DNA of 64,000 bases from NCBI GenBank assembly GCA_001938485.1, contig MQRK01244263.1, positions 1 to 64,000 on the forward strand, written 5' to 3'. The notes beneath the pieces are model-generated. The model saw only the letters and a program-made list of their open reading frames with translations, searched no databases and was not told the origin of the DNA. Source of the DNA: Girardia tigrina (lineage: Eukaryota). The position numbers and the translations under genes are program-made. This document shows positions 1-64,000 of this stretch, piece after piece (the stretch's first letter is position 1; each line of letters begins with the position of its first letter).

Positions 1-792
1 AGGCAGATGGGAAAGATTCATAAGATCGGCCGATGGGTACCATATCAATTGAACGATAGGCAGATGGAGAGTCGCAAAACCACTTGTGAAATCTTTCTTG
101 CACGATACAAAAAGAAGTCCTTTTTCCATCACATCGTTACTGGGGACGAAAAGTGGATTTATTTTGATAATCCTAAACGAAAAAGATCACGGGTAGACCC
201 GGGTACGCCATCCACATCGACAGCCAGACCAAATCGCTTTGACAGAAAGACAATGCTCTGCGTTTGATGGGACCAGAAGGGTGTGATTTATTATGAACTA
301 TTAAAACCCGGTGAAACGGTGAATACTGAACGTTACAAACAACAGTTGGTCGATTTAAACCATTCGCTGCTTCAAAAAAGACCTGAATACCTCAAAAGGC
401 AACACACGATTATTCTTCTCCATGACAACGCTTCGTCACATACATCAAAACCAGTTCGCGCCATGTTGGAGGAAATGAATTGGGAAGTTTTACCTCATGC
501 GGCTTATTCACCAGACTTGGCTCCTTCAGATTACTTTTGTTTGCATCGATGGGTCACGCACTTGCTCAGCAGCGCTTTGATTCTTACGAAAATGTGCAAA
601 AATGGGTCGATGAATGGTTCATGGAAAAAAGGAAGACTTTTACTGGCGATGTATCCACAATTTGAGATATAGATGGGACAAATGTATCATTAGTAATGGA
701 ACATATTTTGAATAAAGCTTTTTTTATCGTTCTTTTGTTTTTAATGTATTTCTTTTAAAAATTTAATCCGCATTTCATACTTGTACACCTAA
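1..792 (+). mobile_element. Mariner (Mos1/mauritiana-like, DD34D) transposon, 3' portion; transposase pseudogene
   Basis: Motifs WVPYQL, IVTGDEKW, LLHDNA, YSPDLAPSDY, LFASMGHAL; in-frame TGA (CV*WD) and a frameshift near 535. Right TIR AATCCGCATTTCATACTTGTACACCTAA (765-792) resembles the Mos1 TIR and is followed by TA. Confidence 0.95.
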
Positions 793-794
793 TA

Positions 795-1433
795 TAAGCA
801 CCTGCTGTTAATCTATTAACAGATCGGCAGTCATCAAATTACCTTGAAACCTGTTCATATTCCCTACCTGATTGTCAATAGTCTCGGCAGGAACTATAAG
901 CCCATATCGTTATCTATCAACATATCGACAGCCTTTAGGATGTTCCCAAACCTCCATCAACTTCAAAAAAAGAAATAAGATCTAAAAATTATTAAGTTCA
1001 AAACAATATTTTCAATAAAATTTATTCAATGAAAAAGTCTGATCTAGTGCACAAATTCGGATCAATTTATACAGTTTTCCTTTACACAAAATTTCACAAA
1101 GCCTATAACCGGACAATTCTCACAATCAACCTTTAATCATCCATCATTAAGTCAACAGTCCTCAGACAGACACAACCCGGCGACGGCCAAAATTCCGATC
1201 AAAATTCCCACATTCACAAATCAGGTCATCAAATTCTCACAAGAAAATATTCAAATCAACAGGATCCATGAGTCAAAATCAATTAAGCCTCTTTTTTAAT
1301 TAATTAATATTATCAATTATAATTATAATCTTTCATTTTTTAGATTCTGGGAGTTCTTTCTTTGCTTGCCTCGGTGCCGGTGCAATGAATAGGCCCGAGG
1401 CTGAGTTGAAGGAAAAACTCACAGGTCCCAACA
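795..1433. mobile_element. Possible LTR remnant
   Basis: GC-enriched non-coding segment ending ...GGTCCCAACA, like the ...CCCCAACA end of the solo LTR at 21467-22553. Left end not visible. Confidence 0.2.
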
Positions 1434-2299
1434 TTAGCCATAACATGAAAAGAATTTATTTATATTAATATATGGAAGACCTTATTTCTTGAGCGTGCTA
1501 AAAAGATTGTGGAAGCTGTTTGATAAAAAATCAATTTGATACACAGGCTGTAATTAAAAACACTCCGATTTAAATTTGAAGTGGTTTCTAAATTTAAACA
1601 TCGTTATGAAAATGAACCAATCAAATCGTCACACGATCAACAAGTCAGACTTGCTGATTCCAAGAATTAGTCTAAAAAAGTATATCTTATTAAAATTCAA
1701 AAATAATGTTAAAAATTATCAATTCAATTTTATAATTTGATGATTAAGAAATATGTAATCTAAATTATATGGGAAATTAATATTATAACAAAATGATATA
1801 TTTTAAATATATTATATTTTTTGATGGAAAGTTTCAAATGTCTAAAAAGGGAATTAAAAATATATATTTAGTCACAGATTTTAATCATAAATATAGTATT
1901 AATAAATATTATAGGTATTAATAAATTCGTAGTTGTTCCGCTATTTTAAATGAATTAAATCTATGATATGAATTGAGATCACGTGATTAAAGAATCATAT
2001 AAAATAAAATATAATTGTCATTTCAACTTGTATGTTGTATCTGGTTTCTGTCGGAAAAAAATAAAACAGAATAAGAGACCAAATCAAATTTTATTAAGAG
2101 CCGAAAAGATTTTTTCACAAAAATTAATTTGTTTTAGTTATTAATCAGTCATTAATAATTGTAAATATAAATTATAAATACTTTGTTCAAACAACTTTGC
2201 TTTTAAATTCGTTAAAAGCTAATATAATCAATGTAAACATGATTACATTATGTTATTATTCGAAGAAATGATAATGGAATGTATCAAATTTGTAATATA

Positions 2300-2765
2300 C
2301 AGGGTGATCCAATGGCCACAAAATGGGATCGATGTAAATGATCATACAAAAAGTACACAATTCTAAGTCAAATTACATTATTCGAAATTCCCAGACAAAT
2401 TAAGTGTCACTGGAAAGAGGTTTTGAAGTTGTGTACTAATATACGGTAATTTTTGATATGGAGGAAAAGTTTCGTGAGGTTTTGCTTAACGAAATGTTTT
2501 TAATTTTTTTAATAATTATTAATTAAAGTTTTATTTATTTTTCTTAATTGATTCAATCGATTTTTATAAGTTTTGAAAATTTTTGAAAACTATTATTGAT
2601 TTTGAACCATTTTCTTTATCACAAAACAAATTAAACATTCTTAAGCTACATAAAGAATCTTTCTATCGACTCCTAATTTGTCACGAAATTCGAAGTACGG
2701 TAATTTGACCAAGATTGTGTAATTTGTGTATGTTCTCTTTACCTATCCTCATTTGTTAGATATCT
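2300..2765. mobile_element. Degraded Tc1/mariner-type MITE with long TIRs
   Basis: Starts TA|CAGGGTGATC; 2320-2418 is an imperfect inverted copy of 2660-2757 (tacacaattctaagtcaaattac...gacaaatta versus taatttgtc...gtaatttgaccaagattgtgta). Confidence 0.6.
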
Positions 2766-3818
2766 AAATACTTCTCTTGACGAGCTGATTCCATTTCTAT
2801 AAAAATATTGCATTAAACATAGTGTATCCATATTTAAAATAGAAAACTCTTGTAATACAGGACTTTTTCAAAACAATTTTATTGATTTTTCACTCCTGAT
2901 CGAACATAGGTAGTCGATCGTCTATAAAAGTTTATCTGAAAATTTATTCCAATTTTTATAATTAATATATCATATTATTTATTTTTTTATGAAAACTTTT
3001 AAAATAATTTTCTTATTAGTGATTTATTTTAAAGAAAAAATCTCTTATGAATAAAATCATAAGTAAATTGTAACGGTTATATATACTTTTACTTACATAT
3101 CACCGTCAGTTTAATAGAAATAAAACTATGATGCTGTTGAGTAGAGAAAGTATTCGAATGTTAACATGGACTTGATTGAATTAACTCAACAATAAGAGGG
3201 TTTAAAGCTCAAATCATTGACTTAAAATTAGATGGGAAGTTAGAAAACAGCTGCCAGTAAATCGGTGTTCAGTTGAACAATATTTTAAAGTATTAATTTT
3301 CAATGAACGAGCTAAATTTTAAAACACAAAAAAGAATTATATTAAAATATTGTTGTTAATTATGGTTAATAATTAAATACTTTATGAAACAGAAAGAAAA
3401 TTGAAACATAGATATGCATCAATATATATTCAATCATTCTTAAAAAATAGAAGGTAAATTGTTCTAAATATATATTTCTACATAAATTATTTCGATACAT
3501 ATAAGACACAGATACGAATTACAATACCAAGACAATGACCATGATCACAAGTTAAATTAATAGGAGTTATGCTTATTGTCAATTATACTGGCAACAAGAT
3601 ACATGAAATCGATTTACCAAACGGTAAATGTTCCAAACAATTTTTAGGTGAAAATATTATTGTAGAGAAGTCATAGTTATATATCAAAGTTCTGTATGAG
3701 TTTCGGTTCCGCGTAAAAATAAAGTTGTAAAATGAGGGTAAAATTAAGTAAGACCAAATGGCCAATTATATCACTATCTCGAATGGAGTTCCTTGGATTA
3801 AGGTTCGTCCACCTCTGA

Positions 3819-3967
3819 TATAATTTTCAATATGCTGATAAAATACAATTTTTACAAAAAATACTACAATAATAATAATAATAATAATAACGATAATAAT
3901 AATAATCATTACCTCTTATATAATTTTCAATATGTTGATAAAATACAACTTTTACAAAAGATAATAC

Positions 3968-4036
<69 letters not shown>

Positions 4037-4112
4037 GATAATAATAATAATCATTACCTCTTATATAATTTTCAATATGTTGATAAAATACAACTTTTAC
4101 AAAAGATAATAC

Positions 4113-4166
<54 letters not shown>

Positions 4167-4270
4167 GATAATAAAAATAATCACTACCTCTTATATAATT
4201 TTCAATATGCTAATAAAATACATTTTTACAAAAAAATCATACAATAATATTAATAACAATAATAAAATAA
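3819..4270. repeat. Compound tandem repeat (about 4 units of 100-145 bp), each with a variable (AAT)n tract
   Basis: Unit TATAATTTTCAATATG(C/T)TGATAAAATACAA...CAAT(AAT)nAACGATAATAA...CATTACCTCTTA recurs at about 3819, 3918, 4063 and 4193. Confidence 0.9.
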
Positions 4271-6095
4271 TAATAATGATATTACTACTGATAATCCTAA
4301 TGAAATGTATAAAATAATTTTAATATTTTTTCAAGTATTTTATATATATGTATAATTTTATAATTCGAATTTTTATTTATACTTTTAGCTAAACTGATTA
4401 AATTATTTTAAAATTACATGTTCTAATCAAAACTCTAATCTAAATTAAATAAAACTATATTTTATTAATTAAAAAACTGTTTATTATCTATTTAAAAAAT
4501 TTTAAAACATTTTTGCCAAATTTAAATATAAAATTTTAAATAAATGACGAAAATTGTATTTATATATGTAAAAAAAACTTATAAATTGTTTCGTTTCTAT
4601 TATTAAATGTTTTTAAATATATTTGTAATTAAAATGTCGTATGTGCAAATATGTTTAAAAGAATTAAAATAAAGGTCGCGGAACACAAACTCAGAGTTAC
4701 AGAAATTAAATATAAGTATTATCATTCTCTAATTAATTTTATTTTCACCTAAAAATTATTTATATTTCATTTTTCGTTTTTCTATGGAATGACATTTACT
4801 TGGATCGAGACCAGATGTAAATGAATAATGCCTAATCTTTTGGAAAATAATCATTTGCGGTTTTTCGGATTCAACGGATCCTAAATTAGAATTTAAAAGA
4901 AATACAAAAATAATAATATAAATATTTTCAAAAATCGTATTTTAATCATTCACAATTATTTTGCAAAAATATCACACAACTATAGGGATTGTGCAACATA
5001 AACGTACAAGATTGAACCATAGACTTTTGCTTTGAGCTCTTCTATTTATCAACACGGTTATCAATGTTATTTATAAATATTTATTTCTATCATTCGTTTA
5101 AATTTTCAATATTTTATCAAGATCGATTTTATATGCAATATTATGCATTACAAAGTTTGACTTCTTACAATCCTTCTAATTTTATCTTTACCGAAGAAAA
5201 TTTCCCAAATTCGTCATGAGGAAAAATTTAGAATTTTGTAAGTTTTTTTGTTTGTATGTGGCTTAGATTGGTGATTCTCCTAGCCAGATTGGGTTGCTAT
5301 GTTATTGATTAATTATTTAAATCTTATGAGATTAATGTTTAAATACGTCGAAAAATTGAGTGGATTAAGAAAGTCAAAAACAAATCAATTAGGAGTTGAA
5401 AGTTGTGATTAATTAAAAACTTGTTTAAATATTCTAAGAAGATTGTAAATAATAAATATATTCTATTAATTGAAATTTTAAGTTCTGATTTGAAACTTGG
5501 AAATATAACCATAAAATTAAAATCCTAATATTTTTACTAACTAATCTGATTTTTAATCACCATTTTAAAATCGTCTGTATATAATGTTTTACTTTCGTTA
5601 TTTAGCCATACGTTTAAACATTGAATTAATTTTAAAGTTATATTATTTGATTTTACTTAATTTTGATATTTTAGAGTTATTCTTTAATTTGACTTGAACT
5701 ATGAAATAAATTTTTATTTTTAAAATTATTAGAAAGTATTGTCACTTATAAAAATTTGTTTCAATAAAAATTTCAATAAAATTCAGATTTTAAATATTTT
5801 ATATATTTTTAATTTTAAAATATTCAAAAATTTATGAATTCGCCAAAATCTTAACAATTTAAGTTATTAATATATAATTATTTGCAATTAAAGTTTACGA
5901 ATACTTTACACTAAAACGCATAAAGATTTGCACATTAAAAGTAATTATTAAAAGCAAACTTTAAATTTAAAAAAAATATTAAAAAATAAATAGAAAGATA
6001 TTATAAATAAAATAAAATTATATATTAATTGAAGATTATTATGATTGAGAAAGTTTTATTCTGAAATTTTGAATAAAAATTATTACATAAATTAA

Positions 6096-6480
6096 TGGAT
6101 TAGTGTATAAACAATGATTCACAGAACATCCGCTTGAAATTACATTAAGAAATTTTGTACAATGGAAATTCTTCCTTTGAAATGCATTAAATTCTATTCG
6201 TAAAAAACAAACAGTAATGAAGAACCTTACTCAAATAACTCAACTGTAAATACTCAAGAATCCGTGTTTTTAGTAGACGATTTATCTCTCGAATGTAAGA
6301 GTTTTAAATTATTGGACAATTAAGTTAGTTTAAAAATTAGATTCAATACCCAAACCATTCTCAATTTGTGTCATCTACAACTTTGTATTTTGTTTGTGTT
6401 GGAAACTATTTCGAAATACTATTTTAAATGCTCTAAACCCTTTATTTATTTCTGCTATTCAATGTTTTGTTTTATTATAA
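6096..6480 (+). pseudogene. Decayed two-exon gene with hydrophobic C-terminal half
   Basis: 46-nt GTAAGA...TTAG intron (6295-6340) joins ...NSNEEPYSNNSTVNTQESVFLVDDLSLE-Y-SIPKPFSICVIYNFVFCLCWKLF... in phase; the upstream part has in-frame TAG/TAA and a frameshift. Confidence 0.35.
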
Positions 6481-7019
6481 TTTTCTTTATCAGTGTTCGT
6501 GTACATATGTTATGTGCTCTATTTGTTTGGTCGTTTACATATTTTACATTTAAGAATATTTCGACTATGATTCAATAAATCAGAAGTAGGAGATGAATGC
6601 AAAACTCAATGAACTATGTTTCTTTGAATATAATCTAATTCAGTTAGGTATCCTACATTTATGCTAGAATGCAAAGAAATATAAGTTTATTATTTAATTA
6701 ATATTCTGTAGTAAATTTAATATCATTGAAAAAAAATAGCAACTTGAACTGATCTTCAAGTCTATTTTTTTTACTAAGAAATAAAAATATTCAACGAAAT
6801 TAACAACTTTTAACAGGAATATCGCTATTAAAATTTTGAGAAATAAAAATAAATAAAAAATACCACATTAATCATAAACTTTATTTAATGTCATTTACAG
6901 CATATAAATTGAGGCGAAATAACTCTGCGCGGTAAATAATCAAGTTCTGTTTTCAAGATTTTTTTCAAATATTCAAACAACAACATGAATTTTCATTAAA
7001 TTTGATATTTATTTTTCTT

Positions 7020-7139
7020 TCACCAAAATAAATGATTTTTCTTCGCGGTATCCTCACCAAGCGACACTCGATTCACATTCAATAAATTACCCGAAACAAA
7101 ATTCGAAGAGAAAATCAAATTTCCGTATTTAAATTCCAT
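7020..7139 (-). pseudogene. AGBL5: N-terminal fragment of a cytosolic carboxypeptidase 5-like gene (tubulin deglutamylase family)
   Basis: MEFKYGNLIFSSNFVSGNLLNVNRV matches the AGBL5 N-terminus [25 protein letters not shown] and the CCP motif FxSxF(D/E)SGNL; the conserved D reads V. Stop after 39 aa, or donor GTGAGG near 7057. No downstream CCP exons seen. Confidence 0.6.
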
Positions 7140-7777
7140 TGGGCTTCAATTAAAAAAAACGATAAAATTTTGAACGCCGAAAAAAATATCAAATTGATTT
7201 TCGAATTTTGGCAAATTGATTGATAATAATAAATCGAATAATAAATAATACTGAATAATAAATCGTTTGAAATAAAATAATAAAACCGAAATCGTTTTTG
7301 TGTTATGTTTTTGTCTTTTTCGATATTTTCACTCGATAAATTAGCTAGATCATAATAACACGATAAATCACCGGTTTTCTTTGTAAAATATGTGATAAAA
7401 AAAATAAAGTAAATAAACACACTACAGATCACATAAATTAAAATCACATACAAAAAAAAATTTAATTCACTTAATCCCGAATTAAATGAATTAAAATCAC
7501 ATACAAAAGAAAACAGTAAAAATATTTATACAATCATGATTAAGATCCTTCATGAATTTCAAGAATCACTCGATGAAGAATACTCTTGTGAATACCAGAA
7601 AGATATAATTTATGCATCTTAAACAATATTTATCTTTCAAAAGGTTATTTATCCAAAAGATCTACAAGAGATTCCAAAAGAATTGATGCCAAAGTTAATA
7701 TTAATTTGGAAATAATCTTAAAAGTACATTTTTGAGAAATAGCTGGTAAAGCTTTTTCAATTCTTAAAATTCTATTA

Positions 7778-8246
7778 GGGACTGTTCATCTAATACGTAA
7801 GGCTTAAGAAGGTGGGGGATCTGACGATTTTTGACATGAGGGTGGGGTGTGTTATATATTTTGTTACATAACACATTGGAAAATAATTGGCAATCTAATA
7901 AAAAATGTGAAATAAATTAAGATTAAGAAATTATAATTAACTGTAATAATACAAATATGTTGAAAAATTTCGTTCTTTCGTGAAATTCTCAGAATACGGT
8001 AAAATAAATTTAAAGTTAACTAGTAAATCAAGAAAGAACTAGATTTACTTAAAGTTTGGACACTCATTTGACTCGCCATATGGGGGAGGACAAATATTTA
8101 GAAAAATGGCTGAGTGAAATAAATGAAACAATTTATATTTTTCGATTATTAAATAAAAATTTGAGAACTTAAATTTTGGTGTTACATAACACTTTTTTCG
8201 ATGGAAAATTCTGATATTTTGTGTTATGTATTAAATGAATAACCCC
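7778..8246. mobile_element. PIF/Harbinger (Tourist-like) MITE
   Basis: TIRs GGGACTGTTCATCTAATACGTAA and reverse complement GGGGTTATTCATTTAATACATAA; 3-bp TSD TTA on both sides. Confidence 0.8.
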
Positions 8247-8775
8247 TTAAATTTTTTTGCATTTCGATCAAATATTTATTTTAATAAGTCGCTATTTATT
8301 TAATATTTTCCTTAATGTTTTGCATCTTAAAATTACCAATGACTGTGAGGAATATTTTAAATTTGGTATGTTAAAATTGGTTTGTTGAATTTTGTATGTT
8401 GAGTTTAGTATTTGGAAATGTGTTTCTCCCACCCAGATAGAAAATTGATATGTGGATGTTCACGATGAATAATTATTCGAGTATAATTTGCATTTTAAGG
8501 AACAGCATAAGATATTTAAAAAACTATAAAAATATTAAATTGTTTCAAATTTCAATATTAAAAATTTAAATAAAGTAAATAGTTTTTAACTAAGTTTTAA
8601 ATTAAATAAATGTTCTTTCTTTACATAAAAACATTTTTTAAATATAATTAATATGTAGATAAAATTATTACTAAAATTACAAAATTTGAACTTTAAAAAT
8701 AAAATCTGAAAATAATGAAAATTTTTTTCGAATAATTGTTTATTAAAAAACATTAACTAAAATTTATCAATTTAG

Positions 8776-8884
8776 AACGATGTCGAATTACGAAAGCTTT
8801 GCTGAGAGTTGTCCAAAAGGCAATTCTAATTGTATTGAAAATAAAAGTTCGAAAACCCATGTTGGTGTTCTTAATAATGGCAAT
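8776..8884 (+). other. Isolated candidate exon
   Basis: TTTAG acceptor and GTAAGA donor flank the open frame TMSNYESFAESCPKGNSNCIENKSSKTHVGVLNNGN within AT-rich DNA. Confidence 0.35.
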
Positions 8885-9081
8885 GTAAGAAAATATCGAA
8901 ATATGATCATATTTTTAAAGATAAAAGATTAGGAAAATAATATTATTTCAAATTTTTATATAAACTTCTCCTTATAGAAAAGTGGGATCTCAAAAGAATA
9001 AGATATTTTTTAAATGTTTATTGATTTTTGTAAATCTTTAAGAATTATAACATATAATGCTTAATATATAATACTGAAATA

Positions 9082-10399
9082 CTAGGTTGTCGCAAAAGTC
9101 GTATGGAAATTTATGTATAGTTACATGGGCACATAATTAATGTTCAAACTAAAATTTCATTATTCATAGAAACGTCTCTTATAATATTTAAGATAAAATA
9201 TGAAAATTTATTTATATAAACATCAAATTTTGTTTTAATATTTCATTTCGCGCGTCAAGTGACATTAATGAAATTTTAACAGGAATATTTACATTTTATG
9301 CATACACTTGATTTAAATTTGGTACACAAGTGAGCAACATTTTCATAGAACTTGAAACTTTTTGAGCTTGAAAAGCTCCTTGATTAAGAACGATACAAAG
9401 ATGGGTGAAGCGATTTAAAGACGAAACAAAAGAAACATTCAACGATGAAGCTAGTCTTGGAAGACAGCGCAGTTCAACAGATGGTGACTCAAAGGCAAAG
9501 GTAGAAGCAGCACTTTTAAATAATCCATTTTTATCACTAATAAGACTTGATTATTTCTTTGCCTTTGATAAGGATAGTTGTGCCAGAATGCTGCATAAAA
9601 TGAACTACAAAAATGTTTATGGCATAAGGGTTCCCCACAATCTCAATGAAGAAAGTAAGATTCAAAGAATGCAGTGTTTTCAAAACATTTTACATGTGTT
9701 AAGTCGGGAAGAAGTCAACCATAGATATACAATATAAAGAATGGATTTAGTCTGATAATTTGTCTCCTCGAAGCATTGAGCATGGATCCAAGCAGATGGA
9801 GATAGTCCTCAAATGCAACGTTTTTCTCCAATGACAAAGCACAAAACAATGTTGTCAATTTGTGTCTCTCCCAACGGAATAAAATTACTGGAAACACCTC
9901 AAGCATCATCAATAAACAGCGAGTTATTTGTAATTTTTTTAACACGCATGAAAGAGTTATATAGGAAACAAAGAAGAAATCCAATCAAATTCTCTGATCT
10001 TCTGCTGAAGATTTACAATGTCCCATCACACACAACTATTATTTAAAAGTTTCTTTGAAGAAGTGGCGTTGAAATTGTTAAACAGTCCCCTTACTCGCCT
10101 GACTTAAGTTTATGTGACATATTTCTTCTTAAGAACATGAAACATCACTTAAAAAGTTTTCAGATTTCATCTGAGAATGATGTGGTTGATGCAGAGACGC
10201 AATATATGGATAATCTTGATCCTTTACTACCTCAAGAATAGATTGAAAAGTTAAAATTACATTGTAGTAAAGTCATTTTGTTTCATAGTTGTTATATTGA
10301 TTGTGAAAAATATAATTTAATTTAATATTAAATATAATTTAATATTAATTTTTAAAATATTTCTTTTTTCTTTACAACAAAACTTTTGTAAAAACCTAG
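9082..10399 (+). mobile_element. Full-length but decayed mariner-like element
   Basis: TIRs CTAGGTTGTCGCAAAAGT and reverse complement CTAGGTTTTTACAAAAGT with TA TSDs; remnants RWVKRFK, RVPHNL, KTMLSICV, PYSPDLSLCD, MKHHLK; several frameshifts and stops. Confidence 0.9.
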
Positions 10400-11412
10400 T
10401 AAATAAATATTTAATATAATCATAAACAGTCTATTTTTTAATGTCTATTTTAAATTTTGAATCATTCTTTGAAGAATATTGTAAATTATATGTAAATATT
10501 AAAAATATTGTAAATTTGATTTTAAAATATTTAAATCTAAAACTCTCTAAACACCTATAAACATGAATAAATTCAAATGAATTTACTTTCATATCTAGGA
10601 TTTTCCATTTTGAATTTCGCTAAAAAAATAATATTAGCATTATGTAAAATGTTCTCAAAAATAAAATTAAACATTTATCAAAAACTAATATTTTATAAAT
10701 AAACATATTAATAAATTCTAAAAATACAACTAGGAATGATCTAAAAATTTACTTAAATTATAATGAAAAAATTGAGAGCATTTTTTTGCTGGTTATGATG
10801 CAGACTTGAGTTAAATGATATTTAAAGCTTATAAATAATGTATACAAGCAATGGAAGTTTGTTCCACTCACAATGTCAATACTTTAATATGGCAGTGCCA
10901 AACCATTAGAAACTTTCAAATAGTTGTAATTGAAAATCTGTATGAATATAATTTATGGTACGAGGCAAATAAAAGGTCAGTGGCATACCTAAAAAAACAA
11001 AAATATATAATTAAAAGGATATTAAAATATTAAAATCCTTTTTAAATATATATGTTTGTATTTGTGATTTTTTCAAATGTATAAAATAATTTTAAAATAA
11101 GACAAAATATGGGAATTGTTATCAATATCCAAAAATTTTTTAAACGAAACATTTTTCATTACAATTATTGGTTTTCGATGCAATCCATAAACTCTGATGA
11201 TTAAAGCAAATATCTCTTATCACATTTGTATTCCTCGTCTTTTTGTCTTGTGCTTAGTCACAGACTGATTTTGACCATTTACCTTACAAGTCATAAGAGC
11301 ATTCTGACCAGTTTTCAATTTCTAAATTATGATAATTCTCCAGAACTTCAAAATGAATTAATACATTATAACTACAAGTATATCTGTTACTTAAGTTTTC
11401 TTTTTACTTTTG

Positions 11413-11850
11413 TACTAATCTGATACGACAAAATTTATATGACAAAATTTGTTGACATGATGAGTGAATAATAACAGCAACATGGCTACGCCCACTTTTT
11501 GAACGGTTACCGTTGTCATGGTTACGGGTACCCCCTCCCCCCGGGGTAGTGAGATGGGATACTGGGGTCGAACATACATTTTTACCCTACTGGTTTGACG
11601 TCAATGGAACTAAAGACATAATTTTCTCAAAATAAAATATTACAAATATATACAAAAAATATTTTTTAGAGAAAATTACATTTTTATATGTGCATTAAAA
11701 TATATTTTAATTTATTCATGTATTGTGATCGGAAATGAGCATGTTTGCAAAGTTTCAGCCTAATTTAGCATTGGCAAGTCGTTGAAAAATAAATTTCAAG
11801 ATTTGTACAAGACAAACAGACAGATTTAGCCCATATAAAGGTGTGTAAAA
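11413..11850 (+). mobile_element. Helentron-associated non-autonomous element (HINE/DINE-like)
   Basis: Contains CGTTGTCATGGTTACG and the 3' block TGCAAAGTTTCAG...CAAGATTTG...ACAAACAGACAG...ATAAAGGTGTGTAAAA, as recalled for invertebrate HINE-like repeats. Confidence 0.5.
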
Positions 11851-11916
11851 GCAGACAAAATTGTTTAAATAATCCACGAAGCTGGTAGATATTTAAAGTA
11901 ATTTGAATATTAATAC

Positions 11917-12300
11917 CAGAGCCGTAGTGAGGGCGGTGCGAGCGGTGCGGTCGCACCGGGTGCATGGGCGCCAAAATCTGAAGGGGCGCCAAAATCGCAA
12001 AATGACCAATTTTGACTGATCAGATCTCTGTAGGCTAATCACTTTATAATAATAATTATAGTAGTCTTTTTTGTTTAATGGCAAAGCATCCATGAATTTA
12101 TCCGAATAAATTGATGTTTTCTTATAGCTAAGCGATGCAAGGCTTAAGCATCAATGCTGCGTCATAGAGCATGTGAATACGAACGTCCAAAGTCAATTTA
12201 ATTCTTTTAAGGCATAATTTGTAGTAGTGAATCTTTTTCGCGCATGGGGCACCAGATTTGAACTTCGCACAGGGCGCAATTTTTCCTTACTACGGCTCTG
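11917..12300. mobile_element. hAT (Tip100-like) MITE
   Basis: TIRs CAGAGCCGTAGTGAGG and CCTTACTACGGCTCTG; perfect 8-bp TSD ATTAATAC (11909-11916, 12301-12308). Confidence 0.92.
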
Positions 12301-12532
12301 ATTAATACTATTGTCGTAACAAAAATATTATTGATGTTTCAATGGAGTTATTTTCTCAACCAGGTAGTGTGCCCAACGAAACTAAAATGGCAGCCTTTGC
12401 CACAAACGTCGAATGTCAATATGCTATCCCCTAGCCTATGTGATACATGTATCCAATGTCAGAGGCAACATGAAGATGTGAAGTATGCAGATTTATAACA
12501 AAATTATTAGCAGTGATAACAGTGATAAGAGA

Positions 12533-12790
12533 ATGGATCCCGAAACAGAAGAGAATCGAACTCACCACACAGACTCATACATTACTATGACATGCAGGGG
12601 ATGTCAAAGTGTAACATTATTTGAAGGACAACGTTTACATGGAAGAAGAATATTCAAAAAAAGTGTAAAGGAAGTAATGAGAGAGAGGCTAGAATAAAAC
12701 AAAATAAAAAAAACGAAAACGGATACGTTGAAAACTAAGGAAGACATAATCACGATAAAAACAGTCTAATTTGTCGTATAGTATGACCTG
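12533..12790 (+). pseudogene. Ty3/gypsy integrase zinc-binding (H2C2) fragment
   Basis: Alternate frame reads WIPKQKRIELTTQTHTLL*HAGDVKV*HYLKDNVYME, later KRKRIR/TLKTKEDII. Confidence 0.7.
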
Positions 12791-13744
12791 GGTTCCGAAA
12801 GAGTGACTGAAGAAATGTGCCAGTAAATGCTTTTGCAGCGAATCTGAATCATATTGATTAAATTCAATGATTTTTACTCACGACACGAATAAAAATACGA
12901 ATAGAAAGACAAACTTTCTCTACAATCGCATAATCATGGAAATCGAAAATTTTATTAAAATTTACTGAATTTTTTTGAATTTTTCCAAAATTAAAAAAAT
13001 TTTTTAATTAGGTCTTTTACAGGAGGTTATTTTGATTCCCGATTGTCTTATGAAATATAATTTATTTTTTTATTTTATTTTAGATATTTTATTTCAATTT
13101 TATTTTGTTAAAACCAAAAAATCTCAAAAATAAATGATCTTTAATGGATCAAATCTGAAAAAATCAATAAATTAAGTATTTACATGTATGAATTATTCTT
13201 AATTTAACAATAAATCAATTCTATTTAACATATTTTAATAACTGGTTTGATGCCATGAACAAACTGAACGTTTTGAATTAAAAATTATCACAATAACAAT
13301 ATTAAAAAAAAATCATAAAAATTATTACGAATTATTTACTTAAATTTAAATAACTCTATAATGATATTCAAGTCTACATACAATTATGGTTCAACATAAT
13401 TACCACTCGATAAATTCATTAGCTTTATAAAGTTTCGTGAATCTAAGTACTAGGTTGTATAAATATTTTCTAATCAAATGTTTCAATATTTATAATGTTT
13501 CAATACATGTCAACAATAATTTTCGTATTAATCTATGAACATTTACAAATTTTAGGTAAACAGTAAAAAAATAAAAGATAACGATGAAGAACGGATAAAG
13601 TTAAGAAACACGACCCTAGAGATAGTTATGTTAGTTGTCAGTCGCGATCGCCATGTGATGGATTCGAAAAATCTTACCTATAGGTCAGGGTAACCCAAGA
13701 TTAAGTGTATGGTGTGTCCAGATAAATGTTCATATATGTCAAAT

Positions 13745-13820
13745 GCGGGAGCAGGCCTTTTTGGCCCCAAACCGTTTTGGTCCCAGCCATTTTGCTACCG
13801 TCGTTTTGATACCACCATGT
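13745..13820. repeat. Single end of a non-autonomous DNA transposon (MULE-like) with about 20-bp sub-repeats
   Basis: Tandem degenerate units ccttttttggcccc / ccgttttggtccc / ccattttgctacc / tcgttttgatacc; partner end not found. Confidence 0.3.
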
Positions 13821-14508
13821 ATATTATACTATGTTATAGTATACTACTACTATATTATTCAAAATTTAGTAAATTGGATTTCAAAAATAAAAATTGTATT
13901 TCAAAAAATAAATTTTTAAAATATATTAATTTAAATTATTATTTATTTAATAACACTATAAAATGATTTAAAACATTAAAAATATCTTACTTTTTCAATT
14001 TTCGTATTGTTTTTTTTTGAAGTTGCACTATAAATTAAAGAGACGTAAATATTGATTCTAAGATACTAAATATGTAAACCAATTAAATTAATCCACGCGA
14101 TACTTATTTTAATACTAATTTTCTTATGATTTAAACTTTATCTTAAACTTTATCTGTTTATATTTTTATTTTTTTATTATTTATATTTTGAACCTATATT
14201 TACCATAAATATATACGTATTGATCCCCCAGATTATTGACCTAAAATTTTAAAAAATTGGCTTAAAAGTTAGAAGATTGACTTTATTGACATTTCAGGCA
14301 TCAAATGGCATAACTACATCAGTTTTTGTTGATTTTAAAAATTGATCTAGAAAATTTGAAAAATTGTGCTCTAAAACTCAGAGTTTTTTATTCAAACTCT
14401 GTCTGGAATTTAGAGTCCGGTTGGGTATATTTTTAATATTGATTAATCAATTGTTCCTAAATTCAAAATTTTGAGATTAATCAAATTCCTAGACTCGTGA
14501 TGTAATAG

Positions 14509-15152
14509 CAGTGGCGGAATGGCCCTGGTTGCCGGGTTGCGTTAGCAACCCGATTCTTTTCTAAATGTTATGAACCCGGGCTCTATGTAGAATACAAATA
14601 ATAAAAAATATATATTTATGTTAATGCCTATTGATTTGTACTTTATGAAAACAATTTATTTAAATCAACAATGCAAGTATAGAATTATAATAATCAGGGT
14701 GGTTTACGAACATTTTTATTTATTTGTTTTAACTACTAAGTTTGTTAGTAACATAACCGCGCTGGCGCCTTATCAGACAAGATCATTTTCAAGTAAGTTC
14801 AATTGTGATATTAAATTTATTATTGAGTCATTTCACGGTGACATGAATATCACTTTTACCTGACGAACTTTAAATCTGCTTTCTGAAAACAGTGTTTTTG
14901 CGTAGATAGGGTTCCAATAATTTGAATTTTAATTTAAAATTTAAAATTAAATTTTAATTTGATTTTTAATGGGTATTCAAATGATAATACAATGTTGGTG
15001 TATAACTACCATAGTGTGCACAAAATTCATTTTTCACGTATGTTTAACATAGAGGTAAAATTTGTTTAGAAAGAATTCGTGACCCTGCAGGCCATTGCGG
15101 GAGCCCTGGGGTACATCAGCAACCCTGAGAATAAATAGTCACTCCGCCACTG
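14509..15152. mobile_element. hAT (Tip100-like) MITE
   Basis: TIRs CAGTGGCGGAATGGC and GTCACTCCGCCACTG; 8-bp TSD TGTAATAG versus TGTACGAG (6/8). Confidence 0.85.
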
Positions 15153-15339
15153 TGTACGAGAGTGTTATTGTTAATTTTTTATTTTTTGAAATTAGGAATT
15201 TTAATTTTATTAAAATTTCGAATTATAAAAAAAATTTCGAAATTAAAAAATATTTGAAAATGAAAATAAAAAAATGAAAATTTTTCAAATAACAAATTTA
15301 ACCTTTCGTAGTTTTGAATAAATTTTGAAAGTATTGATT

Positions 15340-16800
15340 TCTTTATTTAGAAAGGAAGTGAATTCTCAACCAAACTTGTTGGCGGCGCAAACGGATTCAA
15401 TCACGAACCGACTGATTCCTGTCATGTTCCAGATTGGAGAAGATCTAGAGAAATTTATTTCACGTTGCAGAAGATATTTTGAAGCAGCCGAAATTAATCA
15501 AAAGAAATGGCAAACATGTATTTACTCCATGATAAACAAAGTCCTTTTGGGAGCATATGAGAACACAGCTGGTAAAGCTGATAATTTTGAGGATCGAATA
15601 AAACTAGCGTTTGAGAACCTGAGAGAAACATTGACGGGTTGAGAAAAACTGTTTAGTTATCGCAAAGGTTCTGACAACGCACTAAATTGTTTTCAAAAAA
15701 GTAGACCGGCAGGTAAAAATGGCGTTGTCGCATAGACTCGAGGAAGAAGAGCTAAAAGCTCACATTTTAATTCATTGCATTGATGATGAAGATGTTGTTC
15801 GTGAAATTAAATTACGGATATTAAAGACTGTCAAGGAAATATCTGAATTTATTGCACAAGTAGACGAAATAAACCACGAAACGAAGAGCAGGATCAATGC
15901 TGTGTGAAGTTATCGAGATATTATTCAAAACAGCAGAGTTCCTCGGGTAACCACAAAATGGTTAAATTATGTTCAATCGAGACAAAAACCTACAATGGTG
16001 TGGAATCAACCGAGTCCAAATGCTATATTTGTCCTCAACCGATCTAGCAGCGACATGTTAGTGAACTCTAGCGGACAGAATATTGGTTACGATAATCGAA
16101 AATCGAGAATGCAGAACAAAGATCGAAAGTTTAAAATCCATACAATGAACGACGACGAAGAATGCACAGGATAATTGTGAAGAAAAATAAGATAAGTCGT
16201 ACCCAAACAACTGGGCTCCACCAATTGGGGAAGATAATTCCATTGGACTTGGATGCAAGCTGGATGTGCGAACGATGAGTTAGTTATATAGATATTTGAA
16301 AAACAATTTTGAGCAATTATTTTATGTTAACGCATTGATTGAGGATCAGAAGTCGGAAATATGCTATCGTAAAATTCAGGGGCGTCCGAGTGTTACAGTG
16401 GAAATTCAGTGGAAACAGTGTGAGTGTTTGTTGGACTCAGGATCAAGGGTTAATATTATGAGCAGGAAGTATTATAAGGATTTGAATAATTTGGTGTTTG
16501 AAAAATGTGATATCAATTTGACAGGTGTCAACGACTGACAATTGAAAGTGTTGAGTAAAATAGAGGTAGAACTAGGTATATGCCAGAAAAGAAAAGTAGT
16601 ACCATTTATCGTTGTGAAGAATGTGATTCCAGAACTGATTGTTGGCACACCATTCATGATTTTTTTCGGTTATTCCATTCAAAAATCACTAGACAATAAT
16701 GTATCAAGAGAAACAAGTGGAAGTGTGTGTAACATCGAGGTAAGGTGATAAGGCCAGGAGAGAGATTATAAAGAGCCTTAGATTGCATAGATAAAGTTGT
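15340..16800 (+). pseudogene. Ty3/gypsy gag-protease remnant
   Basis: Gag region (LIPVMFQIGEDLEKFISRCRRYFE...FSYRKGSD) is homologous to the copies at 36450 and 39139; aspartic protease GRPSVTV...CLLDSGSRVNIMS and LIVGTPF; many stops. Confidence 0.9.
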
Positions 16801-17242
16801 TGGGTATTCGAAATAAAGTTTTCTTTAATTACTTTAAAACACGCTTTCAAATTGTAAATGTCTGACTATTTTTACAAAAGGTTCTTCCAACTTTGTAATG
16901 AGTATATTAATTTGATTAACCCTCTCTTGAGATTTCAATCCAAATGAATCTCGCCGAAGATTAGTTTCAAATTATCAATAATAGTAAAAACTCAAAGGAA
17001 ATCTGATTTAAAACTTTATTCAATTGAAACACAAAATTCTTTCGGAAAAATACAATGTATAATTAACTATTGAATATTCCAAATATTTTGTAGTAATCTT
17101 CTTCTATTAATAATTTTATTTTTAACAAAATGATTTTTTTTGTTTTATACGATTTTAATGTGTTTATTGGTGTGAAATTAAATAAAAGTATTAAGGTATT
17201 TATACCCGTTTAAATTGTAAATAAAAAAATCCATAATTGTAC

Positions 17243-18146
17243 TTATTTTAAAATGGACGCGTGGTGCAGCCACCTTACCATCCTGGACGGTAGCATCACT
17301 ATCTCAGGAGATATGCGTCGGGAGTTTGACGGTTCCCATCTCGGCTGCGGACTGACAATCGCCAATCAAATTATTGGTGACAAAAAATATCTATCCCGAA
17401 GAGTCCCACGTATTGGACCCGTGAATATGTGCTCTGCCCAATGCGCGAGAGAACGCAGGTCATCAGACATATACCGACACTATTCCTCAGGAAACCGACT
17501 ACAGTGAATTCGATAACTTGTGTTCGAACCTTCGGTAATAACAACAACAAACATTGCTTCATTTACAACACATCCTGAAAACAAATTAAAGACGACTGTT
17601 ATGCTCCGTTCAAATGACAGAAATAAGAAAACTGATTTATTTGTGTTTAAATTAACTTATGTAATAATAGCCATGTGCACAAAATTTTAATTCAGTTTGT
17701 GGATTATACAAAATAAATGGTTGTTTCTTGTCACACATTTTATCTTATTCTTTTTTAATTCGAATAAAAAAATAAAAAGCGATCCACATCGCTCTGAATT
17801 TACCGGCCGTACCATACACCCCACCGCTACACACATTTTGGTGGCGCACAGCGGAGCTCCACGACCGCATCAATACAACATCTGAGTTGCGGATTGATGA
17901 GCCAACTAGACAATTTTGCCGCTTCAAGAGCATTCAGCAGTCACTAGGCCGTTAATGCATCACGGGAAGCCGTGGATGACAGAATATGGTTCCTTACTTG
18001 ACGAGGCACCTGCTGGGAGAAACTCGGTCCGACGGTTACCGGCGTCCACCGAACTGACCGATCAATCCAATCATCCGGCATCTTCTCGCACAATTAAAAT
18101 GTGCTGGTCGCCGTCACGTGATCTCGCAGTCGTCACCTCAACGACT
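17243..18146 (-). pseudogene. GC-rich decayed exon-like cassette antisense to and downstream of the gypsy gag-pro
   Basis: Two GC-rich blocks, each preceded on the minus strand by an acceptor (TTTTATAG near 18147; TGTTTTCAG at 17575). Block 17574-17243 reads about 110 codons with only 2 internal stops. Confidence 0.4.
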
Positions 18147-18240
18147 ATAAAAACTTTGTACTTTCCATTTAAATTCACATTATGGGATTACATTTATTCG
18201 TTTTAACAACATTCATTTTTTTCACATTTATTAATTATTA

Positions 18241-18392
18241 ATCATATTTTTTGTTATCTTTGCTGATATCTGTCGGAGCACTACAATCAAAAATGGTGGA
18301 AGAACTTCCGAGAGTTGTGATGACGCTAAATGTGATATTAATAAATGTTTGCATAGTAATTGTATCGGTTCTCTTTACAATTATGAATATTA
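18241..18392 (+). pseudogene. Cys-rich coding fragment (NKCLHSNC family), interrupted by a Tc1 insertion
   Basis: IIFFVIFADICRSTTIKNGGRTSESCDDAKCDINKCLHSNCIGSLYNYEY shares NKCLHSNC with 28817-28921; the frame resumes after 19928. Confidence 0.5.
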
Positions 18393-18426
18393 CAGTCCTA
18401 TGCATCAATATATATATACGGTATGC

Positions 18427-18463
<37 letters not shown>

Positions 18464-19926
18464 NNNNNNNNNNNNNNNNNNNNNNNNNNNNNNNNNNNNN
18501 NNNNNNNNNNNNNNNNNNNNNNNNNNNNNNNNNNNNNNNNNNNNNNNNNNNNNNNNNNNNNNNNNNNNNNNNNNNNNNNNNNNNNNNNNNNNNNNNNNNN
18601 NNNNNNNNNNNNNNNNNNNNNNNNNNNNNNNNNNNNNNNNNNNNNNNNNNNNNNNNNNNNNNNNNNNNNNNNNNNNNNNNNNNNNNNNNNNNNNNNNNNN
18701 NNNNNNNNNNNNNNNNNNNNNNNNNNNNNNNNNNNNNNNNNNNNNNNNNNNNNNNNNNNNNNNNNNNNNNNNNNNNNNNNNNNNNNNNNNNNNNNNNNNN
18801 NNNNNNNNNNNNNNNNNNNNNNNNNNNNNNNNNNNNNNNNNNNNNNNNNNNNNNNNNNNNNNNNNNNNNNNNNNNNNNNNNNNNNNNNNNNNNNNNNNNN
18901 NNNNNNNNNNNNNNNNNNNNNNNNNNNNNNNNNNNNNNNNNNNNNNNNNNNNNNNNNNNNNNNNNNNNNNNNNNNNNNNNNNNNNNNNNNNNNNNNNNNN
19001 NNNNNNNNNNNNNNNNNNNNNNNNNNNNNNNNNNNNNNNNNNNNNNNNNNNNNNNNNNNNNNNNNNNNNNNNNNNNNNNNNNNNNNNNNNNNNNNNNNNN
19101 NNNNNNNNNNNNNNNNNNNNNNNNNNNNNNNNNNNNNNNNNNNNNNNNNNNNNNNNNNNNNNNNNNNNNNNNNNNNNNNNNNNNNNNNNNNNNNNNNNNN
19201 NNNNNNNNNNNNNNNNNNNNNNNNNNNNNNNNNNNNNNNNNNNNNNNNNNNNNNNNNNNNNNNNNNNNNNNNNNNNNNNNNNNNNNNNNNNACTATTGAG
19301 GGTGCATACAATGCGGATTTGTTCGTTGAATTTTTGCAAGAATGTGTAAATTCGAACATTGATTTCAAAAACAAGATTCTTTTGATGGATAACGTGAGAT
19401 TCCACAAGACATCTGCCATTAAAGACTTCTTGAACGACAACTCTATTGCTTTTGATTTTATTCCACCATACTCACCACAGTTGAATCCCATCGAGGAGGT
19501 TTTTGGAGTGTTTAAGGCCAGGTATTATAACAAGNNNNNNNNNNNNNNNNNNNNNNNNGAAATAAAACGAGTTGCTGGCAATGTTTTCGACGAAATGAAC
19601 GATGATAGCGAACTTGTTATGAATCGGTTTTATGTTCACATGCGTGAGTTTATGGATTTGGCGTATAATGGTAGTTTCTTTTAAATAAAATTTAACGCCC
19701 AAACTGGTTTAACTTTTTCGTTTATTAAATCATATGATAATTGATGTGATATGATATATGATATTCTGTAAAGGGGTATATATTAATGAATAGTGTACTT
19801 ATATATATGAATATCGAACATACAGTATATCTTGCAGTATATCTTTATGCATACAGTATATACGTTTTTGCATAGTATATATATATATTTATGCATACCG
19901 TATATATATATTGATGCATAGGACTG
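18393..19926 (+). mobile_element. IS630/Tc1-family DD34E transposon (5' part in gap)
   Basis: Identical TIRs CAGTCCTATGCATCAATATATATATACGGTATGCATAAAT... with TA TSDs; CDS remnant 19292-19684 has MDNVRFHK...PPYSPQLNPIEE, with 34 residues between D and E. Confidence 0.95.
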
Positions 19927-20568
19927 TAATTTGCAATGATAAAAGTCCAACAAGTCGATTATTATTACTTTCACAAAACATTTTCTGGCATTATTGTCAG
20001 GGAATATTCTAGTTTTTTACTCACACAACAAAAGAATCTACCCTCGGATCACTAAAACACTATACAAGTAGGAATAAGATAACTTATCAAAACGTTTTGA
20101 AAAATATTTGTAATCTAAATATTAATGGTGAAGTATTTTGTTTATCTGAACTAATCACATAAATATGACTGTGTAAATTGAATTAGAACGTGTAATAAAT
20201 TATTATATTGGACGTGGAATTATTTAAAGATACAACAATATTAATAAAATTTTCTAAATTATTTTTGAAATTATCAACTTTTCTACGTCTTTCACCGTTT
20301 TTGATGATTATGTATAATAACTAGTTTTAAATTCTCCTGTAATATCTGTAACATTTTTTAAAAATTTTTGAACTTTATCAATTTTCATATATATTCTAAG
20401 GGATTTCCACTTAAATACAAAATAAGAAGTATAATATAATATTATACATTAATCTTTCCGATATAACACTTATGTTAACATAACTTTTTTAATGATCAAT
20501 AGTGGAAAAGATTTCAAGACTTTTAAAAACTCACTTGTGCTATTATATAAGTATATCATGTTCTAAAT

Positions 20569-23500
20569 CAGGGGTCTCCATACTTTTGACAACGCGGGCC
20601 GGATGGCGCATTGGAAGATAGTCCCGCGGGCAACATATATAAATTATGATATTAAAAACGCATAATTAGTGAATAAACAGATAAATGATAAGTTTATTAA
20701 TAATATGAACATATAAAATTATAATTGTAATTACATGATAGTGAAAATTTTGAAAATATATTCAAAACAATAAGATTAAATTCCATTTAATAACTATTTT
20801 TTTCAAAAAATTGGACGATTAGCAGGAGATCTAACTAGTGAGAATGGTGTAACTGTTGTTGATTTTGTAAAATATCTGAGTAATCCGGTAGAATCTTCGA
20901 AGTACTAATCATAAGTAAGGATTTTAAATGTGACTCTGACAAAGAAGTTCTGTATTTTGATTTGATATACTTCATTTTAGAAACAAATTGTTCGCAAAGG
21001 TAAATGGTGCCAAACATTGCAATAAACTGACAAGCAATTTTTTTAAATTTAGAAAGTGGTCCAAATCCAAATTATAAAAATCAATCAAGTTTTCTTCCTT
21101 ATATTTATACGTTCATCTTCCTGCAGTTCAATTACTTCCATTTGAAAATGGGTTGGAATATTTCTAACATCACAATCGAACGGATTTTGAAAAAACCTTA
21201 TTTCCGCAGCATCAGCATCCGGTTCAGCAAAACGTTTTCCGAAATTGTTGTTTTAAGTCTTCGATAACTACATATGTGAAAGGCAAAGGAAATGTCCCTT
21301 GGCTCGTTTTATACAATTCTGCACAGTATTGCATATGTGTAAAATTATAATTGTTTATTTGGCTTTCTAGCAGTAGCAACTTTGCTCTGAATGCCTTTAT
21401 ATTTGTGTAAAAATCGCAAATTCAATTATTTTCACCTTGTAATTTTAAATTTAAATTGTTCATATGTGTTAAGGCGCGGTAAGGAAGAATACTTTTCCTT
21501 ACTTCCTAGCGACTCAACAAAAGAAGATATTAAAAATCTTCTATTAACTCAATCTCAGACGAAATACTATCCCTTGGTTTATTAAAATTTATTATCACGA
21601 AAAATAACGTAAGACAATTCAATAATAAAATTTATTTATAATATTAACAAGATTTTTTACACAAATTATTAAACAAAATATACTAAAATANNNNNNNNNN
21701 NNNNNNNNNNNNNNNTGGCTTATAAAACACCGTTTAAAAGCACAACTCAATTTGATAAATATGAATTATTAGTTTATTATAATAAAAATTATTGAGTTTA
21801 CAAAATTCAATTACTTAACCAAAGGAAGGAACAAATTATAACCTCGTGTCTGTGCAATTAGAGTCCTGAACGAACCAATAGGAGTGAGCAGTAAAGGATT
21901 AAATAGATTCTTCGACAAGATAAACACGAAATTTGGTCCCAAGTTTGATAAATTCTTCGTCAAGATAAACACGTAATTTGATCCCAAATTTGTACAAGAT
22001 TATACGTCTCTTCGTCGATATTAAAGATGCGTGATTGGACTCCGAATTTCTGAATTAAGTTATAAATTTTTTTCCTTAAGATTTTATGAAAAGGGTTTAC
22101 CTGAATTAAGTTATAAATTTTACAATTCGACAGATTTGTCAGTTGTTNNNNNNNNNNNNNNNNNNNNNNNNNNNNNNNNNNNNNNNNNNNNNNNNNNNNN
22201 NNNNNNNNNNNNNNNNNNNNNNNNNNNNNNNNNNNNNNNNNNNNNNNNNNNNNNNNNNNNNNNNNNNNNNNNNNNNNNNNNNNNNNNNNNNNNNNNNNNN
22301 NNNNNNNNNNNNNNNNNNNNNNNNNNNNAATAATTTAAATAAATAATTTATATTGAAATTAATATATTTTTTTTTTAAAAATTATAAATAATAAATAAAC
22401 GCAACACGATTAAATATAAACATAAAAATAATTAAATAAAAATTCACGAAATTCAAAAATATAACATTCACAAAAATAAAAATAAGCAACCCAAATTCAA
22501 ATTAAGAATAAATAAAAAGATTCATATTTTCATTACATTACATTACCCCAACATATGATTTACCAAATCTGCAAAAATTACCAACTTCCAGAGCCATTCA
22601 CAATTTGACAAAAGTGGTTCAGAGTGATCTTTCTCGGTAAGGAAAATATCAATTTCATGTCTGAGTTGAAAGAAACGGAAAAGAACTTTTCCACAACTAA
22701 GCCAACGAACAGCGGTGTAGTATGTCAAATCTATATATTCGGAATCACATTCTTCAAGGAAAGTTCGAAATTGGTGATTTTTAATAGCATGAGCACGAAT
22801 AAAGTTTACCATTGAAATGACGGGCTTCAATACACAGTTCATATCAATATATTTTGCAAAGTGATTGTTGGTGGATCATACAGTAAAAAAACATAGGTTT
22901 TGATTTTTCAATTATTTCACACGCTTTTGAGATTTTTTCAACCAAACCTTTTTTATACCAGCCATGTTTCTTGCGCCATCAATTGTAACGCATTGTAATC
23001 GACTCCAATCTAACTTATAATCATTTAAATGTTTTTTCAACTTCCTTGAAAATGCCCTCTCCCGTTGTAGTGCTATGCATGCTACAAAGTGAAGCTAATT
23101 CCTGCGTAACGTTAAGATTATTGTCAACGCCACGAAAACATATTACAAGCTGTGCGGTATTAGAAATATCAGTTGATTAGTCCAAAGCCAAATTGTTTGT
23201 TTAAAAATGTTGTTTCCGATATGTTCAACACGTCGACCAATTGTATTTGGTGCAAGATTTACCATTTTAAACATATTAATTTTTTCTGGACATAACTCAG
23301 TCACTGCTTCCATGATACAATCTTTAATCATATTGCCATAAGTGCACGGTTTTCCTCTTTTAGCCAGCACATACGCAATTTTGTAACTTGCCAAGATATA
23401 GTTTTCATTATACTTTTTCTGTTTCATAAAAAAATTCTATTGGGATTGCAAAACTTGAGATAATGATTCAAATTTATTTAGCCGCTCTTTTTTTTAAATT

Positions 23501-24366
23501 GGAAAAAGATTTCAGTATGTTTTGTGTCATAGTGATGACGTATATTATATTCTTTCCATACAGCTATTGTTTCTGTGCATATTACACAAATAGCTTTTTC
23601 TCCTGTTTTTGTTTGCACGAAAAAGTATTTTATGTCCCATTCATCAATAAAAATACGCCCTTCGTCATCCACTTTTCGTTTCTTTTCATATGACTTTTTT
23701 TAGAATCCATCTTCAATTTAAATCAGTAAATTTTATAAATTAATTAAAAAACTAAATTTGTGAGATACTTACAATTATGTATCGCCAAGTTTTGCGTTCT
23801 GATAATTATAATCGGTCGAAAATTTTCAGTCGTTTTCTTTCGCAACGAAAATATATAAGTAATTTGTCTAATTTGAAAAATCAAGAAATAATGTATTTAT
23901 CTTTCAAAACAGTTGCCAAAATAAAGTAAGATAAAACAAATTTTTACATAATAAAATTAATTAAATTTAACAAAAATTTTCAATAAAATTCTTCGGCTTG
24001 GAGATGCTAATGGGGGTATTTTATTGAATTTGTATTTAAAGAATTTATTAAATTTATTAAATTCCGACGAATAGTTTGACCAAATTTGGAAACGAAATTA
24101 AGTTATAAATAACAATATGTGGTTTTAATATGTAAGTATATTTACATGTTTAAAATTTTTCTTGTTAATATTAATAATAAAAAATGAAATTATTTTTTAT
24201 ATTTATTTATGAATTATTAACATTACAATTTAAAGTTAAATTTAAAGTTTAAATTATTGAAAATCGTTATATGATTTTTTTTATTCAATTTAAGTTGTCT
24301 ACATTTGTGTAATTGTGTTGCTGGCCGGATAAAATTATGTCGTGGGCTGTAGTTTGGTGACCCCTG
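20569..24366 (-). mobile_element. hAT Buster/SPIN-Charlie (GTF2IRD2-like) transposon, transposase pseudogene about 23710-20835
   Basis: TIRs CAGGGGTCTCCATA and reverse complement CAGGGGTCACCAAA; BED-finger-like KAICVIC...YNIRHHY, ASYKIA...KRGKP, VRWLSCGKVL, LNLKLQG, MFGTIYLCEQFVSKMK. Confidence 0.95.
21467..22553. mobile_element. Solo LTR (gypsy-type) inserted in the hAT transposase
   Basis: Termini TGTTAAGG...CCCCAACA with a perfect 4-bp TSD TATG (21463-21466, 22554-22557); removing it restores transposase ...DLVNHM-NNLNLKLQG. Confidence 0.88.
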
Positions 24367-24589
24367 AATTAGTTAATGCGAAAAATTGGTCGATTTCAGT
24401 GAGAAATGAAATGAAGTGTGAACTGTTGTTGCTTGAATTATAATGCGTGAAATTGGAAATTGTAAAATAAGGATTGTGAATAATTTAAAAATTTAAAATT
24501 TGAATTGAGTGAGAAAAAAATGCTTAAATGATGAGATTATTTATAATGAGGTTACGAAAAATTACAACAGAGTTGAATTGATTTAAAAT

Positions 24590-25540
24590 GTTGCTCTCTG
24601 CAGGGTGTGATTTGTGAGAAAAAAAACTGGTCACTACACTGCTGAACAATGTTTTTGATTCGCAACTGAGCTGTGACGAAAAATTGATATTGGTACGAAA
24701 TACGTGTCTGACTCAAACACTGTCTGAGGGTTTCGTTGGCGTCCAAAATGGAAATAAAAATGGAAAATATGAGAATAAGTTTGCAACAATTAACTTAAGG
24801 GAATGATTTTCAAAACGGAGTATGTACCAGGAAGAAAAATCCAAAAGTTATACACAGACTGTGAAATCTTTTCCGAGGATTAAATCTCATGACACCCATT
24901 GAAGCCTTCAAAGACAACGTGACGAAATTAATGTGTTTGATAATACAGAATCCTTCAAAGGTCAAACCGAATTTAATAAATTAATTTTTAATATCGACAA
25001 ACGTCTCTGAAACAACGGCCTTCGGCATCAGAGAATTTATTAAATTTTAAATTTTTTAAATACATAAAATTTAATATATTAAATTATAATAATAAATTTT
25101 GCGGCATGTTCCCATCACACTATTAATCATTGCGATCGGAACATTGTTTTTGTTATGGAGAAAACGAAGAACATTTTAATGTCCTATTAGGGACAAATAT
25201 TTAATATGAGGCAACCAAGATCTCTGCTTCAAAGAATTTAATCTTTACGAAACATGAATAATCAAAAATCAAAATCGATATTGCATATCTTTGACGAACA
25301 GAACAAAGTAAACCAGTCTGACGATGAATTGTGAAACTTAGTTAATCTTTTTCGAAGCCTATGTTTAACTAGAATTATTGGCTAAGACTCGCTGGTTTTC
25401 TTCAATGGATTTATGTAAAGCATATTATCAAGTTTAATTGACCAAGGAATCTAGGATGTGCATTGTGTTCAGCACTAATTTAAGAATTATGGAGAGTGAC
25501 ATGCAAAGCGTTATATAAGATCTTTGGGTCCTAAAATTAA
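24590..25540 (+). pseudogene. Highly degraded Ty3/gypsy remnant (zinc knuckle and RT fragment)
   Basis: CDL*..KTGHYTAEQCF knuckle-like remnant near 24605; AKTRWFSSMDLCKAYYQV*LTKESRMCIVFST RT motif at 25381-25475. Confidence 0.65.
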
Positions 25541-27599
25541 CTTTCAAAATGCACTCTCGACAACTTTATTGAGAGTTTTTAAATGATTTATTGATTATGT
25601 ATTGATGGTATAATCATTTCTGATAATATATAACTCAATTTCGTTTTTTTAATCAGTTGTTCTGAGGATTACGGTCAACCCGTCAAAATTAATAAACACC
25701 ATAAGAAATTTTGATTGGCTTATTAATTTTAATTTTTTTTAAATATTTGTTATTTCTGGGTTATATTTGTATTGTAATGTATTGTAATGTATTGTAATAA
25801 TGTCAACAAATGATTTTGTTACCACATTAAACGCAAGAAAAACTGAGTGAGTTCCTGAAAATATGTATTCAACCCTTTAAAAATAGCCTGGTGTGAATTT
25901 TTCACCCTAGTGACAGTAATTATACAGTAGCATTTAATGTTTCAATTATTATTGGGTATATTTGTGTATCTATTAATCTGCACTATAAGTGGCAGTCGAT
26001 GATTCTGGTTTACTTTTAAAGTCCCGAAACAGTCCCCATTATTGTTGTTTGGCGCTTAAACCAAGTTAAAATTAAATTTTTCGTAGGTTGTTTGACGTAG
26101 CTGGTACCAATTTAATACCAGTTGACAAAGTATCAGCAAGGAACGCTGTCATATATACTTTCGACAAAATGACAAATAATTTTGCAAAGTTTGGTCTCAA
26201 ACAGTGCAATAGTTTTGGAGTCTATTTGTAACATAAACACGTACACATATTTTAATACAAATAGGTCCGCGTCGGGAAGTTCTCTTTTAATAAAATTAAA
26301 ATATTATCAAACAAACAATAAGCTTCCACCACAAAATGTAGCGAACAAAAAGCCTAATTTAATTAATAAAGTATTATAATTTTTTCATTTTTTTAAAATT
26401 GTTTCACCATTCTTTAAAAAGCATTAAAATACTTGTACAACAATTTCTACTTTTATCGAAATTCATTTTATTGATATAAATTACGAAAAAAAGTTTTTTA
26501 TTAAATAAAATTTTTTGATTAATTTATAATTTTTTGGTAATAACTGAAAAAATTATCAAATTTTTATTATCTTTTTCATTCTCTAAAATGTGTCATTAAA
26601 ACTAAATTGTTAACTTATAAAAAATATTTATAATTTACTTTTGCTATCACAATAAATTTTAGAATAATTTTTACAAGCTATTACGTTTATTACTTTCGAT
26701 TTCTAAATATTTGTATTTTTATTAATTTTATATGGTTAATAAATTAATACTATATTGAAAATTAAATGGAATAAACATCAAAATTGTTTTTTAAAATATC
26801 ATTATAAAAATAATTCAAATTCTTGGAAAAAGATATCCTTCGAGGATTTTTTACTTCTAAAAATAATTTTTATTTTAAAAAATAATATTAAACATACGCT
26901 TTTAACGGCGTTACTTTTCAATAATATCAAACAATAATCAAAATTAACACAAAATATTAAGTTTTATTTATAATATAAAGTACAAAAGAATTCCGAATGT
27001 CAAAGACGAATTAAAATAATTTTAAGATGAGAAAGAACAACAAATGACAAATATATTTTAGGAGAATTCTTTTAGAGTTTTTTAATCACATTTTTGATTC
27101 GGAATTGTTATGACGAAATGTCTCATGCTTCACTTTTCTCTCTTCGATACAATGAGGCTTCCCGGGAATTAAACCACTTTGAAAAGGAAATTTTTTTAAA
27201 TATTTCCGTAGAATTTCAACCGAGATTTCCTTGTTCTCCATTTCCATATTGTTTGAATAAATCTATTAATAAATTATCAGGAAGTAATTCAGTTTTCCAA
27301 TAATTTAAAATAATTACTATTTAAATATAAACACATTAAAATAAAATGAAGAATATAAACAAAAGATTCCAGAAATAAATTATTATATCATTATGTAATA
27401 ATTTAATCATTGAGTTCCCTACAAATTTAGGTATAATAAAATTAATTTTAAAATTGGATTTATTATAATTTATTAATTAAGAGTTGTAGACTTTGTTTAA
27501 AATGGTTATCTTTAATTATATCAAATTTCATTGATTCTACATAAAAATCTTAGGTTTATCATTGTGAGCAATGTTTTAAATTGTGTAATTCTGAATTGT

Positions 27600-28520
27600 A
27601 ATTCTCATACTCAGTTTGAAATAATGAATACAAACCGAGAAATAACTATTCAAAAGTTGCAAAGTGCGAGTAATACCACGAAGAAGGACACATAAGAAGA
27701 AAATATCCGAATATAAAGTGTTCTTATTAGAACAGAAATGGATATCAGGACACGATTCTACATGAAAAAGATTTAAAGAGACCAAGACATCAGAAAAAAA
27801 TGAATGGAAAAGAACAATTAACCCACGAAATCAACAGAGACCTCAAAATCGAAGATATCATATTGTAGAAATGCATGATGGCAACGATTACAACGAATAC
27901 GAAAAAACACGTTCAAATGAAGGAAACTCGAGGCAAAGAATGTTTACAGATAACAGACAAGTATACAACAAAGACTAGGGAAACGAGGATGCACGATCAC
28001 AAGGAGAGGTGATCAGTGTGCTTCATTAAAAAGTAAAAATGTTTGTGTATGTTGTGGTATATATGACTGTATGTAAGATACCTCTCTCGAAGATTGTGAA
28101 TTAGATTGTTGGAAAGAAGAATTTGACACGGACTGTTTTGATAAGGAGATAAAGATAAAATCGAAAAAGTTGAAACAGGAAGAAATGTTGGCAATATCAA
28201 AGCTTAATATTAGAAATAAAAAATTGAATGGAAGACCAAGCATTGAATTTAATACAAAGGATATGAATGTTGAATGTCTTTTGGATACCGCTGCGAAAGT
28301 AAATATTGTTAAAGCAGATATACTTAGAAGTATGAAAGATGTTCAGATAAAAAGATGAGTAAACGCATTCATTGTGAAAATGATTCAGAACTTGTAAATT
28401 ATGGAATTGTTAAATTAAAAGTAATAATTAAAGGAGTAGTCAAAGAACTCAATCCAAAAATAATAGCAGGAGTTTAACTTTTAGACAAATTTGGAATAAA
28501 ACTTGTGAGGGATAATTTGG
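27600..28520 (+). pseudogene. Ty3/gypsy gag C-terminus and protease remnant
   Basis: R/N/Q-rich gag tail, NVCVCCG knuckle remnant, NGRPSIEF...ECLLDTAAKVNIV protease motif. Confidence 0.8.
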
Positions 28521-28816
28521 AATGTTGTAAGTTTGTTGTTTGTATGCTGTTTTGATTTGTGACTCTCCTACTCAGATGGGATTGATATGTTTATTGTTTT
28601 ATTATTTGAATCTAATGATATTAATTTTAAGTACTAATTAATTAAAGTTTTATAATTATGAATTTTAATAATATTTTTAGTAAACGATTTTAACTTATTA
28701 AATTTAATATATTTTAAAAATGTTCGTATAACAAATTACGTAATGCTTTTTCATCCAATAAAATTTAAGAAATTCAAAATTAATATTAAAAACTTTCCCA
28801 TTCATTGTTCTTTTAG

Positions 28817-28921
28817 ATTTGAATACTTAAACAAAAACTATATCAATCAAAGAAGGATGAACTCTGAAAATTGTTGTGAAGAATCTGTTTGTGTTGTCAA
28901 TAAATGTCTACATTCAAATTG
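28817..28921 (+). pseudogene. Cys-rich exon fragment (NKCLHSNC family) between gypsy protease and RT
   Basis: TTTTAG acceptor, then FEYLNKNYINQRRMNSENCCEESVCVVNKCLHSNC; homologous to 18241-18392. Confidence 0.5.
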
Positions 28922-29400
28922 TGATGTTATTAATAAAACTAAAGAAGAAAACTAATGATTCAGGTAAGATATTGATGATTATAAATAGTCCTACGGATGA
29001 TGACTGACTAAAGAGAATTAAAGAAATATATAACACCAAAGTTGACAACCAACTAATGAGACTATAAACAAAATACAAATCCATATTCATGGCTGACATG
29101 TTGGATGTTGGGAAATTTTCCACGACGAGACACAAAATAGAAACTCTCGGAGAACCAGTCTTAGTGAAGCCTTATCAACAGCCACATTTTGAAGAGAAAC
29201 TAGATGATGTCTTTAGAAATTTTAAAGAAAACGGTATAATTGAAAAGTGTAGTTCTCCATGAAACTTTGCACTGGTGTGTGTATGAAAAAAAAGAGAAAG
29301 AAGACATTCGAGTATGTGTCGATTTTTGACAGTTGAATAAAATTACGGTAAGACCGGCATTTCCTATACCAAATGTGGATGTCATGTTAAACACGTTTTG
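28922..29400 (+). pseudogene. Ty3/gypsy reverse transcriptase N-terminal remnant
   Basis: HKIETLGEPVLVKPYQQP, ENGIIEKCSSP*NFALVCV*KKE, IRVCVDF*QLNKITVRPAFPIPNVDVML; truncated near 29400. Confidence 0.9.
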
Positions 29401-29407
29401 AATGAAG

Positions 29408-32113
29408 TGTTACGATCGACCTTTACGTTGTTACTAGTAATGTTGTTACAATTGACGAATATCTCACCCCAGACCCCTTCCGTCCATTACACCACCCCGT
29501 GAGTACAAAATTGTCGTGAAATTTTGGAATAGTCAAACTTGACTATTCCCGTTACGTTTAAGTGTACCCTGTGCGTCAACGAAGTGGCGAAGTCCGGGGA
29601 GATCTATGAGCGCGCCTTGAGAGTGGTTGTGAGCCTGAAGTTGATGGGAGAGCGTTGCGAGACTTTTTAGAGACCCTTGGAGAAACCTATAAAACCGGAA
29701 TAAAATCAATTAATTAGTAAAATTAATTACCGATCATGAATCATGGTGATTCAACATCATCCGAGATTACAAACATCGGTTGTGTAAACAGCGATTACCC
29801 CCCTCCAGTAAAAAAGTGAGGACTCCGTACCAGTCTGCAAGATGACATCTATGTCCTGTAAATGAAGAATAAGCAACTAAAACTGACATATTAGAATTAA
29901 AGGAATTACCGATAATCATCTTTACGCACTTGGCTGTGCGATTGCCGTAAAGGATTCGTCGACCAGATGACCGTTGGATAAATAAGCTACATAAAATAAA
30001 TATTTTCAAGATATCCGCGAATCGCGGATGTTGCAGACGACGACATCCCGACATGTGGAGATAAGGTAAACATGCGACTAAGCGCAACCATTCTTTCCTT
30101 GCATCCGGCCTCGAGTAATCAAAATTTACAAATTGACAAGATATCGAGTGTGTAGCAGAATGACAGGTTGTTTCGCACCGGTCAGAACACTTTAAACACT
30201 CGTTTATTATTATTATTCACGCACAAAATTTGTACAGACTTCATTACCTTTATCATTTATTCCGCACGATATTATACCGATTTTACTGACTTAATTCGTC
30301 TCAACTGATTTTACCGATTCAACGATTTTGTTTTGGCGATTCATTGTTTTGGGAATACGACAGTTCTTTTGAAAGATCGAAATATTTTAGTTTTTACTGA
30401 AAGGTATGGATGAGTTACTACTTTGTTTGTTTATTTATGAATTTTAATTTCCTTAATATTATATGATAATTGGTGTTTACAATGTGTGTGAATTAATACA
30501 TTTTTATTTTACTCCTAATTTATTTCTAGCTTATCATTTTTATTTAATTTTTAAAATGCTCATGGTGTCACGAGCGGGAGGGGATGCGTATAATCGTAAC
30601 TTCCGCTACCATTCAAGAATAAGGGGATTAACTGAGGAGAGATAGTCGGGAAGGAAAGACTGGAGTGTGAGGATCCTGTGGATCGACGAAAAGATAAGGA
30701 GTGAAGACGCCGAGTGGTGGGGTCCAGAAGTTTATCGGTTTTAGAGAAAGTTCAAAGTAATCGCCAACATGAACATGGTAGTAGAGGACGGAAGGCTTGT
30801 AAAGATAGAATCATGAAAATTAAAATTATTAAAGGTTCAACTGTATATAAAAGATTGTATGGGTGACAATGAAAGCCCGAGACTACGGCTAATGCTCTTT
30901 ACCACTCCTCTTCACGTAGTGACACGACGAGTTGAATCCCAATATGTAATTTTATTTTATAACTTTTATTGTAATCTTTAGGAAATTTTATTATAAAAGT
31001 TTTATTATGGTTTGGAGTTTCATAATAATAGATTTTATTATAATAGTATTTATGGTGTAAATATCAACGATAAATTGGATATTCGTATGGAACTCCCTAT
31101 AATAATATTTATGATATGTAAATATTTGTAATTGATATTAGGAGCAATGACTTATAATTGATTTAATTTAACTGTTTACTTGATTATTTACTCGATTCAA
31201 TTAAAGGTAAAAATTTTATTTGAAATTATTAACCTTGACTAACTTAATTAGCTAAAATTCTTTATATTTTATTTAATGAATTCAAAGATTAAATTTCTTT
31301 TATTTTATGATTACAACTCATGATTGAGGAATTTAATTTGGCTGTTGTAAGTTTGGTAATTAAAGTTTAAAAGGTTTCGTAATTTCGCTTTCATATTGAT
31401 TTTAATATAAATTTGGAATTTATAATTTTAGTAATTTCCCTTAATTATTTTTTATTGATTTTGCTCTCGTAAGTAATTACGACAAATTATTGATTTTGAG
31501 ATCGGTTACTTGGGGTAGGTCCCGAACTTATTGTCACGACCCACTTGTTCGTAGCAATTTTGAACGCTCAGAGCCCCCAGTGACTATTAAGGGTCAGTCA
31601 CAACCCGATTTCGGTTTATGTTACCTATATGCTAATTTTTAATACTCATCGATGCACTATATCTATTTGTGGGTCGGACGCCTCTTCTCGCTCGACATCT
31701 GCCTAACAGTGCCGAGTCTGAAGGGCCTGCGGGTTTGGGTAAAGATAGGATGGGCTATGGGCCCCCCTAGCGGAGTGTCGCTCTGGGATGATTTATGTTT
31801 TGGTTGTGTGTAGTATGAGACTTACGGCAATGTTGTGTCCGCGTGTGAACTTAATGCATCTGTTATGTTTTATTAACTTTTGGCATTGTGTATGTCATTA
31901 TGCAACTGAAAGGAACATTGTATTAGCGTACATCATATAGGGAGTTATCATTAATTATTGTTATTCGTCATTATATTATTAGAAGATCGATAATCAACAG
32001 CAGCTTCAGCTAACTTTACTCTAAGCCTACCGTTTCTATCAGTCAGTTTATATACTCGACCCAATATATTACGAGTCTGTAAGTTGCTCAATTCATGAAC
32101 TTCTTATAGTATA
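29408..32113 (+). mobile_element. Long LTR-like segment with decayed accessory ORFs
   Basis: Begins TGTTACG where the RT breaks; TATA-like CCTATAAAA near 29686; GTATGG...TTCTAG intron about 30404-30529; ORF 30557-30815 with two stops; ORF 31652-31813. Right end not identified. Confidence 0.45.
31652..31813 (+). CDS. Small accessory ORF (GR[LI]FS...SLKG family), function unknown
   Basis: MHYIYLWVGRLFSLDICLTVPSLKGLRVWVKIGWAMGPPSGVSLWDDLCFGCV*; aligns to exon 34784-34902. Confidence 0.4.
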   Translation: MHYIYLWVGRLFSLDICLTVPSLKGLRVWVKIGWAMGPPSGVSLWDDLCFGCV

Positions 32114-32115
32114 TA

Positions 32116-33397
32116 TTAGGGTGAGTCATAAGTTGTGGGGCACTTTTTATTAAAAATTAAAATGTTCATAAAACAACGCACAATAAAGATTATGATTCGA
32201 AATAAAGTCCATTATGTTCAATACATNNNNNNNNNNNNNNNNNNNNNNNNNNNNNNNNNNNNNNNNNNNNNNNNNNNNNNNNNNNNNNNNNNNNNNNNNN
32301 NNNNNNNNNNNNNNNNNNNNNNNNNNNNNNNNNNNNNNNNNNNNNNNNNNNNNNNNNNNNNNNNNNNNNNNNNNNNNNNNNNNNNNNNNNNNNNNNNNNN
32401 NNNNNNNNNNNNNNNNNNNNNNNNNNNNNNNNNNNNNNNNNNNNNNNNNNNNNNNNNNNNNNNNNNNNNNNNNNNNNNNNNNNNNNNNNNNNNNNNNNNN
32501 NNNNNNNNNNNNNNNNNNNNNNNNNNNNNNNNNNNNNNNNNNNNNNNNNNNNNNNNNNNNNNNNNNNNNNNNNNNNNNNNNNNNNNNNNNNNNNNNNNNN
32601 NNNNNNNNNNNNNNNNNNNNNNNNNNNNNNNNNNNNNNNNNNNNNNNNNNNNNNNNNNNNNNNNNNNNNNNNNNNNNNNNNNNNNNNNNNNNNNNNNNNN
32701 NNNNNNNNNNNNNNNNNNNNNNNNNNNNNNNNNNNNNNNNNNNNNNNNNNNNNNNNNNNNNNNNNNNNNNNNNNNNNNNNNNNNNNNNNNNNNNNNNNNN
32801 NNNNNNNNNNNNNNNNNNNNNNNNNNNNNNNNNNNNNNNNNNNNNNNNNNNNNNNNNNNNNNNNNNNNNNNNNNNNNNNNNNNNNNNNNNNNNNNNNNNN
32901 NNNNNNNNNNNNNNNNNNNNNNNNNNNNNNNNNNNNNNNNNNNNNNNNNNNNNNNNNNNNNNNNNNNNNNNNNNNNNNNNNNNNNNNNNNNNNNNNNNNN
33001 NNNNNNNNNNNNNNNNNNNNNNNNNNNNNNNNNNNNNNNNNNNNNNNNNNNNNNNNNNNNNNNNNNNNNNNNNNNNNNNCCATCTTGCTGCCGAAGATTT
33101 GGAGACAAAGCCCTCCCCTTCAACTTGGGAAATTTCCTTTACGGCAGCCCTTGAACTCAGACATTTTTTCCAGAAAAATTTCAAAAGTACTCTAATTTAA
33201 AATTTTTCCATAATTTTCTAAAATGTTTAAAAAATTAGAATGAACATAAAATCATGATTTTCTTACAAATACTGAAACTCCAGTTTATGAGCTTTATTAC
33301 GATATACAAATTCAATTAATATCGATTCGACAATTCATGTTGTAATTAAAGATAATTACTTTGGAAAGAGTGCCCCACGACTTATGACTCACACTAA
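32116..33397 (-). mobile_element. Mariner element (centre in gap)
   Basis: TIRs TTAGGGTGAGTCATAAGTTGTGGGGCACT and reverse complement TTAGTGTGAGTCATAAGTCGTGGGGCACT with TA TSDs; N-terminal HTH IRVLLKFFWKKCLSSRAAVKEISQVEGEGFVSKSSAARW. Confidence 0.9.
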
Positions 33398-33855
33398 TAT
33401 TCAGGCCTAGTTATTAAAATTCGTATCTATTTCAAAATAATAAAAGTCACAATAAAATAAACTAATATCACATAAAACCAAATTGACGCTGCGCATTTTA
33501 CATAATTACTTATCAGAAAATTATCGCAAGAAAAATAATCGCTTTTTCTTTTTTAATTCTAAACTATAAATTTAAGACAATTCGTTAATGCTTTAATTTC
33601 TATATTCTATTTTCAACTAATTGTTTGATAATTCTAATTCGAAATTCTTATAAAATTCACGGAATAAAAATGGTTGAGTATTACCTATAATTTACTCAAT
33701 TATAAAGATAATAAAAAAATTTAAAATCATCAAAATTTTCTGTAGCAAAATCTTTTTCTTACAAAAGAAAACTATTCAAGTTAATAATTAATATAGAACC
33801 ATAAAACTCGAATAAAAAAAATTATATTTGTTTTATTATATCAATTGGATTTATT

Positions 33856-35600
33856 TGTTACGTCGGAGAAACAAATCCGATAGTAATCTAATGATCACCC
33901 GGCGTAAACCGGCATTATCGGAGGTTAGCGCGTTCGATAGGAACGCACTAATGATCCCACCCCGTCGATGCACGGGCCGGTGTAGTGACCGTCCTCAAAT
34001 TCATACTCTGGTATCGACCTTATGTCGATGATTATGGGAAGCAGTGACTCCCCGTCGCTCTCTTGCGAAGCATCTAACAATAATGAAGCTTGGGACATCG
34101 AGAGGACAACGACGGGGACGACGGTCGCTCAACTACGAGTTCTAAAAGGTAAATTATATCGCAAAATCTATTTATAATCAACTCGTTTATTCTTGTTTGT
34201 CATTATAACGATATATAAAACTAAATACAAGTTATTCCGAATTAAAGTCGATACAACGTATACATATATTTAAATAATAATAAATAAACAAAATTACGCT
34301 TAAAATTTTCTATTATCGTAATCGGCTTTCCGGAGGACGTCGGGATTGTTAGCTTTTAGAATCGTTTTAAAATTATTTATTTTTTCTGCTTGTTGTTATT
34401 GTTGTCTTTGATTATGCTGTATATTGCGGTGCGTTAATTCTGATAAACGCTTGTTTTTGTTGTCGTCTTGTGTCTCAAAACTGTTTATTTTATAGTTGCA
34501 GGACGACACACTGGCTCCGGACTCCGCCAATAGCTGAACCGGTCTGGTTTTTTCAGATCCTCAATTGGATGGCTGGGTATGTGTGTCTTTTAAACTTTTT
34601 GAAATTTTTAACATTTTTATTATAGAATCCACTGCCCGTGTGCTGACCTACATACGCATGTCACGAATCGGTGTGCGGTCAAGTAAGGACAGCGCTTCTA
34701 TTTTTAGATCCGAGGGTTGATTCAGCGTAAGTTTTTTAATTAGTCTTTGTTTTTAATTAATATTTCTTTGTTTTTTTTCTCAGGGCGTATCTTCTCTCCG
34801 GGAATCGCTATGAACCTGCGGGCGGCCCATAAGGTTTTGTCGCGTCGAGACCTTTCGCTGAAGGGTCGGTTGGCCTTCTAGGTCCACCGGATTGTCCTTG
34901 AGGTGATTATATTATTTTGTCTGGTTTCTTAATTATTATATATATTTTTTAAGGGTGATCTCATCCTTCCTCAAGGCCTCGAGGCTCTCAATTCCTTTCA
35001 CGAACTTATGATAATGACGTTTGACCATGATTTATTTGTGTTTGTTTTATATGTATTTATTGATTTATATTCGTTTTATATTTGTAATATATGTATGTTA
35101 TGAAACCGTGTTCGTTTTGCTCTAAGTGTTACAACTTTTGGACCGCAACATTATCTTAGTGTTGGAGTTGATTTAAAGTCTTCCGAATTTTAATATTATT
35201 TTAAAAGAGAAAAAGTCGTTGCCCTAATAACTATGATAAACCTATATAAACATACGAGTAACGGCCCTCTTTAGGACTATGATGTGTGATTATAAAATCG
35301 AGGCTACTTGTGACTACTTATGTGAATAAATTATAAATAACCAATCCAAAGATGGTATTAATCTCAATATATCAGCTCGTACCCCTCCAGACGCTGAAGT
35401 TACCGACCTGATGTCGGTTCGAGGACCCGATGGCGCTCCAAAGTGCATACTGTCAGCAGATATGCATGGAGGGGACGCGTCCGTTCCCCTTGTTGCAGTA
35501 AATGTGTTAACGAGAGATCCATGGGTTGTCGATTTCCAGAAAAAAAACAGCTAGGGGATCAGGGCCAACAAAAATATTGTTGAGAGAAGGGGACGCGACA
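33856..35600 (+). mobile_element. LTR-like segment containing a multi-exon spliced cassette
   Basis: Termini TGTTACGTC...GACGCGACA (7/9 inverted), flanks TATT and AATT; GC-rich exons 34496-34576, 34626-34726, 34784-34902 and 34954 onward, separated by AT-rich GT-AG introns of 49, 57 and 51 nt. Confidence 0.55.
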
Positions 35601-36159
35601 AATTGTTTAATTCAATTATTAACTTTTGTAATAGCTAACTGTTGATTTTAGTGGTATTATAATCCGATTATACTCTTTGAGTTTGAATCTATTTTTCGGT
35701 AGCCTTATAAGTTAGTGATACCCACGTAAAAATTATAATCATAATTACGTAATGTTTTTCACTTTTTTGTGATATATTATATAAAATATTGATCAAAACA
35801 ATTATTTAAACAAGTTTTAAAATTAAATAAGTTTTAGAAAAGTTGCGAAAAGATGCATTTTTAAAATAAAAAGTTGCAAAAGTGATGAATGCGACAAAAA
35901 ACTTGTTCAGGTAATCAGTTGATATAACACAAATAGACATTGAATTATTGTTCTTATTGTCTAATAATTGGTAGAAATACATTTGAGAAGTTGAGAATCA
36001 AATTGAAAATAAATTTGAATTAAAATTAAAACTGAAAACCCAACAATTTTGAATATCGTAAATCTTTTAAATGCTAAAAATCAATAAACTTTGTTGTTAT
36101 TTAAACACAAAGTTTACATATCAAAATTAATCAATTATTTTGGTTGGTTCAACGAAAAA

Positions 36160-37596
36160 ATATCACATGAAAAAACACCACAGGAAAAACCACAATAATA
36201 TCACATGAAAAAACACCACACTGAAAGAACACCACAAATTTTATTCTTTTTTTTTAAATTTTCGAGTTTTTCTTTTGTTAGGATAAGAGAATCATATATT
36301 TATATTTATATCCATATCTATATTTATACATATAAAGGATCGTAAATAATATTACAAATGCTCCTGAAATATCAATAGAAATATTAAAACTTTGTTTTAA
36401 TATTCAATTATTTTGGTGTCAGATTTAAATAAATTAATAAATTCTTGTTATGTCTGATTCGACTTACATAGCGACCACTCAAAGTGCCGTAAATAACCTG
36501 GTACCGAAAATTTTTGATGGGTGCGGTGATTTAGAAGAGTTCATCACCGACTGCAGACGTAATTTCGAGATCTGCCAATTCAATTATGCGGTCAAAGGAT
36601 TAATGGTCAAGGCCTTTATCGGGAGGGATTTACTCGTCACATACGAGGCCGTTGATCCGAAGATAGTCTATTTCGCGGAGTAACTAAAACGAGTGTTTCA
36701 AAAATCGACTTCATTAATTCAGGATCTCCAAGATTTGATGAATTACCGGAAAGGATCGGATATCGCACCGGCATTTTTCAAGAAGGTGGAAAAGATGGTG
36801 GAAAAAATATTAATCACAAAAATATTAAGCACAAGTAGAACAAGCAAGAACTTATGTCTTACTTCTTGACACATTGCGTCAAGAATATAGAAACGAATAC
36901 GCAGATCATGATTCATGAGGCGAAATCACCAGAAGCGATTAAATCTGTAATTGAGAAAATGGAGAACATCAGAGCGGAGGTGGAAAATAGTGAAGTTGCC
37001 GTTATCAGTAAACACAAAAAATTGCTAATGTGTTGAAAGACCGTTCTCAATTCTCGGTCCGATCGAACATCAGGGGCCAAGCGAACAATTAAACAAGAGA
37101 CCGACAGAGATTTGCAACAACTCCAAAATTTTCTCCAAATCAGACTCGAGAAACGGAAAGTAATTCTCGTATTTGTTATAATTGTAGAAAAAAGGCACAC
37201 ATTCGACGCGAATGCCTGGAAATAAACAAAATATGTTATGAATGTCGGGGTGCCGGACATATCCGGAGAGATTATCCATATACAAAGTTCAGTTTGTAAT
37301 AATCATGGACATTTGAGATACCAGTGCTTTCAGAGGTCGACCACATACAGCCCACGCTGGAATCAAGGACCAAGTCGATACAAACCCCAGGACCGATACA
37401 GACAAGAAGTCGCTGGTTTAGATGACAATCAGGAATCCAGATCGGTTGGATCGGTGACAGACGGGTCACTAAAATCGGAGGCCCTACCAGTTTAGGAGAT
37501 GGTGGGAGCCATAAACAGTAGTAATGTGTTTTCTTTCATCACTCTCCTCAAAACATTTGCTCAGGCTTCCTGTGGACATGAATCATGGGAGTGAAG
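36160..37596 (+). pseudogene. Ty3/gypsy 5' leader and gag pseudogene
   Basis: TGGTGTCAGA (PBS-like, 36414) precedes ATG 36450; gag NLVPKIFDG..DLEEFITDCRR..F...SLIQDL...YRKGSD; knuckles CYNCRKKAH and CNNHGHLRYQC; stops and frameshifts. Confidence 0.88.
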
Positions 37597-37929
37597 TGAT
37601 ACGTTACCAGTAATATTTCCATCTACAGTACTCCATCTAAAACGTCATTACGTCATATCAATAAAATTTTATCATTTATGTAAAAATTTATTAAAATATA
37701 ATTACATTAATGTTTAAGAAACCAAGACAATGCAAAGCCTAATAATATTTTATTAGAAAGATACAGACCGATTAACGTTAGTTAATATTATATGGGTCCT
37801 CATTTTGCATTAATACTAGTGTTGCGGTTGGAACTTAATAATATATCCAAGTATATAACATAAAAGGAAAACAATTGAGAATAAATACATATATTAAAAG
37901 TTATTACAAAAAGAATATGACGAAATGTC

Positions 37930-38500
37930 ATGATCTATGGCTCGGGCTCATGTCGGTAGTATCTTTGGTCTTCCTGCGGTCCAGCGGGACGTCGTTAACA
38001 TTTTCCAGATCCTAAACATCACGCAAATGAGCAAAATATACAAAGTCGCGTCAAGACTCACCTGATGAAAGAAATTGATCAACCGGATCTCTCCACAAAG
38101 CTCTTGTTGAGAACTCCGTGCAGATACCTTGTTCGTCCAATTCCTGATATCGAGAGCCAAGTTATTAACCCTTGAAAGATACGACAAATTAATTAAAATT
38201 ACCAAAATTAATTAAAAACTTACATGAGTAAACGACAATTTCAGAGAAAAACATCACGCAATTATTCATAGTGGATAATCCGTGATTCACAAGGCACATG
38301 ACGATAGCAACCTGTAAAAGCGCAGTCATAGAGTTAATACAAAAATTCAGAAACTTACTTCAGACACACGAACACACCACACGCTTTAGCAAATTGAAAC
38401 GAAGGATCGTCATTAGAGACCAATCAGGAACGACCACGACGACATTACACACTGCATCCAGAAATAACGACATTATATATACACCGATCTAACCAACATA
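37930..38500 (-). pseudogene. Second multi-exon spliced cassette, downstream of the minus-strand gag
   Basis: Introns 38358-38312 (47 nt, GTAAGT..ACAG), 38223-38171 (53 nt, GTAAGT..CAAG) and 38061-38012 (50 nt, GTGAGT..TTAG); the last two exons join as VNNLALDIRNWTNKV...FFHQ|DLENVNDVPLDRRKTKDTTDMSPSHRS*. Confidence 0.6.
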
Positions 38501-38866
38501 ACTGAGAACAATTGAACAACAATAATTTGAGAACCCTTTTAGAAACAAGAATTCGAACAAATTTTCAAGAGCAACTTGGAACAGACTCTGCAAACAAGAT
38601 TAACAATCGGAACCGGAATTCACGAATAGAATCATCATAACCAAACTACACGATATTGCCGAGAGACATCTTCCATTTGAATAATCTGTAGAATTGCGAG
38701 TGACCAGCGATAAACATTCCTCCGGATCCAGTTTTTCATTGCAGTTAAAGAAGTTACGTGCAACGTATTTTATAATGTAAATTTTCGACGTTTTTATAAT
38801 TTGAATATATTTATTTCATACCCATTTTTGTTTTTCGTATATCTTCATTTAATAATTAATTTAAAT

Positions 38867-39360
38867 TTATAATTTTATAGTTTCATTGAGGTCTTGAATT
38901 AACGACGTCGGACGTTTGAACGCCTTCTGCAATCTGTCAGAGAAATCTGAGATTTTTAAATCCACCGATTCGTAAGCCTTGACCATTGTCGCTTGGATGG
39001 CTTCATTGATCTGGGTGACTTCAAAAAATCTTCGACATTCGGATATAAAATCTTCAATATCCTGCGATCCATCGTAACTTTTTGGAGTCAAATTACCTAT
39101 AACACTGGCCGTGGTCGCCATGTAAGAATTTTCCATCAATAATTAATAAGTCGAAATAAAATGCAAAATTTATTCTTATTTAAAAAATGTGCGTTTTTTG
39201 TTTATTTAAACAAAAACCATCAAGAGCCTTAATTCAGAATATTTTGGATCCATTATTATAATATTGTAAATGTTATCTTAGTATAGTAAAAATAATATAG
39301 ATATTTATCCTTACATACTATAAATATAGTGTTGTTTTTTCATGTGATGTTTTTTTCTGG
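38867..39360 (-). pseudogene. Truncated Ty3/gypsy gag with leader
   Basis: MENSYMATTASVIGNLTPKSYDGSQDIEDFISECRRFFE...TSLIQDL is a clear paralogue of the 36450 gag; shares the upstream ATCACATGAAAAAACA motif. Confidence 0.88.
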
Positions 39361-40061
39361 TCACCATTTTGGTTTCTGAAACATAAATTAAATATTTATA
39401 TCATTAGTTTCAATGATATAATTTCTTTAGCAAAAACAACTTCAAAAATTAATCTAATTTTTTATTTGATAAAAATGACTTCCGTCAAATTATTTTTGTC
39501 TTTATTGTCACAATTAGATAAACATTTTTTTTAACTTACAAGATAGTTTCATAATTTTTGAAATTTTCTTTACTTCATTCGTTTAGCATAATTATACTGT
39601 CTCAAGTTACAATACGTCGCAGCGTTCCTCCTTCACAACCTCCATTGCTTCTTCGATTCAGTTGGAAGGATTTATTTGATAAAATAGATAACAATTCACT
39701 ATTCGTAAACAATATTTCAATTAAAAATACAAAAAACTGATAAAATTTATTGATCTTAATAAATTGTTCAAATTAAAACAAACCGTAATATTATGAAAAA
39801 TTTCGACAATAGATTCCACAAGACAAAACGGTGACTAAAATTAGAATAAATGGAAAAATATAGATTTAAAGCAAAAATTCACAGGTGTAATATTACTTAT
39901 AAAAATCATTAAATTTTCATGATACAATTAATTTTTCCATATTGAAGAAAACGTTATAAAAATACACAGGAAGCTCTGCTTGGACCACATGAAGAGATGA
40001 ATTCCTGTCGGATGGGCTTCAATACATCTTACTGATTATTACTTTACTAATTCTATTAAAT

Positions 40062-40307
40062 TCATATTTTACAAAAGCATTTTAACAGCTCTATAAATAA
40101 TATGAATCCAGCAACCGTGTTCAACAATAAAAAGAAACATTTGAAGTGCGATTTAACAGAAAATAAAAATAAGTCAGCACCAAAAATAATCAAAACAATA
40201 GTAATAATAATAATAATAATAATAGTAATAATAATCAGTACCGATAATGTAAATGTCATTAATGCAATGAAGTTATTGTAGAAAATATCTGTTTTTTTTA
40301 ATAACAA
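40062..40307 (-). CDS. Possible small hydrophobic membrane-protein ORF or exon
   Basis: 81 open codons with two hydrophobic stretches, the first partly built from an (ATT)n tract; may instead be 3' UTR of the upstream gene. Confidence 0.2.
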   Translation of the reverse strand: MLLKKTDIFYNNFIALMTFTLSVLIIITIIIIIIITIVLIIFGADLFLFSVKSHFKCFFLLLNTVAGFILFIELLKCFCKI

Positions 40308-40367
40308 TCAAACAAAAAAGATTAATGCAAAAAAATTTCTTTGTGTAAAAAACAACGTAAATAAATA

Positions 40368-42653
40368 TTAATATTCATTTTCGAAAGTTTTCATTGACGT
40401 TTCTTCGGATAAGCTGTCCATTGGCTGGTAGCATCCTCCGAAACCATTCAATTTATCTCTGTATTGATTCATTTCAGGAAACGTGGATTCCATGTTCAAA
40501 TCATTAAGAACTTCAACAGCCATATTGAGACTGTCGCGACGCGGTATGTTTTCATCTGAAGTTAAAATTTGTCAAACAAAAATTTGCCAAACACTAATTA
40601 AAATGAAACAAAATCCGGAGAACTAGTAAATCAAAAAAATCTTTTTTTTTAGAAAAGTCCATCAAAAATTGATTAAAAAATTCGCAATTTTAAACAATTT
40701 AATCGATTCGGAGTCGATATTTCGGATCCACAGCTCGAACTAGTGTCCAATCGAGACGATTGTGGTGAAAAAAATGATCGGTCGGTTAAGAAAAACATTT
40801 TATTATGTGTTTCGGTACAGTGCAACTGTTAGATCAAGGTTAAATCCATAATTATTCGGTCCAATTAAATATTTTTTGATCGAATAATTTGGTTTTGATT
40901 GTTGATTTAGAAAGCCTGCTCAAAATGTCATTTCCACTCCTTAAATCACCGAAAAATTGTTTTTAACACGAGAAAAGTATGACAAAGAATGGAATGCTCA
41001 AAGTTCAGAAAATCAATATTTTTTAAAAAAAATTCTCATGACAAAGATATCATCAAATAAACTATAATTATTAAGAAGTGCGAAAATGTATTTATCACGA
41101 AAGAATACCAAAAAAATCATAAATTTATGATAAATATAAAAGAATACAAATTTGAATTAAATTATTTTATATTTAATTTATAAATAAGCATAATTATGGG
41201 ATAATTGCAAATTCTATTTGGTGCAAAAAATGACTAATTAATCATTTACACAGTGAATTTTTTAATTGGTTCTTGTATTGTCATTGGAATTAAAAATTAG
41301 GAAAAAATTTAGTTCATTCGGACCACAGGAAGTAGTGAAAAATCGTTTAACAAATTTGTGACACACACATATGAAGACAGTTAATATAAGCATTGTAAAA
41401 ATAATTGTTTCTTGGGGGCTTATTTTTGCAAAAATTATGTGATTCGGTCATATATCATTTCAAAATATTTAATCAGAAATTAACATTTTATTATAATGTA
41501 TAAAAAATGTATCAATGATCTTTCAAATCATATTTTTATTTTTTGACATGGAATAACTCAGTATTCACTTACGTATCCAAGGAATTTTATGAATACATAA
41601 CATGGCAACGATTTTTTAGACGCTTATAAAGTTATTGATGGTAAGTATACTTTTAGGAAGATGATTTTTTATCAACAAACAAAGCAACCATCTGCACGCA
41701 TTCGTCTACAAATACTAAATAGAATTTAGTTAAATAATGTTAATTGAAGAATTTTGTTAGAAATATCTTTTAAAATGTGCACTTTAAAATAAATAATTTT
41801 GAAAAATATTTCTGTGTCACATTGTCTAAAATTAAATAGTTGCAATTGTTAAGAGAACTCATACATTTGACAGAACATTTATTACATTCATATTTTTGAT
41901 CATCTCTATGATGATCAATAGTATTGCTTTCACTTAAATCCATCACTCAATGTTTAATACTTTTCATTCCAATCTGAACTAACTTGAAGAAAATTATTTT
42001 ATTTAAAATATTTCATTTAAATTTTATTGCCTAAAATAAAATTATCTTTTATAATTATTTTTAAACATTAATTTGATTTTAATTATTTAAAAATTAACAA
42101 AAATAAAATCAATAAAATTATTTAAGTTACAATAATAAAAAATTTGAATATTAAATCTAAATAAATTAGTTTCAGATTATAAGAATTAAAATATTAATCA
42201 AATCAACACACAACATTTAAACATTACACACCAACTTTCTGATAATGAAAAAAAATATCATATTTTAATTTGATCGTATTAAGAAAGAGACCTGTTCGGA
42301 TGGTGATTTCGGGTATCCATGAGAAGTTTGTATTAAGATCCACATCTACATTTTCAGGATGAAGATTTTCACAAGGTTTGATTTTCGGAGATGGTTCTCT
42401 AGAAGAATCATTCTGATGAGATCCACTGGGTAAAGTCCAGTAGCATTCATCATTTATCTCTGGTAAACGTTGAGTTTTGTTCTAAATTATTTAATCAATA
42501 GTTTAGTTACTAAACCAGATCGCTTTTAATTACATTTTCTATGTTTGGATTAATGTCGAAATTCCCTTCATTATTAGTGGAGGAGTCTGAAATATTGAAT
42601 TGTTGCGTCGAGTTATATATTTGCGATGGATCAGAATTAACATGCTCATATGA
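40368..42653 (-). CDS. Last three exons of a host gene (42653-42516, 42481-42292, 40555-40368); low-complexity protein C-terminus
   Basis: Three stop-free exons with AG acceptors and GT donors join in phase (0, then 1): SYEHVNSDPSQIY...KSDL|NKTQRLPEINDECYW...ITIRT-D-ENIPRRDSL...CYQPMDSLSEETSMKTFENEY*. The 42291 donor (GTCTCT) is weak. Confidence 0.7.
40685..41020 (+). repeat. Dispersed repeat, copy 1 (copy 2 at 49620-49935)
   Basis: Colinear shared blocks aatttaatcgatt, ctcgaactagt, cggtcggttaa, gaataatttggt, gaaagcctg, ttgttttta.cacgagaaa, cagaaaatcaatatttttt. Confidence 0.75.
41200..41400 (+). mobile_element. 3' end of a HINE/DINE-like element
   Basis: Ends ...TTCGGACC.CAGGAAGT.GTGAAAAATCG...AAATTTGTGACACACACA...TTAATATAAGCATTGTAAAA, the same layout as 11750-11850. 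Confidence 0.4.
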
Positions 42654-42859
42654 CTAAAAAAGTATAGCAATATTAAAAATAGATCTGTTTCAAAATTAAA
42701 TTTAAAAAAAATTAGCAAATGTCAACGGAAAGTATGAGAGAGACATTTATAATAACAAATATTATATTATCAAAATCAGAGATATCATCACAAAATAACT
42801 CTTCCTTTTCAGTATATATGTAGTATATAAGGTAGATTTATATCAAACATTATCTTTAT

Positions 42860-43498
42860 TATTGATAAAACGAAGTCCGGATGAAAGTCTTCTTTTAATA
42901 ACCAAACTCATCCATTAAAAATATATATTTTAAGAAAATATATTTCGACGGATCTACCGTCATCTTCAGGTCACTAATTAATAATCAATTCACCTGTATA
43001 TAAATACAAAAATGATGATTATGTAATCGATTGCATGAAATCATACTAATCAAAAATTCTCAATAAGCTGGTTGAGACTACCGATTGATCATTAATTTTA
43101 GGGCAACGTGACCTAATTAACAATGCTTCACACAACACTCTCTCCCAATAACTGTCAAAATGCTTACACAGAATTTTTGATGTTAGTTTTGATAATTTCA
43201 AAATTCTGTGTAAGCATTTTGACAGTTATTGGGAGAGAGTGTCGTGTGAAGCATTGTTAATTAGGTCACGTTGCCCTAAAATCAATGTTCAATCGGNNNN
43301 NNNNNNNNNNNNNNNNNNNNNNNNNNNNNNNNNNNNNNNNNNNNNNAGCATTGTTAATTAGGTCACGTTGCCCTAAAATCAATGTTCAATCGGTAGTCTC
43401 AACCAGCTTATTGAGAATTTTTGATTAGCATGATTTCATGCAATCGATTACATAATCATCATTTTATATTTATATACAGGTGAATTGATTATTAATTA
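42860..43498 (-). mobile_element. Penelope-like retroelement 3' end (pLTR) with inverted duplication
   Basis: About 205-bp inverted arms (42975-43179 versus 43199-43498, minus the gap overlap) encode VSFDNFKILCKHFDSYWERVSCEALLIRSRCPKINVQSVVSTSLLRIFD*, matching the PLE GIY-YIG C-terminal pattern NFxIL...ExLxI...PxxNxQ; the minus arm continues into a hammerhead. Confidence 0.85.
42933..42974 (-). ncRNA. Minimal type I hammerhead ribozyme (PLE-associated)
   Basis: Minus strand: GUGAC-CUGAAGA-U-GACGG-UAGAU-CCGUC-GAAA-UAUAUU-UUC. Core CUGANGA and GAAA, 5-bp stem II, palindromic minimal stem III; stem I imperfect (GAC versus UUC). Confidence 0.75.
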
Positions 43499-43587
43499 TC
43501 TTTATTATGTATTTATTATTTTTATTTCCTGTAACGTGCTTTATTTATATATACGAATTTCTTAGATCAGCATATATTTACGATAAA

Positions 43588-43828
43588 TAGCGCAACCAAC
43601 CAAGTGAAAAATTTGCAACCCCCAAAATTTTCTAATTATATTTAAAATTTATAAAAAAATAAAAATGAAATTAATTTATTTTGAAAATTTGACTATACTC
43701 GTATGTAAAAATAATATTATTTAAATTCAGCGTTTAAATCAATGTTTAAATACATATTTTTTGAAATCTTTAATGTGTTAAAAATTATTTTCTGCATCCT
43801 CCAATAAGAATTTTTGGTTGTGCCCCTG
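43588..43828. mobile_element. Degraded hAT-like MITE
   Basis: Right end TGGTTGTGCCCCTG; left remnant TAGCGCAACCA; no TSD. Confidence 0.35.
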
Positions 43829-44149
43829 TTCACGATCACATTTAACATTGTAAATATTTAATTTTGATTTCTTTTAAACTAATATTAAAGTAAATTTTAT
43901 TGTTTCTTATACAATTGTAATTTCTATATAAAACAAAAATATATTTTAAATAAATGAAAACAATTATAGATCCACAAATGTTCGAATAACAATTTTTTTC
44001 TCAAATCAAGAACGAATAAACCTTCTTAGATTGTTAATATATTCGGTAAAATAAGACTAATTTGAACGAGATATAAAATCAAGATAAATTATGACATTGA
44101 TCAATTTTAATAAATTAAATTACAGATCAAAAATCGTTTCATGAACATG

Positions 44150-45720
44150 GATGTCTTACAGACAGTGGCGAGTGTATTTCCGTAAGAATGCATTGATTGA
44201 CTCCGATTTAATAAACACTTATTCGTAATTGTTGTCTCGAACTATTTTTACATTATCATAATTGTCACTATAGTAATTGTTCATATAATTATTATTCGCT
44301 AGACTGTTAATTTATTTCTGTCATGTTAACCTGATCGATTTCAAGACATTGAGTTTCTTTCATCTCATCCTTACTTGAAGGCTCTATGTTGATACAACTT
44401 ACGCTGGTATATCTAATCATATCAACCAACACAATGAGCGGGCGAGCTTTGAAAAGAGCTTAGATAATCATTTGAGATCAAGACCACCGGTGTGAAAATG
44501 TTTGCGCCTTGGTCTCAGGAATCCCCAGTAAGCGGAGTTCCAAATTTGCGTTCCATTTCTTCTTAAAAACTCCCGCTTTCAAAATATGTTCAATTTCATC
44601 GTTGAGATTGAACATTCCTTTTCGCCTCCATTTGTATACACTATTTGAAACTTTATTCTGTGAAACTCTCAATCTTTGCAGATTCTCTTGGAAAGGATAC
44701 AATGACCATTTCATCCTTTTGTAATTTCTTATGTCAATGAGATGACGTAACTCGATTGTATGATTATTTAGTCGCTTTTTTTTCAGTGGTGAAACTTTCC
44801 CCTTCTTGTACCGTTCTAGTAATTTCGTATTCACTTTTTGGGAACTTTCCCATTCATTTTCTGCTTCCCTGGCCTTGCGCTGCAACTGGTACATAAATAT
44901 TTCTCGATCTTTAATTACGAAATCTTTTCGAATACTTTTCTCCAATCCAATTTTCGGTTTTCAATATGTACTGCTTTTGTATTTAATTAAAAACAAAGTT
45001 ATCCAATCATAATCAGAGCTGCAATTACAAAGATGTTTACATAGACTATCTTTAATCCATTTCATGTCTTTTCGTATGTACAAGGAAATAATCCAGCAGC
45101 TCCCTCTTCTTCGTTGAAGGATGTGTCCAGCTGATGCGTTTACTCAAATTATGCTTGAATAATGAGATCAATACTTTCATACAATTTTTTTCGGCTAGAG
45201 ATACTAATCTTTCCCCATTTTCTGATGTGGTTTTACTGAGTGCATACTTTCCAACGCTTGGTACCTGATTCTCTCCGTCAAAATGTTTGCAACAGTTGAA
45301 GTCTACTCATACTATCATCATATATCCTGACCATCCAACCTCAGCTTCTACTATACTGATCATGGGGTTTAGAAAGTCATAAAATTCTGCTTTTTCATCG
45401 TATATGTAACCGAAATCAGTGGATGTGTAAACACTCGCAATGATTACTCTGTAGGAGATTATCTTCAATTTGAAAATCCTAAAATGTTGCGTTTATCATG
45501 TCTTGAATAGTCCAGAATTGTCGTTCTAAATATACGTTAGAATTGTGATGGCAGTCACTTGAAACACTTAACCAAGGCTCTAAGCTTGTTACAAAATTTT
45601 TTATAGGGTTTCAAATCGAAAACCTTTTTACCATCGATATCAATATCCTTGGACATCAGCAAGATTTCCATTAAGCTTTGACTAAATCAAGTCTCATTCG
45701 ACTATCCCCCTTCGCCTATT
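44150..45720 (-). mobile_element. RTE-clade LINE remnant (APE endonuclease and linker)
   Basis: ASVYTST...DEKAEFYDFL...IV*VDFN...VGKYAL...ENGERLVSLA...FKH...ISWTHPS...LLDYFLV (about 45445-45078); ORF 44945-44478 is the linker. Confidence 0.85.
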
Positions 45721-45759
45721 CACTTTGTTCAATCGTACTCAAAATCTGCAAACTAACTT

Positions 45760-45925
45760 GTCTTTAAATATGGGACAAGAACGATTAAAAAGGATTTACA
45801 CAGTGGTGGAACAAATATATGATCGAAGATATATATTGCAGAAAGAGGACGGTAAGAAGGTCGACAGAAATATAGAAAAAATAAGCAAATTTTTTGAAGG
45901 GGGAAATGAGGAAATTAAATATTAA
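45760..45925 (+). mobile_element. Gypsy integrase C-terminal tail, polypurine tract and start of 3' LTR
   Basis: YTVVEQIYDRRYILQKEDGKKVDRNIEKISKF, followed by PPT GAAGGGGGAAA (45896-45906) and TG at 45907. Confidence 0.7.
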
Positions 45926-46377
45926 AAAAATTATTTTTTAATAATTTGTTTAATTTAATTTGTGGGTTTAATAAATCTTTGAAAACAATTCCTACTTTTA
46001 ACTTTAAATATAAGATAATAATTATTTAGAAATCGACACAGTTAACAATTTTTATGTTATTAATTATGAAAATTTAGTTTAAACTTTTTTACTTTAATAA
46101 AATTAATAATTTTATTGAAATCATAAAATCATTAATTTAAACTTTTTAATATTTACATTACAATTTAACATGTAGATCATGCTCGAACAATTACTTGTCA
46201 CGAACATCAAAAATACTGATTTTCCATCAGGACGAGAGAAACACATTTTCAAATACAAAATATCAAAATTAAAATATTCCTCAGAGTTTATTCATAAAAT
46301 GCACACATACATACGTCTACATATATTATATATAAGACTATTTTATCTGGGGTAGTTATCTAGTAATTATTATAATA

Positions 46378-47188
46378 CAGGGGTGGCCATAAGTCGCTTT
46401 ACCCAGTTTTAATAAGAATAAACACAAAATTCTAAATGATACAACTTTTATTTAATCAGCGTACAATAATAATTTCAAAACAAAAACTTGAAAACAATTA
46501 AATCTTATCTTCAAAGTGTTGTCCTTCAGATTTAATACACAACTGGATTCTTCTCTGAACAGAGTGACAGATTAGTCGGCACAAGTCTTTATCGTTGTTC
46601 AAGGCTGCAAATTCTGTAGTAATTCTTTCTTCAACTCGGATATGGTTAGAACATTTTGTGAGTAAACGCGTTCCTTCAGGATAACCCACATTGAATAATC
46701 ATAAGGTGTCAGGTCCGGTGATCATGGAGGCCATTCAGTGGTTCCTCTCCTGGCAATCCACATCTCAATCCACATCGAAAGTTCTAACATTTTCTTTATT
46801 TTCATCGGTATTCATATTGTTAGGGTGCCCACTTCTGTTCTTGTCGGTTACAGAGCCGGTCTCGTGAAACTTTTTAGCCAAAACATGCATTGATTGTCGT
46901 GATGGAGGAGCGTCATTAGGATATTCTTTTGCAAATGCTGCATCTACAGCTCTTGAATTTCTATCATGCTTTATCCACTGCTTTACTATAAAAATTCGTT
47001 GCTGAAGTGTTAATTGTCGTGCCATACCAATATTGCCAACAACAATGAACAAAATGAAATAATTTTAAAATTTTTTAAATAAATAATTATCAAAACAAAC
47101 AATTTTATCTGGTTTTTGTTTATAAATCATTTAGAATTTTGTGTTTATTATTATTAAAACTGGGTAAAGAGACTTATGGCCACCCCTG
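46378..47188 (-). mobile_element. Internally deleted Tc1/mariner element (WPPRSPDL class, DD41D-like)
   Basis: About 62-bp TIRs CAGGGGTGGCCATAAGTC.CTTTACCCAGTTTTAATAA.AATAAACACAAAATTCTAAATGA with TA TSDs; N-terminal HTH (KKFHETGSV..KNRSGHP) fused directly to EWPP*SPDLTPYDYSMWGYLKERVY. Confidence 0.92.
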
Positions 47189-47324
47189 TATATATTATTA
47201 TAGATTGTTGAAGAGAAATTAAATTTAATTAATTACGTGTAAATAAATAATATGGAAGTGATTATAATCTCATTTTTTATTAATGGAAATTAATTTTCAA
47301 AGAATTTTATTGTCACTTTCAATA

Positions 47325-47493
47325 CCCAATCGCAAAGTTGGGCCCTAAAGAGGGCCGTATGGCTTTCTCCTTCGATTTTCAATTCCTCAGTGTCGACAAT
47401 GTCGATTTTACTTTTCTTGGGTTTTCTTTTATCGCAAAATTTGGCCGATTTATTAATTAATAAATACCCATAAGAATGCCCGACCAAAATATT
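47325..47493 (-). other. Candidate exon with a basic cluster
   Basis: Open frame ...YLLINKSAKFCDKRKPKKSKIDIVDTEELKIEGESHTALFRAQLCDW|GTATTG; the phase-0 donor is compatible with the 42653 acceptor, but its own acceptor is unclear. Confidence 0.3.
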
Positions 47494-48059
47494 CTTTTAT
47501 AAAACTTTATTTTTCAATAACACAAAATAGCACACAGCTTTATATTGTTCAAATCAATAGTATCAATAAACGTATTCACAAACGGATAATCGATGCGAGT
47601 TTATTGGATCACAGTTTATTAATATCTAAACTATAAGTCTTCTAAACGAACGATAACCGTTAAAATCTCAAAGTCAAATGAACCCTTATTCTCCTATACA
47701 GGATACTGAGTTCAACTTCAAGAAATAAAAAGGAAAGAATTTAAATAAATTTACTCTACACGGAATCTTCTTTTAAAGTTTGTTGTAGGAAATTATTGTT
47801 GTGTTTATGACTGAACCCGTTGCTGTTTATATACTAGCTTTTTCTAACCTTGACAATTGAATAGCTAAAACAAATCTCAAAATATTTATAATTATTCCAC
47901 AAATTTTATTAAAATAATGTAAATCGAAAATTGTTGATTTTTTTAAAAGAGAATTATTTTCAATTAATTTTTTACAACATTTTTTGATTAAAAATTTTAA
48001 ATAATATTTTGGAACCCCAACAATATTAACAATTTTTTTTGGGATTTCCATGGCTGATA

Positions 48060-48527
48060 AGGATGTGAAAATTAACTGTTGTTACTAAATCAAACAAGTC
48101 CAGATGAAAATCCAGCAAATTTAACCGTTATTTTCTCCAGGATAATGCCCAAATACATAAAAGTGGATTCGGTACAAGTGCAATCGAAAAGTTGGGTTTC
48201 CACAGTATCTTGCATCATCCCTATTCACCTAACCTAACTCCGAGTGATTTTTCTTTGTTCCTCCCTCTCAAGAAACACGTAAAAGTAGACTTTTCACCTC
48301 AAAAGCAGAATTAAAAGAGGTTGTGCGAAAATTACTGGCGAATGAACCCACAAATTTTTACGACAATACTTTCTTGGAACTGGTAAGACGCTGTAAAAAG
48401 TGTGCACAGATGGTGGGTCCTATATTGAAAAATAAATATCTATACATACCCACCAATGTTGGTTAAAAATTATTCATGTGTCAAGTTCTTTTCTATTTCA
48501 ATCCGGGTGCTTCATGGACCCACAACG
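48060..48527 (+). mobile_element. Mariner 3' fragment
   Basis: FLQDNAQIH...LHHPYSPNLTPSDFSLF.PLKKH...LVRRCKKC...GSYIEK*; terminal GACCCACAACG|TA. Confidence 0.85.
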
Positions 48528-49439
48528 TAGAGCTTCAAAATATTTTAATCCGCTATTATGTAGGCTATTTTTAGGATAAAATCAAATACAATTACAGTGG
48601 TCGACTATCACAGTCAAAACATAACGAAGATGAGTTGTAAAGTTTCTATGTCTTGTGATGATAAAGCAAAGACCTGTTATGAATCTTAATTCCATGATTT
48701 TAATTCGCCTTAGCAGAATTTTCAAATGTTAAGTGGAATGTTGTTACTTCACTAATGACCACACTTGCATCAGATGTAGTGATAGTGCTTTTGAGAGTAA
48801 ATCATTTGTTATAACAGAAGTTGTTGTATTTGAAGTTCCAGAGGGATTCTAAAGACCGTATGAAGCAATCCTCTTATATAAATGTTTTTGCACACTTTAA
48901 ATGTTTAGATAAAGTTTAGTATGATTATATCCTTCAACATTTTGTGAAATAATAATAAATTTTCAATTATTAAATTAAATAGTCATACAATTCAATCTTT
49001 TTATTTAAATTAAATCAGTTTTCCATTGTTAATTCATTCTTGATTTCACTTCAATCAACAAGGAAGATTAACTCTAGCTTATATAAAAAGAAGCATATAT
49101 ATTGTTAAGTATCCATTAGAAGAGTTTTTAAATTTCAAACAATTTACCCTTTAAATATTTCGTCGTCTTGATAAATATAAATTGAAATTTGAAAAGTGAA
49201 ATTGTATGAGCAAGCAGAGTAAGTGAGATTATTCTCAAAATTCACATGAACAGCACAAAGTTATACTTCTAACATCACATTAAAACTTTCTAAACTTAAA
49301 TTACACAGATTGTTGATTATATTACTGTAATATTTATCTATACCCTTGATCAAAACCAATTATAAATATTGAAGTACATTCATCCAGAGTGCGATAATGC
49401 TGGTTTTAAAATAATTTCATTTAAACAATGAAAAATTAA

Positions 49440-49477
<38 letters not shown>

Positions 49478-49619
49478 TTTTTTGAAACGTTAACAATTTT
49501 AAAATTTAATTATAATTTATTCTTTCGGTTTCACAAAAAAATTATTAAATCAAGATGTCTTTTTAAAAACTATGCTTTATGTGACTAAAAGTCCCTCAAA
49601 TATCGATTAACAGTTTCGT

Positions 49620-49935
49620 AATTTTTAAAAATTTAATCGATTTAATGTGCAAAACTCGAACTAGTTGTCCAATTGAGTCAGTTTTGTGACTAATTAACCG
49701 GTCGGTTAATTAGAGCATTTTAATAAATGTTTTGATGCGGTATACCTGTAGTTTCACGGTAGAATATCGAACTATTTCGTACGACTTGAAAATTTTGTAT
49801 TGAATAATTTGGTGTCGATTTCTGAAAGCCTGATCATCGGAGCACCGTTTCTGCACCATAAACCACTAAAAAGTTGTTTTTAGCACGAGAAAATAATGTA
49901 AGGTGAAATACTCCGAGTACAGAAAATCAATATTT
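49620..49935 (+). repeat. Dispersed repeat, copy 2
   Basis: Colinear similarity to 40685-41020. Confidence 0.75.
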
Positions 49936-51906
49936 TTTTTATTTCCTCATATATAAGTTAATATAAGCATTTTAATGATAAATGAAAAAAATAGAATTAT
50001 ATAGAAATTATTAATAAAATTTTTAATGATCGTTAAAGTAACAGAAAAAATCTTAGTTGAAGAATTGTGCATATTTCTTGAAGGAATTTTCTATATTTCC
50101 TTTATATTTCAAATAAAAACTAAAATTTATATTTTTTAATATGAGTCTTTAATTAAAATTTTTAATTAATAATTAATTACCAATAAATTATATTATTAAT
50201 AAATAAAACATTGGTAATTACAAATGAATAAAAATATTTGTACATCAGTTTTAAATGGATATATTTGTTATTAACAATATTTATAATTAGAATTGTATCT
50301 TAATATACAACATCCTGTGGATTAACATATCTATGTACACTTAATGATATAGTAACTTAATATACTCATTGTTAATAACAATTAAATACAAATCAATAAA
50401 TATAATTTATTATAAACGTTGAGTTCCTGGTGAAAGTGTTTTGATGGAAATAAAACTTGACCAAAAAATACTCTCACAGTAGATTAATTTTAGTATTGAT
50501 TTATCGATTCTTGATACAATCGACTTCTTTTCATCACAATATATTCATATCATTGTGATAACGGATGTGACGATGCAATTTGTCAATCTTTATTTATTAA
50601 TATATTATCGTAACCGCACATTTTATATCGTAAATGAAGTAATTTATGATAATCAACAATTAATAAAATTGATAAATTAATTCTTCAAATTATTATATGC
50701 AAATAATTATTGCAACCAACGATTTCTTGTATGCTGAAGTAATCATACAGTGAAAACGTTTAACATGATGGATAAGCTTTTCAAATGTGTTCCTTCTTTG
50801 CTCATGATGTGGTGAAAGAATTCCAATTGTCATTTTCTGATGTGTCATGATTAATTTTTCCTTTAAATGGTTATTCACTCATGTAAACACCATTCAAATT
50901 ATAAACACTTCTATTCATTTATATAAACAACTTTATTTACTTATATACGTAAATACGAATAAAAAAAATTTAAATTCGTTAATTTAAATTTTAGAACATG
51001 GTACTAGTCTGAGTCCAACAAAGTTTCCTAGTTACCAAAAATCATTAATGTTAATCCAAATCGTCATAACGGCAGTATTGTATAATATAACAAGACTTTT
51101 GATTTGAACATATGAACTATCGATCGGCACTTTGTCGCGGTAACCATGGAAATGAGTACCGCTACCATGGCGAAAGTGCAAATCGATCGTTGCACAGTGC
51201 CCAAATGTGCTTATCGATAGAGAAAAATGTGCTACGAATGTGCAAGTATTTTTTTATACATTGAGAAGCTCTAATAGCGAAAACAATCGGATCTGAACTC
51301 AAACAAGTTTTGGATGAAAAGAGCAGCCCACTTAAAGTCGAGGATTTTTGAACAACTGTGTGAAGAAATGGGAAGTCAACATAAGAGCTTAATATTTCAT
51401 ACCGAAATAAGATGGCTATCTAAAGGTCGCGTTTTGAATCGCTTCTTCGAATTAAAGAAAGAAATTGAGGAATATTTTCCCCAAGAAAACAGAAAAGAGT
51501 TCTGCAAATTATTACAAAATCAATTATGGTGTTTAAAAGTTTCATACTTGACAGATATATTTGGTCATTTAAATGCACTAAATTTAAGCATTCAAGGTAA
51601 ACATGAAAATATTTTAGAGAAGGCAACATAAGTATGTTCGTAAAAGTTGAGGAAAGTAAAACTGAAACATTGCATTTTCTAACTTGCAATCACTTGACGT
51701 TCTTACACGAAGAAATTTCTCACTATTTTCCAGACATTTTAATTGAATGCTATGATTGGATACGTATTTCTTTGTTGAATCTACTCATGATTTAAATCTT
51801 TCGGAAGAGGAATTATTATGTATTCGTAATGATCGCTCACTGCGACTGAAACATTCCGAAATTTCTATTGATTTGTTTTGGGTAGAAATTCGAAAAACAT
51901 ATTTAA

Positions 51907-54305
51907 CCCTTAAAAGACCAAGAAAAAAAATCACGTTGAGTACCAAATGGGGTCTGCTGGACCCCAGTACAGAATCTATATTTTTACGGTTACTATTATC
52001 AAAAAATTAATTTTATTAGTCTCTAACATCACGATGTATGTTAAGAGTATTAAAATATACAAATTTATTAATTTATAAAACAATGACAAGAATATGAAAA
52101 GTTCTATTGACATTTATTACAACGACGAATTGAGTGCTCAAAGCAAACTGCTTGATAACAAATGTCACATTGTTGGCTAGACTTTCGATCATTTTATCGG
52201 GGGCACAAATGGCATCAGCGCTTTTGATTGAGACGAATTGGTCCACCTGAGTTAGGCAACATTGGTGGATTATCAACTTTCACCAATTCGGTCGCTAGTT
52301 GTAATAGAAACATGCGTCGACGATGGCTAACCCGATTTGCGAAATTTGGATGTACAGCTGTATAGAGCACGAAAGCATTGTACGCGCCAATATCCAATAA
52401 ATTACAAAACAATGCAAATGGTCATCTATTCGTTTTTCGTTTTGATGAGTAGCACCGCACATTTTGATCGAGAGTATCAATCCCACCTTTCTGTGAGTTG
52501 TTTTCCAGAATCATGTTGGGTTTGTACGGAACATCTTCCTCACACAAGTCATCATGGTACACAATGATGACATAAGCACTACAGCTTTTCCTGGCTTTGG
52601 TACGTATGAAACAATTGTGCTGTCCCGTTGAAAGCCAAAGATACTTGACAAAACCTGTCATTGTCGTGTGGGTAACATTTGTATAGGCAGTTCACCTTTA
52701 TTTTTACGAACAGTCCCTAGGTAAGTCAAGCGACGTGCCAATAGAGCGCGAACAAGCACAATATTTGTAAAGAAGTTATCGCCAACGACGTGTCTACCTG
52801 TGTTTGTCAGATGCTCAGTTAATTCAAGTACAACTCTGGTACCTTGTCCCACCTCACGTTCACTACCATGTCGACCAGTGTAAACTTGAAGGTTGACACA
52901 ATAGGAATTCCTGCATCCGCTGCAACCCACAATTTCATACCATATTTACCCGGCTTACTTGGAATAAACATTTTGAATGGTCAACGTCCACGAAACGTCA
53001 CCAATTGCTCATCAACTGTGACAACTGCTCCGGGCTTATAACTTGATCGGCACTTTGTTGCAAAAATGTCAATGACATTTCGAATTGGTGCCAATTTGTC
53101 ATNNNNNNNNNNTTCTTCACGTGTGCCCCTGTCATCAAAGCGTAAATGCCGTCTCAATTCACAAAAACGATTGCGGGACATCGTTTTATTGAATATTGGT
53201 CTACCATGTTGTTCATTCCAAAGCTGAGTGATTCCTTCGCTTTTCGCTCTATAAACTCCGGCAAGCAGGAGGAGACCGAACAATCAGAATTTGTTAAAAC
53301 CCAATTAGCGTTGTGTAGTCGGTCTTCTGTGTTGGTGTTTCGAACGATAATGGCCACTATATCTAAACCACAGAATACTTGGAACGCTCTTGATGGGCTG
53401 TCACCACAACCATTTTGTAGTGCTTGTCGTGTGCCCTGCCTCCTCACGTAAGATATCGTGTTGTCTATGCTGTCTTTCAGCATTAAAAATATAACGACGT
53501 TCCCATATTTCAATACCATTTCGAGATACCATAACGCCTTGATCATCATTATTTACAACTTCTAATTCATCGTCACTACTTTCTTGCTCTCTTGGATTGG
53601 AAATAACTTCATCATCTTCTGAAAAATCTTCTTCGTTTTCTTCATCATCTGGTCAAGTAAAAAATAATTATTTGTTATAAAAGATAACTCAAAATAAAAC
53701 CTTCGAAAATATCATCACCAATTGCTATATGTCAATTCGCCTCAATTGCAGCTATTCTAGTTGGACGTTGCATATTCAAAAAAATTTAAAATTTATAAAA
53801 CGATTTGAAAACAATGAAAATGCTAATTTATGCAGTTGTAGAGACGTACATACAATTCGAATATAACTGACTCGCCGTGCATAGACATATATAAATGCAC
53901 CAGCAAACAAGACAATAAACGTGTGCGCTTATATAACCTAATATATTCACATATAACTGACTAAAAGTATGTGCATGACATTTAGGAGCCTTTATATACC
54001 AATTGAGTAACTCATGTATAAAATGAGCATATGTACATATGAATCTTGATATTATTACTGATCAAAATGCATTGCAATACTTTTAATATTTCATTTTGCT
54101 AATTATTCATTTGGGGTCTCACAGACCCCACATGGTATAATTTGTGAAAATTTTTTAAAAACCCTGTTCCTAAAAAACTAAAAACTTTACATCCATATTA
54201 TGTAAGAAATGTCTCATAGTTTAGATTCAATTGGATTTGAATTGTTAAATTTATTTATATTTTAAAACCTTTGGGGTCCAGTAGACCCCAGTGGTCGTTT
54301 AAGGG
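51907..54305 (-). mobile_element. piggyBac transposon, full length, transposase pseudogene (about 53773-52078)
   Basis: TTAA TSDs; TIRs CCCTTAAAAGACCA and reverse complement CCCTTAAACGACCA; subterminal TGGGGTC..GACCCCA palindromes; catalytic VDE, GDNFF and KGGIDTLD; C-terminal Cys-rich domain; 52-nt intron at 53700-53649. Confidence 0.96.
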
Positions 54306-54579
54306 TTAAATATATAAAGGAAAGAGCTTGCAAAATTCTATTACAACTTTTTACCTCGTATTTATGTGAAGCAGAATTTTCTGTTCTTAGAAACATAAAA
54401 ACAAAAAAGAACAAGACTCAATTCTGTTGAAAATGAATTGAGAGTATGTCTCTCAAATATTCAACCTGACATTGACACATTAATTGCAAATCACAAAGGT
54501 CAAGTGTTTCATTAGTAATTTTTAATAATAAAATAAAAATTATATTGCTAATGTTCATTAGAAATAAATGAACATGTAC

Positions 54580-55212
54580 TCGTATGTGATTCTTATATAC
54601 AAACATTAACTTTTTCACAAGCCTGTGACCTCTGATATGTTTCGGTTGGTGTTTCAGTGCCCCAAATGCGACTAAAATGCCGTTAAGATGGAAAGTTGAC
54701 TCATCAGAGAATATCAGGTTACTAAGAAAATTTTCATCTGCATCTATCGATTGAATTAATCTTTCACACATAACACGTCTAAGAGTTGACAACGAATTCC
54801 TGAAAGAAGACGGGGGTTCTTGCTTAAAATGTTCTGCTATCTCATTTGTCTTTTCATCATCAATTGGTGGTCATCTAGATTTTGGGGCATTTCTGTTTCT
54901 TCAAACTTTTAGAAGATGCTTCTAATACTTTTTTCAGTTGGAATATTTTTCCATTTAAGTCGTTGAAGTTCTCTTCTTACTAAAGTCACTGACTTATGCT
55001 TCGCAAATCAAATAACAATTTTTACACGCTAATTTACATCCATTTTGAATCTTACACTTAAAACAATAACAATTAATATATTTAAACAAAATTTTCTTTT
55101 AATTAAATTTTAAAGAATAAGCTTCAAGATGCCTTTACATTTAAAAAGAAATAAAATATAATTCATAAGTTATTGCAGTTTAAAACCCGGTAGTTACTTT
55201 ATGATCACCCTG
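54580..55212 (-). mobile_element. Truncated Tc1/mariner element (CAGGGTG TIR)
   Basis: TA|CAGGGTGATCATAAAGT end at 55212; FLSNLIFSDESTFHLNG first catalytic motif. Confidence 0.8.
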
Positions 55213-55376
55213 TATATATATGTATATATGTTACAATAAAGATATGGTATGTGATTAATATGTTCGTTTCTAATACAAACAATAGCAATTTTTTTGGGAT
55301 GGGGTGGTTGGAATATGCGAAATTTTAAAATTGCATATTGGGGTGCCGTCACCTGAAAAAAGGTTGGGAAACACTG

Positions 55377-55470
55377 GTATAGATAATACAAGTCTTGTGA
55401 AAACATACATCCTTGTCTAACTCCTTTCTTTACTTGCACAAAACTTGTTAATGTACCCTCAACTCTCACT
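55377..55470 (-). pseudogene. Non-LTR (RTE-like) RT fragment
   Basis: VEGTLTSFVQVKKGVRQGCMFSQDLYYLY matches the GVRQGCxLSPxLF motif. Confidence 0.75.
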
Positions 55471-55487
55471 GTACAATATTAACTCAC

Positions 55488-55781
55488 TTGCCTATAATGA
55501 TAGCAATTATTATTATCATTATTATTATTACTGTTGTAATTGTTATAATCGAACTCACATATCTAGGAATATCATTGTTATCGAAGCCGGACTCTTCCGA
55601 GAATTTATTAAAGTTTCCAAATTTAAAAGGAGAATTTAACTCATTAGGATCAAGATTTTCATCAGGGGTATTGGGATCAATATAATTATCCAGAAATGAC
55701 GACGAAATAGAAATATCTCGTTCTAGATTGTTTGGTTTAAATAATTCTTCTGAAGTATCTTGAACGTTTTTAGTTCTCTCC
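55488..55781 (-). CDS. Internal exon of a single-pass membrane protein (acidic stalk plus TM helix)
   Basis: ATCAG acceptor and GTGAGT donor (alternative GCAAGT); 294 nt stop-free: ERTKNVQD...DNNDIPRYVSSIITITTVIIIMIIIIAIIIG. Confidence 0.65.
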
Positions 55782-56339
55782 CTGATTAATAAATGAAGAA
55801 AATTACATGTAAATAAAAAAACGTAAATAAAATACAATGTTAAAGATAGTCTATTTTAGAAATGAATTATTTTTGATACATATTGCTTTATTTCGATATT
55901 ACTTTATAATGAATTGTGTTTGATCTCAAACCTCAACTAAGTCTGATAATAAACGTCAAACTAATCTAAAATTAAAGTTCAATGTCCTAGATACCAAAAT
56001 TATTTTGTCAGTTTTTTTTTCAAAACAGTATTGCATTTCATTACCAAGAAGAATTATTTCTTGCATTGCCTTTTTTAGTTTCAACACATTACTAGTAATT
56101 TACAAAAACTATAAACTACAATTTCGATTAATGATCAATTGATTTAACCTCCATTAAAAAGTAGGTGGTGCACAATTCGGAAAAAGAACTGGAGTGTTCT
56201 GTCAAACGGAAGTATCTAACCAGCTATAAATTGTTTAGTTTATCTTTTAAATTTATTCTTTCAACAGTATATTTTGTTGACACTGAACTATAAGTTCTTC
56301 CAAATTATTTTGCTGAATTTGCGCAATCCCTAATTTCTT

Positions 56340-57350
56340 GACGTGCACTATTTATTTTCACAAACAAAATAATAAATTTATCAATAATATACTGTCTGTC
56401 GTTGTTTCAAACTTTTACCTAACATTCAACGAGCTTCACGGAGTGAGTTTCACGCATCGGTAGTCGAAATTACCCAGTCTAGAGTCAAAGAATATCAACC
56501 TACCAAGCAATTAATTCTATATCAGTATTGAGCGAAATGACATACATAGAGCTTAAAAGGGATGAAAAGATATGAAAATCTGAAAGCACCAAATTGGAAG
56601 AGTGTGACGGGTTTAGAGAAGGTTTAGCTAAGCCTTTGAATAAACTAATTTGTTCATATTGACAATGTAAGAATGGCATAGAAGACAGAAATGTTTCCGA
56701 TAAAATTATATTTGTTGGATAGTATTGTTGAGTTGTTGCATTTGTAGGATGTTAATTCCACATTAATCGTTTTATTCTGTTCAAACAATTCCTATTTGGT
56801 AATGCCTTCCAAGTTCTACCATACCCACAACATCGTTTTACGCATGTGACATCCTATTTTTGTTCTCAGAATCACATGTTTGCAAGGGTTTATCACTTGT
56901 GCAGCTTCATGTAGACGATCAGGCATCATTTTTCGACGTTCCAAACATGTAGAACCGATGGGTTAAACTTTCCAATCTTTTTTAATCTTTCCAATCGAGT
57001 GATGATAATCTATGGTACCGTTAAGTAAGTTAATTGCCATGTCATTTAGTGAGGACCGTCATGAATAAGCTGATTCACGTGCTTATCAATCAAATCATAA
57101 GGACGCTCAGAAAGCGTTGCGCTTTTGAGGTCGAAAATGCCTAGTTGGAATTTTCACAAGCGATTCTGAGTCATTCTTTCACGCAGTTTCTTCTTCATCA
57201 AGAGCAAAAATCAGTACAACTCGATTAAAAAGATAATTGTATCTAAAATCCTCATACAATTCATTTAAAGAACTTAAATAAAATCAAATATCAAATCAAC
57301 AAAAACAATAAAGAAAATAGATTCTTTCAGCAAACGACAATCATTATGCT
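56340..57350 (-). mobile_element. Old degraded mariner element
   Basis: RKTMLWVW*NLEGITK*ELFEQNKTINVEL and PSHSSNLVLSDFHIFSSL (decayed YSPDLAPSDFHLF). Confidence 0.75.
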
Positions 57351-58829
57351 TAAACATTTTATTTGTAATACGAAATTTTAATAATAAAAAATGCCGATGA
57401 TTTTTTAGCTAAACAAATAGTTCTTTTTTCTAATTCTTACGAATTTCTTTAAAAAACGCTTCGATATGTTCCTTGTGTAATTTCCTCAATAAGAACAGAT
57501 TGGACTCTTCTAAATTACTCAAAAACGGTATTATGCCTTGTAAATACCGTTCCTGTCATTCTGACATTCGAATCTCAGTGAAGGTTTTCAGTTACGCATT
57601 TTATAATTACTGATTCGTTTTAGTTCTGTTACGAGTAATCCTGGAAGAATTTTACTTTTAAACCTACAGTTACTGGGACGATGTGTTTCCTTAAGTACTG
57701 TCGCAAAATTTCAGACATCCTTTCAATTAAATGCGATCAAACAGCTGTTAGACTATATGATTTATTGCATGTTAGTTGACATCGGTGAACGGGTTCAGAT
57801 TTTCAAGATCCTATTTAATTCAATTTAGTGATACACTGAACTAACTACCTAACTAAAAATCTGTGTAAATGGCATAATGTGGTTGATAGGTTATTTTCTG
57901 TAAACTGATCGTATACAATTAAGACATTTTAAACCCGTGAATAATATTTCTGGTTTTAATTTTCAACAAATGTATGCAAACAACTGTAAATCAATTTTTT
58001 GTAATATGCGAGGATGTTCAATACAAATACTTGTGACCAAACATTTCTGAAATCTCTTGTGCATGACTAACTCAGTCATCTACATTGACCAAGGTCTCGA
58101 CTTCTTTGTCAAAAATTATGCATCAAACCCAATTATGAATTCAACAGAAGGTTTTCACATAGAAACATATTGCAACAATAGACTCAGTAGGTGAAGATTA
58201 GAGTTTGATAATTTTCAAAATGAAAATATAGAACTAATTTTTTTTAATCCATAGCTTGTAATGAGCTTAAGAACAATACAAGTAATTGAAATTCAACTTA
58301 AACATAATCATCATCTACATGCTTGAAGGAATCGAGTCAACATAATTATTGTTGGGAGCGTTGTTGAGTTCATAAAATTTTTGAATTTACAATCTTATCA
58401 AATTAATAATTAAACAATTACATTCCGTAAAATATTGTTATAAATGTGTTAAAATAAGATTTTCAGAATTTTAATGTAAACATTAATTTATGTAAGAAAT
58501 AAAATAAATTTTACGGCAGGTTTATTAAAAGATTTATGCAAAGGTTTATTATAAAGTAAAAAAGTTAATTTCAAAATTATGTAATTTTTATGAAAGTGTA
58601 TATGAAAAAATTAATATAATAAAAAAAATTAATTAAATAATAAAAAAATTAAAAAAATTCATTCTATATTATAAAAATATTTTTAATATTATTTTTATTA
58701 CTTTTTGGCATCCCTTTTTAAGTATAGGTAACGCGCATAGCAGGCATGGTGGTATACCTAAGAGGTATAGATCGTTATCACCAGTACATGATTCACAGTT
58801 CATATTTTGAAAAAAATTTAACATTTTTG

Positions 58830-58867
58830 TACAGATAACGGTGCGCGTTATCTATCGGAAAATACGG
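58830..58867. mobile_element. pogo/Tigger-like terminal remnant
   Basis: AGATAACG-GTGCG-CGTTATCT hairpin, then CGGAAAATACGG|TA. Confidence 0.35.
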
Positions 58868-58877
58868 TAATTTGTTT

Positions 58878-59103
58878 TTATATATTCAGTACACATAATT
58901 GAATTTTCCATAATAAAAAATTAAAATAAATAAAAACTAACGAAGTCAATGATTTTATTCGGTGAGACATGTGGACCGTAGGATCGTCTTTACAATAACG
59001 ATTTTTGTATGAGTTTCCATCATTATAGAAAGAAAAATTGTTTTGAGAAGTATTACTGCTATATTCTTTTAAACTGTTTTGTATGGCAGAATCAGAAGCC
59101 ACT
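58878..59103 (-). CDS. Terminal exon with hydrophobic C-terminus (TM or GPI-signal-like)
   Basis: TTTTATTGCAG acceptor; VASDSAIQNSLKEYSSNTSQNN...IKSLTSLVFIYFNFLLWKIQLCVLNI*. Confidence 0.45.
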
Positions 59104-61264
59104 CTGCAATAAAATTTAATAAATTAATATATTATTAATATATGATTGTCATTTATTACATCTATAATGAAATGCTTTCAACCCTTTAGGAAAAGATAGC
59201 TAAAATATTTCGTCATACATTTATAAATTCCCCCCGATAATAAGAATAAGTTTAAATGTTTAAGTTTAAAATGAGAAATTTCCAAATTTTTTAATAAAAT
59301 GTTTTAAAAATTTAAATAAAGCCCCCTCCAGAAAATAATTACATCTTTTTTTAAAATTTTTTTAAATGACTATTAATTAGAACAAGTTAAAATGTTTAAA
59401 TTTAAAATGTGAACTCTCCAAAATAATTAATATTTTGTAAATTTAAGAAAATCCCTCCGCGAAAAATTTTAATTATGATTTTAATTACCTCTAAGTTTTT
59501 TAAGTGAATATAAGTTTTGCAGATTATAGAAATTTTTCTTCCTCAAAACATTAGACATGATGCAGATAACTAAATCCTCATATCTATAGAAACAAGTAAT
59601 GAACAATAACCAATTGATATCAGTTGCACTAAGGAAGTCTTTTTTGGCGAAGTGATGATCATTTGGCATCATTTTATTAATCAACATTTCTTTCAATGGA
59701 TTTTATCCATTGCTTGAATATTTGCAACTTTATTTATATCATATACAATTCGCAGTATGTTGAAGTTATTTGCAACTTTACCAGTAACAACAGCCACAGC
59801 TGAACTATCTTTTTTCTATATTACGCATAATCAAGACTTACTTACGAAACACAACATCAGAACAGAGATTGAATGGATTAGCTATAATCAACATTCCCCA
59901 GGCATTAAATGCTTTCTTAGAGACTGATACAGTTATAGACACTTTGGGGATGAACCCTAGAAGACTAATCCTTCTGTAATTATTGTATAAATGCATGTAA
60001 TTATATTTCTTAAAAAATTATTAAATGTGGTATTTAGATGGTATTATAAATTTTATTAATAATTAATTGACATTTTTTAACTTTGAAAATAAAAACTCAA
60101 TTAAGAAAACAAATATTATGCAATATTAAATCCCCGAAATAATTTTCTGCGTACTCACATGTTATGAAACGAGTTGCACAAAAAAATATTACCGGTTAGC
60201 ATGATTGAATTACTGCGATTATAACAACTATATTAACGTTCTATATACATAAAATAGTTTAAACGTTAAACTCAATTTCATATTATTCTACGCCAGGTAA
60301 AAATTTACTCAATAATATTTATTCGTTTACTATCATAAATATGTATTGAAAATACAGACAATTTTTCATAAAATTTATTAACCACATAAACTGGTTTAAA
60401 TAGTACGGTATTATTATAGTGGTATTAAAACACTTTGGAAATATTGAATGAGATCAAGACAAATAGAGGAAGAAGACCACTTGTACAGAGGACCTAAAAT
60501 ATTATGAAATCATCTTTGCAAATACACGTTTGTATTATGGTCAAAGTAAAATAGCAGTGTGGTTAGAAGAAGATACCTTTAAGAAATTTCGAATATATAT
60601 ATACAGAGTGCCAGTGAAGTTCAGATAGCCTAAATCCTAATATTGTTTAATATTTAATGTTTAATTTCTAAAAGATTTTGTGCAACATACGGTAGATTCA
60701 TAACAGAATTGAAACGTCTCTTGCTGAAATGTAATTCTTCAATCATCCTGACCGAATTAACAGTGTCAAAGTCTTTTCGACAAAACTTTTGTTTTTCAGA
60801 TGGGTCAACCGACAAATATATATAATATTTGCCTAAAAAGTGTGTTGGTTTGTTTATTTGTCGGTTACGCTTTTCAATGTGAAATTGCGGACGAACCAGA
60901 GTGAATCCATTTAAGATCGTGGTCAATCTGGATAGCCCGCATCAATACAATTTTGTCGGTGTAGCGCCTTTGTCGAAAGACGCCCGGAAGCCAATGAAAT
61001 CGATCGAAAACCGTACAAGTCGTTAAATGGTTAAATTAACACTAATTTCGAATAATGACGATTTTGACGATTCCTACACGGAATTTCGTGAAACTTTTTA
61101 TGAAAATATCAATAAAATACTAATTTATTTGATAAATGACCATTTTTATCACTTATTTACTAAGTATATTTCTAAAAAAACAATTTAGTTTAAATTTGCA
61201 AAATTTCGTTATCATCTGATTCACGGTTTGTCGGTCAAGCTCAAATTTTACTATGATAATATAT

Positions 61265-61459
61265 ATGTTCATAAAAGACATCACGTAGTATGGGGGAAGG
61301 GGGACAGAATTTAGTGACTAAGTGTTACTTGGGGGAGGGGGGGTTTCGGAAATGTGACGTGAAAACGAAATGCTGAAGTATTTAGATAAAGAATTCTGTG
61401 ACGAAATTTGATGAGGGAAAGAAGGGGTTGGAAATCTGCTAAAATTTATGGACAGCCCC
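61265..61459. mobile_element. Degraded Harbinger-type MITE with G-tracts
   Basis: TGTTCATAAA ... TTTATGGACAGCCCC ends; internal GGGGGAAGGGGG and GGGGGAGGGGGGG; same style as 7778-8246. Confidence 0.55.
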
Positions 61460-61692
61460 AAAATGCAAAATAATGGAGGAACAGTGATTGAATCCGCATA
61501 AAATTGAGATAACTCTGCATAGTCCGCATCGAAACGGTTCTGTCTGTGCAGTTCCTTTGCCGAAAGGCTCCGGGAGGCGATTTAACTGACTGACTGTTGA
61601 ATCAACACAGAATTCAAAATAATAAATAATAAATTATAATAATTACAATTTAAAAATTAAAACAGAAACTTTCAAAGTCGAAAATTCAGCTC

Positions 61693-61721
61693 CCCGTCAC
61701 ATATGACGGGTCTTTTTCTAG
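61693..61721 (+). mobile_element. Helitron 3' terminus
   Basis: Perfect hairpin CCCGTCA-CATA-TGACGGG, then 7 nt, then CTAG|T. Confidence 0.65.
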
Positions 61722-61859
61722 TGCGTAAATAATGAATTAGGTAATAAATCAAAATTAATACAAAAAATTGAAAAAAGTTAATGTATTGAAACTATGTTAT
61801 TTTATTAAAACAAATTAAATACAAAAATTTGGTTGTCTATTTCATCTTGGTCAATCGTT

Positions 61860-62170
61860 CTGGTGCCGGATACAGAACAAAGGTTCGGGACGAAGAAAAC
61901 GTTAAATTGTATACGAAAATGTTAATTATACTTAGCTTTGTTCCTCCCGGAGATCATTGGGTCACTTTTAATAACCTGAACGAAAGTAAACCCTATAGTT
62001 TCGAAACTATTTATAATAACTGGAAAAAAGAACTATAATGGTAGCTTGAGACGTAATCGACATGGAAACCCACTTTTTCCTATCGCCTTGTGGAATATAC
62101 AAGAACGTGTTGCAAAAAATTGCTTCGAACAAATAACTCAGTCGAGAGTTGGTACCAAACGTTAAACGTC
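61860..62170 (+). pseudogene. MULE (Mutator-like) transposase C-terminal fragment
   Basis: KMLIILSFVPP...F...PLFPIALWNIQERV...RTNNSVESWY. Confidence 0.8.
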
Positions 62171-63103
62171 GATCATTTCTGTCGTGAACAAGACTTGAAA
62201 TATCCTCCTATGGTTTGTATATTTGGTGAAATTTGTGGTCAAGCATACAACTAATTTTAATACGCTCAATTATCTAAATGTCTTGCTACAATTTCGCCAA
62301 AATATAAATGAAGTGAATGGAGGGATTATTTACATTCAGTGAATCTTAATTTGAACATTTAAATTGTTTGATATTAATAACTTTAAACTGTTAAACCGTG
62401 TCATTTTGTTTTGCAGCTTTCTCTTAATTGGAATCGTTCCATTATGGCATAGTTGTCTTAATCGTTTTTGTCACAAATAAAAGGAGTATGACTATAATTT
62501 TGACCGCATTTTAAACTGTTTTGTTAATAACTATTGTAAAAATTATTCATCAATAGTCTGGTAAACAACGAATTAAATTTGTTTAATGTTTTATCGTAAA
62601 TTATTTGTGAATTACCTAATTGAGCGCGTATTTATCGATGTATCATTCAGATGTAACTGTTTGCTACTTCTATAGCGTAGCACAGTGTGATATGCAAAGT
62701 GAAAGACCTTCGAAAAGGATCAAAACTATGTTGACAAACCCTGTTGAAATAAGACTATTGAATATAAATCATTTATATTAATCTTAATTTTGTTAATTAC
62801 TCAACACTTTGAAGGCCACTCTATTAACAAAACGCTTTGCTCTTATCAGTTATAATTATGACTGCGTCATAATTATTGGTAACAAAGCTTATAAAAAGAT
62901 TCTAGTACGAAAAAAACATGTGTATTAAGAACACTAATTTGATTTTTAATACATTTACTTGTATCACCACTTGAATTGCCATTAGGACTTTCGTAACTAG
63001 TCATTGTTCTTGATTGATAAATTTAATTCTACTTTTAAACATCTTATTATTTAAACAAATTTAAATTACAATTTATTTATAATTTGATTTCAAAATGATT
63101 TAT

Positions 63104-63405
63104 AATATAAATTATAAAAATAATTTTAATTATTTTAAAAATATTTTAGATTATTTATTATATATTAATTTAATTTTAACGATTGTTATTTCAATTTTAA
63201 ATTGAATAAATACTTCGACGTTTTAAAATATTTTAAATATTGTTTATTTTTAAAATATTTAAATTTATAATATAAATTATAAAAATAATTTTAATTATTT
63301 TAAAAAATATTTTAGATTATTTATTATATATTAATTTAATTTTAACGATTGTTATTTAAATTTTAAATTGAATAAATACTTCGACGTTTTAAAATATTTA
63401 AAATA
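63104..63405. repeat. AT-rich tandem duplication, period about 165 bp
   Basis: 63104-63240 is nearly identical to 63269-63405 (both contain ttttaacgattgttattt and aatacttcgacgttttaaaata). Confidence 0.85.
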
Positions 63406-64000
63406 TCAATCTTCCATCTGGGTGAAAGAACACAATCCTATGACAACAACCAATAAACACCATTCAAAATATTCCTCATAATGTGTAAAAACATTCATAG
63501 GCATGAGCATATGTAGATACAAACAGGCCTAATACTTTATATATTATTGAGTCATGAGAACACTTGTCTAATAATATTGACAAATAACTTTATTAAAGCC
63601 CCTTTGATAGCATATTAAAATAAAATTCTGAAGGGTTTTTGGATTTATAGAGAGTAGTTATAGAAATAAAAGTAGCGTCAAAATTGTTTCAATCACATTA
63701 TTCAATAATTATAGAGATTAATAATATTTTTCAATCAACATCATTAACAATATTTTTATATATTAGATATTAAATCGATAAAAACTTATCGTCCTGCAAT
63801 TATTCGCTTATTTGAGTAAAGAATTCGAGTTATGGATGTAATGATATAATTTAATTTTAATGAAATTAAATTATATATTGAAGAAATTTAAAAGAAATTA
63901 ATTATTTGTAGTTTTAAAAATTGAAATTAATAGGAAATAAAACTTTTAAATGCTCGATTTTGTTTTATATTCAAATGTCGTCTTATCAGTATTGGAGTCA

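Follow-up and report, generated by a model that had tools for sequence, protein, structure and literature searches.

Intron-like stretches in a multi-copy LTR-like repeat of Girardia tigrina: candidate leader introns of an LTR retrotransposon

Background

How could an LTR retrotransposon keep several spliceosomal introns in the sense of its own RNA? The usual way for an intron to be lost is through reverse transcription of spliced RNA, and such elements normally lose introns on copying. Because the copying of spliced RNA removes introns, a multi-copy LTR carrying three sense introns must block splicing or counterselect its spliced copies. This question is raised by a locus of Girardia tigrina lying in a 64,000-nt stretch of DNA (assembly GCA_001938485.1, contig MQRK01244263.1, positions 1 to 64,000; hereafter the window), where a preliminary description had delineated two cassettes, A and B, each with three short introns and flanked by gypsy gag remnants, and had proposed a spliced accessory gene, possibly within a long LTR. 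For LTR introns, or introns of planarian LTR elements, our search by title and start of abstract retrieved no on-point paper, most subscription papers, Repbase reports, Grohme 2018 and supplements, where such LTRs may be described, lying outside its scope; the available parts of PMC8532177 and PMC11410931 hold nothing on LTR introns.

Results and discussion

Host-sized intron-like stretches in GC-rich segments

The six intron-like stretches were recovered with the positions and lengths claimed for them (Table 1), all six being GT..AG and 47–57 nt long and delimiting, as described, internal exons of 101 and 119 nt in A and of 88 and 109 nt in B. Their length matches that of a 52-nt host intron (42482-42533) spliced by RNA contigs, and five of them pass a full short-intron filter combining GT..AG ends, host-like length, T-rich interior and branch-like motif. 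Further features of the preliminary description were confirmed: the middle introns both begin GTAAGTTTTT and end AG/GG, both last exons read (G)DL, and stops are present in every spliced frame of both cassettes. The exons, presented as far more GC-rich than host exons (0.33–0.38), are so in cassette A (0.45–0.58) but barely in cassette B (0.38–0.51); GC is 0.16–0.18 in the A introns and 0.41 in gag.

Scanning the window for chains of such introns returned three loci, namely the A triple, a B pair and a pair in a third segment, C, with criteria that were fixed after A had been seen and under which B qualifies as a pair only, without its third intron. All three loci are GC-rich segments of TG..CA type. 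In block shuffles, a triple arose in 1/40 and 0/40 runs (1/40 even with 25-nt composition blocks preserved), and pairs averaged 0.8–1.1 with a maximum of 4.

Table 1. Coordinates of the repeats, intron-like stretches and gag remnants
Feature	Position	Strand	Remarks
Unit A, LTR-like repeat, likely solo LTR	33856-35150	+	1295 bp, TGTTACG...CGCAACA
GC-rich (0.51) 5' part, putative U3	33856-34150	+	role putative
Putative promoter and R	34212-34288	+	TATA-like box 34212; AATAAA 34279, 34283; weak
A intron-like 1	34577-34625	+	49 nt, GT..AG
A intron-like 2	34727-34783	+	57 nt, GT..AG; AU-rich inverted repeat across branch-like site
A intron-like 3	34903-34953	+	51 nt, GT..AG
Piece inversely related to terminus of repeat E at 31532	35250-35600	+	terminal 80 nt and whole-piece comparison
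Gag A, full length	36450-37520	+	stops and frameshifts; tblastn to P0001 53% and 35%, E 2e-64
Unit B, A homologue without GC-rich 5' part	37820-38876	-	ends ACCGCAACA at 37820
B intron-like 1	38358-38312	-	47 nt, GT..AG
B intron-like 2	38223-38171	-	53 nt, GT..AG
B intron-like 3	38061-38012	-	50 nt, GT..AG; weakest of the set, fails full intron filter
Gag B, first 96 codons only	38876-39136	-	73% to P0001, E 4e-40
Segment C, TG..CA-bounded	29409-30924	-	two intron-like stretches near 3' end; adjoins broken pol-like region
Segment C intron-like stretches	29909-29856; 29730-29687	-	intron-chain scan

Cassettes A and B are distant, multi-copy homologues

A and B are distant DNA homologues and both are multi-copy. 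When A was compared with 845 windows, B ranked first (304 vs 195±20, the next unrelated window reaching 262), and the A-B similarity exceeded that of block shuffles (z 3.8–5.6, 0/200), with about 55% identity between two decayed sequences. The most conserved part is intron 2, above every exon (z 4.55, 0/500, top among 9 intron pairs), whereas the exon pairs show no significant similarity when taken by themselves (z −0.35 to 1.43; z 0.9 in a second comparison) and the spliced sequences with their flanks reach only z 1.8–2.3. The stability of the intron-2 hairpin was not above that of shuffles (z 0.80, −0.44). When the DNA of A and B is aligned, the intron-1 and intron-3 donors fall at non-homologous positions, offset by ~14 and ~12 nt; the 'phase-0 GTGA' reported for both last donors is present in both, but is thus not a conserved site.

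Copy number was estimated from sequencing-run contigs. Parts of the stretch are contained in 13 of 21 listed runs, none of the 13 being on record as RNA; X1, which may be the window's own source, is not independent; contigs were compared over 16.8 kb, with 15 of 598 joints and 40 of 1632 substitution rows listed. Contig counts and depth both reveal that the cassettes are not single-copy: A exon-3 sites are covered by 9–28 contigs each and B exon 2 by 24, cassette depth is 20 to >1000 times that of unique contigs, and summed DNA depth over A intron 2 is 79,545–94,010, against ~75 in unique contigs.

Unit A resembles a 1.3-kb LTR

Cassette A had been placed within a segment at 33856-35600. An LTR-like unit upstream of a gag is indeed present, but its right end lies better at 35150, and judging from its termini unit A is likelier a 1.3-kb LTR-like repeat than the longer segment. 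Its terminal inverted repeats (TGTTACG / CGCAACA) match at 6/7 positions, and its 5-bp flanks, TTATT/TTATC, make a putative 4/5 target duplication that 87 of 1430 nearby positions equal (chance 0.06). The terminal 9-mer ACCGCAACA has two matches in 128 kb where 0.13 are expected, solely at the end of unit A and at the matching end of B, located 120 and 108 nt beyond the stop of the last exon. On the left, contig 20 of the RNA-like run X3 aligns from 33855 with an overhang of 6 nt, which weakly supports that end. Two other right ends, at 35600 (that of the preliminary description) and at 36468, scored below 35150. The piece 35250-35600 is akin to the end of repeat E (terminal 80 nt 55 vs 18±6.5, 0/2000 shuffles; whole piece 3/1000) and probably belongs to a different LTR family.

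No second copy of unit A was found in the window, and neither a PBS next to 35150 nor a polypurine tract next to 33856; this is expected for a solo LTR, which unit A likely is, but is no proof of one, and with both motifs missing neither an LTR pair nor a gag-pol orientation is demonstrated. The promoter and R assignment is weak, since TATA-like and AATAAA motifs occur every 663 and 304 nt per strand in the window. In unit B, AATAAA (38815) comes before the TATA match (38798).

Flanking gag remnants

The gag remnants on either side appear to be of Ty3/gypsy type, with a capsid-like domain and CCHC knuckles (345-aa gag type). Protein P0001, to which both were aligned, carries zf-CCHC (E 3e-9) with Retrotrans_gag under the Pfam cut-off (E 0.015), and its Atlas neighbours bear Retrotrans_gag/Ty3_capsid. 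Behind a related gag at 16284 lies a protease that passes RVP (Pfam); no pol goes with A or B, and neither Pfam nor PDB gave a match for an RT-like piece at 29008. P0001 found 5 loci (zinc knuckles only, 29–47%) and gag B no relatives in metagenome contigs; viral and prokaryote contigs held no related loci, and pattern searches with the cassette DNA gave no match.

PBS-like motifs occur at the starts of gag A (36469) and gag B (CTTACA/TGGCGACCACG at 39120), TGGCGACCACG being what we take to be a tRNA-Arg PBS. Since these motifs come after another kind of end (CTTACA), and A has the look of a solo insertion, it is doubtful that gag A and gag B share their family with the LTR-like unit. A shared LTR between the region upstream of gag B and the sequence past cassette B was looked for and not found. 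The statement that B follows a paralogous gag in sense holds for gag B, but this gag has only 96 codons and B, in antisense, borders on the end of gag A as well. The location 'possibly within a long LTR' was the better part of the original proposal, because A and B are homologous, multi-copy and contained in a TG..CA unit beside gag remnants, although the kinship with these gags is in doubt.

Possible leader introns kept by copying of unspliced RNA

Our preferred reading, to which we give a probability of only about 0.38, is that the A and B stretches are introns of a long leader within the LTR (U5) and persist as only unspliced RNA is copied. The 1.3-kb repeat would be the long terminal repeat of an LTR retrotransposon, with A and B its diverged multi-copy relatives. 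Transcription may start near 34240, behind the GC-rich U3 and a TATA box, so that the three introns would lie in a long, probably non-coding transcribed tail (U5) forming the 5' leader RNA of the element. Part of this RNA would be spliced in the leader to give mRNA, while the unspliced pool would be packaged and reverse transcribed, re-creating the introns in both new LTRs. The conserved intron 2 may carry a copying signal, spliced RNA then being a dead end and the introns persisting. The copies seen here are dead, A likely a solo LTR and B 5'-truncated. Retroviral packaging signals sit behind a splice donor; on the other hand, a U5 of 850 nt would be long, which counts against the leader reading.

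Coding potential of the cassettes

An alternative, which we regard as unlikely, retains the accessory gene of the preliminary description: a decayed multi-exon gene of ~130 aa, located in sense within the LTR, or else the internal region, of a gypsy lineage whose unspliced genomic RNA would be exported in a CERV/Rev-like manner. The GC-rich exons are in its favour, as is B, in which a single frame runs from an ATG at 38473 through all three introns to a stop, comprising 131 codons with only 3 internal stops and ending at a switch to AT-rich sequence, as fits a decayed gene. With lenient gap costs, this frame aligns end to end and without frameshift to A's least-interrupted frame, yet it scores 34 against a null of 34.7. 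All coding tests were negative, although two decayed copies give them little power. Stop counts in the spliced frames are at chance level (P 0.65, 0.25), frameshift-aware A-B protein scores stay within the null (29–35 vs 29.8±5.3; 34–49 vs 34.7±5.6, max 55), and third codon positions of the B ATG frame are not more diverged (0.48/0.56/0.59). No protein homologues were found among 4 and 1 word-sharing candidates, the cassette frames had no Atlas or Pfam match, and B exon 3 (36 aa, low power) had none in 1.84 billion representatives. Intron phases also differ between A and B, and no AATAAA lies between the stop and the conserved end. Two exon-3 differences of A from all other copies, silent in A's best frame, were discarded as evidence of selection because private changes in a dead copy are uninformative. 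A precedent is CERV of Cer1, a Ty3/gypsy element of C. elegans, made from a 5-exon mRNA as a protein of 517 aa; according to the accessible part of PMC10309623, its exons are in frame with gag and take in the ORF behind pol. Cer1 thus offers an animal gypsy that makes a multi-exon mRNA in sense and whose genomic RNA is exported unspliced; our locus, by contrast, yields no demonstrable protein, and its exons are contained in an LTR-like unit.

Orientation, and segment C

It is less likely still that the cassette is antisense to the genomic RNA, as a brtn/aORF-3R-like gene or a micropia-like antisense RNA, the spliceosome then never meeting introns on the copied strand. This would explain intron retention without special regulation, and B, C and a GC-rich segment at 17255-18160 each follow a broken gag/pol region of the opposite strand. 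However, read in sense, cassette A precedes gag A and cassette B comes after gag B, a polypurine tract is missing at the expected places, and the left end of A has no homology to other termini (z −0.7, 0.0). Segment C, furthermore, opens with a clean TG terminus midway through a pol-like frame, and so looks like a nested insertion rather than a continuation. An intact element being absent from the locus, the adjacency of the cassettes to the gags fits either orientation. Plants and Botrytis provide precedents in the antisense ORFs of Boty (brtn), Grande (gene23), RIRE2 and Retand, which, as far as the accessible part of PMC7264820 goes, share with our locus an extra transcription unit carried family-wide in gypsy elements; here, position and orientation instead point to the LTR, and no conserved ORF is present.

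Segment C resembles A in its order (GC-rich at the start, followed by six AATAAA and by introns that continue up to the CA end), but its homology to A and B is not detectable (z 1.3–1.5), and it has neither target site duplication nor TATA match. An Rfam scan of 27000-40000 gave 0 matches, as did a tRNA gene scan. Separately, 29860-30419 has no cover in three RNA-like runs, a gap from which nothing was inferred.

RNA cover and splicing

That the stretches are never spliced, being AT-rich spacers or DNA-level elements (TAAT-rich binding sites) that mimic short introns in a GC-rich LTR, appears improbable to us. At the A and B introns, no cassette joint occurs among the 15 joints listed of 598 (contigs only), while the RNA-like runs do splice an intron of the neighbouring host gene. 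RNA-to-DNA depth in X3, for which contig depths are a poor measure, is 16.7 and 17.2 per 1000 over A intron 2 vs 16.6 and 12.6 over exon 3; A intron 2 being covered no less than the exon, X3 holds mostly unspliced sequence there. In B, the same ratio is 4.1 per 1000 for intron 1 vs 22.4 for exon 2, a weak hint at splicing. The unconserved donors 1 and 3, and the pairs that arise about once per shuffled window, also suit the absence of splicing; against it stand the uniform GT..AG ends, lengths and T-rich interiors, the rarity of triples when composition blocks are kept, and the fact that the shifted donors are still GT in each copy.

Finally, the DNA-level capture of a host gene fragment with its introns by a non-LTR repeat, followed by passive amplification, would suit the host-sized introns and the fact that the unit is associated with no LTR pair, no PBS and no polypurine tract, but is very improbable given the TG..CA ends, the conserved terminal 9-mer, the probable 5-bp duplication, the absence of a protein match and an A exon GC exceeding that of host exons.

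Known systems

The leader-intron reading has its nearest parallel in BARE1, a barley copia element for which the accessible part of PMC3735527 describes separate RNA pools, one spliced and translated and the other packaged and reverse-transcribed, that allow an intron in an LTR element. The likeness is that separation of RNA pools would let such an element retain its intron; the difference is that the BARE1 splice gives a Gag-only subgenomic RNA, whereas at our locus the terminal repeat itself seems to contain three introns of ~50 nt and the pools are conjectural. The planarian Burro/GYPSM1 and Ogre are gypsy elements that combine long LTRs with accessory ORFs, and Burro inhabits the AT-rich genome of an animal (PMC6431247, in part); however, ORF1 of Burro has 4,873 aa against the 345-aa gag type here, and LTR introns go unmentioned in the accessible part of that source.

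Conclusions

Extending the leader-intron reading, several unrelated LTR families of this animal might keep runs of dedicated 50-nt sense introns of the spliceosomal kind within their LTRs, and retain them, dispensable as they look, at each cycle of reverse transcription; mRNA would be divided from copied RNA by splicing of the leader, or by a small spliced product that the LTR encodes. We hold this rather unlikely. If the cassette were antisense, it would be the animal equivalent of the antisense genes of fungi and plants, and less surprising. If the introns do divide the two RNA pools, these repeats would provide a natural assay, on the scale of the genome, for the way in which retroelements separate mRNA and genomic RNA, and with every solo LTR a ready-made promoter with splice sites would be spread across the host genome.

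Genomic context

The window is AT-rich (mostly 20–35% GC), gapped and crowded with decayed transposons, among which the DNA transposons presumably resemble mariner/Tc1, hAT and piggyBac types, judging from their translations. In the host gene end, two introns, 40556–42291 (1736 nt) and 42482–42533 (52 nt), were delimited by joints 40555/42292 and 42481/42534 (CT..AC) in all three RNA-like sequencing runs, and this splicing indicates a eukaryotic genome that has introns near 50 nt in length. The range of transposons and the Atlas neighbours of the gag suggest that the host is an animal. Another likely exon of this gene lies near 55484–55855. The element at 32113–33400, with 36-nt inverted ends (92%), spans an assembly gap, and a DNA contig joining 32114 to 33400 shows that its empty site exists. 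At 42975–43498, a long near-perfect inverted repeat encloses a 50-N gap. All four runs cover it at very high depth, and it could be either a palindromic repeat or an artefact of assembly.

Features located in the window
Feature	Position	Strand	Remarks
Unit A	33856-35150	+	intron-like stretches 34577-34625, 34727-34783, 34903-34953
Unit B	37820-38876	-	intron-like stretches 38358-38312, 38223-38171, 38061-38012
Segment C	29409-30924	-	TG..CA-bounded; two intron-like stretches near end; abuts broken pol-like frame
gag A	36450-37520		full length, broken; matches P0001 at 53/35%
gag B			96 codons kept; matches P0001 at 73%
PBS-like motif	39120 (-), 36469 (+), 15380 (+)		at M-A-T-T start region of gags
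27-nt shared motif	36155-36220 (+), 39329-39355 (-)		
Repeat	31532-32112		starts TGTCACG; very abundant, summed DNA depth ~1.1 million at 31706
Host gene end	39855-42653	-	spliced in X3, X12, X13
Decayed DNA transposons	268-672, 9384-10046, 22543-23436, 46358-47205, 51278-51631, 52422-53652		

Intron-like architecture

The preliminary description placed six intron-like stretches in two cassettes, A and B, beside retrotransposon gag remnants; all were found at the claimed positions, each with GT..AG ends. In A, these stretches have 16–18% GC against 45–58% in the exons. Applied to the whole window, a filter combining length, T content, a branch-like motif and GC-rich spacing left just three loci with intron chains: A with all three stretches, B with two (its third intron failing) and a newly found segment, C (29909–29856 and 29730–29687). 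Shuffles keeping 25- or 200-nt composition blocks produced a triple in 1/40 and 0/40 runs and about one intron pair per run, figures that flatter A because the filter was chosen once A had been seen. Relatedness of C to A or B was undetectable by alignment (z 1.3–1.5). Segment C contains an inner TGTCAC..GTGACA block at 30566–30924. Downstream of and antisense to a gag-protease remnant (15376–16700), the minus strand of 17255–18160 carries two GC-rich blocks separated by an AT-rich stretch ending in a strong acceptor-like site (17575), possibly a fourth segment of the same layout.

A and B are colinear along the whole 750-nt region, and B was the best of 845 windows against A (304 against 195±20; next unrelated 262). 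The similarity exceeded block shuffles (z 3.8–5.6, or 2.8–4.0 with intron 2 left out); it was not significant exon by exon, nor for the exons alone (z 0.9). Conservation is highest in intron 2 (z 4.55); the AU hairpins that it forms in the two copies resemble each other and are no more stable than those of shuffles. Between the copies, the donor sites of introns 1 and 3 are offset by ~14 and ~12 nt. Both copies have TCCGGAGGA upstream and the 9-mer ACCGCAACA 120 and 108 nt past the stop of the last exon. No further copy of this 9-mer exists on the two strands, against 0.13 expected.

LTR-like units and gag genes

For the segment that opens with TGTTACG at 33856, three right ends were compared. 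The best fit, 35150, gives inverted termini of 6/7 and 5-bp flanks TTATT/TTATC (chance 0.06); 35600 and 36468 were rejected, with only 5/7 and 4/7. As 35250–35600 also matches, in inverted orientation, the end of the repeat at 31532 (last 80 nt, 0/2000 shuffles), the simplest reading of A is a solo LTR-like unit of 1295 bp, with B as a copy of it without the 5' GC-rich part. Both are multi-copy in the DNA-run contigs, 9 and 28 over sites in A exon 3 and 24 over B exon 2, with summed depths of 1,700–94,000 against 62–102 for unique contigs, although summed depth is no copy number. A and B represent a real, repeated intron-like architecture inside a probable LTR.

Unit A and gag A share one orientation, with the unit 1.3 kb upstream. 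Unit B comes after gag B, likewise in sense, as described previously, and also abuts the end of gag A, there in antisense orientation. That each of the two homologous units lies next to a paralogous gag (both gags being related to P0001, a 345-aa gag with CCHC knuckles) suggests that units and gags may belong to one family. Counter to this linkage, the PBS-like motif at both gag starts (TGGCGACCACG in gag B, which we take to be of tRNA-Arg type) directly follows CTTACA, not CGCAACA, and no PBS or polypurine tract was found adjoining unit A. A 27-nt motif (93%) is common to the AT-rich sequence ahead of gag A, where it is present twice, and that ahead of gag B.

Coding potential and splicing

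The stops previously noted in both copies are present (3 and 4 in the best spliced frames), at counts matching shuffles (P 0.65, 0.25). In B, an ATG-to-stop frame of 131 codons with 3 internal stops spans all three introns and aligns end to end with the best frame of A, at a score (34) equal to the null (34.7±5.6); the best of six frame/parameter trials reached 49, attained by 3/100 shuffles. A–B identity by codon position in this frame (0.48/0.56/0.59) is unlike a coding pattern, and protein searches with the cassette frames found no relative. The proposed accessory-protein gene is thus unsupported, by tests that are weak because only two old copies were compared, and a decayed sense gene appears somewhat unlikely. 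An antisense gene or RNA is less probable still; antisense extra ORFs are known in plants and Botrytis (PMC7264820).

Contigs from four runs were aligned to the window for joints and depth. No cassette joint occurred among the 15/598 joints listed. In X3, RNA-to-DNA depth (per 1000) in A was 16.7 and 17.2 for intron 2, equal to exon 3 (16.6, 12.6), indicating that unspliced sequence prevails there; in B it was 4.1 for intron 1 versus 22.4 for exon 2, and at three gag A sites 3.1–5.6. These summed contig depths, only hints, speak against splicing in A and for it in B. Of 15 sites compared, 37760, outside unit B and near an AATAAA at 37754 (-), had the highest RNA-to-DNA depth in X3 (136 per 1000). 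That the stretches are never spliced seems improbable, and capture of a host fragment very improbable.

Putative leader introns

On its plus strand, unit A presents a GC-rich block, a TATA-like box (34212), AATAAA (34279/34283) and then a tail of 850 nt, T-rich and containing the introns, up to the CA end, a layout from which we infer U3-R-long U5, although both motifs are common in the window. Segment C has a similar order with no TATA match, and in B, TATA and AATAAA occur in reverse order. Under this reading, the introns would form part of the leader at the 5' end of the gag-pol RNA. We tentatively favour, with a probability of about 0.38, leader introns in a long U5, whereby spliced RNA would serve for translation and a separate, unspliced pool for copying.

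Distinct RNA pools let BARE1 keep its intron (PMC3735527), Cer1 expresses CERV from a 5-exon mRNA alongside export of unspliced RNA (PMC10309623), and Burro and Ogre combine long LTRs with extra ORFs (PMC6431247). No dedicated short introns within an LTR were found in the literature searched, which left most subscription papers and Repbase outside. Intron 2 is better conserved than the exons, suggesting a signal by which spliced RNA would become a dead end. Leader introns of this kind would require no protein and would tolerate sliding donors.
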